DNA of 64,000 nt, from NCBI GenBank assembly GCA_032718475.1, contig JAUCBJ010002054.1, forward strand, positions 10,877 to 74,876, given 5' to 3'. Under the pieces are notes generated by a model. It did no database searches, was not told where the DNA came from, and saw only the letters and a list, made by a program, of their open reading frames with translations. Made by a program: the position numbers and the translations under genes. Shown in pieces: positions 1-64,000 of the stretch (positions within the stretch are counted from its first letter, which is position 1; every line of letters starts with the position of its first letter). This DNA comes from Nemertoderma westbladi (taxonomy: Eukaryota > Animalia > Xenacoelomorpha).

Positions 1-1516
1 TCTCTAAGAAGATATCGAACTTAGACAACCCCATTCTCTGCGAGAGTTTTGGATGGACGTATCCAGCTACGGGCGGAGGAAAATCAGCTCGAGGAGAAGC
101 ATATCGAAACGGCGGATACCCCGACCATAATCCTACACCTTCTGATGCAATCATATTGCACCCTTCACCCAGGATTTATAGCCCTCCTAGTAAAGTGGCT
201 CGCCCCAAAGAGAAAAGGACTCTTGCTAGCCTCAAAAAACTGCGTAAACGCCGTCTGCGTAAGAAAGACTAACTGTTTAGAGTATCTTTATATTTTAGAA
301 ACTGTGATTTGTTATATTTTATAGACTTAAATCCCATTTTCTGGGAGCGGTGTAAAAGCTTTTGCGTAATTAGCCGGTTATTTTCCCCGTAAAGTACTCT
401 GTAGTTGGTTTACTGGGCATAAAAAGGCCGTGTCCTTACTGTACTGGTGTTTTAGAGGACATAAAAGCCATTTCTTCTGTATTTGTACTTTAGAGGACAT
501 AATCCGCAATTTCGGGACGCAATAAGCTCGATACTCTTGAAAACAGTGTCGCTACCATGACGACGGCTAACAGCTGATATTGCCACGTCGACATTTCTTT
601 GTTTCTTTGTTCTCTCGTTGTTCGGTCGACCAATCAGAGCGTTTTTTGTCTCTGTGTTGGAGGTGGATACAGAAATTCAGGAATTCAGTGTTATGTTTTT
701 GCCCAGAGCCTAAGAACACCGGCTTTTGGCACCTCCGTGTTTCAGTCTTTAGTCTTACATTAGTAGGCTTAATTATAGAACGTATATCTGTTATCGAGTT
801 AACGAGTTACCTTATCAATGCTTACTAAACATATCATGCATATCTTACTTAACATTACTGCTTTTGCTGTCGGTTATTCATTATATTTGTTGATGGAAGA
901 TTATATTTGGAATACTGATCAATAGTCAGACACCCAACCTTCTTGATATACTAAAGGTTAGAGAGACCGGTTACAGATAAACGATTGCGACCTATGTTAA
1001 GTGGTTTGAAGTGAATCTAATGCTATTTTATAGGCCCTACATGTATTGTCTGTTATTCTCTTTGTATGTGACTAAAATTAGTGAAGGTCGGCAGATTGGT
1101 GTGCAGCATTGTGCAGCATTGTGTATGATTGTGACTGATAACAAAGCATCTCCTAAAGAATGCGCCATATACGTGAATCTATAGCCATCTCATTGCGTCT
1201 GGTTTAAGTCATAACTCTGTTTACATATTTAGAGCGCCACGTCCTAAAGGAACTGTTAATATTTCCCGAAAGTGAATAATATTTGTCAGAGATTATATAT
1301 TGCGATCAGTCGAATAATACAGTAGGCTTACACCATCAATCATTAAGCTTCCGAATTCAGTCTCCCGGGTATATCCAGCGGGTGAATGATTGCACATAGA
1401 CTGGCTTCGGCTAATCTAGTGTATCAAATACTCGTCATAGGCTAAAGACTATCTATCATCTAGAAGACATCCTAATTTGGCAGGTTAAACTGTCAAAGGT
1501 CTTAAAAGCGCAAACA
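1..1516 (+). mobile_element. 3' end of a diverged family-A BEL/Pao LTR retrotransposon (3' internal region, PPT, 3' LTR)
   Basis: 1-350 aligns to 28129-28478 of element A; same PPT TTTTCTGGGAGCGG (337-350) followed by TGTAAAAG; LTR ends ...AAAGCGCAAACA at 1516, like the family-A LTR end. Confidence 0.85.
351..1516 (+). repeat. LTR (diverged subfamily of family A)
   Basis: TGT...ACA termini; colinear with 17063-18298 (e.g. AGAGCGCCACGTCCTAAAGGAACTGTTAATAT shared) but with many substitutions and indels. Confidence 0.85.
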
Positions 1517-2900
1517 GCAGCTTTAATTAAAACAAATGTAAACCTGATATATAATTATAATATTATGGAATTCTGCGAAATTTGTTATAGCTATGATGCT
1601 TGAGTAGATGTTATTTTGAGGTGAAGACAAGAAAATAATGCTACAGCCGCCGCCACTATACTGTGATCAGAATAATATTTGGCCTAAATAATGTATAATA
1701 AGTATTGCGGCACAAGAGAGTAATTTTCATCTTTCAAGGGAAACTCAATTACATAATTACAAGCACAACCTTAAATCAATATTTGGGTTTAACAGACACC
1801 ATCAAAATAATGTTGATGATTATTAAGATTTGCTCAGAGAATCATATGCACTGTGTTCCTATTGGGTAGTATGTTTTGATACTTCGATTCTGATATGAAG
1901 AGATAATGTACAATATCACTAATGGCAAATAAAGGCCATTGAATTTTGTAAATAATTCCGGACCTTTTCAGCATTTCATGCTGATGATGAACAGCTTTGC
2001 GAATAACACAACAGTGAATAATTAGAAGACCGTTAGGACTTCTTACTGTAAAAGTATTCACTATCTTTCTATGTATCTATATTGGTGAACTCATCCGAAC
2101 CTATAGCTCGTCCATCATATTCTTGCTTTTCACCGTTATACTGGTAGCAAGTATGCAGTATGTGGTTGTTTGTGGTGTATGCCATGTAATTCGTTAACAG
2201 GCAGAAGATATACATACTACATGGCAATGATACGGATGGGGCGAAAATACACTTTTTTTAAAACGCTTATAAAAAAAATTTAAAGGCGAAATCGAAAATT
2301 CCGGCTTCATGGTAACAACCACGGTGAATTGAACTAGTTGTGTTTCAAATTTCAAGCAATATGATAAGATTTGTAGAAAAAAAAATTTTTTTTGGGGGGG
2401 GGGTCCGTGTCATCAGAAAATGGCACAATATTACGGGACATGGTGTAATCAATTAATATTTGCAATTGCGTTTTAACAACAAGATTTTCAGCAATTATTT
2501 AGTGCGGAGGTGATCGAAAATAACTTCAGACGATGACACCACAGCGTTGGTGCCATATCGAACACCCAATGGAATGTTTGTAATACATAACGAGATTGGG
2601 AATGGGAATACACTACAGGTAGATATTGTCGCCGTTAATGGTATATAACACCAGCGGGATTAAATAGCAGAAATGGAACAAATGCGGTTGCGGATAAAAT
2701 GGTAAAAGGTGTTCATGCGGTACAGAAGAAACGTGGTCATTATTAGGAAAATATTTGCCAATTTATTTTTGAAAAGAAAATAAATTGCCTTTGTTTAACT
2801 TCATCCATAAGCGAGAGCCTTTCTCACCCTTCTGCTTCATTTCCTAAACATCTCATTAATAATGTATTGATTAGTAAATAAAAATAATAGTTTAACCTAC

Positions 2901-3111
2901 CTCACTCGTATTGCCTTCATAGGACACCGCTATGTTGTCGTCGACAACCTCAGTAACAGACTCATCTACTGAACTCCATGTAGTGGCGGTGGCCGCCGTC
3001 TGGGGTCTATGTGAATCACCGGAACGACCGCTAGATGGCAATGCAAAGGTAACGTCTCTTTCGGCTCGACCCAACGGACTAGCTGTCTTACATTGGATAT
3101 CCTTAGTAAAC
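2901..3111 (-). CDS. Dynein heavy chain exon, low-complexity AAA2 insert
   Basis: TTTTACAG acceptor continues the frame (FTKDIQCK...GNTSE); donor GAG|GTAGG; exact 3' boundary less certain. Confidence 0.7.
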
Positions 3112-6100
3112 CTGTAAAATATTGTAGTCTATTGTAATAGGCCCACTGTAATATTGTAACAAACCTCATTATTTTTTACCAATCAGTACATCCATCCATC
3201 CACTGTAATATTGTAACAAACCTCATTATTTTTCAACCAATCAGTACATCCCTTCTTTGTACTACTGTAACAAACCTCATTATTCTTTGACCTATTAGTA
3301 CATCCCTCCACTGTAATACTGTTACAAACCCCTTTCTATTTTGACCAATCAGTACAATAGTACATCCCTTGTAAAACTGTAACAAACCTCCTTATCGTTT
3401 GAGCAATCAAACCATCTTTCCATTCCAAAGTATTTGGGTTAACTTCACCGTATAGCTCATTAAGTTGCACGCATTTGGGATTAATAACAACACAGTCAAC
3501 GTGTCCCTTCTTTCTAGAATGCTGAAACGGAAAATAATATTTTGGATGGGACCAGCTTTTCTATTTTAGAAATTTCGATTGGAATTTTTCGTTTTACATG
3601 TTGGTTTTAATTTATATGTACGTAATACATATATTAATTAATTAATGTTAGTCATTAGGGTGTAATAATATTACAACACACAAATACAATATCAGACATA
3701 ATGTAACTTTTTTGCATTAAGAGCTTTCGCATAATTTTGTATAAAGTGTTGAACATGTTGGATCAGTTTTTTCGAGTTTGATACTCACTCAACATAATTG
3801 CACTATTCACAAATTCATGCAATTATTGTTACACAAAAACTTTAATTGGCCATCATATTATTTTAATAACAAATTAAATCATTCGTTAAATTATCTTACC
3901 TTTTTTAATGTAGAATAATGAAAGCTGAAAGAAATAAAACTATTCATGTGGGTAGACTTACTAAATGGGCCAATGTTTCTGAGCTGTCGTCGGCAGTGAC
4001 TGCCGGTAGGAATGTTAACGCCCGTTGTAGAATTGTTCGCACTGTGGACTTGCCACCACATGTAGGCCCAACCATCATGATACCGTGGCGAACCAATATC
4101 TGACTGTACAACTGCTTCACTTTATCTTTCTGAGTTTTCCATTCTTCTAGACGTAGATCATGTATAGCTAGGTCGATCGCTTTCTATATTGAATACATTA
4201 GGAATAAAAACTTCCGTCTGAAATAGGTTCTTAATTGCAATATAAGTATTATATTATTTACGCGGCTATATAATTAGTATTAGTAATTATATAACAAAGC
4301 GGCGAAAAAAAAAAAATAATCAATAATAATGAAATAAAATAAAATAAAAAACTTAAAGTATAAATAAATCAATTGCGACCTTTGCTTAATTTCAGTATAA
4401 CTGTCATTACTAATTATCCTTCAATACCGGTAGCTACGCTATCACCCGTGTAGCACTGACGTCTAATTCTTATTTCTCCGACGGGTTTCGTAGTGTAGTG
4501 GTTATCACATCTGCCTAACACGCAGAAGGTCCTGGGTTCGAGACCCAGCGAAACCATTGGTTATAATTTTGTATCGAGACAATACATGTTTTGTTCACAC
4601 GTTTTTGTTGTTAACAGGTCGTTTTAAAAAAAATATTATTTTATTATGTATATAAAAAAATTAATTACATTTAAATAAATGATATAAATCTTTAAAGACG
4701 TACATCTAATAAAGTTGTCTCCTCCAAAGGAATGTCGACTCCCGGAAACAAATCATCCATGATTCTGTCCATAAGAACCACATCGTCAGCTATCATCTTT
4801 GGTACATTGCTTTCTCTAAGGGCCTTGATCAATAAATGCACCTCGTCTACCCCTTTGTCGCCTCGCGATTTCGCTTTCAGTTGCCCGGCTAATACCAGAA
4901 CGCTCTTTACCGATCTCATCCCAAAGTCGTAGTGATCCTAAGTAAAACATAAGCGTTTCCTCATTATTATTATTATTCAGGTATCGTTTGAGCATAATTC
5001 TCAGTAATTTTCGAGTCATTATTTTGATAATGACAACTTTTGCTGTTTCATTTAAAAGGTATATGACTTTAAATAATATATATTTATTTAATTTAAGTAG
5101 GGCCTAGGGTAAATAAATACATTTATATCAACCTGACCAATACAACGCCGCAATATTACTGATAATATTTACATTCTAGAACTAATGAACAATTATTTAC
5201 AGATGTTATTATTATTAATTTCTACTCTATTTCCGATACTACACCTTTTACAATTACGATTTAGTATTATTGTTCTAATAGGCCTAATATTCAATATAAT
5301 TGCGGAAACTAAGTACTTAATAACTATAACAATGTTTATTGTCAATATTATTCAGAATTACTACTACTACTAGGTCGAGCGAACTCGGACAGTGGAAATG
5401 AGATCCTTTCAGGCTTCCCGATTCTGCATAGTTGTAGCAATTTCGTTTCTGCCAAGTTCAGTATCCCTTTCAAGTTGATCTATATATGTTATGGTCGGTC
5501 GTCCACGACTACGCTTTCCATGAGTTGGTTGCCAGAGAAGTAGATCTGGTATGACCTCGTCTTTACTTCGCCAGCAGTGTCCACTGAATCTTAATCTGCG
5601 TTCAAGGAGGTGGTTGATACAGGTGGTATTGTACCATAAAGCTCGGCGTTGGTCATGTGTTGTCTCCAGCTGATGTTTAGGGCTGCCCTTAGTAGTCTTG
5701 TGTAGCAACCATCAATTCGGTAAGCAATTTTGTTATTGTCTCACACCGTAATATCCTTGATTCATAATATTAATGAATATTCATTGCTTGCATGAACTTC
5801 AAACAGGAAATATGAAAAGCCTGCAGAATCAGTGGTTCTCTTAATCTCCATAATCCCATAGTTATCTCTCGAATCGTGAATAACAATTTTAAATTCAACT
5901 AAATTTTTAAACTCCGCGCAGAGACAGGTTTATCAATCTAAAAATGTGCTCACCTTATTTACCATGTCCAAGGTGTATCTATTAATATTATAATATATAT
6001 TTTATTAATAAAATCATTTATACCAACTCACTTGTTTGGATAGTTGATTGCTCGCCAGATGGTAGAGATTTACGTATAATATTTATTTTATTAATAAACT

Positions 6101-9100
6101 CATTTTTACCAACTCACCTGTTTGGACAGTTGATTGCTCGCCAGATGGTAGAGATTTACGTATAATATTTATTTTATTAATAAAATCATTTATACCAACT
6201 CACTTGTTTGGACAGTTGATTGCTCGCCAGATGGTAGAGATTTACGTATAATATTGATTTTATTAATAAAATCATTTATACCAACTCACTTGTTTGGACA
6301 GTTGATTGCTCGCCAGATGGTAGAGATTTACGTATAATATTGATTTTATTAATAAAATCATTTATACCAACTCACTTGTTTGGACAGTTGATTGCTCGCC
6401 AGATGGTAGAGATTTACGTATAATATTTATTTTATTAATAAACTCATTTATACCAACTCACTTGTTTGGACAGTTGATTGCTCGCTAGATGGTAGAGATT
6501 TACGTATAATATTTATTTTATTAATAAACTCATTTATACCAACTCACTTGTTTGGACAGTTGATTGCTCGCCAGATGGTAGAGATTTACGTATAATATTT
6601 ATTTTATTAATAAAATCATTTATACCAACTCACTTGTTTGGACAGTTGATTGCTCGCCAGATGGTAGAGATTTACGTATAATATTGATTTTATTAATAAA
6701 ATCATTTATACCAACTCACTTGTTTGGACAGTTGATTGCTCGCCAGATGGTAGAGATTTACGTATAATATTGATTTTATTAATAAAATCATTTATACCAA
6801 CTCACTTGTTTGGACAGTTGATTGCTCGCCAGATGGTAGAGATTTACGTATAATATTTATTTTATTAATAAACTCATTTATACCAACTCACTTGTTTGGA
6901 CAGTTGATTGCTCGCCAGATGGTAGAGATTTACGTATAATATTTATTTTATTAATAAACTCATTTATACCAACTCACTTGTTTGGACAGTTGATTGCTCG
7001 CCAGATGGTAGAGATTTACGTATAATATTTATTTTATTAATAAACTCATTTATACCAACTCACTTGTTTGGACAGTTGATTGCTCGCCAGATGGTAGAGA
7101 TTTACGTATAATATATATTTTATTAATAAACTAATTTATACCAACTCACTTGTTTGGACAGTTGATTGCTCGCCAGATGGTAGAGATTTACGATCTTTCT
7201 GGAAAGTACTTTAGCCGCTTCGAACCCCACGGAGAACAGCATAATCTCTGCGATAAGGTTGTAGTCAGGCATTGTCATAGCAACCGGCCGAAATAATGAC
7301 TTTAAGTTGTCTGGAAGTTCAACTCGACCAGCGTATCTGTAAACATGGTAAATGTTTTGTGAAATAACAAAAAAATAGAGCTTAAAAATACGATTGCCTG
7401 TTAGCATTGTAATGGAGAAGAGTTCCGGAATGTAATCAAGTTGTAATAGATTGAGATTTGGAGTATGAAATTTCACTTGAAAATTGACATTAAAGTAAAA
7501 ATTTAAAACGTCAAATTGATTATTAAATGTTAAACAGAAATGTTCATTACTCGTCTGATTGTTTGCAACGAGTAGATTGGTTTCGAACTCGGGAACTGAA
7601 AGTAAATATTGAACCATCTGTACCCCCTTGTACAGTGTACCGGTATTGGGCTCAAACTGCCCATGCTCCATTCCTACAGAAGCTACTGGATTATGGGTCA
7701 GAGTAAAACGCGGATCCGGATCCGTATTCTAAATTTAACATTGTCCCAACGGAAGTAGATTTTTTTTACATTTTTATAACTCCCAAAAATAAAACTATAA
7801 CCTGTTCTAATGACTTAGTTTATTGCTTTGGTTAAAATAACGTGCCATTGTAACCTGCTCCTTTCCCTTAATTAATAATTTTGGGATCCGGATCCGGATC
7901 CGTGTTTTATTCCTGGATTATGACCCACATCATAATGTTACCTGTAGCAACATAATCTACATTATGTTCTGCCAACGGATAGAATATATATTATGTCAAT
8001 TTTCTAATAATAATATAAATTAACATTTTTAAGTTTCATTAAGCCAGACCAAATGTAATATTTGAAATAAAACAAAAACACTCACCCTGGATTCATTGTA
8101 ACAAATACCCCACAGGAATGGTTGAGTTTAATGTCCTTGGACTCGAATATAAACCTCGAGCTGCCCAGCTCTTTGGCCGCCTTTATCGATTGAACCTGCT
8201 GGGCGATTACCGACAGAACTTCCTGATCTATCCGATTAAACTCATCGAAACAACACCAGTTCCCAGACTGAGCCAACCCACTCAGTAACTTACCCATCAT
8301 CTGGGGAAAACATTTAAGGTATTGTTAAGATCAGAGACGATACGAGGTACAGTTCTAAATATAAATCTAAATAAAAGCATTAAAAAAACATGCAGTATTT
8401 AACTACTTAATTAATATATATTTATTTAAGAAACTTAAACCTACCGACATTTCAATTTTACGAAATATCACAACCTTGTGTCTTTACTTACCTTGTAATC
8501 AACCCCTTCAGAGCAGTTATAAACAACACAAAGTTTGCCCACCGCCTTGGCAAGGTCTTTTACTGTTTCAGTTTTCCCGGTACCAGCAGGTCCCGCCGGT
8601 GATCCTCCCAGATTATGGTATAAAGCGCCTACAATGAATTTAAACAGCAGCGAATATTATCTTTACATGACAATTATAAAAGATGTGCAAACTTACATGG
8701 GGTGTGACAATCAATTTGGGTGCTAAGGAATAGGCGCGTAAGTGCCCATTGCGTGAATAACTAACCCGTTAAGGTCAAATAACACCTGTCGGTTAGTGGT
8801 GTAACAACGAGTCTGGAAGAGCACCCCAAGTACTCGTAACCATACTGAAACCTCCAGAAACTCTGACAGACATTCAATAAGTGATCCTTGTCGTTCCATT
8901 CGTAACGAAGTTGTCTGAAACAAAACATAATCTTAGCCACCTAAATTGTGTTCATACAGTACAGTATGAACCGGTGACTGTTGTTACTGTAGTTTGGTAT
9001 GTTGTAGGCCTACAGCATGTTTAGTAGCAAACCACTCACCTCGTCCAGTTGAAATCATTATAGTCAGACACTTTGCTATCGATGAGGTTGCTTATCACAT

Positions 9101-10241
9101 CGCGGTTGTGTACCGAAATCGTTAGAAGTGCCTCTACTTTCATTCTCTAAATATTTAAAATAGTAAACAATTAAATGAGTTTGAACAACAACAATAAGGG
9201 TAGGTGTAAAACGCGGATCCGGATTCCAAAATTTATCATTTAAGGGAAAGGAGCAGGTTACAGCGGCACGTTATTTTAACCAAAACAATAAACTAAAGTA
9301 AATAGAACAGGTTATAGTTTTATTTTTGGTAGTTACAAAAATGTTATAAAAATCGACTTCCGTAGGGACAATGTTAAATGTAGAATCCGGATCCGGATCC
9401 GCGTTTTACTCTGACCTCAACAATAATATTAAGTAAAAAGAAAACACATTAAATCGAGTGACAACCCAAAATTATTTAGAAGGAATTGCTATACAAGAAA
9501 ATTATTTTAGCGAATTTGACAAAATCTATTTATTATATTTTATATTATTGACAAAATTATCTCCTAAGGAAGAAAGGGAAATGTAGGGGGGAGCATCACA
9601 AAGAAAGATAACCGGAAAACAGCGACCGCAAAAATTCAAAGTTAGCAATTTATTGAAATTGACCGAAAAACAGCAACCGCTAAAATTAAATGTTAGCATT
9701 TATTGAAATTACAGTAACATTTAACACAATGTTTCCCATAATAAAACATCATGTAAAACATCATGTTTTACATTTCGCCAAGCAAATTGCGATTTCTCCA
9801 ATAAATATGCACTTACGGCATGTAGCACTAAAGGTTCTAATACCAGAGCAGCTAGTCCAGTCAGAACTGATCTTATATGATCAAACTCTTCCTTCATCTG
9901 CACCTCGGAGTCATCGGCTAACAACGCTGACGTCACACTTCCACTGAAGGTCAGCTGAGTCTAAACAAAGTAAATATTATAGAAATGTTACAAAGTCATT
10001 GTGGATGTTAAACTGCAATCTAATATTGTAATAGAATTTAATAAAGACAAAGGGCTATATTAATGAATGATAACTTACAATCGCAATTACAATTTGACCA
10101 TGATTGTTAAGTACCCATTGTATATATTCTTTGTTGTCGTAGGAGTGCAGACCTTGACGTGTCGATTTCTTAATTGCATCAAACATGGCGTTCTCTGTGT
10201 TTAATAACCACTGTTCCACTGGTCCACGCGCTCGCACATTC
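2901..10241 (-). CDS. DNAH14: Axonemal dynein heavy chain, DNAH14-like, internal exons (linker end, AAA1, start of AAA2); gene continues outside these coordinates
   Basis: 11 GT-AG exons splice in frame: 10241-10079, 9960-9817, 9146-9040, 8914-8766, 8628-8492, 8300-8086, 7336-7150, 4937-4704, 4183-3962, 3521-3388, 3111-2901. Motifs [17 protein letters not shown] (Walker A), WCCFDEFNR (Walker B), [44 protein letters not shown]. The AAA2 stretch and long insert after EWKDG recall human DNAH14; orthology is from recall, not a search. Confidence 0.9.
3143..3415. repeat. Degenerate ~57-bp tandem repeat derived from the dynein exon 3388-3521 end plus its 5' splice site
   Basis: About four copies of ACTGTAA..ACAAACCTC..ACCAATCAGTACATC resembling the genuine junction ACTGTAACAAACCTCCTTATCGTTTGAGCAATCAAACCATC. 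Confidence 0.7.
3388..3521 (-). CDS. Dynein heavy chain exon ([26 protein letters not shown])
   Basis: Conserved AAA2 motif; TTTCAG acceptor, AG|GTTTG donor. Confidence 0.92.
3962..4183 (-). CDS. Dynein heavy chain exon, AAA2 Walker A ([16 protein letters not shown])
   Basis: 222-nt in-frame exon with the P2 loop. Confidence 0.92.
4484..4556 (+). tRNA. tRNA-Val (anticodon AAC)
   Basis: 73-nt cloverleaf GGTTTCG...CGAAACCA; anticodon arm TCTGC-CT-AAC-AC-GCAGA; T arm CTGGG-TTCGAGA-CCCAG; TTTT run shortly downstream. Confidence 0.95.
4704..4937 (-). CDS. Dynein heavy chain exon ([14 protein letters not shown]...DDLFPG)
   Basis: Conserved HYDFGMR and DLFP motifs; 234-nt phase 0/0. Confidence 0.93.
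5360..5708 (-). mobile_element. 5'-truncated RTE-like LINE 3' end
   Basis: [11 protein letters not shown]...[22 protein letters not shown]-terminal signature; (TAG)n tail on the minus strand at ~5360-5373. Confidence 0.8.
5990..7192. repeat. 86-bp tandem repeat, 14 units, each = last 43 nt of a dynein exon + 5' splice site + ~43 nt intron
   Basis: CTCGCCAGAT recurs at 6051+86n up to 7169; the last unit is the real exon end. Confidence 0.95.
7150..7336 (-). CDS. Dynein heavy chain exon ([20 protein letters not shown]...QLSKQ)
   Basis: Conserved AAA1 sensor region; donor CAA|GTGAGT. Confidence 0.95.
7696..7912 (+). mobile_element. ~220-bp MITE-like element
   Basis: Terminal inverted repeats TAAAACGCGGATCCGGATCC...GGATCCGGATCCGTGTTTTA; second copy inverted at 9203-9416. 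Confidence 0.75.
8086..8300 (-). CDS. Dynein heavy chain exon, AAA1 Walker B ([10 protein letters not shown])
   Basis: ORF 8082-8300; CAG acceptor and GTGAG donor. Confidence 0.95.
8492..8628 (-). CDS. Dynein heavy chain exon, AAA1 Walker A ([14 protein letters not shown])
   Basis: Canonical dynein P1 loop; in-frame splice sites. Confidence 0.95.
8766..8914 (-). CDS. Dynein heavy chain exon (QLRYEW...[22 protein letters not shown])
   Basis: Highly conserved AAA1 entry motifs. Confidence 0.92.
9040..9146 (-). CDS. Dynein heavy chain exon ([17 protein letters not shown]...DFNWTR)
   Basis: Conserved ALLTIxVHxRD and FxW motifs; canonical splice sites. Confidence 0.9.
9203..9416 (-). mobile_element. 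~215-bp MITE-like element, inverted copy of 7696-7912
   Basis: Reverse complement aligns throughout (e.g. TAACCTGCTCCTTTCCCTTA vs TAAGGGAAAGGAGCAGGTTA). Confidence 0.75.
9817..9960 (-). CDS. Dynein heavy chain exon ([14 protein letters not shown]...LVLHA)
   Basis: 144-nt phase 0/0 exon with canonical splice sites joining neighbours in frame. Confidence 0.8.
10079..10241 (-). CDS. Dynein heavy chain exon ([20 protein letters not shown]...)
   Basis: TTTAG acceptor, GTAAGT donor, conserved GxVEQWL motif. Confidence 0.9.
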
Positions 10242-10994
10242 CTAAAATTGAATTATTAATATTTATTGTTTATAGTGGTCAATTTTCCAGAAGAGTCTGT
10301 GAGAGCATACTCAAGCATTAATCACATACAAGGCAAAAAAACATAAAAAAACTTAGGATAAAAGTTTACATTCAAAAAATACTTCATGAAGAGAAAGATC
10401 ACGAGAAATATCTCAACAAAATACAGGAAACATACTCCAAATAAAATAAACTCCAAATAAAATTATTACTCGGTAATTAGGCTGGTTATGCATGCTAAAG
10501 ATTAAATGCAGTGCAGTGATAATGTAATATCCTGTTTGATTAATTGCCTGGTGGGTATAATTCTCGCCCCCAAATTGAATGGCTCAAATAATCCCCATAT
10601 ATATGTAATAATTAAATAAATTAGAATAAGATGACAAATTCCAACATCATGATGTCCTTCACACAACACTCAGCAGGGAACGAATGCAATGAGAGCTAAT
10701 TAGTGGATAATAACATTACAAAAATTGAGAATAGTTTGCGAAATTAAACCAGCCAATGGCTGCGGTTTGTGATGGCAGATTTTTTATATACCGACTCGTT
10801 ATTGGTTAATGGTAACTAATCTCATTGGTCAAAGGCACTGAAGCCAAAAAAGTTTTAGAATTGATCAAAATTAGTTGTTAGGAAAAAGTTGTGAGATTGT
10901 ATTTAAAACTCTGAAAGGTTGCTATTTTTTCCGATAGTGGAAAAGGGTTACGGAATTAATTGAAGACAAGAAACATGCAGGTTTAAGTTTCATT

Positions 10995-11175
10995 ATGGAG
11001 AGAGAAACGTTGATTTATAAGGAATATCCACCGATCCAGTCGCCATGTGAAGAGGATCCGGATCATAACGATGGAATAAATTCTTGGAAATACATCGACA
11101 AAACAGAAAGAGAAAGTAACTGCTGCGGTGATGAGCTTCCTTATTCAATTGAGAGTATCCTTCGTCCGGACTTCG
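10995..11175 (+). CDS. en: engrailed homeobox gene, coding exon 1 (eh1 motif)
   Basis: ATG at 10995; ends YSIESILRPDFG, matching the engrailed eh1 consensus FSIxxILRPDFG; donor G|GTAAG, phase 1. Confidence 0.85.
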
Positions 11176-12193
11176 GTAAGATTATTGATTCAAACGACAT
11201 ACTATAAACGAATAAAGATTTCAGGACCGAAAAAGTATCCAAAACTATTTAAAACGTCAATGAATTAATAATTAATAAAGTAAATAAAGGACAAGTGAAT
11301 AAAAGTATCATCCCCATGTTATTCTTGTGTCTCTATCCTATTTGACCTGCGTAATCAATCTTTTCTAATAGATTTTGCCAGTTATTTTGTGTATAAGAAA
11401 TACTCTGCACCTGTTACTGTTCTATAATTTGATTTGACCGTGATAAATTATTTCCGAGAGAAATGCGTGCGAAAACAAGGAACTTGGACAATTACCGCCC
11501 GATATCCGATTTACAGAATATATTTTTAACCCTGGTAATCCTTAGAATGTTTTCCTAATGTTTTTTGAAATTCAAAAGTTATAATATTAACTTTGATTAC
11601 CGTTTGTAAACTTTTAATTCTAGGGCTTTTTAAAATATCCAAGATTGTTTCTAGAACAATTTGATTGACCTTATGCTAGCTAAATCTTTTTTATGACTTG
11701 ATTTAATGGCTTCAATCATTTTATTTATATTGTAATGAAATACAATAAAATAATACAATAAATACAATATAAATGGTTGTTGCATTAATAATTGTTTACT
11801 GTGTCGGGACAATTTCCCCCCGAGCGCAAATACCCTAAAGATACCCCAAAAAATACCCCCCCCCCCCCCCCCGATCATTGCACCCCAATGAAACTCACTC
11901 ACCAAACAATTACCGCCGAGGAAAATTTCAAAATAAATGTGATCGTTCCTAACGAGCAAGTTAGTCAAGTAACTTGTTAGAAAATTAAAAAAATTATATT
12001 GTCGAACCCCTATCATAGAATTTAATAAATTCATGTTTGCTTATTTTTCATTGCGATATTTTACAACTGAAGTACACCATCTCCATTAATAAATAGGCCT
12101 ACCAATGTCCGTGAATAAAACTATAAAATGACACGAATTATTCTCGATATTTTTGTATATTATTCATAATTATTTGTCATTTTGAAAAAACAG

Positions 12194-12358
12194 GAAAAAT
12201 CGCGCTAAATAGGGCGAGAATTAGGGAAATTATCATTAAACAACGAGCGCAACGAGCGATGTTCAGAGAAATCCTAACTAATGATTCCGAGAAAAGCGGA
12301 AGTAATGTGTGGCCGGCGTGGATATTCTGTACCAGATACTCGGATAGACCTTCATCAG
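12194..12358 (+). CDS. en: engrailed homeobox gene, coding exon 2 (EH2 motif)
   Basis: AACAG acceptor; splices in frame to GKIALNRA...VWPAWIFCTRYSDRPSSG; donor G|GTAAG at the conserved engrailed intron position after SDRPSSG. Confidence 0.92.
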
Positions 12359-12368
12359 GTAAGAACAG

Positions 12369-12598
12369 AATAATATTTGTATATTCTGTTATTAAATAAT
12401 ATTTGTATATTCTGTTATTAAATAATATTTGTATATTATGTTATTAAATAATATTTGAATAATATCCTGTTATTAAATTATATTTGTATATTCTGTTATT
12501 AAATAATATTTGTATATTCTGTTATTAAATGATATTTGTATATTCTGTTATTAAATAATATTTGTATATTCTGTTATTAAATGATATTTGTATATATT
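12369..12598. repeat. 26-bp AT-rich minisatellite (AATAATATTTGTATATTCTGTTATTA)n
   Basis: About 9 tandem copies directly after the engrailed exon 2 donor. Confidence 0.9.
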
Positions 12599-13191
12599 GT
12601 TTGTACATTATGTATATTTGTTACTAGTATTCAAGTCCATAAAATGTCTTTATCCTAAAACTGTTCATAGGTTAATGATTAAGTCGCACAGTCAGCACAT
12701 CGCAGCTCCTCAACTCCCACTATAGTGCTGTACTGCACAACATGTACAGCATTTTGTTTACAGTACCTACATTACAACTACCTTACAAACAGGTTGTCAG
12801 TAGTAATGTACCACGATTGGTTGGGTCAGCAGTAACATTACTTACATTGTATAGTATACAGTAGGTTGTAGGAGGCAAATAATGAGTGAAAGATGATCTT
12901 TGAAGTTTCTGTATGGCTCAGTGCCGGAAACAAATAACATAGAGCTACAACTGAAGTGCATGAAATGGTAAGCCACGCCTCATAATTGCGATATATATTC
13001 CTATCCATATATCCAGAATATTTATATCATTTTCATGCGTTAAAAATACGATATTACTTTAATATACAGTATTTTATTTGACAGAAATAAATATTGGATT
13101 TCTTACAAACACACATACTGAATTGGACATTCTACCATTGGAGGTTTTATGGTGCTGAATAATTATTAACTGCCGGTAAAATACTTTAAAA

Positions 13192-13749
13192 ATGGCTGAA
13201 ATAGAGATGTCTAGGGGAGAATTTGCCATGTTGTGGTTCGCCATACTAAATATGTTGGTTTTAATGGTAACCTACCTATTCGTTATTGCACGACTTTCGG
13301 ACCTTGACGAAAATTCAATGCACAACTCGTCTGCAGTCCGTCGAATCAATAGGTTAGCCGATTACCAGGTGATATCGCATGCTCTGGTGCTGATTGGTCT
13401 AGCGGTCTATAAGCGCTATTGGCTTCTACTGGTTAACAGCCCCGTCTTCGTTTGGGAACTATACGAACTGTGGTCTGTTCCAAAGCGTAATCATGGACCT
13501 TACTCCACATTCAACCTTACAGAAGATCGCATTCTAACCTACATGCGAAACAACGCAATAAAGTTGGTATTTTCTATTGTAATTCTCGTTGTCTACATAT
13601 GCTGTCTCATTTTGGATACTGGCCACGGAAATGCGCTGAATCACGCTGCCTTTATCCACGACTACTACGGCGGAATCAGTCATCATAGGTTCCAAGAAAA
13701 CCCAGGGGATACTGAACATTTGAAGATTCTTCAACCATCTGTTAAATAA
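13192..13749 (+). CDS. Cornichon family protein (divergent CNIH4-like), intronless ORF
   Basis: Hydrophobic helices with the cornichon pattern LSDL..., LLLVNSPV..W..Y....VP..N.G.Y, M....IKL.F; ~40-aa C-terminal extension. Confidence 0.8.
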   Translation: MAEIEMSRGEFAMLWFAILNMLVLMVTYLFVIARLSDLDENSMHNSSAVRRINRLADYQVISHALVLIGLAVYKRYWLLLVNSPVFVWELYELWSVPKRNHGPYSTFNLTEDRILTYMRNNAIKLVFSIVILVVYICCLILDTGHGNALNHAAFIHDYYGGISHHRFQENPGDTEHLKILQPSVK

Positions 13750-14079
13750 CTCAAAATTATTTGTTAACAATATCAAATAACAGCAACAATTGAAATTGAA
13801 AATATATTTACTTGTTTCGGTGTTCACCCACCTTTTTGTAAACGTGAACAATTCTGCCCTCCTAATTCTAATAATTCATAATTATTGCACATCATTCTGA
13901 AAAAACTAGTGGCTCATAATAGTACAATAAATTGGCCTATAATTACGGAAAAATTGCACAAAACGGATTTTTGTAATTTTAACCATCCCATTGTCTCGTT
14001 TATCATTGCTATAGTATATTGCATTGAGTTACCATTATTAGAGGGAAGTCCTATTGTATACGCCCAAATTAACTCGCAT

Positions 14080-17062
14080 GTGTATCCTTGTCTGTGCCGC
14101 TATAATGAACCGGATACACCCCATGTTCCCATATACTTGGCTGCAGGGGTATATGGCCTGGCCAGGCAGATGGTGATCTACCAATGGCTGGTCCGGAGTG
14201 CAGTGTTCTCATGTCCACTCTGAGTGCACTTCACTGCGACCTGCACCTGGCAGCAGGGGTACAGGGCATGACCCAGCAGATGAGCTGCACAGCCAATGGT
14301 GGGTCATGTGCGCCAGAGTAGATATGGGTGATGGGCCTCAATCTGACTCCACTGCGACACCCACCTTGTGGAATGGCAAACCCAGGGTGTGGTATTTGCC
14401 CCGAGAGCTGACTCGGCAAAAAAGCACCCCCCAACCCCCACTATGTAATACATTAGTAATGCGGAGGTCCAGCCACTAGAGGCCAGTGGAATGACTGGAT
14501 GGACACAATCGGCCTCACGGGCGTCAGTTATCTCCTAACAGGCTGCCTGTCTCACCACCTACTGGAGAGAGAGCGGCAAACGATTCTTTGAGTCCCTTTC
14601 CTGATGACCTTTCTGGCCCAAACCCTGGGTCACCAGGGAGGCCAGATTGTGAGGGGCAGAGGGATTCTGGAGTTGGAGGCTACTCTCATGTTCCACCCTG
14701 ACCAACAAAGCCATTGGTGAATCTGAGGCAAGTCACTAGACTAGCCTCAGTACACACCCTAACACTCGGGTCCCCAATGCGACAAGGTGAGCTGACTGCC
14801 TTGGCAGATAAGCTTTCTCTTAGTGCAGTGGGTGTTCAAGAGCACCGAATGCAGACTGGACAGACTGATGAGGTTCTGATTAAGGACATGGGGGCGGTTG
14901 GCGACTCGCCCTCGCTTCAGCAGATGATAGTGGCAATGGTGAAATTTGTCTATTGATGAATCCAACTGCACATGCAGCATTGGACAAAATAGACCAAATC
15001 TCTAACCGCATCATCCGTTGCCACTTCTCATGTTCTGGAAGACTAGCTAAGAAGTTTCCTAAGGTGGTTCTGATTGTGTGCTACTCTACAACTAGTGTTG
15101 CCCCTGTAGAGAAGGTGGAAAATTTCTACCAGAATCTACAAGCAGCTACTGATGGAGTGGATCAGCATGCATTCTTAACATTCCTGGGAGAGTTTAATGC
15201 ATTTCTGCATCAATCACCTACATCGCCCTGGGTCTATAGCAATAGTGTTAACCGAAATTCCGTCCATCTTCAGGATTTTATCTCTGGAAATGGATTGTTT
15301 TCGGCTGGAACCCAATTCAAGAAGCGAACTGGAAAGCTATGGACTCATAGTGGACCCAGTGGTCACAAGTCCCAGATAGACCATATCCTGTTTCGTAGGA
15401 AATACAGGAGCTCTATACAAGACTGTAATGCATTTACACTACGACCCTTCTCCAGTGATCACCGCCTTATTGTGGCCAAGGTAAGACTTAGTCTGCGTGC
15501 TAGAAGAACGACGAAATCTGCCTTGCCGCGGCATGACTGGTCCTCTCTGTTGCAACAGCCAAGTGTGAGATCCAGCTTCACACTACAGCTGAGCAACAGG
15601 TATGAGGTTCTTGCCTCTGAGGCGGCAGATCACTGTGAGGGCTATACTGCCTTCAGCCAGGCAGTAAGTTAGCAGCTGCAGAAACAGTTCCTGTATACCC
15701 CCGAAACAGGAAACGGGCCCCCTGGACTGACAACAAAATTCAGAAGTGCCGAAATAACTTCTACAAGGCGCAGAAAGAGTCCCGACTCAAACAGACTACA
15801 GCGGCCAAGAATGCAGTTAAGGCTGCATCTAGGTCCCTGAACAGGCAGTACTCTGTTAATTTAAAGGAGCTAATAAACCAACAGGTTGATGCCATCAATG
15901 ATGCTGACGACAGCAGGCAATCACCCTATGCATGGAGATCGATCAACTTGCTTGATGGTCGAAAAAGCCAACCAACCACCAAGGTTAAGGCTGAATCACA
16001 AGCCGATCGCCTCAATGGTTGGAAGGCCCACTTTGAAAAGCTCCTCAATAATGACAGGGTATTGCCTGATAACTTTATAGAAGTAAAAGTGTCTGAGTCT
16101 GTACTCCCAGATATTCCCATTGGTGATATCTCCTTTGCAGAAGTGAAGGCTGCTGCAAAGAGCATTAAGACCAATCATGCCAGTGGAGTAGATGGTGTTC
16201 CCCCTGAGGTCTTTAAAATACCTGAGTGTTTAAAGCTTATCTATCCCATCATAGTAGACATGTACCGAACAACAAGAGTCCCACAAGAAATGAAAACAAA
16301 TAAGTTGGTGCCAGTTCCCAAGAAGGGCAATCTAACACTCTATGGTTCTTTTCGGGGAATCTCATTGATCTCGATTGCTGCAAAGCTATACAATATAATT
16401 CTATTAAATCGCATCAGGGATCCCATTGAGAGACTGCTCCGTTGAAATCAGAATGGGTTCTGTAAAGGTCGTGGGACCATGGAGGCTCACGTATGTTCAG
16501 CATACTTTCATTATATGGGATTCCTGATGAAATTATTGCAGCAATCCGATCAGTATACGATGGTTCGATAACATTTGTGTCTACTGTTGACAGTGACACA
16601 GAACCATTTGAAGTGTTATGGGGCGTCCTCCAGGGAGACACACTTGCACCATTCTTGTTCATAATTATTGTTGACTATGTTCTACGCATGTCCTTAGATC
16701 ATCATAATGATGATGGGGTGATGATAACTCCACCCACTGGCTCCAGAAGTCGAGGAAATTCTACCAAGTACCTAACTGATCTAGACTTTGCTGATGACTT
16801 AGGAGTACTCTCAGAATCACTAGAGGGAGCCCAACGGCTCCTCAGCTCATTAGAACATGCTGCTTCTAGTGTTGGTCTTTTTATTAACTCCAGAAAGACC
16901 AAACTTTTGACAGTTAACTTTGAAAGTCCTCAGCAAGTCTCTGATCGGATGAGCATAAGCTCAAAAGATGGTATGCTTGAGCATGTGGATGACTACTGTT
17001 ACCTGGGATCATGGATCCGGAAGTCAGGTGAGGATCTTCGTATACGTAAGGGAAAGGCATGG
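14080..17062 (+). mobile_element. RTE-like non-LTR retrotransposon, 5' part (APE endonuclease + RT), degraded
   Basis: VGVQEHR, LGEFNA, SQIDHIL, SSDHRL endonuclease motifs; KASGVDG-like, FRGISL, GVLQGDTLAPFLF, DFADD RT motifs; stops and frameshifts; 5' boundary approximate. Confidence 0.9.
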
Positions 17063-18298
17063 TGTAAAAGCCTTTGCTGAATTGCCCCGTTATTTTTATT
17101 ATCTTTTACATTAAAATACTCTGTAGTTGATTTAATAAGTGTAAGAGACCGTATTATTGCTGTATCGGTGTTTTTAGAGGATCTAAGACCTATTTCCTCC
17201 GTATGTGTACTGTGAAAGGCATATTTTATGATTCTATGGCAATTCGTGACGCAAAGGGGTGATAGCTACTCTTGAACAGTAGTTACTATGACTACGGTTA
17301 ACAGCTGACATTCATACGTGTTGATTTCCTTTGTTCTACGGCGTCTCTCAGTTCAGTCAGCCAATTAGAGCGTTTTTGTGGCTCCTTGTACAGAAAATTT
17401 CCGAGAAATGACGCAATGCCTATGTGCAGTGTTTACATTCAGTCCTGAGCCAAAGAAAGAACGGCTTGGAAGTATTTTGTGCTTTACTGTTTTAGCCGTA
17501 CACTAGTAGGCTTAATCATAAGGACATATATCCGTTATCTAACTTGACTAACCTAACTCAATGCAATCAATGCATACTGCAGTACTGCATACACTGCATA
17601 CTGTGTAACACTGTGCATACTTTATATTGTTATACTGCTATTTGCTGTCTGTACTTCATAATTTGGTTGATGAATTATTATATTTGGAATAACGATAAAT
17701 AACCCCGAAAACCCAATATTCTTGATATACTGAAGGTAAGAGAGAAAGGTTATACATAACGATTGTGACTTATGTTAAAGTGGTTTGAAGTGAATCTAAT
17801 GTTATTTGATAGACCCTACATGAGTCAGTCCGTGTTCCTTTTATATGTAACTAAAATCAGTGAAGATCGGCAGATCAGTGTGCAGTATTGTGCAGCATTG
17901 TGTGCGGGTGATACTGATAACGAAGCATTTCCTAAAGAATGCGCCATATATGTGAATTATAACTAAGCCATATCGTTGTGATTAGTTTAAGTCATAACTC
18001 TGTTTATATAGATAGAGCGCCACGTCCTAAAGGAACTGTTAATATTCCCCGAAAGTGAATAATATTGTCAGAGATTATATAATACTGTCAGTCGAATAAT
18101 ACATTAAGCTTACATAGCACTAAAATTAAGCCGTCGAACCCAATCTCCCGGGAATTATCCAGCGGGTGAATGATCGCGCACAGATTGGTTTCGACTAGTG
18201 TAGTGAATCAAATATTTGTCATCGGCTAAAGTGATTTATTATCTAACAGACATCCTAATTTGGCGGGTTAAACTGCCAAAGGTCTGAAAGCGCGAACA
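17063..18298 (+). repeat. Element A 5' LTR
   Basis: TGTAAAAG...GCGCGAACA; only two differences from the 3' LTR seen by eye. Confidence 0.95.
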
Positions 18299-18583
18299 AT
18301 AACGGATATTGCTTCTTTATTGCAGTAGGCAATAAAGCTGAAGTACCGGCAACCGGTACCCAGTAGGCCTGACTACCTAACCACCCGGACCGGTACCTAC
18401 AGCAGTACAGGTACAGCAGTATTATTCGATTTTGATAATTATATACCGGTAGGCCTTAATAATTAATCAGGGAGGGCCCGCCCTGGTTTTTTATTGAGAT
18501 TTTTACTTATTTCTGTCAAGTTTTATTTGTTTGTAGGCCAGTATTGAACAGAAGGCGTGTAAGCCTGATCAGATTGTACAGAC

Positions 18584-19152
18584 AATTTGTAGGCTGAGCT
18601 GTTGTCTGATTGCTGTTAAGTCTGAACGGATTGCAGTGTGTGTAGATCACCTGTCCGATTAAGTACGATTAGGCAGTAGGGGCAGCGAACGCTGTAAGGT
18701 AAACCCCCAACTAAAGAATAAGTCGCACTACTGGGTTAGAGCGCATACTCCCTAATCATTTCGGAGTCTGCATGTCCTGTAGTTTATTTAGGCTTGAGAG
18801 TAGTCTGCCATCGTTTGGTCTGTACTTTGTTTGTGTAAGTCTGTACGGGTAGCGTATAATTTTATTTAGATAATTTGTAGGCTGGATAGTTGTCTGGCTG
18901 TTATTAGGTCTGAACGGATTGCCGCGTGTGTAGATCATCTGTCCGATTAAGTACGGTTAGGCAGTAGGGGCAGCGAACGCTGTAAGGTAAACCCCCAACT
19001 AAAGAATAAGTCGCACTACTGGGTTAGAGCGCATACTCCCTAATCATTTCGGAGTCTGCATATACCGTAGTTTGTTTAGGCTTGATAGTAGTCTGTCAGT
19101 GTTCGGTCTGTATTTTGTTTGAGTAGTTTGTACGCGTAGCGTAATATTTATT
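18584..19152 (+). repeat. 288-bp tandem duplication in the family-A 5' UTR
   Basis: AAACCCCCAACTAAAGAATAAGTCGCAC at 18701 and 18989; also present in copy B (~60145-60715). Confidence 0.85.
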
Positions 19153-20467
19153 ATTCAGAGTTTATGCGATTATCCGCAACATTCATTCCCCAAGTTTGTT
19201 CCTACAGTAATTGTGTTTGTTATACATACCGCTATAGTTAAATTAACCCCGGTACTACACGGGCTGCTCGGCGTAGGTAAAGACTGGTGATTTTGTGCAT
19301 CGGTCACTCCAGCAGATGCCGTGGTTCTTTTAGCTGTTCAAGTATATTTAACTACTGATTATCTGTTATATAAGTACTCGTACCTAATTTAGGGTTTAGT
19401 GTACAGTACTTTCCGAAGTAATTATTGTAGACATTATATCTGTGTTGTAAAGTGGTTGATAGGCACATTCGATTAGCTCTATTAACTTCTAGGTAGGAAC
19501 ACTCCGTGATACATAACGTAGAACCTATAGCGATACGGCTATAGGTCGTCAGGCGGTGGTATTTTCCTATCTAGACAACGCAGTGTATTTACTACTACTT
19601 ATTATTTCAAATACCGTAGTACCCTGTCCGTTGTAATAACCGGTTATCTAACCCTTTGTTAGGCTGGTTTGTAGACTTCTTGTAAAATTACCCTAAAAAT
19701 TCGTATTTTGTGTTTTTGTAAATTTTTGTGTTTATTTAGAGATTGTAATCTCACCCGAATTGTACGTAATTTGTAGTATTAAGTAACTTAGGTAAATTAG
19801 AATTATTTGTTTTAGTGTCCTATACGTAACACTTCACTAAAAGCGCACCGCTTTGTGTAGTGATTACCCCAGAAATAATAACATTTATTTCAAACATTGA
19901 CTAAACCCATTAAAACGGGTATAAATACATTATAAATCAAATCTAACGATTTATAAATAGTAGGCCTACCATAAAACCATTAGGTCTCAATATCAGTTGG
20001 ATTACTGCTTAAATAACGGTAATAAAGTAAGTTAAAGTAACCAAGTAACCCTAAAGTTCAGAAATTCAATTATTCTAAAATAATTGATATACCGGTATTT
20101 ACGATAGGCCTATTATCTTATTTCTATAAATCTAGGCTGAAATTATACCGGTACTTGTAATTAATTCTATTCCAGAATTATATATACTACAAACTGTAAG
20201 CTGTATACCGGTATTCCGATAGGCCTATTATATATTTATATATATTTGTGCTAAAATTATACCGGTATTCTGTGATAAACATAGTCTGTAATAATACTTA
20301 TATAGTTATATATACTATAAGTATACCGGTATTCTAATATATTATATATATCACGCTACACTGAGTAGCAGTACCGGTAATTAATTACTAGGCTAGCAGT
20401 TAATACTGAGTTATTAGACTTACTCAGACTGTAATACAGCAGTAGACATTCAACGGTATACATAGTC

Positions 20468-23400
20468 ATGTCTGATACTAAGCAGAACCTGTCAGACAGT
20501 TTATTAGATGTAACTATCTGCGACTCAGATAGAGACGTACAACCGTCTGGTCGTAAATCCAGTTCACCTCCCACTGTGAGGAAGGTCATCCCTCCAGTAG
20601 TAATAACAGAACCTAGGCTGGTCCAACATCGTAGGTCTATCATAGGCACTCGAGCTCAGGTCAAGCGGGACCAAAAGGCAGCGGAACAGCAACAACCCGC
20701 TAGTCAAGAACTTATTCCTCAGCGGCCCAGCAGCTCCAGTAGTGAGGATACTGTAGAGCTGACACCCGAGCGCGGAGCAGAGATGACGGATGCGGTTTAT
20801 ACGGATCCCCTTCTCATCCTTCCTGCAGCCGTGCTCGCTGGGTTATTGATCGCGGTGGAAGAACACCAGATCGATTGGGCGAGAAGTCAACGGTCAACTA
20901 GAGATAGTTACGCGGGATACACGAGTGAAGAACTGAAGTCTATTGTCGAGTCGCAATGGAACTTCCCCGGACCCGGACTCCCGTTTGATTTATCAGAAGC
21001 TGCCTGGGAAGACATACACCGGATGGGAGTAGCCAAGGAAACCATCGATCCAGCTGTATGGAAGAGGTCCGCAGCCGGATACGCCCAGGGATTCTTCAGC
21101 TCTATGGAGCGAGTAGAGAGACAACTGTTTCAACAACCTCAAGGACCTCAAGAGCAGGGATCGCTGCTTTATCAAGTTAGAGAAAGAGTTTTGCGGATTA
21201 GGCTAATCTTATCCGCCTTTGAGGAGGCTTCTAAAAGAAGACAAGACACGTCGTTGCAAGTTGCCGTAAAGACTTGGTTTCAAAGGGTGAATCTCCAAGT
21301 TCAAGGAACAGCTCAGTGGAAAGCTCAGCTAGAGGAGCGATCAAACCATGGAGAATCAACAGACGCCACTTTTTCCCAAGTGGAAAGTGAAGCGACGGCA
21401 GAGAAACCACATAAGAGGGATGCCATTGACATCTATCTGTCAGACTATCAGCGTTTTTTAGGTGATGACGAGTTGAGGAGAAGGTTAGAGGGACTTAGCC
21501 CTAATAGCGAAGGAACCAAGCTTGTGTTGGATGCCATCGATGTGGAAATGAGGGCTGCGAATCAGGCTAAATTTGATGAACAACTCCGCCTGACACGAGT
21601 CCAAGAAGAACAAGTAAAGAAAAAACGTATAGAAGACAGAAAGAAAGCAGCAGTGGTAGCTGCAGAAGCAGAAAGAAAATTGGCAGCGGCAGAGGCAGCA
21701 GCAGAGGCAAAAGCGGCAGCGGCAGCGGCAGAGGCAAAGGCGGCAGAGGCAGCAGCAGAGGCAAAAGCGGCAGCGGCAGCGGCAGAGGCAAAGGCGGCAG
21801 AGGCAGCGGCAGAGGCAGAGGCAAAGGCGGCAGAGGCAGCAGCAGAAGCAAAGGCGACCTTGGCAGAAGCAGCAGCTGAAAGAAAGGCGGTAGAGGCAGT
21901 GGCAGAAGCAGAACGGAGAGCGACTGAAGAAACCACCCAGTTAGAATTGGAAAACATTCAGGAGAATCAAGACTGCATAAATAAACAGTTAACGGCTAGC
22001 AATATGCAGATGATGGATCGATCTACTCCCAAAAGACAGGGATATACATCATCGGAGGAAGGCGATACCACCGATACTGAAGGCAAAGGAAATAGATCTC
22101 GTCTAAGCAGACGTAAAAGAACATTCCACCGTCAGAAATTGCCTGATTTGCCTCCAGCTGTTAGAAGGCAACTAAATAACACCAACTTAGGTAGTACAGA
22201 GCCCACAGACCAAATAATTAAAATAGAAAGACTCCCTACTATAGTAGATGAGCCTGAAATAATTAGGCCTGTTCTTGAAATCACCCCATCGGTAATAGAT
22301 ACACCTGTGCTCCCTGAAGCTACCTATAAATTCCCTCTGCATAGCACTAAGCTACCTGTGCCCCGTAGAACTGCCCCAGAGACAGTTCAGGTCCTGGACC
22401 CCGAGCGAAATATTCATAATTTGTCGCCCGTTGTCCCTCGTCCGCCCGCTACAACGTTGGCGACTCCCGCTTCGGCGGTCGAATGGGTGGACGAGAGACG
22501 GCGGGGGATGGATATCCTGCTCGGGCAGATGCAGGAGACTGTCCAGCAATTCAAGGGCACAGTAAGGGAAAGTAGGCTAGAGTTGCAAGAAGTGCAGCAA
22601 AGTATCGCGCTTGAACGCGATAAATTAGTAAATACCCAAAAGGGTATACCACCACCCTCTGTAACAATGTGTCAACCTGTTAGGTCTGAAGTATTGCATG
22701 CGCAAGGTGTGGAGCCTACACGCATATATACTGCTAGCGAAGTAGAAACTCCTATAGTGAACCCTATTAAGGGTAATTATAGACCTGTTGATAATGATAT
22801 TCCCTATAGAACTGATCATAATCCGAGAAATTTATATACCGATAACTCGATATTAAATAGCACGATGGCCCAAGAAAGTTTTACGCGTCAAATGGCTAGA
22901 ACCGAAGCCCGGCAAGCGGTAAAGGTTGGAGAGATCGTTAAGTTCAATGGAGATGAGATGAAATGGTTACCTTTTAATGAATATTACAAAGATAACATAC
23001 AGAACTCTGTACTATCTAATGGAGAAAAACTTAGATACCTCATCGAGTGCTTGGAAGGATCTCCCAAGTTAATGGCGTTAAGGTTTATTGGACATCCAGA
23101 CGGATTAAGACAAGTTTGGGATACACTAAACATCAGGTATGGTAATAGGAATAACATAGCTGGGTATTTGTATGCAAAGTTGGTAGCGCCCCGAAAGTTT
23201 ATTAGCAGCGGGATTATAGAGTTTTCCGATGAAATTCAGGAGATCTGCAGACAATTAGATTGGCTAGGTAAGTCTCATGAGTATCAGAGTGCTATGGTTA
23301 TTAGAGCAGTGGCTTCTACTTTACCGAAGGGTGGAGTAGGTACACGCTGGGATAAGAAAGTGTTATATATGATGGAACAACAACGACGAGACCCTACCAT

Positions 23401-25513
23401 GGCTGATCTCATGTCATTCTTAGATGGAGAAGTGAAATTACAGCTCCTAAGGCAGTCCAGAGAGAAGACATTGGAAAACAAGGTAAGTGAGAAACCCGTT
23501 TCTAGGAGAAGGGTAATACCAGTATGTTATACCGACGACGGTGAAAGCCAAACTTCTCAAGGAGAGGACAGCGGGAAAGACACTGACAGATCTTATGTCA
23601 ATAAAATGCCTAAAGATCAGGTAAGTAAATCCAAGTCTCGACCCAATGACAGAAGGGAACCGGTACAAAAAACCCCTCCTACGTCTCCTAAAAGAATTCA
23701 GGTGAGAAAGCCCGAGGAAAGAACAAGTGTGCACCACATAGCACATGTTAAAGTAAGTAACATCAAGCCCAAATGTGTGCTGTGCGACGGGCCCCACCGT
23801 TTAAATGCGTGTGATAAATTCCTGAGGAAATCACTAAAGGATAGACGTGAAGTCATGTGGGATAAGCGGTTGTGTTATAATTGCCTCAGACGAGGACACC
23901 AACGGCGAACCTGTAACTCCGACGCAAGGTGTGCAAAGTGCGGCGCAAAACATCATATCTTGTTGCACACGGAATTCGAACGAAACAGCCCGAGTCAGGT
24001 AAGTGAGTCCGAACTACATGTCCAATTCAGTGATGTGAACGACACTGATCAATCTGAGATGGAAGGATTCTATACGGACGAGTTCTCCGACCAAAACGAA
24101 TCCTGTTACCTAATAAACACCACCGCAGTGTATCGAGCACTCGTGTATGAGAAAGACACAGACAGCGACCTTACCTTAACTACTTCCGATCAACAACCAT
24201 CTTGGAAAGCGCCAACTTCCAATATAGGAATCCGAGAATTTCCTGTAGTCCAGTTACGGGTCCACGGACCTCAGAAGAGCTATATAGTGAACGCCCTCCT
24301 GGACTCCGGTAGCACAGGAACATTCATCGATAAAGAACTAGCCGAAGTCATCTTTGCTGGACAACCCAAGTTCCGAACCAAGCTAAACATGTCAGGGATC
24401 ATGCAGGTTTGGAATTCTACTGTAGCTGCCGACTATTATATAGGTGAGTTGTCCACCCCACAGGATAAACTAGGAGAATACAGTATAAGGTCAGTGAAAA
24501 TGGTGGCTATAAAGAACTTCGCTACTACTCAAGCAGACCTTTATAATTGGGACGAGGATGAGAGCATCCAACATCTTAACATACCTCGATTCCAGACTGA
24601 TTATCCTGGAGTGCAAATACTCATCGGCCAAAACGCGCATGAGGCGCTGGAGACATTAGAGAAACGACCTGCTCAACCGCAGCCACTACAGACCTATGCG
24701 GTAAGAACTAGAGTAGGTTGGTACCTTACTGGACCTTCCCGTAGAACGCTCAGGGAAAGACTGCTTCAAGATCGCGTCTGCCAGGTGAGTGAATGGGAAG
24801 ATGATACTAGTGAGGGAGACGACCCAACTGAGGGAACACCACACTCCTCAGATAATGACAATCTTAGCTCCAATGTAGATCAATGGAGATATTGCCCCAA
24901 GAAGTTTAATCCAACGGACATCGCTTCCAGAGGAGCAACTCCTCAAGAACTGACAGATACTATAGACCGGTTAGGTGAACCCGACTTCCTGAGTAAGGAG
25001 AATGAATGGCCTCCCCATCTTACTCCGACTGAGATTAGACCAGCCAAGGGAGCGGAGAAAGTCGAACCTGAAACCCGGACGGGTGGATCGGAGTTATTTG
25101 AACCCGGGATAGATCTGTCGGTATTACATGTTGCCAGGGACGACGCCGTGGATCTGGGCCTCCCCACCGCGAGTGGATCCTTCATGAAGATCAGAGAGAG
25201 CGATTGGAGCTCTGGAACATCAGACGTCTCGCAGGGACTCTCACCTCTCCTGCAGAGAGCGACGGACCACTATAGCTCCTGGAATCGGCTTTGTGACGCC
25301 GTCATATACTTTGAGCGATGTTTCTATCGTCACTATTCCAGGACGAAGAGGAAACCTGGAATTGTATTCAGGATGCAGCGACTCAATCACCCAGTCGGTC
25401 GTTTGTGTTTATCGGAAGGGAATGGAGGACTCTCCGGAAACTGTGGAAGGCAAGATTCTCTTCCCACGACCACCTCCCTAATCCTTCAAACATCTAGGGA
25501 CTCCATAACGTAA
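20468..25513 (+). CDS. BEL/Pao Gag-protease polyprotein lacking RT and integrase (1681 aa)
   Basis: Coiled-coil EAAAEAK repeats; DUF1759-like KFNGD..W..F...EKLRYL..CLEG; zinc knuckles CVLC..H...C, CYNC...GH....C, CAKC...HHILLH; protease LLDSGSTGTFI; RNase H tail QWRYCP...NPTDIASRG; no YxDD or integrase core. Confidence 0.9.
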   Translation: MSDTKQNLSDSLLDVTICDSDRDVQPSGRKSSSPPTVRKVIPPVVITEPRLVQHRRSIIGTRAQVKRDQKAAEQQQPASQELIPQRPSSSSSEDTVELTPERGAEMTDAVYTDPLLILPAAVLAGLLIAVEEHQIDWARSQRSTRDSYAGYTSEELKSIVESQWNFPGPGLPFDLSEAAWEDIHRMGVAKETIDPAVWKRSAAGYAQGFFSSMERVERQLFQQPQGPQEQGSLLYQVRERVLRIRLILSAFEEASKRRQDTSLQVAVKTWFQRVNLQVQGTAQWKAQLEERSNHGESTDATFSQVESEATAEKPHKRDAIDIYLSDYQRFLGDDELRRRLEGLSPNSEGTKLVLDAIDVEMRAANQAKFDEQLRLTRVQEEQVKKKRIEDRKKAAVVAAEAERKLAAAEAAAEAKAAAAAAEAKAAEAAAEAKAAAAAAEAKAAEAAAEAEAKAAEAAAEAKATLAEAAAERKAVEAVAEAERRATEETTQLELENIQENQDCINKQLTASNMQMMDRSTPKRQGYTSSEEGDTTDTEGKGNRSRLSRRKRTFHRQKLPDLPPAVRRQLNNTNLGSTEPTDQIIKIERLPTIVDEPEIIRPVLEITPSVIDTPVLPEATYKFPLHSTKLPVPRRTAPETVQVLDPERNIHNLSPVVPRPPATTLATPASAVEWVDERRRGMDILLGQMQETVQQFKGTVRESRLELQEVQQSIALERDKLVNTQKGIPPPSVTMCQPVRSEVLHAQGVEPTRIYTASEVETPIVNPIKGNYRPVDNDIPYRTDHNPRNLYTDNSILNSTMAQESFTRQMARTEARQAVKVGEIVKFNGDEMKWLPFNEYYKDNIQNSVLSNGEKLRYLIECLEGSPKLMALRFIGHPDGLRQVWDTLNIRYGNRNNIAGYLYAKLVAPRKFISSGIIEFSDEIQEICRQLDWLGKSHEYQSAMVIRAVASTLPKGGVGTRWDKKVLYMMEQQRRDPTMADLMSFLDGEVKLQLLRQSREKTLENKVSEKPVSRRRVIPVCYTDDGESQTSQGEDSGKDTDRSYVNKMPKDQVSKSKSRPNDRREPVQKTPPTSPKRIQVRKPEERTSVHHIAHVKVSNIKPKCVLCDGPHRLNACDKFLRKSLKDRREVMWDKRLCYNCLRRGHQRRTCNSDARCAKCGAKHHILLHTEFERNSPSQVSESELHVQFSDVNDTDQSEMEGFYTDEFSDQNESCYLINTTAVYRALVYEKDTDSDLTLTTSDQQPSWKAPTSNIGIREFPVVQLRVHGPQKSYIVNALLDSGSTGTFIDKELAEVIFAGQPKFRTKLNMSGIMQVWNSTVAADYYIGELSTPQDKLGEYSIRSVKMVAIKNFATTQADLYNWDEDESIQHLNIPRFQTDYPGVQILIGQNAHEALETLEKRPAQPQPLQTYAVRTRVGWYLTGPSRRTLRERLLQDRVCQVSEWEDDTSEGDDPTEGTPHSSDNDNLSSNVDQWRYCPKKFNPTDIASRGATPQELTDTIDRLGEPDFLSKENEWPPHLTPTEIRPAKGAEKVEPETRTGGSELFEPGIDLSVLHVARDDAVDLGLPTASGSFMKIRESDWSSGTSDVSQGLSPLLQRATDHYSSWNRLCDAVIYFERCFYRHYSRTKRKPGIVFRMQRLNHPVGRLCLSEGNGGLSGNCGRQDSLPTTTSLILQTSRDSIT

Positions 25514-28478
25514 CAACATATGGAGTGGGTGTGTGACTCTATTATTTTATATTATTTTATTATTTTTATATTTATGTATGTATTACTATGTAATTCTATT
25601 ATAATCGTTTTCTTTAATTTTATTCAGTAGAATGTTATTTTAGCGATTATTTAGTAGATTAGTGCAATATATTCGTGTTTATTACGTACGTAATTACTTA
25701 TATTATATTTAGTGAGACGGCGAAGAAATAATTATTTTTCTCTTTCCTTACTGTCCGTATTATATTATAAATACGTAACTACAGTAAGATGAAATGTCCG
25801 TACTTATTAAAGTACAATAAAGCCACTACTATATTTAAGTATTATTGGTAGGCAGAGTATTAGGAATGCAAAGTTCAGATCCTCGTGTCTCGGCTAAACC
25901 AAGCTCTGGGTAGACCTTGGAAACGACTTGCCTCTTCACACTGACATTGCTTCGTGCGATATTGCTCTCATACCGTATATTAAATAATACATATAGTAGC
26001 GTGATGTCCCTTTAACAGTAGCGTATAACGCAGAATAAATCTGTTAAACCCTTTGACCATCTGTAATTCTAGTCGATTAAGATATCGCGGCACCCACCGA
26101 TATACTTGAAAGACAAATTCTAGAATCAGTGGTTAACGTCCCCAGACAAGTTCTGGAATAAATCGGTGCCCATCTCAAATATTAATTATTTAATATTTGC
26201 AAATCTAATAAATCAAAATCTGTAAAATTCAGATCCTTCAACAATTCTAGTCAATTAAGATATCGTAGCATTTACCGATATTCTTAAAAAAGACAATTGT
26301 CATAGAATTAAGGATCTTGTGTCCCTAGACATGTTCTAGAATCAAAATATGTCCATTTAATTATCAAATAATAAAATTTCAGGGAATAAATTTAAATTCA
26401 TGCCTTTTAATGAATTTAATAAATTGCCATTTTACGCAATTTATAAAGTTCCCAAAATTCCATTAATTAATAGATCAAGGGAGCGGAGATTTATCTTATC
26501 ATGCGTATGAGAGTGTGAAAGTCTCCCAAACATAGTCAATAGCCGATAAAATTCATAAAGTCATGTATAAAACAGAACATTGACTATTAAAGAATACTAT
26601 TAAATAACATCCCAGATCTGTATGCATTGGAATTACTCTAATTCTACCGCTAGCTTTGCATAATGTCACCATAGCAACAACCACGCTAGAATTAGAATTG
26701 AGTTAAAAGAACAATAGAAAGCTTGTACCATTGAATAGCATAGGGAATAAATAGCGCACTACTAGTATCCAAGGATACATAATAATACAGTGACATTCTG
26801 GAAGGCATTGACTAACGGACAAATGGCCCGAATGTGTGTAATTTGTGACAAGTTGTGTGTGTGGTATTTGTGAGTTTATAGGTGAATGTTACTGCTAAGG
26901 TGTGTTTACAGTAGCCAGTCGCAATCGTAAAGTAACCTAACTCTCCAAGGAATACCTGAAGTACATCTAAGCCTTTGGGACGGACAGTCGAGTGACTTGT
27001 GCCGGTTGTCGTTGTCGTTGTGCGGCTACGTCGTTGGCGAAAGTACGGCGGCGACGACACATCGGCGCTGAGGATCTCGTCCTGTCCGGGGGTTGATTGG
27101 GGTAGGCAGCGACGCCCGCTCGCCTAAATATAAACTCCTTATAATGTGGATAAACTCATATATAGCAGAAATGACGGAGTTGATAGAAGATGGTCTTGGT
27201 ATCGGGGAGCGATATACTCTACTTTTACAAGCGTTTGTTGATAGCTTAATACGCGGCGACATATACGCAGCGTAATGGTACGTATATGGGCTTCTTAACT
27301 ACTGGTCATTCTATCAATTTACACAATACGGACTATGTCGACTATATATCCTGCCCAGCGGAGTCGGAACCATAAACTGAAATTCGAATGCGAAAATTCT
27401 ATTCGAAATCGGCTCGAAAGAAAAGACATTAAAGAAACAAATAAACGCGGTAACTCCAACATATATTTGGAATTCTTGATAGAAGCATTGTAACAACAAT
27501 TAAATATCATCCGCGTTTCCCCTACCAGACGTGCGTCTTTGGTATTATTACGGTAAATGCCCTAGATCCAGCCAATAAACGGAAAGACATAAACATCCAC
27601 GGAAACGTTGTGATAAACACAGTTGTGTTCGTTATATTTACTGGAGTTTCGAGCGAAACTTGTTTGACGTATCACCTATGCTCACTCGGCTCTAACGATC
27701 CTAGAGTAAACCTACGATCAGAGTCCCGGAATACTCGGTCAAACCTCCTCATTCCTTAGTTGGACCTCAGACCTGCGATCCTGGTGGTGTCGCGGATCCT
27801 CTTGGACGGTATTCACTGTTCAAGATCTAGTGCTACCCTAACAATTAATCGGTAACACTCCGACAGTGATTTCTAGCTAGCCGCCCATCTTACCTAGCTG
27901 GATTATGACGCAGACACCTAATATCACTATCCAACCGTATGGTCGTCCCGTTTAACGCGATACAACCCTTCATCAAGGTGAAGGAGAGCGTTGTACGAAA
28001 CGAGTTAAACGCTATTTTATAAAGATCAAAAAAGAAACCTGCGTTTGTTCAGATAAACGTAAGTTATCACAGTAAGTCCAATCGATAAACGAATTGGCCT
28101 TATCTCAGTTCGATTGGGAAACCTCGAATCTCTAAGAAGATATCAAGCTTAGAAAACCCTATTCTCTGCGAGAGTTTTGGACGAACGTATCCCATGACAA
28201 GCGGAGGAAAATCAGCTCGAGGAGAAGCATATCGAAATGGACGAGACACCGACAGTAAACCCAAACCTTCTAATGCAATCATATTGCACCCTTCACCCAG
28301 GAGTTATGGCCCTCCTAGTAAAGTGGTTCCCCCCAAAGAGAAAAGGACTCTTGCTAGCTTTAAAAAACTGCGTAAACGCCGTCCGCGCAAGAAAGACTAA
28401 CTGTTTAGAGTATCTTTAGGTTTTAGAAACTGTGATTTTTATATTTTATAGACTGAAAATCCCATTTTCTGGGAGCGG

Positions 28479-29714
28479 TGTAAAAGCCTTTGCTGAATTG
28501 CCCCGTTATTTTTATTATCTTTTACATTAAAATACTCTGTAGTTGATTTAATAAGTGTAAGAGACCGTATTATTGCTGTATCGGTGTTTTTAGAGGATCT
28601 AAGACCTATTTCCTCCGTATGTGTACTGTGAAAGGCATATTTTATGATTCTATGGCAATTCGTGACGCAAAGGGGTGATAGCTACTCTTGAACAGTAGTT
28701 ACTATGACTACGGTTAACAGCTGACATTCATACGTGTTGATTTCCTTTGTTCTACGGCGTCTCTCAGTTCAGTCAGCCAATTAGAGCGTTTTTGTGGCTC
28801 CTTGTACAGAAAATTTCCGAGAAATGACGCAATGCCTATGTGCAGTGTTTACATTCAGTCCTGAGCCAAAGAAAGAACGGCTTGGAAGTATTTTGTGCTT
28901 TACTGTTTTAGCCGTACACTAGTAGGCTTAATCATAAGGACATATATCCGTTATCTAACTTGACTAACCTAACTCAATGCAATCAATGCATACTGCAGTA
29001 CTGCATACACTGCATACTGTGTAACACTGTGCATACTTTATATTGTTATACTGCTATTTGCTGTCTGTACTTCATAATTTGGTTGATGAATTATTATATT
29101 TGGAATAACGATAAATAACCCCGAAAACCCAATATTCTTGATATACTGAAGGTAAGAGAGAAAGGTTATACATAACGATTGTGACTTATGTTAAAGTGGT
29201 TTGAAGTGAATCTAATGTTATTTGATAGCCCCTACATGAGTCAGTCCGTGTTCCTTTTATATGTAACTAAAATCAGTGAAGATCGGCAGATCAGTGTGCA
29301 GTATTGTGCAGCATTGTGTGCGGGTGATACTGATAACGAAGCATTTCCTAAAGAATGCGCCATATATGTGAATTATAACTAAGCCATATCGTTGTGATTA
29401 GTTTAAGTCATAACTCTGTTTATATAGATAGAGCGCCACGTCCTAAAGGAACTGTTAATATTCCCCGAAAGTGAATAATATTGTCAGAGATTATATAATA
29501 CTGTCAGTCGAATAATACATTAAGCTTACATAGCAATAAAATTAAGCCGTCGAACCCAATCTCCCGGGAATTATCCAGCGGGTGAATGATCGCGCACAGA
29601 TTGGTTTCGACTAGTGTAGTGAATCAAATATTTGTCATCGGCTAAAGTGATTTATTATCTAACAGACATCCTAATTTGGCGGGTTAAACTGCCAAAGGTC
29701 TGAAAGCGCGAACA
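28479..29714 (+). repeat. Element A 3' LTR
   Basis: Preceded by PPT; near-identical to 17063-18298. Confidence 0.95.
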
Positions 29715-29719
29715 CATGG

Positions 29720-30070
29720 GCAGTCTTGAATAGGCTTTCCAGGATTTGGAAGTCACCGAGAATTAATCGGACACTTAAGGTCCGATTATTTAGAGCAGCA
29801 TTAGTTCCAGTACTCCTCTATGGGAGTCCATGCTGGGCTCTAACCTGCTGCGGACACCAAATCTCTGGATGGCACATTCACAAGAATGCTACGCCGGGTT
29901 CATTGTGTCAAGTACAATGCACACATCTCCAACCAGACACTATATAACATTGGAGGTGTCTCATTGGTTCCCCCAAGCTTGACACTTGAACAAAATCGCC
30001 TCCGCTTTGCAGGACATTGCTTTCGCCGTGAGGACCAGCCAGTGCATAATCTTGTACTTTGGTAGCCTTA
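29720..30070 (+). mobile_element. Continuation of the same LINE after the LTR-element insertion
   Basis: RIRKGKAW (ends 17062) resumes as AVLNRLSRIWKS...VLLYGS..WALT and RLRFAGHC after the CATGG TSD. Confidence 0.9.
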
Positions 30071-30819
30071 TGGAGTGAATAAGCACAATAGTATCTACAT
30101 CATTGTCCAGAATAGGGTGTTTCCCTTCACTTCTATGGGGCTTTCTATTATTCCTACCTGTCCCAAATACGTTGTCTAATGATTTCCAACCTGTCCAATA
30201 TAGGGGCATCCAATCAAATCATCATATGAGCCAACTCCTCTTCATCGGACCAATACCAACATTCCTAAAGTTAGGCATCCTCCTTATTGGCTATATAATG
30301 TAAAGGTTAATGGAAAATTCCACTGATATATAATCCAAGTGTCAACTACGAATCCAGGGCTCATTATAACAACCTATACTGGACAGAGCAACGTATTTGG
30401 GACAAGAGCTGGTTGAGGTATATGTACAGTGGAAATTCCCATTCTAAATAAGGGCATTTGGAATACTTGTTCCCTAGTTATGGTTAAAGATATACTGTGG
30501 GTGCCTTGCAAATGGCCTGTAAGACTGTGATGCATTATAGGCTATAGTGTCATCATAGTCACGTTATTTAATTTCATGTTGTACAATTTATTCATATTGT
30601 GCAATTTATCATGTTGTGCAATTTATTCATTATGCAATTTATTCATTGCGCAATTTATTCATTGTGCAATTTATTCATGTGGTGCAATTTATTCACTTAT
30701 AATAAATCTAAATACATTCGTATATTAATAATTAAATGACAATCAAATTAGTGATATCGCAACCTCCTCCCCCGGACTCAACTTCATCCCAAATAGTCCT
30801 TAATAAGTCTTAAATTTGA

Positions 30820-32900
30820 ATCAAATAGGTTGTTAGTGTCCCATATAGGGTGTTTGTGTCCCATATAGGTTGATTTTGTCCAAAATAGCCTGTAGCTTTA
30901 TCAAAATTATTTCAAATAGTTTATAAATGTAAAGGAATACTGAAAAGAATATTGACTTCATAATCATAGCTTTAATTCCAATTTGTCCCAAATAGGTTGT
31001 TTATGTCCCATATAGGGTGTTTGTGTCCCACACAGGGTGTTTTTATACCAAATAGCATGTAACTTTCTCAAAATGATTTTACATAGTTTATAAATATGAT
31101 GGAAATACTCAAACGAAAATAGAATCCACTATCATATATAGCTTTAATTTAAATTTGTCCCAAATAGGTTGTTTGTGTCCCATATAGGGTGTTTGTGTCC
31201 CAAATTGCGTGTGACTTTCTCAAAATGATTTTACATAGTTTATAAATATAATGGAATAGTTAAAAGCAAATAGAATTCACTATCATAGCTTTAATTTAAA
31301 TTTGTCCCAAATAGGATGTTTTTGTCCCATATAGGGTGTTTGTGTCCCGTATAGAGTGTGAATTGCTTATAATAATTTCAAGTAGTTTCTAAATGTAATG
31401 GAATAATAAAAAGAATATAGAATTCACTATCATAGCTTTAATTTCAATTTGTCCCAAATAGGTTGTTTTTGTCCCATATAGGGTGTTTGTGTCCCGTATA
31501 GGGTGTGAATTGCTTATAATGATTTCAAATATTTTCTAAATGTAATGGAATACTCAAAAGAATATAGAATTCACTATCATAGCTTTAATTTAAATTTGTC
31601 CCAAATAGGTTGTTTATGTCCCATATAGGGTGTTTGTGTCCCATATAGGGTGTTTGTGTCCCAAATTGCGTGTGACTTTCTCAAAATGATTTTACATAGT
31701 TTATAAATATAATGGAATACTCAAAAGAAAATAGAATTCACTATCATAGCTTTAATTTCAATTTGTCCCAAATAGGTTGTTTTTGTCCCATATAGGGTGT
31801 TTGTGTCCCAAATAGCGTGTTACTTTCTCAAAATGATTTTAATTAGTTCCTAAATCTCATGGAATACTCAAAAGAATATAGAATTCACTACCATAGCTTT
31901 AATTTCAATTTGTCCCAAATAGGTTGTTTTTGTCCCATATAGGGTGTTTGTGTCCCGTAAAGGGTGTGAAGTGCTTATAATAGATTTCAAATAGTTTCGA
32001 AATGTAATGGAATACTCAAAAGAATATAGAATTCACTATCATAGCTTTAATTTAAATTTGTCCCAAATAGGTTGTTTTTGTCCCATATAGGGTGTTTGTG
32101 TGCCAAATAGCGTGTGACTTTCTCAAAATTATTTTACATAGTTTATAAATATAATGGAATACTTAAAAGAAAATATAATTCACTATCATTTTTTCTTTAA
32201 TTTAAATTTGTCCCAAATAGGTTGTTTGTGTCCTGTATAGAATGTTTCTGTCCTGAATAGGGGAATACAGCTTGCCAACACATTGTTGCTGAATAGGGTG
32301 TACATTTCTTATAATGATTTTAAATAGTTTCTAAATGTAATGGAATACTCAAAAGAATATAGAATTCACTATCAGAGCGTTAATTTAAATTTGTTCCAAA
32401 TATGTTGTTTGTGTCCCAAATTAGGTGTTTGTGTTCCATATAGGGTGTTTTTGTCCCATATAGCGTGTGACTTTCTCAAAATGATTTTAAATAGTTTCTA
32501 AATCTCATGGAATCATCAAAAGAATATAGAATTCACTACCATAGCTTTAATTTCAATTTGTCCCAAATAGGTTGTTTTTGTCCCATATAGGGTGTTTGTG
32601 TCCCGTATAGGGTGTGTTTTGCTTATAATGATTTCCAATAGTTTCTAAATGTAGGGGAATACTCAAAAGAATAGCGAATTCACTACCATAGCTTTAATTT
32701 CAATTTGTCCCAAATAGGTTGTTTTTGGCCCATATAGGGTGTTTATGTCCCGTATAAGGTGTTTGTGTCCCAAATAGCGTGTGACTTTCTCAAAATGATT
32801 TTAAATAGTTTCTAAATCTCATGGAATCCTCAAAAGAATATAGAATTCACTACCATAGATTTAATTTCAATTTGTCCCAAATAGGTTGTTTTTGTCCCAT
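30820..32900. repeat. ~147-bp satellite with internal ~20-bp TGTCCCATATAGGGTGTTTG subrepeats
   Basis: ATAGCTTTAATTT(C/A)AATTTGTCCCAAATAGG recurs (e.g. 31432, 31579); cut at 32900 by element C. Confidence 0.9.
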
Positions 32901-34384
32901 TGTTAAACTCTGTACGTACTGCAGTAGCAATACAGGAAAAAACTCATTTATTTTGTGCCAATACATTTCTACCTAAACGGGTGGCCCTTCTAAATTGATT
33001 TAGATACTGTTCAGTTATGCGCATGCGCCAGGCCCATTCCATGTAGGTGATAAGAAGGGCGCTGTGATTGGCCATTTATCTGTTTGCTGGACGAATAAGA
33101 AAGCTAGTAGCTTCTCATATCCAAGTAAAAACCGGTTTACTGAATTTTATGCAATGTCAACGAGAACTTACTGGAACCGGTAAAAACCAGTTTTGTTATT
33201 ATATGGTTGCAAAACAGACCTATATTTTTTTTTACTCTTTAAGATTTTATATTGAATTTTGTTTCAGATTATTGTATTGAATTTATCTTATATCCAAGTT
33301 CTGATTTTTGTACCGTTAAATGTATTCGTACCTATAGATATGTATTAACCCAATTATTTGTTTGTGTTGGTAATTTTGCAAATCAGTATGCGATAAAGAC
33401 ATCCAGCGATCGGTTCGGAATTAAAACCCCATTGTTTTAACATGAGAGGCGCATTCTCCGTCTAATATAATTATGGAGTGAGGAGGTCGAGCCGTACCGG
33501 CCGACTGCAGGAGCCCAAAATGGATGGATGATGTTACACAACACGAGTGAAACATAAGTAAGTTCGTCTGGGCAAGCCACAAGGGGAGGGGGGTCTCATT
33601 AGGTTGATGTACACAATTCCATTAGGTTAACTGGTGCTTTAACTATTTCCTGTACTTGGGTTTGGGCCAAATTAAACCGGGATACCCCATCATAATAAAC
33701 ACACAGGCAGCACGGAAGTGCAAAGGGGGGAGAGTGTTGATATATATTTGGTATCAGTGCTCATCGTTTTGGCTTAGGTTTGGGTCTCATTGGGATACTA
33801 ATATTCATTTCACTTCATCTTAAATTATTTTGACTTTGTTGGGGGTGAGTAAGCTTATATACCAAGTTTCAGCTACAGCATTATCCACAGTCCAGAAATA
33901 AATGTATTTGGGTATTTAGATAGCTAATCATCTCTCTCTCACAATCATTAGTTTGACACTCTTACAGTTACTTTACAGAGTAGAAGTGAAAATTAGAGAA
34001 TATCGGCAATTGATCCACGAGATAACCAGGTTTAGTATTGCGTATAGTTTCCTTCCTTTTACTACCGTCGACAGCGGTGCGGTGTATAGAAATATACAGA
34101 ATTTGTTATAGCGGGAAAATTTAAGATAAATTGTTATTTATATTTGTTTGTTTATAAATTGTACTCGATACAACCCTTACCTATCGGCAGTTTAGCTTGC
34201 AGTATACGTGGTGGATAAGGGGCCATCACGCTAGTAAATTGTATTAAAGGTTGATAATATTAGCAGGCAGGCAGGGATTCCCCACCAACTGGAGTTTCCT
34301 TGTTGAGCTTTATATAGACCGGTTTATTGTTTTGTTTTCTTTAGAAACTGATACGTATTGCGATAATTTGATACGTATTCTACA
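32901..34384 (+). repeat. Element C 5' LTR (3' end inferred)
   Basis: Start fixed by the 3' LTR; end placed at ...TTCTACA because the next 12 nt are complementary to an internal LTR site; alternative end TTTAACA at 34437. Confidence 0.6.
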
Positions 34385-35177
34385 GTGGTTATTATGTTAA
34401 TAAATCTGCAATGTGCTTTAGCGAAATCTTTTTAACAAATTCTTAGCTGATTTGCGTTGTAAAAATTATAAATAAATCACAGAGTTGCTATAGCGCCGCC
34501 GTTGAGTAAAGTTTGTATCGAGTTTGAAAGTTTGTAGAGCCAAAAGGGTTGCATTATAAGATTTCTAAGAAATTAAAAAATTTCGCTCGAAATTGTTAGG
34601 ATAAAATTAGGGTAAATCTACCAGACAGCCATCTAATTCTCTAATACAACTTACAGGAACATCACTTTCGTCACCGCAACCAATCCGGGATCTGGGGACG
34701 TTTGACTTGGTACGCAAGTGAACTGATCATTCACGAGGTTGGGACGTGGGACGGCGTCGTTTAGCAGCAATCACAGGTTGGTCGTAGTGTCGATAGGATT
34801 GTGCTTGTGGGATCTATAGTTCATTTGTGGCTGTTTGAAGGTTTGTTAAAATACTTATGCACAGTATTTGTGGCATACTTGTGCATACAAAATAAATTTG
34901 GTGTTGTAATTTTTTAAGTAAAAAATTTAAATTACTTCCTTTGTTGTGTCTTATTGTCCCACCATCCAGGGTCTCCTAAAGTCGAGCCAAGGCTATATTT
35001 ATGAAATAAATAAAATATAAGAGAATTTGGAAATTATTGAGTTGTAAAAGTTGTTTTATTTGAATTCACATTTGAATTGGTGTAATAATTTGTAAACTAT
35101 TACAAGCAAAGAATTTCATTAAATTAAATTAAAATTAAAAAAAAATTTTAATCTATATAAAATATAAAATCCCAAAA

Positions 35178-38100
35178 ATGAGTCAAACAACAAATACCGA
35201 CGTTCCGGTAACAGAACAATATGAGACTGCTGACGAGTCCAGTCAGCAATTAAACGTCACCACACCTGACGTAATTGAGACTATTAGTGCCCCTACCACA
35301 CAGACAGTAGGTATCGTCCCTGCTTCTGGGTTTATAGTTCAGGGTGCTGCTCGACACCCTGATGATGAAATCCCTGATGCTGACAGCAGTGACGATAGTA
35401 ACACATCCTTGAGGCATCCTACAATTAATAAAAGTGCAGGTGGTTACATGGGTAAGGTAACCAAGGCGACAAATAAATTAACCAAATGCCTAGACAGTGG
35501 ATCCTATGACCCGGCAGATTTAGCCAGAATGCTAGATGAATATGATCAGCTGTTACACGTGCAAACAATCAATTTACAGAAGTTGGTGAGTATAGCGACC
35601 AAAGAGAGACAGTTTAGAACTCTGACATCCCTATATGATAAGTTGCAGGTAATTCGTAACCATTTTATAGATATGAATAAGCGTATAAATGTGCTTAGAG
35701 TAAATTACCGAGCTAGTTTGGAGGAGGGACCCGAAACCGAAACATTTGACTCTGAAGATTTTGAGCTAAATGAATGGTTTCAGGGTTTCAAGGGTAAGTT
35801 GGAGATATATCTTCATAAGAAGGGAGTGGTAGTACCTGGACTACCATTACCAACAAAGGAGAACGAAAAAACAGGTAAGATAACTGCTCATGTAGATGAT
35901 AGTGTACCATCTCAGGTAAGTGGAAGGTGGTATCGACATAGCGAGTCAGTAAGTTCGCAGTCAATAACTGCATCGCAGCTGGACACAGTTAGAAGGTTAA
36001 GCGAAGATGGTCGCCGAACCGAGATGGAGAAGTTACATTTTGAACAGAGCGAAGTGATACGAATAAGCACCGAGCTTGCGGAAGCTGAGTTGCAGACGAT
36101 CACCCAAGATATTTCGCGCTTAAGTTTAGCAGGAGGCAGTAATATTTTGGACACCACAACTCGAGATGAAGCCACCAGGCGGGAGAGGGAAGCAAATGAT
36201 CGTTTGCTAGAAATCGAGTGCGAAAGTGCCGAACGTGAGGCTCAACGCGCCCGAGCGGAAGCCGAAATTGAACACGCCAGGGCAGAGGCAGAACGTACCA
36301 AGGCAGATAAACTTGCAGCCATTGAACGGAGACGAATTGAGCGTGACACCAATGCTCAATTACAGCGTATTGCTGATGAGAATAAACGTCACGCACATGA
36401 ACGGGAGATTGCCCGCCAAAGATTAGAGTTGAAGGAAAAACAAGAGGCATTGATCATCGATCAACGTCGAAAATTAGGGGAGCAGGAGCGCCACCGCAAA
36501 GCGAATGAATTAGAGGATAATCGCCGTCGCATAGCCATGCAGTTAGAAGAAGCCAAGACAGCTCTTCGATGTCAGCGCGCCGAGTCATTGTTAAGTGGGA
36601 TAGACCATGTTGCATCTTCCATAGAACGATACAATCAAACTCACGATAAGAAGGGAATGGAATCTAAAGTCCATTTTATTGAATCTTTTCATCGCCAGTT
36701 TGCAGGGAAGGGCTGGGTTAACCCAGAAGACGATTCTCCACCCAGCGCAATTTTGGAGCAACGACAGACCAGTGGGTCTGCGAGGATATTGAACTCCACC
36801 AATAGTAAGTGGCCTGACTACCAGCAACACCCTCGTGACCCCAAACACATGGACCAGTTATCTCCACACCATTTGTTAGGTTGTAAGTGCATAGAATGCC
36901 AGCACATTTCACCCATTATAAGGGGCATTATAAATCCGGCAGATAATGGTGAGTCACGCGAGAATTTTAGGATGAAGGAGGACGAACAACTGGTGGATTG
37001 GGACTGTTCCCATGGTAACCGTAACTTTAGACCCAACGAAACAACAGAACAACGTCAAGTTGGAATGTATCAATTACAACAAGCCATCCAAGAAGGCAAC
37101 CAGAGGATGATACAAGAGGTAAGAGACATTAAGGATCAGGTTCAACATATTGAAGGTAAAGTAAATCAAGAGTTTGAGTCTGTAAAGTGGTCGGTTCAGG
37201 AAGTGCAGGATAAAGTAGATAGTACTCAAAGAGAGCGTGAAAGGGTAGATATTCACACTCGAGAATTATCCGAGAATCTCCCTGAAGTAAACCCAACCAC
37301 ACTACCAAAATCCAAGGTTCAATTTCAAGCGATGGAATGTAACACAGATTCGGAGGAAGTATATGATCAATCATCGACTGCAAAAGGAATGTATCCGGGA
37401 TCGAGACCGCACTTTCAATCTAGAATATTTAAACCCGGCATGAAGTTTAACCAACAACCAAGAAATATTCGAGGTTCTTCAAATGTAGAAGGGAGTGGCT
37501 CAACGCCAGTATCAGTGATCGCATCAGAGTTATCTAAATTTGGTGCGAGACAGAGTCTCCCTCCACAGCAACCACCTTGTTTCACTGGATTACCGAAACA
37601 CTGGAGAAGTTTCATTCATTATATAGATTCCTGTGTAGCGTCACAGGATTTTACATCACATGAGAAATTTTGTTATCTATACCAATTCTTAAAAGGGGAA
37701 CCCAAGGAACTAGTAAGTACATTTGTGGGAGACGATAATGCCTTTGAATCTGCCTATGAGCGGTTAGTAACCACCTATGGTGGTAATGTTAGAATGGCTC
37801 GCTCAGTAGTTGAAGAATTGACAAAGGGAAATCCAGCCGTAACACCCATAGAAGTAGTGAAACTAGCCGATGCTATAAAATCAGCAATCAAGATTTTGCC
37901 AATATATGGGTGTGAGCATTACGGATCCAGACCGGATATTCTACGAGACATTATGAAACGACTTACACTGCGCCATAGGCGAAAGGTAAGGGGCCTAGAA
38001 AGCCGAGTAGAAGCTAGGGGGGAATCACTATCTATTAAACATATTTACGATGTAATATCAGCAGAAGGTGAGGCCGAGTTGAGGTCTAATTACCCTGAAG

Positions 38101-41100
38101 AGTATTTAGGAGTAGAAAGACGTCAGCAACTCAAATTTAAGAGCACAATGGTAAGTGCTGGTAACCCAGCATCATCATACACTTCCTTATCTGACCAAGA
38201 AATGACAAAGGTGAATTCGGCTGCGGGATATAGCGCCAAAATTAAAGTAGCGCCACCCATTGGACCCAAGGTAACTACAGTGCAACAATTGCCACCAGAT
38301 TTTCGTGGATGTCAATATTGTCATCAATTGACTCAGAAATCAAATGACCACAAGCTGGTAGGGTGCAACCTGTTTTCCAAACTCGATGTAGAGAAACGGC
38401 GTTTAGCCATTCGGTCGCTAGACGCTTGCTGGAAGTGTTTAGGCACTGGGCATAAGCGGCGGGACTGTACCACCTCTAGCGTAAGTAAGGGATGCGTTGA
38501 CTGTGGTCGATTGCACCACAGATTATTGCACACATCTCAACACACGCCTACTAAAAGATATCTACAGGACCATCCTAGAGTATTGACTAGACCTGCTAAT
38601 ACCACCAAGCGCAACGTAACGTTTGCCCAAACAACCGATTTTGAGACTAATTACCAATCAGGTTCATCAAGTGAAGGTGAATACGAGTACAGTGAAACTT
38701 CAGAACCAGAAATTTATGCAACTGATTCGGAACCCAGCACCACCCTGCTAACTCGAACGCAGTCCGCTGCTTTCAGCATAATTCAAGTCAAAATTCAAGG
38801 TGAGTTTGGTTCTAAGCGCATATATTGTCTATTAGATCATGCATCTAACCAAAGTTACGTTGATGAGGAAGTGGCAAGTGTGGTCGCAGACATGGAAAAA
38901 ACCAAGTCGACACTAATGGAAGTTGGATCATTACATGGACAAAAGGAAATTCCCATCAAGTATGTGAGATTGACAGTAGATTCGTTGCTACCAAGAACCA
39001 AACAGACTACCACAGAACAACGTATGTTACCAATGAAACATTTAAAATTTGCGGCTATACGTGATTTCACCCAACTATTGGGATCTGTGCCCATACCTGA
39101 TAAGAAACAAAGGGAGTACTTTAAAGACTATAATATTCCCGAGTATCGCATAGATTATCGTAATGTATCAATGATCATTGGAACGGATCATTTCGATGCT
39201 CACAGAGTCCTAGAGAGTAAGCCAACAAAGTGGAAGCCAGGTGAGCCATATTCTTGTAGAACATTGTTAGGATGGTACACTAGATTTCCTTTAGAATGGT
39301 TAGCTAACACTAATAACAAATCATTTGAAATAGATGACTATCAAACTAACACAATGACGTCAGAAGTGAAACACCCTTCCGATTTTAATGATGAAAATGT
39401 ATCCGAGATAGACGTAACTACAGTAGAGGAAAGTTGCTTGTTGACTAACCCACTCGGATTTCCGTCAGACACAGATTTCTATCACATTGATTCCCTGAAA
39501 TTAATGGATGAGGATCCCAAGGAAGACGCAGAGGAAGAGGTTGGAAGGATGCATCAGGTGTTATTCGACCCTGATGAATATAAGAGGGACCATACTATAT
39601 TGACCCTTTTTTGCAAAAATATAACTGCCATAACCAAGCAGGAAGTATTAGAGACAATTAGAAATCCTAACATTATCGAGGATAGGAAACAATTAGCATA
39701 TGATTATATTGATGAAGAAAGGATGATGAATCATAAAGTATTACAATGGTTAGACCAAGATGCCGCAGAGCGAAATTGTTATGACAAAGCCCTATCCGCA
39801 GACGACCAACGGGCGATAGACATAATGAACAGGACAACTAAACTATTAGATAATGGACATTATGAGGTAGGTATGTTGTGGCGAGAAGAACCACCTACAC
39901 TGAAAAATAACTACCCACTAGCACTAAAGCGGATGTTAGCAGTACGAAAGCGTCTGCTACGGGATGAGGAAATTCACAGACAATATCGTGCACAAATAGA
40001 CGATTACTTGGAAAACGGATACGCAATAAAAATGGAACACCCTGAAGAGACAACACCACAAACTTACTACCTACCTCATCACTTTGTAGTTCACCCAGAT
40101 AAACCGGGTAAGTTAAGGGTAGTAAATGACTGCAGGGAACAATACCTAGGAATGTCCTTAAATAGTGAACTGCTGGACGGACCCAATTTAAACAACAATT
40201 TAATTGGGATTCTCATCAGGTTCAGACAGCGAAACGTAGCTTTCACGAGTGATGTGTTAGCGATGTTTCACCAAGTGTTTGCACTAAAACAAGACCAAGA
40301 CAGTCTACGTTTCCTGTGGTACCCCACTAAGGACTTGTCTGGAGAACCTGCGGTCTACCAGATGACCCGAAGAATATTCGGTGGACGAGACAGCCCCAAT
40401 TGTACCTTACACGTTTTAAAACAAACAGCTATCAATCAACGAGATAAGTTTAATGACATTGTTGTAGAAACAATTAAGAAGGACTTCTATATGGATGATG
40501 GGTTGAAGAGCATGGACACTGTAGAGAGCGCAATAGCACTGGCGCATGGGCTACAGGATTGTCTAGCAGGAGGAGGATTTAAACTTACCAAGTTTACTTC
40601 TAACTCCTCAGAACTCATAAACTCATTCCCAGTGGAAGAACGAGGGGCAGGGAATATCGAACTAAAGTTCGAACCCATACCCACAGCAAGAGTCTTAGGT
40701 TTGGCTTGGGACCCAAACAAAGATACATTCTATGTAAGAGTTAAAGCACCCGTATATGAAGGGACTTTGACAAAGAGAATATGTCTATCGATGATGAGTC
40801 GATTGTTCGATCCACTGAGTTTTTTAAGTCCTGTGATTTTACAAGCCAGGCAGTATCTGAGGGAGATCTGGATTGCGGGTACTGACTGGGATGAACCCAT
40901 TAGCGAGAGTTCAGCAAAGTTGTGGAGGAAGTGGGAAGAACAGCTCCCAATCCTCACAACATTACATATCCCAAGGGTCTACTTCCCTAGCCAATCAATA
41001 TTCCCCACATCATTGGAGCTTCATTGCTTCAGCGATGCGAGTGATACGGGCTTGGGGGTAGTTCTATATTTAAGACGAGAGGTGAGTAAAGGAGTTTTCG

Positions 41101-43595
41101 AGACATCATTTGTTACTTCAAAGGCCAAGACTGTGCCTTTGAAATACTTGGATGTTTCCCGTAGCGAATTACAAGCAGCAACCATCTCTGTAGGAGTAGC
41201 TAGAACCATCAAGAGAGAATTGGAAGCTGAATTGGAAACATTTTATTGGACGGACGCCACGTTAGTTTTATATTACATAAAAAGCGACAAAGTACAGTTT
41301 AAAACATTCGTAGCTAATAGAAGGGTCGAGATATTAGACACATCCACCAAGGACGATTGGAGATACTGCCCAGGTAACCAGAACCCTGCTGATAAAGCGT
41401 CACGTGGAATGATGCCAAGGGAATTTTCTGATCCCAAGGTTACAGATTTCTGGTTACATGGTCCGGACTTCCTACAACAACCAAGAGAACGATGGCCACC
41501 AATATTCGATTGCAACGTTGGAAGTCTTCCTAAGGAGGCAGAAGTAAAGGTAGTGAAAGTAACTAAGTCAAAGGCTAAGGCTGAGAAAGTGATTAAACCT
41601 AGGAAGACGTATCATAAACGCGTCCGAGTAAACACGGATGTAAGTGAGTCCCAAATTAAAAATTTGGGGCGGAAAATGTTAGCAGATGCTAGAGGTATCA
41701 TGATCGCTGAGAAAACCCAGGATTTTCTGGGAGACGTGGACAGGACCGATCTTTTGACCCAGTCAGCGCTTGTAACCCTACGGAGTTCACTCAGTACTGA
41801 TCCAAAGCCAAATCAACCGGTGAGTTTGTCCAGACCAGTAAATGTTATATCAAGACCAATAGTAAATCAGTCTAGACTTCCATTGACCATAACCGAGACA
41901 AAAACAGACATTGACAATCCAAATCTGATGGAAAATAAAATAAATATAGAAATTCCTAAAATTGTTCAGGTATCAGCTCCAAGACTATCGCGCAATGTTG
42001 TAAAACCATCTTTAGAAACTTCAAGGTCGGTTTATGACAGATTGCTTGTACTAAGTTCATCCTGGTTAGACATATGTCGTAAAGTAGCGTGGATTCGACG
42101 ATGTATAAAGGTATTTCAAACTTGTAAAAACCCAATAAGCGAACGAATAAAGTTAAGGCCCGGTTTAACTTTACAAGAGATAGATTGCGCTGAACATCAT
42201 TTATTAACACATTTCCAATGGAAACACTTTGCGGGAGAATTCCATTTGATCTCCAGTGGAAAATCCATAAAGTCTTCTTCAACATTAATAAAATTTAGTC
42301 CAACAATCCATCAAGGTCTTTTATGTCATAATTCAAGACTTCAGTCAACCAACTTCAAGACTGGATTTTTATTCCCAATCATTATTCCACCAGATTTCGA
42401 ATTGCAAAGAGCAATAATACTAGACGCACATCTTCGACTAAGACATGCAGGGCGATCACATTGTCTGTCGGACATTCGACAGCGGTTTGTCCTAATTAAA
42501 CCGACAAATGCCCTCACTTCTGTTCTATCCAACTGTTTCGCCTGCAAAAAATTGCAAAGACGGTTGATGGAACAGGAAATGAGCAATCTACCGTTGGCAA
42601 GAGTGGAGGCTTATCAACCTCCATTCACAAACACCGGCCTGGATTGTTTTGGACCAATTGAAACCAAACGTGCTCGCTCCATCGTAAAACGATGGGGTCT
42701 GATATTTATATGTATGGCCTGCCGCGCCGTCCATATCGAGCGTGTTGCAGATTTGTCGACAAATGCCCTGTTACTAGCCATAAGACGATTCATGGCAAGA
42801 CGGGGTCAGGTAAAGGCATTCTATTCGGATAAGGGTACCAATTTTGTGGGAGGCAATAATGAGATAAAGAAAACCTTTGACAAGATCGATTGTGACCAGA
42901 TATCAAAGGAATTATTGCCCAACAGAGTCGAATGGCACTTTAATACAGTAGACAGTCCCTGGCGAGGTGGCAGCTGGGAAAGAATCATTCGATCTATCAA
43001 GCTTGCCATGTATAAGACTGTTCCTGTAAACAAAGTGCTAAACGACGATGAATTTGTTACCTTATTGGCCGAAATCGAGTCGATGTTGAATTCTAGACCC
43101 TTAACCATTATCACAGACAAGAATGACAATAAGGTGACATTGACGCCAAATCACTTACTTATGCAAGCACCTACACCCTTACTACCAGTGTCTGTACATG
43201 ACAGGAGAGATCTCTACAGTAAGAAAAGTTGGGAGGTTAATCAATATCTGACCAATAACTTCTGGGAGTTATGGATCAAATACTACCTACCGACTCTTTC
43301 ACAAAGATCAAAATGGTATAAACAAACTCGAAATCTGAAGCGTGGTGACATGGTCCTCATCGCAGATGAGGACATGAAACGGCGCGAGTGGTTAACAGGG
43401 GTCGTTGTGAAAACACATCCATCCCAAAATGGAATAATAAGAACTGTTTCAGTTAAAAGTATCAAAAATGACCTTCTACTGCGGCCAATCCAACAATTAG
43501 TATTGTTGGAAGAAGCACGCTACGAACACGGGGACTATATCATCCCTAAGAAAAAGAAAGTTCAAAATGAAGCGGGCAAAGCGCCCACAAATTAA
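35178..43595 (+). CDS. BEL/Pao Gag-Pol polyprotein (Gag, PR, RT, RNase H, integrase), 2805 aa
   Basis: Three Gag zinc knuckles, LLDHAS protease site, YYLPHH..KLRVV, FYMDD, LHCFSDAS, NPADKASRG, HHCC finger, GLDCFGP/SDKGTNF/GGSWER integrase core. Confidence 0.96.
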   Translation: MSQTTNTDVPVTEQYETADESSQQLNVTTPDVIETISAPTTQTVGIVPASGFIVQGAARHPDDEIPDADSSDDSNTSLRHPTINKSAGGYMGKVTKATNKLTKCLDSGSYDPADLARMLDEYDQLLHVQTINLQKLVSIATKERQFRTLTSLYDKLQVIRNHFIDMNKRINVLRVNYRASLEEGPETETFDSEDFELNEWFQGFKGKLEIYLHKKGVVVPGLPLPTKENEKTGKITAHVDDSVPSQVSGRWYRHSESVSSQSITASQLDTVRRLSEDGRRTEMEKLHFEQSEVIRISTELAEAELQTITQDISRLSLAGGSNILDTTTRDEATRREREANDRLLEIECESAEREAQRARAEAEIEHARAEAERTKADKLAAIERRRIERDTNAQLQRIADENKRHAHEREIARQRLELKEKQEALIIDQRRKLGEQERHRKANELEDNRRRIAMQLEEAKTALRCQRAESLLSGIDHVASSIERYNQTHDKKGMESKVHFIESFHRQFAGKGWVNPEDDSPPSAILEQRQTSGSARILNSTNSKWPDYQQHPRDPKHMDQLSPHHLLGCKCIECQHISPIIRGIINPADNGESRENFRMKEDEQLVDWDCSHGNRNFRPNETTEQRQVGMYQLQQAIQEGNQRMIQEVRDIKDQVQHIEGKVNQEFESVKWSVQEVQDKVDSTQRERERVDIHTRELSENLPEVNPTTLPKSKVQFQAMECNTDSEEVYDQSSTAKGMYPGSRPHFQSRIFKPGMKFNQQPRNIRGSSNVEGSGSTPVSVIASELSKFGARQSLPPQQPPCFTGLPKHWRSFIHYIDSCVASQDFTSHEKFCYLYQFLKGEPKELVSTFVGDDNAFESAYERLVTTYGGNVRMARSVVEELTKGNPAVTPIEVVKLADAIKSAIKILPIYGCEHYGSRPDILRDIMKRLTLRHRRKVRGLESRVEARGESLSIKHIYDVISAEGEAELRSNYPEEYLGVERRQQLKFKSTMVSAGNPASSYTSLSDQEMTKVNSAAGYSAKIKVAPPIGPKVTTVQQLPPDFRGCQYCHQLTQKSNDHKLVGCNLFSKLDVEKRRLAIRSLDACWKCLGTGHKRRDCTTSSVSKGCVDCGRLHHRLLHTSQHTPTKRYLQDHPRVLTRPANTTKRNVTFAQTTDFETNYQSGSSSEGEYEYSETSEPEIYATDSEPSTTLLTRTQSAAFSIIQVKIQGEFGSKRIYCLLDHASNQSYVDEEVASVVADMEKTKSTLMEVGSLHGQKEIPIKYVRLTVDSLLPRTKQTTTEQRMLPMKHLKFAAIRDFTQLLGSVPIPDKKQREYFKDYNIPEYRIDYRNVSMIIGTDHFDAHRVLESKPTKWKPGEPYSCRTLLGWYTRFPLEWLANTNNKSFEIDDYQTNTMTSEVKHPSDFNDENVSEIDVTTVEESCLLTNPLGFPSDTDFYHIDSLKLMDEDPKEDAEEEVGRMHQVLFDPDEYKRDHTILTLFCKNITAITKQEVLETIRNPNIIEDRKQLAYDYIDEERMMNHKVLQWLDQDAAERNCYDKALSADDQRAIDIMNRTTKLLDNGHYEVGMLWREEPPTLKNNYPLALKRMLAVRKRLLRDEEIHRQYRAQIDDYLENGYAIKMEHPEETTPQTYYLPHHFVVHPDKPGKLRVVNDCREQYLGMSLNSELLDGPNLNNNLIGILIRFRQRNVAFTSDVLAMFHQVFALKQDQDSLRFLWYPTKDLSGEPAVYQMTRRIFGGRDSPNCTLHVLKQTAINQRDKFNDIVVETIKKDFYMDDGLKSMDTVESAIALAHGLQDCLAGGGFKLTKFTSNSSELINSFPVEERGAGNIELKFEPIPTARVLGLAWDPNKDTFYVRVKAPVYEGTLTKRICLSMMSRLFDPLSFLSPVILQARQYLREIWIAGTDWDEPISESSAKLWRKWEEQLPILTTLHIPRVYFPSQSIFPTSLELHCFSDASDTGLGVVLYLRREVSKGVFETSFVTSKAKTVPLKYLDVSRSELQAATISVGVARTIKRELEAELETFYWTDATLVLYYIKSDKVQFKTFVANRRVEILDTSTKDDWRYCPGNQNPADKASRGMMPREFSDPKVTDFWLHGPDFLQQPRERWPPIFDCNVGSLPKEAEVKVVKVTKSKAKAEKVIKPRKTYHKRVRVNTDVSESQIKNLGRKMLADARGIMIAEKTQDFLGDVDRTDLLTQSALVTLRSSLSTDPKPNQPVSLSRPVNVISRPIVNQSRLPLTITETKTDIDNPNLMENKINIEIPKIVQVSAPRLSRNVVKPSLETSRSVYDRLLVLSSSWLDICRKVAWIRRCIKVFQTCKNPISERIKLRPGLTLQEIDCAEHHLLTHFQWKHFAGEFHLISSGKSIKSSSTLIKFSPTIHQGLLCHNSRLQSTNFKTGFLFPIIIPPDFELQRAIILDAHLRLRHAGRSHCLSDIRQRFVLIKPTNALTSVLSNCFACKKLQRRLMEQEMSNLPLARVEAYQPPFTNTGLDCFGPIETKRARSIVKRWGLIFICMACRAVHIERVADLSTNALLLAIRRFMARRGQVKAFYSDKGTNFVGGNNEIKKTFDKIDCDQISKELLPNRVEWHFNTVDSPWRGGSWERIIRSIKLAMYKTVPVNKVLNDDEFVTLLAEIESMLNSRPLTIITDKNDNKVTLTPNHLLMQAPTPLLPVSVHDRRDLYSKKSWEVNQYLTNNFWELWIKYYLPTLSQRSKWYKQTRNLKRGDMVLIADEDMKRREWLTGVVVKTHPSQNGIIRTVSVKSIKNDLLLRPIQQLVLLEEARYEHGDYIIPKKKKVQNEAGKAPTN

Positions 43596-45046
43596 TCACA
43601 AAATAATAACAAATTACATAATTGTGTATATGCAATTCCATGTAAGTTTAAAAAATACGAGTTCAACGTATATTGGGGCGGTGTATTCTGGAACCTGTAA
43701 TTCCACTGCCTCATGTGTTATATTTGAAAAAATAAGTATGTTTTTTGTTGAGAATTCGTAAGCATTTAATTTTTTGAAAATTTAATTTATATTTAATTTA
43801 TATAAAGTTTTCCGAAAATTAAAGTCTCTCCCTGAAATAAAGAAATAACAAACCTGGAACAAACAACACCAAAGTTATGTAGCGGTATAGCAAAAATTCA
43901 AACCAGCCATTAGATTCCCATATGTACAATTGGTCGATAATGCGACTGTCCAGAGTAGTGCGTGCTGTCGCGGCGTTGTTGAAACGGACCATGGGGCGGA
44001 CCAACATGCGCACAGATCTTATATTGGTTGTTTCATTCATAAAGTTGTGAAACATAATAATATCATATTCATCCATTCTGGCGTTTATTTTAATTGGGAG
44101 GGAAATTAGGTGTTCCCAAATTTAATTTGACGTTAAAGGCTGACCTACCGAAAAAATTGTATCGACCAAGGTTGGGAAGGGAAATAAATTAACTTTGGGA
44201 TTGATGATTCACAGTTAAATTGTAATAAACCTATATCTCTACTTGGAATGTTATATACTACGTAATGATATGGCTGGCTACTATGTCTCCATTGTTAGCG
44301 ACCATTATAATGAAATCGAACCGCTATTTGGTTGGAATTACCATAATTGTGTAAAGAAACCCTTCAATAGATCGGGATGTAGGAATGAAATTCTATATAA
44401 ACATAAACAGCTCGTTGATTCTTGCGTCGAAGAAGTCATTGAGAAATGCGCGGCGACGGTTAAACCGGGAGCTGAATCCTATCCGAAGAAGGTTATTCGA
44501 AATGTACGGTCAGGACGGTGGTTGGCGCAACACAGAGACTTCCGGGGCCAAGTCTTGGGGCGTGGTAAAGCACAAAGGGATAGAACGCCATCTGCGGCGG
44601 CAGGTATAGCGATTGGTCATTGCCGATGTCGTAAACCTGCACGGGAAAATTTCCATATCTAAGAATCAAGTAAACTCTGAGACTCAAAGACATGTTTGCC
44701 CGATGCCCACCCAAGACCTGAAGGTGATACGATTTGCTCTATAATCAAAAAAAAAAAGGGGGGGGGGATATGTAAAGGGGATCCTGTTATTACATAATTA
44801 TTGTGCATTCAGTAAATTTGCTTTATTTTCAATGATAGTATATATTTTGTAAACTTGATTGCACTGTACAACAAATATGTGTTATTTCTTTGAATCATTT
44901 TCCTCCAACATATCATTATAGTGTTATTGTTTATAGTGTTACTAAGCAACCAGGCAATATGTTTGTCACCCGAAAGAAGATAAAATTATTATATTGAAAG
45001 AAAGGCTTTATTATCTTCATACTATATTTAACACTTTATCTTGCGT

Positions 45047-45112
45047 AGCATGATAGCTCATTCGGTAGAGCGCCGGACTTTGAAAGTAATATGTCCAGGT
45101 TCGATTCTGTAA
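45047..45112 (+). other. tRNA-like (A-box/B-box) segment inside the element C 3' region
   Basis: TAGCTCATTCGGTAGAGCG D-arm and CAGGTTCGATTCTG T-arm, but no proper acceptor or anticodon stem. Confidence 0.5.
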
Positions 45113-45430
45113 GAAAGATAATTTTTTTTTTTTGCAAATTCAGCAGAAACTTTATTTTTTGATTTTTTATGATAGTCATTATGAATGAAGTATTTAAGTA
45201 TATTTTAGAATTATTTTGTGTTCATACGTCAAGACCCACCCGTCATGTTATGATAGTTTAATTTGGAATAAGTATTTTTAGTTAATTGAATTGTGCTTAA
45301 TATAGGTCAGTTTAATTTGGAATAAGTATTTTAGAATTGAATTGTGCATAATATAGGTTATATGAAGGTTATATTTGGGGAAAACATCTTGCGACAATCA
45401 TAATATCGCTGTTGATGTTTTCCGGGGCGG

Positions 45431-46262
45431 TGTTAAACTCTGTACGTACTGCAGTAGCAATACAGGAAAAAACTCATTTATTTTGTGCCAATACATTTCT
45501 ACCTAAACGGGTGGCCCTTCTAAATTGATTTAGATACTGTTCAGTTATGCGCATGCACCAGGCCCATTCCATGTAGGTGAAAAGAAGGGCGCTGTGATTG
45601 GCCATTTATCTGTTTGCTGGACGAATAAGAAAGCTAGTAGCTTCTCATATCCAAGTAAAAACCGGTTTACTGAATTTTATGCAATATCAACGAGAACTTA
45701 CTGGAACCGGTAAAAACCAGTTTTGTTATTATATGGTTGCAAAACAGACCTATATTCTTACAGTATTACTCTTCAAGATTTTATATTGAATTTGTTATTG
45801 ATTGTATTGAATTTATCTTATATCCAATTCTGATTTTGTACCGTAAAATGTATTCGTATCTATAAATATGTATTAACCCCAATTATTTGTTTGTGTTGGT
45901 AATTTTGCAAATCAGTATGCGATAAAGACATCCAGTGATCGGTTCGGAATTAAAACCCCATTGTTTTAACATGAGAGGCACATTCTCCGTCTAATAATTA
46001 TGGAGTGAGGAGGTCGAGCCGTACCGGCCGACTGCAGGAGCCCAAAATGGATGGATGATGTTACACAACACGAGTGAAACATAAGGGCAGTAAGTTGGAC
46101 TGGGCAAGCCACAAGGGGAGGGGGGTCTCATTAGGTTGATGTACACAATTCCATTAGGTTAACTGGTGCTTTAACTATTTCCTGTACTTGGGTTTGGGCC
46201 AAATTGAACCGGGATACCCCATCAGAATAACCACACAGGCATCACGGAAGTGCAAAGGGGAG
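45431..46262 (+). repeat. Element C 3' LTR, truncated
   Basis: Colinear with 32901-~33730, then abrupt junction to element D sequence. Confidence 0.9.
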
Positions 46263-46326
46263 TTGTTTGTACTGGTCTGTCCATGTGGTGCCTTCCAAGC
46301 ACATTGACATCACTTGTCCTAGAGTT

Positions 46327-48854
46327 CTACATCATTCCTCCCGCACCCTCCGGGAACCATCTAAGTTCCTTGCCCCTATCGTCGTCCTGTCTGGGTCGCT
46401 TCCTGCCTTCCTGTTTACCCTTGAGGCTACTCATCCTTGCTGACACCGTCTTACCAAGCCCCGTTGTTGGTTCGTTGTGTGTTATTAACTCACGGTATCG
46501 CTTCACAGGTGGTCCCACTGAGTGTCCCTCCTGTCTCCCGCTGGTAGCATCCCACAAGATCATCTTCATCGCATGCGGCACGTGTTCCACCAGAAAGTCC
46601 CTGAATTCGATCCTATTTTCTGGTGACCATCTGTGCAGATATCTTTGGGTTTTGATGACCCCTCCGTATGATGCCGCTGTCGCTACCTCCTTATATGTGA
46701 ATGGTAGTCTCCTCTTGGTGATCTGCTTGTGGGCTTCTATATTAATGTTGAAGAAATCCCACCGAAACTCCTGGGCCTTCATTCTTTGTCATGTCATGAC
46801 CCCTACGTCGGCCCACTCCTCGAAAATGCGGAATTTCTCCTTATCAACCATCCAGTCGCACTGGCGCTCAAAGTGCCCCCTAAACTTGCACTTTGAACAC
46901 CTGTTGTGCAACCTCAAGCACTCGCCCATCCTGTGTGTAGACTCGCGGCAGTAAAGACACGCCATCCCCTTTTGGTAACGGTATAGACAGTTCTTTTGCT
47001 GATGGGTTAATCTCCCACAGTAATCGCAACTGTGTATCATTGTCTCTCGCCCCAAGTCGTCCTTGGCTCCACATCGCCTCCTGGGTCTGTGGAGCCGCTG
47101 GTAGGTAAACACCTGGACGTTGTCTTCCCTACCCATATCGATGTCCTCCTCCACCCTCGGCATCGTTTCTCCAAACACTACCCGTGTTGCCGTCACCGGT
47201 TGCTCGCCAAGTCGGATCGTACTCGCCGTGAAGTCCATTGCTGGCTCCCCGTGCTCCCAGGTCCGCTTACCAGGTTTGTCCCAGAAGGCTCTCGCCCCGC
47301 TGGCTGTCACCACTCTTCCATCCACCCAGTCCGTGTCCGAGTGGCCGATTCTCGCTATCGGTGGCATCGCCCCAAACTCGTCCTCCTCCTCTTCCCCTGC
47401 CGGGGGCGCAATCCTCGCTATCGGTGGCATCTCCCCAAACTCGTCCCCCTCCTCCTCCCCTGCCGGGAGCGGATCCAAACCCGGGATCCCAGTTAATCCC
47501 CTGTGTCCCTTCCTGCCCTGGTATCCACCCATGGCCTTCCACCCTTCTACCTCCATCGGTCTCTTCCTTCCGATGTCTCCCTCAGAGCCTGCAGGCATGG
47601 GCATTCTTTGCAGCCCCGATGTAGACTGTGTCGGTGTCTCTTCCATCCAACCCAGTTCGTCCCCCAGCCGAAACTCGCCCGAGGCCTCCGATCCCCACCT
47701 CAGCTCGTACAAATCATGGGCTTCGAACTCATACTCCTCTCCCCTTATATCTGCCTCTCTGACCGCTGCCTCCCTGGTGTATCTACCTCTCTGTCCACCA
47801 GATGTCGGGTATTGTAATATAACAACTCGCCCTTCAGCCCCAGGTGGTCTACAAGACCTTCTAGGGCCACCTTAAAAACTCTCCTGTGGTTCAGAGGTGA
47901 TCCCGATAGTAGCAACGCCGTCGGCTCCCTCCCGATAGTTACCGTGATGAATAGGTTTAGTAAACCTATCATTATCCAGTCATCTTGTAGGATATATCTC
48001 TTCTGACTATATCTTTATCGCTCCCTTCCGGAAGTGATATAGTTCCTCCTTCCCCAGTCTCGCTCCCCACTTGAGCGAGTTCGCAAGTTCCGCTCGGTAT
48101 TCCTCCCAGAACTTGTTCCAGTCCATCGGCTTGTGGCAGACGAGTTGGCCCATCACCACAGCTCCGTAATGTCCCGTGTTGTCCACCAATCCCAATCCCT
48201 CTGGTTTTGTCATAGCCATGTAGACTACCTGCATGTCCAGAAAATTGGGGATGCCCGGTCCAATAATTCTGACCGTGTCGCCGCGTATCGCCGATCCCAC
48301 TTGACTGTAGTCTTCAGTCTTACTAGCTCCTGCACAGCGTTCGGCAACCGGTTTAACTTCGGCTCGCTCTTCTTTCCGTAGGTCCCTAGGTCGAATAGAA
48401 AGATATCTCTGTTCGGAGCTGCTAAGTGCAGCAATATGGTTCTAGCCGATCCTCCCGACCCCCTTCTCGAGCCCTCGTCGTCCTCCACAGTCCCTTCATC
48501 ATCTAGGACCATGTATCCACCCTTCTCCATGGAATCTACAAATGTCCTCCACTCCTTCCTCGGTGGTTTCCTCGGGTACTTTGGTATCTCGAACTTAGCT
48601 TCGTCCCCCTTTACAACATAGCGAAGATGCTCGTCGATCGCGTTGTCCAATGACGGCGTCCCATAGGTCTCGACTAGTCATCGCTCGTGCATCTCTCTAA
48701 ACTGATCCAGTAGCGCGTGCGCTTTGTGACCCTTCGGGAGTGGTTTGTAGTATCCCTTCATCTTGTTCTCCGGATGCCTCTGCATGAAGTCCACTAGCAA
48801 CTCCTTTCTACTCTTCTCCGATTTCCTCTTCTTCACTAGTTTCTCCGCCATCAT
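46327..48854 (-). pseudogene. Accessory ORF: DEDDy (WRN/EXD-like) 3'-5' exonuclease + three CCHC zinc knuckles, disrupted
   Basis: Six ORF-track pieces join through two in-frame TGA codons and about three frameshifts; ExoI VLDDEG, ExoII KVGSAIRGD, ExoIII YILQD; CDYC..THQ..C, CLYC..THR..C, CSKC..GHF..C. Confidence 0.75.
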
Positions 48855-49324
48855 GAATCTACTCACTCTCACCGAACTGGTGGGGCCTTAGAAAGGCTCA
48901 GTTAGGTAAGAGGGTTACTAAATAGAATCTTATTAGTCCCGATCAGCGATGGCCTACATCCTATCTGTCCCTTTTACTACGTTTTGTACAAATATTCCCC
49001 TTATGTGCCAATTTTTTCCTTAATTTACAATTTTGTCCGTTGCTTTTTATTAATGATTCTAGAATTTTCTTCCCCAGTTGCTATAATTTGTTAATTTTGT
49101 TATTATTTATATTCTCCCCTACATGTGCTATTATCCTATCTGCTACTTGATCACTACCTAAGCAATCCGTTCCTACTTGTATACAGAGAAGACTAGCTAC
49201 AGTTTTCTTATTGTCTTGCTAGCTTCCTACCAGACAATTTCCTGGCTCTGTAACAATACCCTAAGTCTGTACTACGGGCTATGTGCTACAGTAATCTAGT
49301 TCATGCGGCCTACACGGTCTATTC

Positions 49325-49830
49325 TACTATGCATACATACCCCCCTCGACTCCTCACGTGGTGCCCTCAGTGCCCACAATAGTACGTATTACGTGGTATT
49401 GGTCCCATTGACCCGGCTTATGTTGGTATTTATTACGTACGTTGGCACATTGTGCCCATCAGACGTATGCAATATATATATACCCCTCCTAATCCTCATT
49501 ATGGTACTGTGTACGCTTCTGCTACAGTATGGGTACATACCCCCCCCCCCCCCCCCCCCAACTCCTCACATGGAGCCCCCAGTGCCCACTATTGTATGTA
49601 TTATGTATTTATGGTACTATGTACCCTTCTACTATGGTATGCGTATATACCCTCCCACAAATCCTCACATGGTGCCCTCAGTGCCCACAAATTTACGGTA
49701 CTATATACCCCTCTACTACGGTATGCGTACATACCTCCCCTTCAACTCCTCATGTGGCACCCTCAGTGCCCACAATAGCACGTATTACGTACTTATGGTA
49801 CTGTGTACCCTTCTATTATGGTATGCATAC
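49325..49830. repeat. ~90-100-bp degenerate tandem repeat between integrase and the accessory ORF
   Basis: CTCCTCAC(A/G)TGGTGCCCTCAGTGCCCACAA-like unit about 4 times. Confidence 0.75.
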
Positions 49831-49870
49831 ATAAGCAAAAAATCAGTCCAATATATTGGACGACTCAAGT

Positions 49871-52800
49871 TTAGGGCGATCCCTCCAATAGGCAACACTT
49901 CCCTACCGCCCTCCTGTAGGTCTTCCTATCTTTGGCCCCTATCTTCCCTCTGATCCTCACTTCCACAGATCTAATTCTTCCGTCTTTGGCGGGGTAGGTC
50001 TCCACTACCCTAGCCAACCTCCTGTGATTGTTGATAATCATATCATCTATGACGATTATCAAGTCACCCTTCCTTAGCTCCCTCTGGTTGTTCCTCTATT
50101 TACTCCTTTTGTGCAGTGTTGGAAGGTACTCTCGGATCCACCTTGCCCAATACTCTGCACTTATCGCCTTAGCCACCTTCCAGCTTTGACGCGAATGTAT
50201 ATCATCTGGATCGACGTTTCGCATGTCAATCGTCGCTGGTCTCTCCATCAGCAGGTGTGCTGGTGTTAGGACGTCCAGCGATTCTGGATCGTCATTCTCG
50301 GATACAGCGGGCAGCTGTTGATAATTCCCTCGCATTTCGCCAGCACTGTCCTTAGTACATCCTCAGTGACCATATGGTTATTCATCAGCTTGGGCATAAG
50401 TTGTTTGGAGCTTCCCAAAAGTCGCTCTACACATCCCAGTGTATGTGGCGCGTATGGAGTTCTCCTCTCCCACCTCATTAGGTGTTTCCTCATCGCCGCC
50501 TTGACATCTTTGCCCTCCAGAATGTCAAGGGCCTCCGCTAACTCGTTTTCCGTGCCCACGAAGTTAGTGCCATTGTCTGAGTAGGGTACCTCCACTGTTC
50601 CTCCTCTGCGGGTCACGAACCTCCCCAGCGCATTAATAAATGCCGACGCCGTGGCGTCTTGAGCAAGTTCTATCCCCACATAGCCCTCGTATTATTGCAG
50701 ACGAAGATAATGCCGTAGCGTTTCTCCGTATGCCGCATCACCTTTATTTTAATCGGCCCAAACATGTCCATGCCGCCGTGTGTGAACGGTGGGTCGTGAT
50801 GCCTTACCCTATTGGTCGGCAATGGCGCCATCTCCTGTATGGCCCTCTCCTTCTTCATCCATCGGCAGGTCTGGCATTGCCCCACTACCGTCTTCACCAT
50901 CTTTCTGAGCTGGATTACCGAGAATATCTTCCGAATCTCTGTCAGGGTATGGTTGGTACCACTGTGTAGTATGGACTTATGGGCATCCCATATGATCTGG
51001 TGGACTATTGGTGACTTGTTGGGGATTATTATTGGTTTTGGTGGGATCACGGGGCTGATGTTGTTTTCCACCCTGGAGTTCATGACTAGGATCCCATCCT
51101 TATCTAATTGTGGTGACAGCGTGTTGAGCTCGCTGTTTTGACGAATGCGTTGTTGTTTGCTGACGCAGTTTACTTCGTCTCCGTATCCCTTCCTTTGCTC
51201 GTATTGTATCAGGGCTTTGGCCGCTCCTTCCAGATCGATGGTGGGTCTCGTTTTGGCATCCTTACCAGCTCCCCTAAGGAATTCTCCTCAGATATGCTAC
51301 TAGCTTCTTCGTCTTGTACCAGCTGGAGCTGTAACTGAGCAACCTATCCATTGGGTTATTGCACGACTTTATCGGGTTTGATCGCAGTGGCGCCTCCTTA
51401 ACCTCCCTCACTAGTTGACTAAATATTTCCTCCCCCTCTGATTCCTCTCCCGACTCCCCCACTGTCACTTCCTCTGTAGTTGGGTCTACCTTTCTCATCG
51501 GCAGCCAGCTCAACCTATCATTAAGGAAGTGTGGGCCATGCTGCCACAACTCCTGCTTCCATGAGAAAGCGTGGCGTACAACGCCCCTCGATAGCAGATC
51601 CGCTGGATTGTCGTCAGTTGGGCAGTAGTGCCATTTCTCCAAGTCTGACGTTGCTCTTATCTCATCCACTCTGTTCGCCACAAATATGGGATAACGCGTC
51701 TTCTCGTTAGGCAACACTACCATGGAATCTGTCCAGTAGTGCGTCTCTACTATATTTGGTATCGTGTCCACCAAGTATGCTGTCGCTCTCACTCCTAATC
51801 TTGCATCCATTAGCTCGAGTTTCGGCACTGATGCTGAATATGGTGGCGTCGACCTCGCTTTACTAAATGCAAGCCTGGGCTCATGAGTCCCCTTCCGCTG
51901 TACCAAATAAAGTGCCGCACCATATGCTTCCAGGGATGCATCGGAGAACGTGTGTAGTTCTAAATCGGTCATGTCCCCATCTGGGAAGTATACACGTGGC
52001 ATACTATAAGTCCCCATTTCTTCGAGGCTCCCTTTCCATTTTTCCCACTGTTTCCTTATCTCCACTGGACCTCCGCTTCCCAGTCATCTTTTATCTTATA
52101 GACCTTCTTCAATACTTGTTTCCCCGTAACTAATAACGGGGACGCTAGACCTAGCGGATCATAAATCCTCGTTATGTATGACACATAGCCTCGTATAGTA
52201 TGGATCCAGGCACCCTCCTGACTTAGTTGATACTCCAACTCATCTGTTTCCCACTTTCATACGATCCCTAGTGACTTCTGCTGCGATTCTATCCTCTTGA
52301 CCGCCATAATCTGTTCCTTTAATGTCATAGGTTTATCTATCTTTACCTCCGGTAGTTTATCTTATATGGCTTCCATAAATTCTCTAGAGTTGGACTGGAA
52401 TTTTGTAAGGTTAAATCCTGATCCCTTCAGGATGTCGCGAACTTTGAGCCCTATATCGAGGATCTCTTTAACCAAATTTCCAGAACCCATCCCATCGTCC
52501 ACGTAGAACCCACGTCGAATCATATTGATCGCCTTCACACTGTATTCACCCTCTTTGCCCTTCACCGTGTGTCTTACGGCTGTAGTTGTGGTAAATGAGG
52601 ACGACTTGGCCCCTATATTCTGCACTACCATCTTATACATTGGTATCTCCAACGGTTCTTTGTCGCCGTTGTACCACAGGAAGTGCTGACTATCGCTATC
52701 CTCCTCTGTCACTCGCTCTTGGTTAAACATGCCATCTATATCGCACATGAAGGCGTGTTTTCCACTTCTGAACCTTAACAGGACCTCTATCCCAGAGTTG

Positions 52801-54350
52801 TAGATATTGAGGCCATCCAGTAGGTAGTCATTCAGACTCTTGCCATTTGTCTTGGCAGATGCGTCGACCACCATTCTTAACTTGCCCTTCTTAGGGTCCA
52901 GAGCCACATGAAGTGGCAAATAGTAGGTCCTATTGGTATTTGGTTCATCCACCGGTAGTTCCACAGCCCATCCTCGATCCACGTACTTCTTGATGGTCTT
53001 GTGGATGTATTCATTCTTTTCGGGGCTCCATCTAAGCGTTTGCTTTAATTTTCGAAGCCTCGTCAAGACCATCCTTTTATTGTCTGGTAGGGGCAACTTC
53101 GGCTGCTTCCATACCATCCCTATGGTATATTGCCCCCCCTCGCATTTCATCGAGTTCCTGACACTCTCCTGCGCCTGCTTGTCCTCCACCGAGGTTCCCA
53201 CCCCGGCCTCCTTCAGCCCCTCGAAGTCTTGCCGTAGCAGCCTCCTGAGTTGCTCCTATGCTCACTCATTCTTCATTTCCCTCATTGTTCCCGCGAACAT
53301 GCACCCTGAGGATTCGGACACGCTGAGCGGGATTCTTGTCTTAATTAGGCCACTGAGCATCCATCGGAATGGTGTGAGAATGGCCACCGGATCTCGCTCC
53401 CTATCCTCGCTGAAGACGGTCTGTAGTCTCTCGTGGGCCATCGGACAGTCCACACATCGGACATCGGACTATCAACCAGCATTAGCATTGTAACCGATAG
53501 CTCGTTCTCCCCTGTTATCCTCACTGGTACTACCATTCCCCTCCTCTTTGCTCCCATGGTGCTTGTCGCCATCGTCTGGCCTCCAGTCTCATCAGTCTCG
53601 GCATATTTGATTGGCGGTTCCTGGCACTCATCCTTCCTGTGTCCTCCTACCGCTCATCGATGACATAGTCCGTTCTTACCCGTGTAGGCTATCCGATGTT
53701 GTTTAAGCAACACCTGCCAATGTTTACGTGTAACGTGTTTACGTCTTATGTGTAACGAACCTATGTAGTTGGCATTTGTATTCGGGGTTGTAGTGTTCCT
53801 TATATAGCACTTCACGTATTGCGCTTAGATTCATATCCAGCGGTTTAGTGTTTTGGTTATTTGGACTTGGCCTACTGGGGGTATTGGGTTTGTATTTGTT
53901 CGTGTTGTTAATTTGTTTCTGTCTTTTCCACGGTGTGGCTCTACTCCCAGCTCTCTGTGGACTTGAAGTCCCCTGTGTGGCCGCATACGGTAGCGACTGC
54001 CTCACCTTCGGAAGTGCATTCGCCGCACTATGTTCGGGTTTAGGTCGGCTGTACTCAGTTTTCGGTGCCTTGCCTAGACTGTCCTCACTATAGACTGGAT
54101 CCGTTGTTAGCTCCGCCTCGTAGTTAAGGAAGTTCGACATTTCCTCCAACCCTGGCTCGGCACATTTCCTTTCTCGAGTGGAGAAAGTGATCTTTCTCCA
54201 TTTGTTTCTTAGCCAAATCGGTAGTGCCTGCGCTATCGTGGTGATGTTGTTCAATGCATAGAGTTCGTATGGTGCATCTAGAGTCTTTAACACTATTAGC
54301 GCTTTCTCTACTTTGTTAGCAAAAGTCTTGATTCTTGATACTAACGGGGT
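49871..54350 (-). pseudogene. BEL/Pao gag-pol pseudogene
   Basis: Fragments with YYLPLH..KLRMVVDAS, FYVDD, LHTFSDAS, NPADLLSRG, HSG..CQTC, GMDMFGP, SDNGTNF, EYLPTL; many stops and frameshifts. Confidence 0.92.
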
Positions 54351-55059
54351 TATCTGCGAGTCCGCCTGATGTTATTCCCTCCCTCTTCCCTCCCTCTCTC
54401 TCTATTATTAAACATTTGAAGGAAAATATGAAGAAAATAAAGAGGCGACATTGACCCAAGTTCTAGGAAGTAAAATTAAATTACAGAAATTTATTAAACA
54501 TTTAGAAGAAAATGAAGAAAATATGAAAATTGAGACAAATATTAGTAAACAAAAATCAAATGCGCAAATGTATTAAACAAATGGAAGAAAATTAAGAAAA
54601 TAGAGAAGAGATATTAAGATAAGTCCTTGGAAATAAAAGTTAATTATTGAAAATTAATGAACAATTGAATAAAATTAGGAAACAGTTGGATAATGAGGAA
54701 GATGACCAGCTTTTACTTATTTTCGAAGACCTATGATAAAAAAAAACTCTCGCACAGTATCTGCCCGCGCAGGAGGACACTATTAACATTTGTTTGTTTG
54801 AGTTCCTTTCATAATAGTATTAGGGCTATTTATCCATAATAATTATATTAGTATTAGGACTATTTATCCATAATAATTACATTAGTATTAGGACTATTTA
54901 TCCATAACAATTATATTAGTATTATAAATGTATTTACACACAATATTTATAACAGAGTAAGACAATAGAATAATGCTCTTCTAGGGTTCGAACTCACGAC
55001 CTTCTAATTAGAAAACTAAGCAAATGATCAGCTTGAAGGCCCTAGACCCTTAATCTGAG

Positions 55060-55495
55060 CCTCAGTGCCTCCGTGAGGCATAGTCTGTGCCTCAGTGAGG
55101 CATAGTCTGTGCCTCAGTGAGGCATAGTCTGTGCCTCAGTGAGGCATAGTCTGTGCCTCAGTGAGGCATAGTCTGTGCCTCAGTGAGGCATAGTCTATGC
55201 CTCAGTGAGGCAAAGTCTATGTCTCATTGAGGCATAGTCTATGCATCAATGCCTCAGTGAGGCATAGTCTGTGCATCAGTGAGGCATAGTCTGTGCCTCA
55301 GTGATGCATAGTCTGTGCCTCAGTGAGGCATAGTCTGTGCCTCAGTGAGGCATAGTCTGTGCCTCAGTGTGACGCATAGTCTGAGCCTCAGTGAGGCATG
55401 TGCCTCAATGAGGCATAGTCTGTGCCTCAGTGAGGTATAGTTTGTGCCTCAGTGTGAGGCATAGTCTGAGAGTCAGTGAGGCATAGTCTGTGGCT
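55060..55495. repeat. 22-bp minisatellite with palindromic core TGCCTCA-G-TGAGGCA
   Basis: (GCCTCAGTGAGGCATAGTCTGT)n, roughly 19 copies. Confidence 0.9.
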
Positions 55496-55539
55496 CAAAC
55501 CTATAACTCGAGACTTTAGAAGTGCCTCAGGTCTTAAAT

Positions 55540-56015
55540 CCGAGTCTTTAGCAGCAGAATGGAGAACTGCGGGTCGATCAACCTCCTCAGTAAAGTATAG
55601 CCTATGATATAGTAGATGTCTACTAAGTTTCAGCCTAAATTTTTTAAAAACAATCAAATGAAATCAGGTTTTCACTATCAAACATTTCGCCCCCTAGCGG
55701 TAGACTGGAGAACTCCGGGCTGGTCAAACTCATCGGTAAAGTATAGCCTATGCCATAGTAGATGCCTACTAAGTTTTAGCCTAAGCGGATTAAAAACAAT
55801 CAAATGAAATCATGTTTTCACTTTGAGACAATTCGCCATCTAGCGGCAGACTGGGGAACTTCAGATTACTCTGCGACTCTATAAAAGATGTAGCCTATGA
55901 TATAGTAGATGCCTACCGAGTTTAAACATAAGCGGATTGTACATAACAAAGTTATAGAAGATGTTAATTTTCAGATAATACGCCCTCTAGCGGCAGACTG
56001 GGGAACTTCAGGGGG
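55540..56015 (-). repeat. ~146-bp repeat array carrying CTCF-like motifs (reverse orientation)
   Basis: CGCCC(C/T)CTAGCGG / CGCCATCTAGCGG at 55688, 55834, 55981. Confidence 0.7.
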
Positions 56016-56603
56016 CTGGATATAGGTAAGAGTAATTAGTAATCAGAGGTGTCACGAGAGGGGGCGGGGCGCTTGGATACAACTATTATTAAAAACCTGT
56101 TGCTTGGTTAAAGCTAAATGGGGGTCAAGATAGATAAGAGTAATTAGTTACTAGTAGGACCTGTATACCCTAGGGCTAAGTAAGTATAGTGAGCTGAAAG
56201 TATATGCCAATAATGACGTCATTCGGTAAGTAATAAAAAATATTTATTGGTAAATCTAAAAATAGAAATAAATTAATTAAAGTAAAAGTAATAAATACAA
56301 TTAAATAAATTAAAATTAAATACAAATACAAATAAATATTAAAATTAAAATTATAGTAACCATATTTAAACTGAAGAAAGATTATAGGTGATACTATTTT
56401 CTTATTAACTAGGTTACAGGCCAACTACTATTCCACTCCAATGCCGAATCTAGAAAAAAACAATTATGCTTAAGGACAATATAATTACAGAGTTTTCTAA
56501 TTTTGCAACAATGGGAACACGCAATTTACGGATACGTTTCCAAAATTTCATAAATTTACTGTACAATTAATTTCGACGATGTAATTCTCATAGTTGTCAT
56601 GGT

Positions 56604-57802
56604 TAGGGCTCAACAGAACCTTCGGCTTCGGTTCGGTTCGGGCCGAAGTTTGGCAATTTCGGTTCGGTTCGGCTTCTGCAATTGATACTGCAGAAGCCCG
56701 GAGCAAACTTTGCTAAATATTCCAAATATTACATTGACTGATTGAGCTAAGACCAGAAGACAGTAAGACTAATCAATCTGTCCATCGTTGTCAGGTTGTA
56801 CTAATTAATTTTGGAGTGTAAACGTTAAGCAGACACTGGTGCAGAGCAGACAGTGGTGCAGACAGTGGTGCAGACAGAGATGCAGACAGTGGTGCAGACA
56901 GAGATGCAGACAGTGGTGCAGACACCTGGTGCAGACAGTGGTGCACGCACTGGTGCAGAGTGGTGCAGACACTGGTGCAGACACCTGGTGCAGACAGTGC
57001 TGCAGACACTGGTGCAGACAGTGTTGCAGACACTGGTGCATACAGTGGTCAGACACTGGTGCAGACAGTGGTGCAGTCAGTGGTGCAGACAGTTGTGCAG
57101 ACGGTGGTGCAGACAGTGGTGCAGATAGTGGTGCAGACACTGGTGCAGACAGGGGTGCAGACACTGGGGCAGACAGTGGTGCAGACACTGGTGCAGGCAG
57201 TGGAGCAGACAGTGGTGCAGGCACCTGGTGCAGTCTGCACTTAATTACTTTCGTACACACCTCTTATAATTATTTGTAATCAGGGCACATTCACCCGCAC
57301 GCACCTCGACTTGTCAGCTTGTACTACATACGTCCTCCCTACTTCATGTAGAACCTTTCAGTAGTTACTCGCATATTTGTAGATAATAAAGTCTATGATA
57401 AAATATAATATAATAGTGCCTGGTGGTATTGTGTTTTGTGGTACTCTGGTATTTCAGTATTTTCACCAGGTGTCTGCACCACTGTCTGCACAAGTGTCTG
57501 CAGCACTGTCTGCACAAGTGGCTGAACCACTGTCTGCACCAGTGTCGGCACGTCTGTCTGCACCAATGTCTGCACCACTGTCTGCACCAGTGTCTGCACC
57601 ACTGTCTGCACCACTGTCTGCACCACTGTCTGCACCACTGTCTGCACCACTGTCCGCACCAGGTGTCTGCACCACTGTCTGCACGCTGCACCACTGTCTG
57701 CACGCTGCACCACTGTCTGCACCAGTGTCTGCACCACTGGCCGCACCAGGTTTCTGCAATCTGCACCACTGTGGGGCGAGCCACGAAGTTGGCGGAGCCT
57801 TA
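56604..57802. mobile_element. Foldback/MITE-like element with inverted 12-bp minisatellite arms
   Basis: (GGTGCAGACAGT)n at ~56830-57240 faces (ACTGTCTGCACC)n at ~57465-57770; short imperfect termini TAGGGCTC...GAGCCTTA. Confidence 0.6.
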
Positions 57803-57814
57803 GCGAATTGACAC

Positions 57815-57872
57815 TGTTAGGGGGTGGGTCAATTTATGCAAATAGTTGTCGTCGTCGTCGTCATCGTCGTTG

Positions 57873-57907
<35 letters not shown>

Positions 57908-58669
57908 GTCGTCGTTACGATTTTGACATGCTAATAACTTTGTCGGATTTAAAGCTGCCACGTTGAAAATTTGTAGGTATCAATATGAGCAAAAGTTGAG
58001 ATTTTTGAGAGACTTTCAGACACCATCAGTGCAATGGTCTCCCGCTAGAGGGCCACATGTCTAAACATTAAAAGGCCACCCATTTCTTTGCTTTTAATCC
58101 GTTTAAGCTGAAACTTGGGAAGTATGTACTAGACCATTAGCTGTAAATTTCAAAGGAGGCTAATCTGTCTGCAGTTCTCCAGTCTGCCGCTAGAGGGCGA
58201 AATGTCCCGAATGTGAAATTATTCTTCCATTTAGTTGTTTATGATCTGATTACGCTGAAACTTGTCATATATGTACTAGATGACATCCTGAGTCTTTGTG
58301 TGGATTGTAATCGGTCTGAAGTTTTCCAGTCTGCCGGTAGAGGGCCACATGTCTAAACATTAAATGGCCACCCATTTCTTTGCTTTTAATCCGTTTAAGC
58401 TGAAACTTGGGAAGTATGTACTAGACCATTAGCTGTAAATTTCAAAGGAGGCTAATCTGTCTGCAGTTCTCCAGTCTGCCGCTAGAGGGCGAAATGTCCC
58501 GAATGTGAAATTATTCTTCCATTTAGTTGTTTATGATCTGATTACGCTGAAACTTGTCATATATGTACTAGAAGACATCCTAAGTCTTTGTGAAACAGTA
58601 ATCGGTCCGGAGTTTTCGAGTCTGCCGCTAGAGGGCGAAATGTAGGAAAGTGATAACCTTCGCGAATTC
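57815..58669 (+). mobile_element. Non-autonomous interspersed element (Helentron/HINE-like layout) with (GTC)n and ~146-bp CTCF-motif repeats; interrupted by element B
   Basis: (GTC)n at ~57848-57915; CCGCTAGAGGGC-type motifs at 58042, 58187, 58334, 58479, 58625; class assignment is tentative. Confidence 0.55.
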
Positions 58670-59862
58670 TGTAAAAGCCTTTGCTGAATTGCCCCGTTAT
58701 TTTTATTATCTTTTACATTAAAATACTCTGTAGTTGATTTAATAAGTGTAAGAGACCGTATTATTGCTGTATCGGTGTTTTTAGAGGATCTAAGACCTAT
58801 TTCCTCCGTATGTGTACTGTGAAAGGCATATTTTATGATTCTATGGCAATTCGTGACGCAAAGGGGTGATAGCTACTCTTGAACAGTAGTTACTATGACT
58901 ACGGTTAACAGCTGACATTCATACGTGTTGATTTCCTTTGTTCTACGGCGTCTCTCAGTTCAGTCAGCCAATTAGAGCGTTTTTGTGGCTCCTTGTACAG
59001 AAAATTTCCGAGAAATGACGCAATGCCTATGTGCAGTGTTTACATTCAGTCTTGAGCCAAAGAAAGAACGGCTTGGAAGTATTTTGTGCTGTACTGCTTT
59101 TTAGTCGTACACTAGTAGGTTTAATTATAAAGGGCATATATCCTTTAACATGCCTATATCTCATTGCTGACATACCGGTACTGACTTGTTGTTTTATACT
59201 GCTATTTGCTGTCAGTTCTTCATAATATGGTTGATGAATAATTATATTTGGAATAACGATAAATAACCCCGCAACCCAATATTCTTGATATACCGAAGGT
59301 AAGAGAGAAAGGTTACCAATAACGATTGTGACTTATGTTAAAGTGGTTTGAAGTGAATCTAATGTTATTTGATAGACCCTACATGAGTCAGCCTGTGTTC
59401 CTTTTATATGTGACTAAAATCAGTGAAGATTGGCAGATTAGTGTGCAGTATTGTGCAGCATTGTGTATGAGTGAGTCTGTTAAAGAAGCAATTCCTAAAG
59501 AATGCGCCATATATGTGAATTATAATTAAGCCATATCGTTGTGAGTAGTTTAAGTCATAACTCTGTTTATGTAGATAAAGCGCCACGTCCTAAAGGAACT
59601 GTTAATATTACCGAAGGTGAATAATATTGTCAGAGATTATATAATACTGTCAGTCGAATAATACATTAGGCTTACATAGCAATAAAAATTAAACCGTCGA
59701 ACCCAATCTCCCGGGAATATCCAGCGGGTGAATGGTCGCGCACGGATTGGTTTCGACTAGTGTAGTGAATCAAATACTTGTCATAGACTAAAAGCAGATT
59801 TAATATCTAGAAGACATCTTAATTTGGTGGGTTAAACTGCCAAAGGTCTGAAAGCGCGAACA
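58670..59862 (+). repeat. Element B 5' LTR
   Basis: TGTAAAAG...GCGCGAACA; first ~420 bp essentially identical to element A, remainder diverged. Confidence 0.93.
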
Positions 59863-62030
59863 TTAAAGGATATAGCTTCTTTATTGCAGTAAGCAATAAA
59901 GTCGAAAGTACCGGTCGACCGGTAACCAGTAGGCCTGACTGCCTGATCATCCGGACCGGTACCTACTTCCGTATAAGTACAGCAGTATTATTCGATTTGA
60001 TTATATATGCCGGTAGGTCTTAATAATTAATCGGGGACGCCTGGTTTTTATTGGGATTTTACTTAGGCCTATTTCTGTCAGTTTTATTTGTTTGTAGGCC
60101 AGTATTGAACAGAAGGCGTGTAAACCTGATCAGATTGTACAGACAATTTGTAGGCTGAGCTGTTGTCTGATTGCTGTTAAGTCCGAACGAATTGCAGTGT
60201 GTGTAGAGCACTTGTCCGATTAAGTACGGTTAGGAAGTAGGGGCAGCCAATGCGGTAAGGTAAACCCCCAACTAAAGAATAAGTCGCACTACTGGGTTAG
60301 AGCGCATACTCCCTAATCATTTCGGAGTCTGCATGTCCTGTAGTTTATTTAGGCTTGAGAGTAGTCTGCCATCGTTTAGTCTGTACTTTGTTTGTGTAAG
60401 TCTGTACGGGTAGCGTATAATTTTATTTAAATAATTTGTAGGCTGGATAGTTGTCTGGCTGTTATTAGGTCTGAACGGATTGCCGCGTGTGTAGATCATC
60501 TGTCCGATTAAGTACGATTAGGCAGTAGGGGCAGCGAACGCTGTAAGGTAAACCCCCAACTAAAGAATAAGTCGCACTACTGGGTTAGAGCGCATACTCC
60601 CTAATCATTTCGGAGTCTGCATATACCGTAGTTTGTTTAGGCTTGATAGTAGTCTGTCAGTGTTCGGTCTGTATTTTGTTTGAGTAGTTTGTACGCGTAG
60701 CGTAATATTTATTATTCAGAGTTTATGCGATTATTCGCAACATTCAAGTCCCCAAGTTTGTTCCTACAGTAATTGTGTTTGTTATACATACCGCTATAGT
60801 TAAATTAACCTCGGTACTACACGGGCTGCTCGGCGTAGGTAAAGACTGGTGATTTTGTGCATCGGTCACTCCAGCAGATGCCGTGGTTCTTTTAGCTGTT
60901 CAAGTATATTTAACTACTGATTATTTGTTATACAAGTACTCGTACCTAATTTAGGGTTTAGTGTACAGTACTTTCCGAAGTAATTATTGTAGGCATTATA
61001 TTTGTGTTGTAAAGTGGTTGATAGGCACATTCGATTAGCTCTATTAACTTCTAGGTAGGAACACTCCGTGATACATAACGTAGAACCTATAGCGATACGG
61101 CTATAGGTCGTCAGGCGGTGGTATTTTCCTATCTAGACAACGCAGTGTATTTACTACTACTTATTATTTCAAATACCGTAGTACCCTGTCCGTGTAATAA
61201 CCAGTTTTCTAACCCTTTGTTAGGCTGGTTTGTAGACTTCTTGTAAAATTACCCTAAAAATTCGTATTTGTGTTTTTGTAAAATTTTGTGTTTATTTAGA
61301 GATTGTAATCTCAACCCAAATTGTACGTAATTTGTAGTATTAAGTAACTTAGGTAAATTAGTATTATTTGTTTTAGTGTCCTGTACGTAACACTTCACTG
61401 AAAGCGCACCGCTTTGTGTAGTGATTACTCCCCAGAAATAATAACATTTATTTCAAACATTGACAAAACCCATTAAAACGGGTATATATATATTATAAAT
61501 CAAATCTAACGATTTATAAATCGTAGGCCTACCATACAACCATTAGGTCTCAATATAAGTTGGATTACTGCTCAAATAACGGTAATAAAGTAAGTAAAGT
61601 AACCAAGTAACCCTAAAGTAACAGAAATTCAATTATTTGAAATAATTGATATACCGGTATTTACGATAGGCCTATTATCTTTATTTCTATAAATCTAGGC
61701 TGAAATTATACCGGTACTTGTAATTAATTCTATTTCAGAATTATATATCCTACAAACTGTAAGCTGTATACCGGTATTCCGATAGGCCTATTATATATTT
61801 ATATATATTTGTGCTAAAATTATACCGGTATTCTGTGATAAACCTAGTCTGTAATAATACTTATATAGTTATATATACTATAAGTATACCGGTATTCTAA
61901 TATATTATATATATCACGCTACACTGAGTAGCAGTACCGGTAATTAATTACTAGGCTAACAGGTAATACTGAGTTACTAGACTTACTCAGACTGTAATAC
62001 AGCAGTAGACATTCAACGGTATACATAGTC

Positions 62031-64000
62031 ATGTCTGATACTAAGCAGAACCTGTCAGACAGTTTATTAGATGTAACTATCTGCGACTCAGATAGAGACG
62101 TACAACTGTCTGGTCGTAAATCCAGTTCACCTCCCACTGTGAGGAAGGTCATCCCTCCAGTAGTAATAACAGAACCTAGGCTGGTCCAACATCGTAGGTC
62201 TATCATAGGCACCCGAGCTCAGGTCAAGCGGGACCAACAAGCGGCGGAACAGCAACAACCCGCTAGTCAAGAACTTATTCCTCAGCGGCCCAGCAGCTCC
62301 AGTAGTGAGGATACTGTAGAGCTGACACCCGAGAGCGGAGCAGAGATGACGGATGCGGTTTATACGGATCCCCTTCTCATCCTTCCTGCAGCCGTGCTCG
62401 CTGGGTTATTGATCGCGGTGGAAGAACACCAGATCGATTGGGCGAGAAGTCAACGGTCAACTAGAGATAGCTACGCAGGCTACACTAGTGAAGAATTGAA
62501 GTCTATTGTCGAGTCGCAATGGAACTTCCCCGGACCCGGACTCCCGTTTGATTTATCAGAAGCTGCCTGGGAAGACATACACCGGATGGGAGTAGCCAAG
62601 GAAACCATCGATCCAGCTGTGTGGAAGAGGTCAGCAGCCGGATACGCACAGGGATTCTTCAGCTCTATGGAGCGAGTAGAAAGACAACTGTTTAAACAAC
62701 CTCAAGGACCTCAAGAGCAGGGATCGCTGCTTTATCAAGTTTGAGAAAGAGTTCTACGAATTAGGCTAATCTTATCCGCCTTTGAGGAGGCTTCTAAAAG
62801 AAGACAAGACACGTCGTTGCAAGTTGCCGTAAAGACTTGGTTTCAACGGGTGAGTCGCCAGGTTCAAGGAGCAGCTCAGTGGAAGGCTCAGTTGGAGGAG
62901 CGCTCAACCCATGGAGAATCAACAGACGCTACTTTTTCCCAAGTGGAAAGTGAAGCGACGGCAGAGAAACCGCATAAGAAGGATGCCATTGATATCTATC
63001 TGTCAGACTATCAGCGTTTTGTGGGAGATGAAGAGTTGAGGAGAAGGCTAGAGGGACTTAGCCCTAATAGCGAAGGAGCCAAACTTGTGTTAGATGCGAT
63101 TGATGTGGATATGTTAGCGGCGAACCAAGCTAAATTCGATGAACAACTCCGCATCGCTAGAGAAAGAGAAGAACAAGTAAAGAAAAAACGTATAGAAGAC
63201 AGAAAGAAAGCAGCAGTGGTAGCTGCAGAAGCAGAAAGAAAATTGGCAGCAGCAGAGGCAGCAGCAGAGGCAAAAGCGGCAGCGGCAGCGGCAGAGGCAA
63301 AGGCGGCAGAGGCAGCAGCAGAAGCAAAGGCGACCTTGGCAGAAGCAGCAGCTGAAAGAAAGGCGGTAGAGGCAGTGGCAGAAGCAGAACGGAGGGCATC
63401 TGAAGAGGCAACCCAACTAGAGTTGGAAAATCTTCAAGAGAGGCAAGACAACTTCAATAAACAGTTAACAGCGAGCAATATGCAGATGATGAGTCGATCT
63501 ACTCCCAAGAGACAGGGGTATACATCATCTGAGGAAGGCGATACCACCGACACCGAAGGCGGAGGAAATCGATCTCGCCTAAGCAGACGTAAAAGAACAT
63601 TCCACCGGCAGAAATTGCCTGATTTGCCTCCAGCTGTTAGAAGGCAACTAAATAACACCAAATTAGGTAGTACAGAGCCCACAGACCAAATAATTAAAAT
63701 AGAAAGACTCCCTACTATAGTAGATGAGCCTGAAATAATTAGGCCTGTTCTTGAAATCACCCCTTCGGTGATAGACATACCTGTGCTCCCTGAGACTACC
63801 TATAAATTCCCTCTACATAGCACTAAGCTACTTGTGCCCCGTAGAACTGCCCGAGAGACAGTTCAGGTCCTGGACCCCGAGCGAAATATTCACAATTTGT
63901 CGCCCGTTGTCCCTCGTCCGCCCGCTACAACGTTGGCGACTCCCGCTTCGGCGGTCGAATGGGTGGACGAGAGACGGCGGGGGATGGATATCCTGCTCGG
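62031..64000 (+). pseudogene. Family-A gag with premature stop
   Basis: AGA>TGA at 62742-62744; homologous frame continues; shorter Ala/Glu/Lys repeat than copy A. Confidence 0.85.

Follow-up and report, generated by a model that had tools for sequence, protein, structure and literature searches.

A covarying LTR/post-LTR complement in place of a tRNA primer site in a BEL/Pao-type element of Nemertoderma westbladi: a candidate for self-primed reverse transcription

The window analysed here is a stretch of 64,000 nucleotides from Nemertoderma westbladi (contig JAUCBJ010002054.1, positions 10,877 to 74,876 of the forward strand); all coordinates below are counted from its first base. Self-comparison and open reading frame (ORF) scans revealed an intron-split dynein gene on the minus strand and several nested elements, identifying the window as animal genome. 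One of these insertions, element A, splits a non-LTR element carrying a reverse transcriptase (RT) domain. Its two LTRs differ at 2 of 1236 places, and two relatives, copy B and LTR C, lie within the same window:

17063 to 18298, plus strand: 5' LTR of element A, 1236 bp, TG...CA, two differences from the 3' LTR
28479 to 29714, plus strand: 3' LTR of element A, from comparison of the LTR pair
17058 to 17062 (left) and 29715 to 29719 (right), plus strand: 5-bp target-site duplication CATGG flanking element A
28471 to 28478, plus strand: short purine-rich tract adjoining the 3' LTR, at the position of a polypurine tract (PPT)
20435 to 25513, plus strand: ORF of element A, 1692 codons from stop to stop, with Gag, protease motif and RNase H-region remnant
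58670 to 59862, plus strand: 5' LTR of copy B, which extends past the window end
351 to 1516, plus strand: LTR C, from the 3' end of a diverged relative and sharing about 73% identity with A

Over their first 382 LTR bases (17063-17444 and 58670-59051) A and B match completely, while the rest of the LTR and the leader are 90-94% alike; this points to a recent recombinant whose switch point lies some 45-85 nt ahead of the 11-base LTR motif described below. In both 2.1-kb leaders a stretch of about 290 bases is duplicated in tandem, with copies 87-89% alike (18580-19159 in A, 60141-60720 in B). Between the ORF and the 3' LTR of A lie some 3 kb (25513-28478) which, past the first 700 bases, gave no match to about 190 BEL/Pao proteins; the last 350 bases of this stretch are 90% alike in C.

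Two other BEL/Pao elements in the window, D and E, have LTRs unlike those of A. Element D (32901-46260) belongs to another BEL/Pao family than A; its one ORF, of 2818 codons, contains Peptidase_A17, DUF5641 and DUF1759. Named relatives of D, from a nemertean and a tunicate, show about 40% identity, and the RT region of D found no match in viral contigs. The 3' LTR of D is broken off at about 46260, hence its LTR end is unplaced. Element E (46208-54371, minus strand) possesses a broken pol that is 30-40% identical to D, beyond which several ORFs without a Pfam match, one of them with Cys-His motifs, adjoin the cut LTR of D. Rfam and ARAGORN together returned a sole find for the window, a tRNA-Val(AAC) gene at 4484-4556 on the plus strand, opposite to the dynein gene, in one of whose introns it lies. 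The dynein region also contains an intronless 189-codon ORF with hydrophobic stretches (13180-13749), for which a search found no relative.

The Gag region of element A aligned to DUF1759 (E=2.6e-11) and is followed by three Cys-His knuckles at residues 1114, 1147 and 1166 of the ORF and by the protease motif LDSGS at 1289. Behind the protease lies a 54-residue RNase H-region remnant, 50% identical to the region after Peptidase_A17 in element D. All 27 relatives of the ORF contain PF03564 and/or PF05380, the Pfam families of BEL/Pao. These proteins, together with LTRs ending in TG...CA and a 5-bp target duplication, are shared with the Belpaoviridae. RT and integrase are absent from A, and copy B is cut by the window end; element A is thus non-autonomous and would need both enzymes in trans. 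Judged from Gag, protease and RNase H-region remnant rather than from an RT tree, element A is of BEL/Pao type. Membership of the Tf1/sushi group was considered and rejected, as Gag and all relatives are of BEL/Pao type and Ty3/gypsy chromovirus proteins were not among them.

The official description of BEL/Pao, the least studied of the LTR superfamilies, presupposes priming by a host tRNA. According to the ICTV, Belpaoviridae possess a site of 18 nt that matches the 3' end of tRNA-Arg or tRNA-Gly (PMC8742986). Unlike these, element A has no such site, and neither has copy B, although this has no bearing on descent. The first TGG after the 5' LTR is found at 18484 in A and at 60042 in B, with none within about 180 nt, so that the CCA end of a tRNA has no pairing place there. 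The LTR is followed directly by the complement of a motif within itself:

17528 to 17538, plus strand: candidate self-primer of element A, 11 nt, or 12 with T17527
18299 to 18310, plus strand: primer-binding position of element A, complement of the LTR 11-mer, without TGG
59137 to 59148, plus strand: candidate primer of copy B, 12 nt, two changes relative to A
59863 to 59874, plus strand: primer-binding position of copy B, with the two matching changes
784 to 794, plus strand: candidate primer of C, ATATCTGTTAT, one change (C>T at the position of 17533)

On rechecking, the coordinates and letters that an earlier note had given for the sites of A, B and C were all correct, including the exact reverse complement between 18299-18309 and 17528-17538 in A and the 12-bp pairing of 59863-59874 with 59137-59148 in B. 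The spacing that it put at about 750 nt needs a small correction, to loops of 760 nt in A and 714 nt in B. The A and B sites are homologous in the LTR alignment. The complement begins at offset 0, the first base past the LTR, and disappears when the LTR edge is moved inward; this edge is placed independently of the match, by the TG...CA ends, the LTR pair and the duplication CATGG. As a control for chance, complements of at least 11 bases in the LTR of A were counted along the window and occurred at 2 of 10,130 positions of the interior of A and at 25 of 44,200 positions elsewhere. The single-copy chance of an 11-base match is accordingly 2-6 in 10,000. The complement behind the LTR is a real, non-random feature. 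An exact search of metagenome contigs with the LTR motif found no match, and in element D, whose LTR end is not placed, the best contiguous self-complement among 80 CA ends was 8 bases, so that no such pairing was seen.

Between the LTR 11-mers of A, B and C there are exactly three differences, at 17533, 17534 and 17538. Copy B carries T>A at 17538 and G>T at 17534, and both partner changes are present in its binding site. LTR C carries C>T at 17533 and has no binding site within the window. To these we added public contigs aligned to 18258-18345, using four of nine listed runs (run X5 being without coverage of the site) and reading depth as distinct from copy number; one run may be the source of the window itself. 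In runs X1 and X3, respectively, 18303 C>A accounted for 52% and 53% of depth, 18310 T>A for 83% and 79%, and 18299 A>T for 54% and 42%, the last of which may include letters of 3'-LTR flanks. A fourth difference, 18304 G>A, made up 12.5% of depth in X1 (48 contigs) and 12.0% in X3 (32 contigs) and was seen in one contig of X4; 18317 T>G is the fifth difference in a table that is incomplete (it includes records with 4-6 other letters), so that unlisted places may vary too.

The three listed differences inside 18299-18309 are the exact complementary partners of the three LTR 11-mer differences. The change 18304 G>A was forecast beforehand from the 11-mer of C and then found in the contigs; an LTR haplotype with the 11-mer of C is also present in X1 and X3. 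Covariation, as the earlier note had described it, therefore stands for two linked changes between A and B and gains a third compensated position, the latter matched across short contigs that leave the two sites unlinked copy by copy; both sites lie on one molecule for A and B only. The note had further read the 11-mer of C as G-U compatible with the A site. The single change is as described, but G-U pairing is not needed, given that the Watson-Crick partner G>A exists in the family. Two of the compensated changes are transversions, and the terminal pair is among those compensated. A at 18310 pairs with T17527 and extends the duplex to 12 bases in most of the family (about 80% of depth); position 12 is mismatched in element A, which has 11, and in about 20% of depth. 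The match persists with different letters at one exact offset in lineages 73% alike.

Several further features of the LTR and leader bear on where an RNA carrying this motif might start and be cut:

17361 to 17365, plus strand: CCAAT box with a presumed promoter role, some 165 nt ahead of the 11-mer and conserved in all three LTRs
17521 to 17522, plus strand: acceptor-like AG preceded by a branch-point-like motif, 5-6 nt ahead of the 11-mer and conserved in all three LTRs
17539 to 17625, plus strand: length-variable stretch directly behind the 11-mer, from alignment and contigs
17736 to 17812, plus strand: candidate short intron in the LTR (AAG|GTAAG ... CTAAT ... TAG), predicted, signals kept in A, B and C
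18119 to 18124, plus strand: poly(A)-signal position, AATAAA in the A 3' LTR (29535) and in B (59681), one change in the A 5' LTR
18259 to 18280, plus strand: predicted hairpin near the LTR end, resembling a U5-IR; three one-sided changes in B and C keep its pairs
18316 to 18336, plus strand: predicted hairpin of 8-9 bp in the leaders of A and B, directly after the site

At 25-30 nt upstream of the 11-mer, the LTRs of A, B and C share no TATA box. Since the twelfth pair is present in some 80% of depth, an RNA beginning at 17526, or a few bases before that, would fit equally well. The C at 17539 is kept in all four readable haplotypes and cannot pair with the last A of the LTR. The stretch that it opens contains 39 gap positions between A and B, and 5 of 11 sequence joints in public contigs start at 17537-17544; such variability behind the 11-mer would fit the end of strong-stop DNA, without proving it. 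Contig depth is low at 17530-17582 and was left out of the evidence.

For the intron candidate at 17736-17812, A and B show a perfect donor together with a branch-point motif, and C near-perfect versions of both. A second candidate short intron lies at 18166-18249. No intron-less DNA form was found among the 11 joints listed from public contigs. AATAAA is absent from C; were the position at 18119 used, R would be about 620 nt and would hold the candidate intron, which must survive in genomic RNA.

Folding predictions were then set beside these features. Cognate duplexes of -12.5 and -11.6 kcal/mol compared with -7.3 and -6.5 kcal/mol for swapped partners, about 5 kcal/mol weaker. For RNAs 739-893 nt in length, beginning 2 nt ahead of the 11-mer and ending 12-120 nt past the LTR, the predicted pair probability of the duplex was 0.73-1.0. 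By RNA start, it was 0.92-1.0 up to 6 nt upstream of the 11-mer, 0.88 in A and 0 in B at 48 nt upstream, and at most 0.01 at 128 nt. The predictions would thus favour an RNA start within a few bases of the 11-mer. Inclusion of 250 nt of leader reduced the duplex probability to 0, as a crossing stem between LTR and leader (18040-18102 with 18419-18546, in the folds of both A and B) wins, and forcing the duplex against it costs 10.6 (A) and 7.9 (B) kcal/mol. The program folds nested structures, in which both helices cannot coexist, and we treat its long-range predictions as weak evidence either way. The LTR-leader stem was not counted as support: at -35.3 against -28.3 +/- 3.6 for shuffles it lies within the shuffle range, and the three-duplex "pretzel" of Tf1 is accordingly not established here.

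The core of the earlier reading (no tRNA-type site, a covarying intramolecular partner in primer geometry, a BEL/Pao family) survives these analyses. We consider it probable, at roughly two chances in three, that this family primes its minus strand in the manner of Tf1, with its own LTR 11-mer cut after 17538. From the observed pairing and compensation we infer an RNA start, a cut and priming in the following order. Transcription would start at or a few bases before 17528, and the RNA 5' end would fold back across the loop onto 18299-18310. The RNA would be cut between 17538 and 17539, as by RNase H in Tf1, and RT would extend the primer 3' end from the last LTR base, leaving DNA that ends at CA without a spacer. 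Plus-strand synthesis would copy the primer back into the binding site, such that both sites change together. This copying-back is the simplest explanation for an exact Watson-Crick compensation that includes two transversions and the terminal pair; Tf1 reportedly keeps its primer on the cDNA. The reading predicts the RNA start and the cut site to the base.

A competing explanation, which we judge improbable, is that the duplex is structural, with a role in packaging or circularisation or as a switch masking the site, and that the primer is a host RNA, for example an internal tRNA fragment that pairs with the invariant bases of the site plus those that follow. Covariation by itself speaks of pairing and not of priming, and the last seven bases of the LTR motif resemble the anticodon loops of tRNA-Asn and tRNA-Lys, which we counted in favour of a host-RNA primer. 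Counted against a tRNA fragment is a C in A and B where tRNAs generally keep U33. At positions 1 and 5, moreover, no single host RNA could pair with A as well as with B, and tRNA-Val (4484-4556), the only tRNA in the window, gives broken duplexes of -8.2 and -8.9 kcal/mol. Internal-tRNA primers do exist in Ty1/copia, as half-tRNA types (PMC6317226) and in FunCo1 (PMC5445492), going by the available text of both reports, whereas for the Belpaoviridae the ICTV names only tRNA 3' ends (PMC8742986). That the pairing stops exactly at the LTR edge with a compensated terminal pair would matter for a primer and less for a clamp.

Somewhat less probable again is self-priming from a longer or processed 5' end, arising from a start further upstream or from cis- or trans-splicing at the AG at 17521-17522. 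This AG and its branch-point-like motif, kept 5-6 nt before the 11-mer in all three LTRs, would suit such an end, as would the twelfth pair in about 80% of depth. Upstream of the AG, however, no donor scoring at least 6/8 is kept in all three LTRs, and the folding does not predict the duplex for RNAs that begin 128 nt upstream. A primer built by splicing was also sought as a candidate in its own right and rejected, no junction beating the contiguous 11-mer complement in A or B; the same search in element D yielded one 10-base match among 36 CA ends, which we took as chance.

That the inverted match is chance or a functionless by-product of DNA-level template switching or conversion is very unlikely: rearrangements are abundant behind the 11-mer and the finding was picked from many possible motifs, but the match is kept with other letters at one offset, its single-copy chance is small (the 2-6 in 10,000 given above), and no other primer site is left in a family that has moved recently, judging by the 2 differences in 1236 LTR bases.

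Compared with Tf1, the self-priming proposed for element A would span about 760 nt of loop, more than the whole LTR of Tf1, within an LTR of 1.2 kb, and element A is known from its sequence, from which the start and cut are deduced. The "pretzel" of Tf1 is matched in part, the U5-end hairpin being present and the LTR-leader stem falling within the shuffle range. As expected of Tf1-type self-priming, the family has a complement of at least 10 bases (11 and 12 bp, at offset 0) whose pairing is kept through two-sided changes. Tf1/sushi elements are Ty3/gypsy chromoviruses, whereas element A, with its BEL/Pao Gag, belongs to another superfamily. In the portions of the literature available, Tf1 uses an 11-base self-primer released by an RNase H cut between bases 11 and 12 (PMC7175516), and self-priming is demonstrated for Tf1 and inferred for Tf1/sushi/Tcn1 (PMC7175516, PMC10085805, PMC4600332, PMC5341516). 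The likeness to Tf1/Tf2 of Schizosaccharomyces pombe and to Tf1/sushi/Tcn1 consists of an LTR complement of about 11 bases directly after the CA of the 5' LTR (PMC7175516, PMC10085805, PMC4600332); as in Tf1/sushi, so far as those texts describe them, a tRNA site is lacking and a hairpin lies at the U5 end.

The earlier note had named Tf1 and related chromoviruses as known self-primers. This is right but incomplete: self-priming has also been predicted, from sequence alone, for Ty1/copia elements of the TAR lineage (Houba, Osr-1), by a rule of at least 10 bases that start 0-5 nt behind the LTR and are complementary to it (PMC6317226, available text). The element A family gives the same result in this LTR-complement test. 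Unlike it, the TAR elements, as there described, are plant copia elements with another domain order, and we claim no homology of the sites. BEL/Pao would therefore be the third superfamily with self-priming rather than the second, which, if true, would point to repeated invention. Fungal GalEa copia elements offer a further likeness in that a self-complementary element, the Conserved Hairpin Site, replaces the tRNA site at the same place (PMC5445492); according to the part of that report available, its partner lies downstream and the authors find no LTR complement, whereas the partner in element A lies inside the LTR. In element D, at about 33748, TGGTATCAGTGC matches 10 of the 12 bases of the tRNA-Met site given for metazoan GalEa in the same available text (PMC5445492), with no CA before it.

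We found no description of self-priming in BEL/Pao in the literature searched (including the available text of PMC6317226, PMC3601003 and PMC5445492), a scope that leaves aside Repbase and GyDB notes, subscription papers and bioRxiv supplements, where a prior mention is possible. A term search of the accessible text of the main BEL/Pao descriptions returned no mention of primers. We are likely dealing with a variant of a known mechanism, in a superfamily for which the searched literature describes no such use. If so, it would explain BEL/Pao elements annotated without a primer-binding site and would give a simple sequence test for them. An element without a tRNA primer could conceivably escape blocking by 3' tRNA fragments at the primer site. 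A more far-reaching picture is that self-priming without tRNA arose in a lineage of animal Belpaoviridae separately from Tf1/sushi and TAR, with the RNA 5' end folding over a loop of 760 nt that bears an intron, the primer being copied back in each cycle without mismatched intermediates, and the element thereby freed from dependence on host tRNA. This picture is tentative, and we would lean against it as a whole.

For comparison, we considered a distant freshwater BEL/Pao family (loci L001-L021) with 25% Gag identity, in which the LTR start was found in 12 of 21 loci. Four tested loci contained no real self-complement of at least 9 bases, the matches seen being one 9-base junction match and one end-of-string artefact. 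Two bases separate the presumed LTR end from a TGG; as this end is itself inferred from the sequence, the family serves as a loose control. The family, seen at L011 (12449-16480 and 1-4023) and L004 (from 9732 onward), is about 16.4 kb long and forms two subfamilies. Ahead of the presumed LTR end stands a long hairpin whose arms covary, and in a collapsed contig about 7.5 kb of non-coding sequence separates that end from gag.
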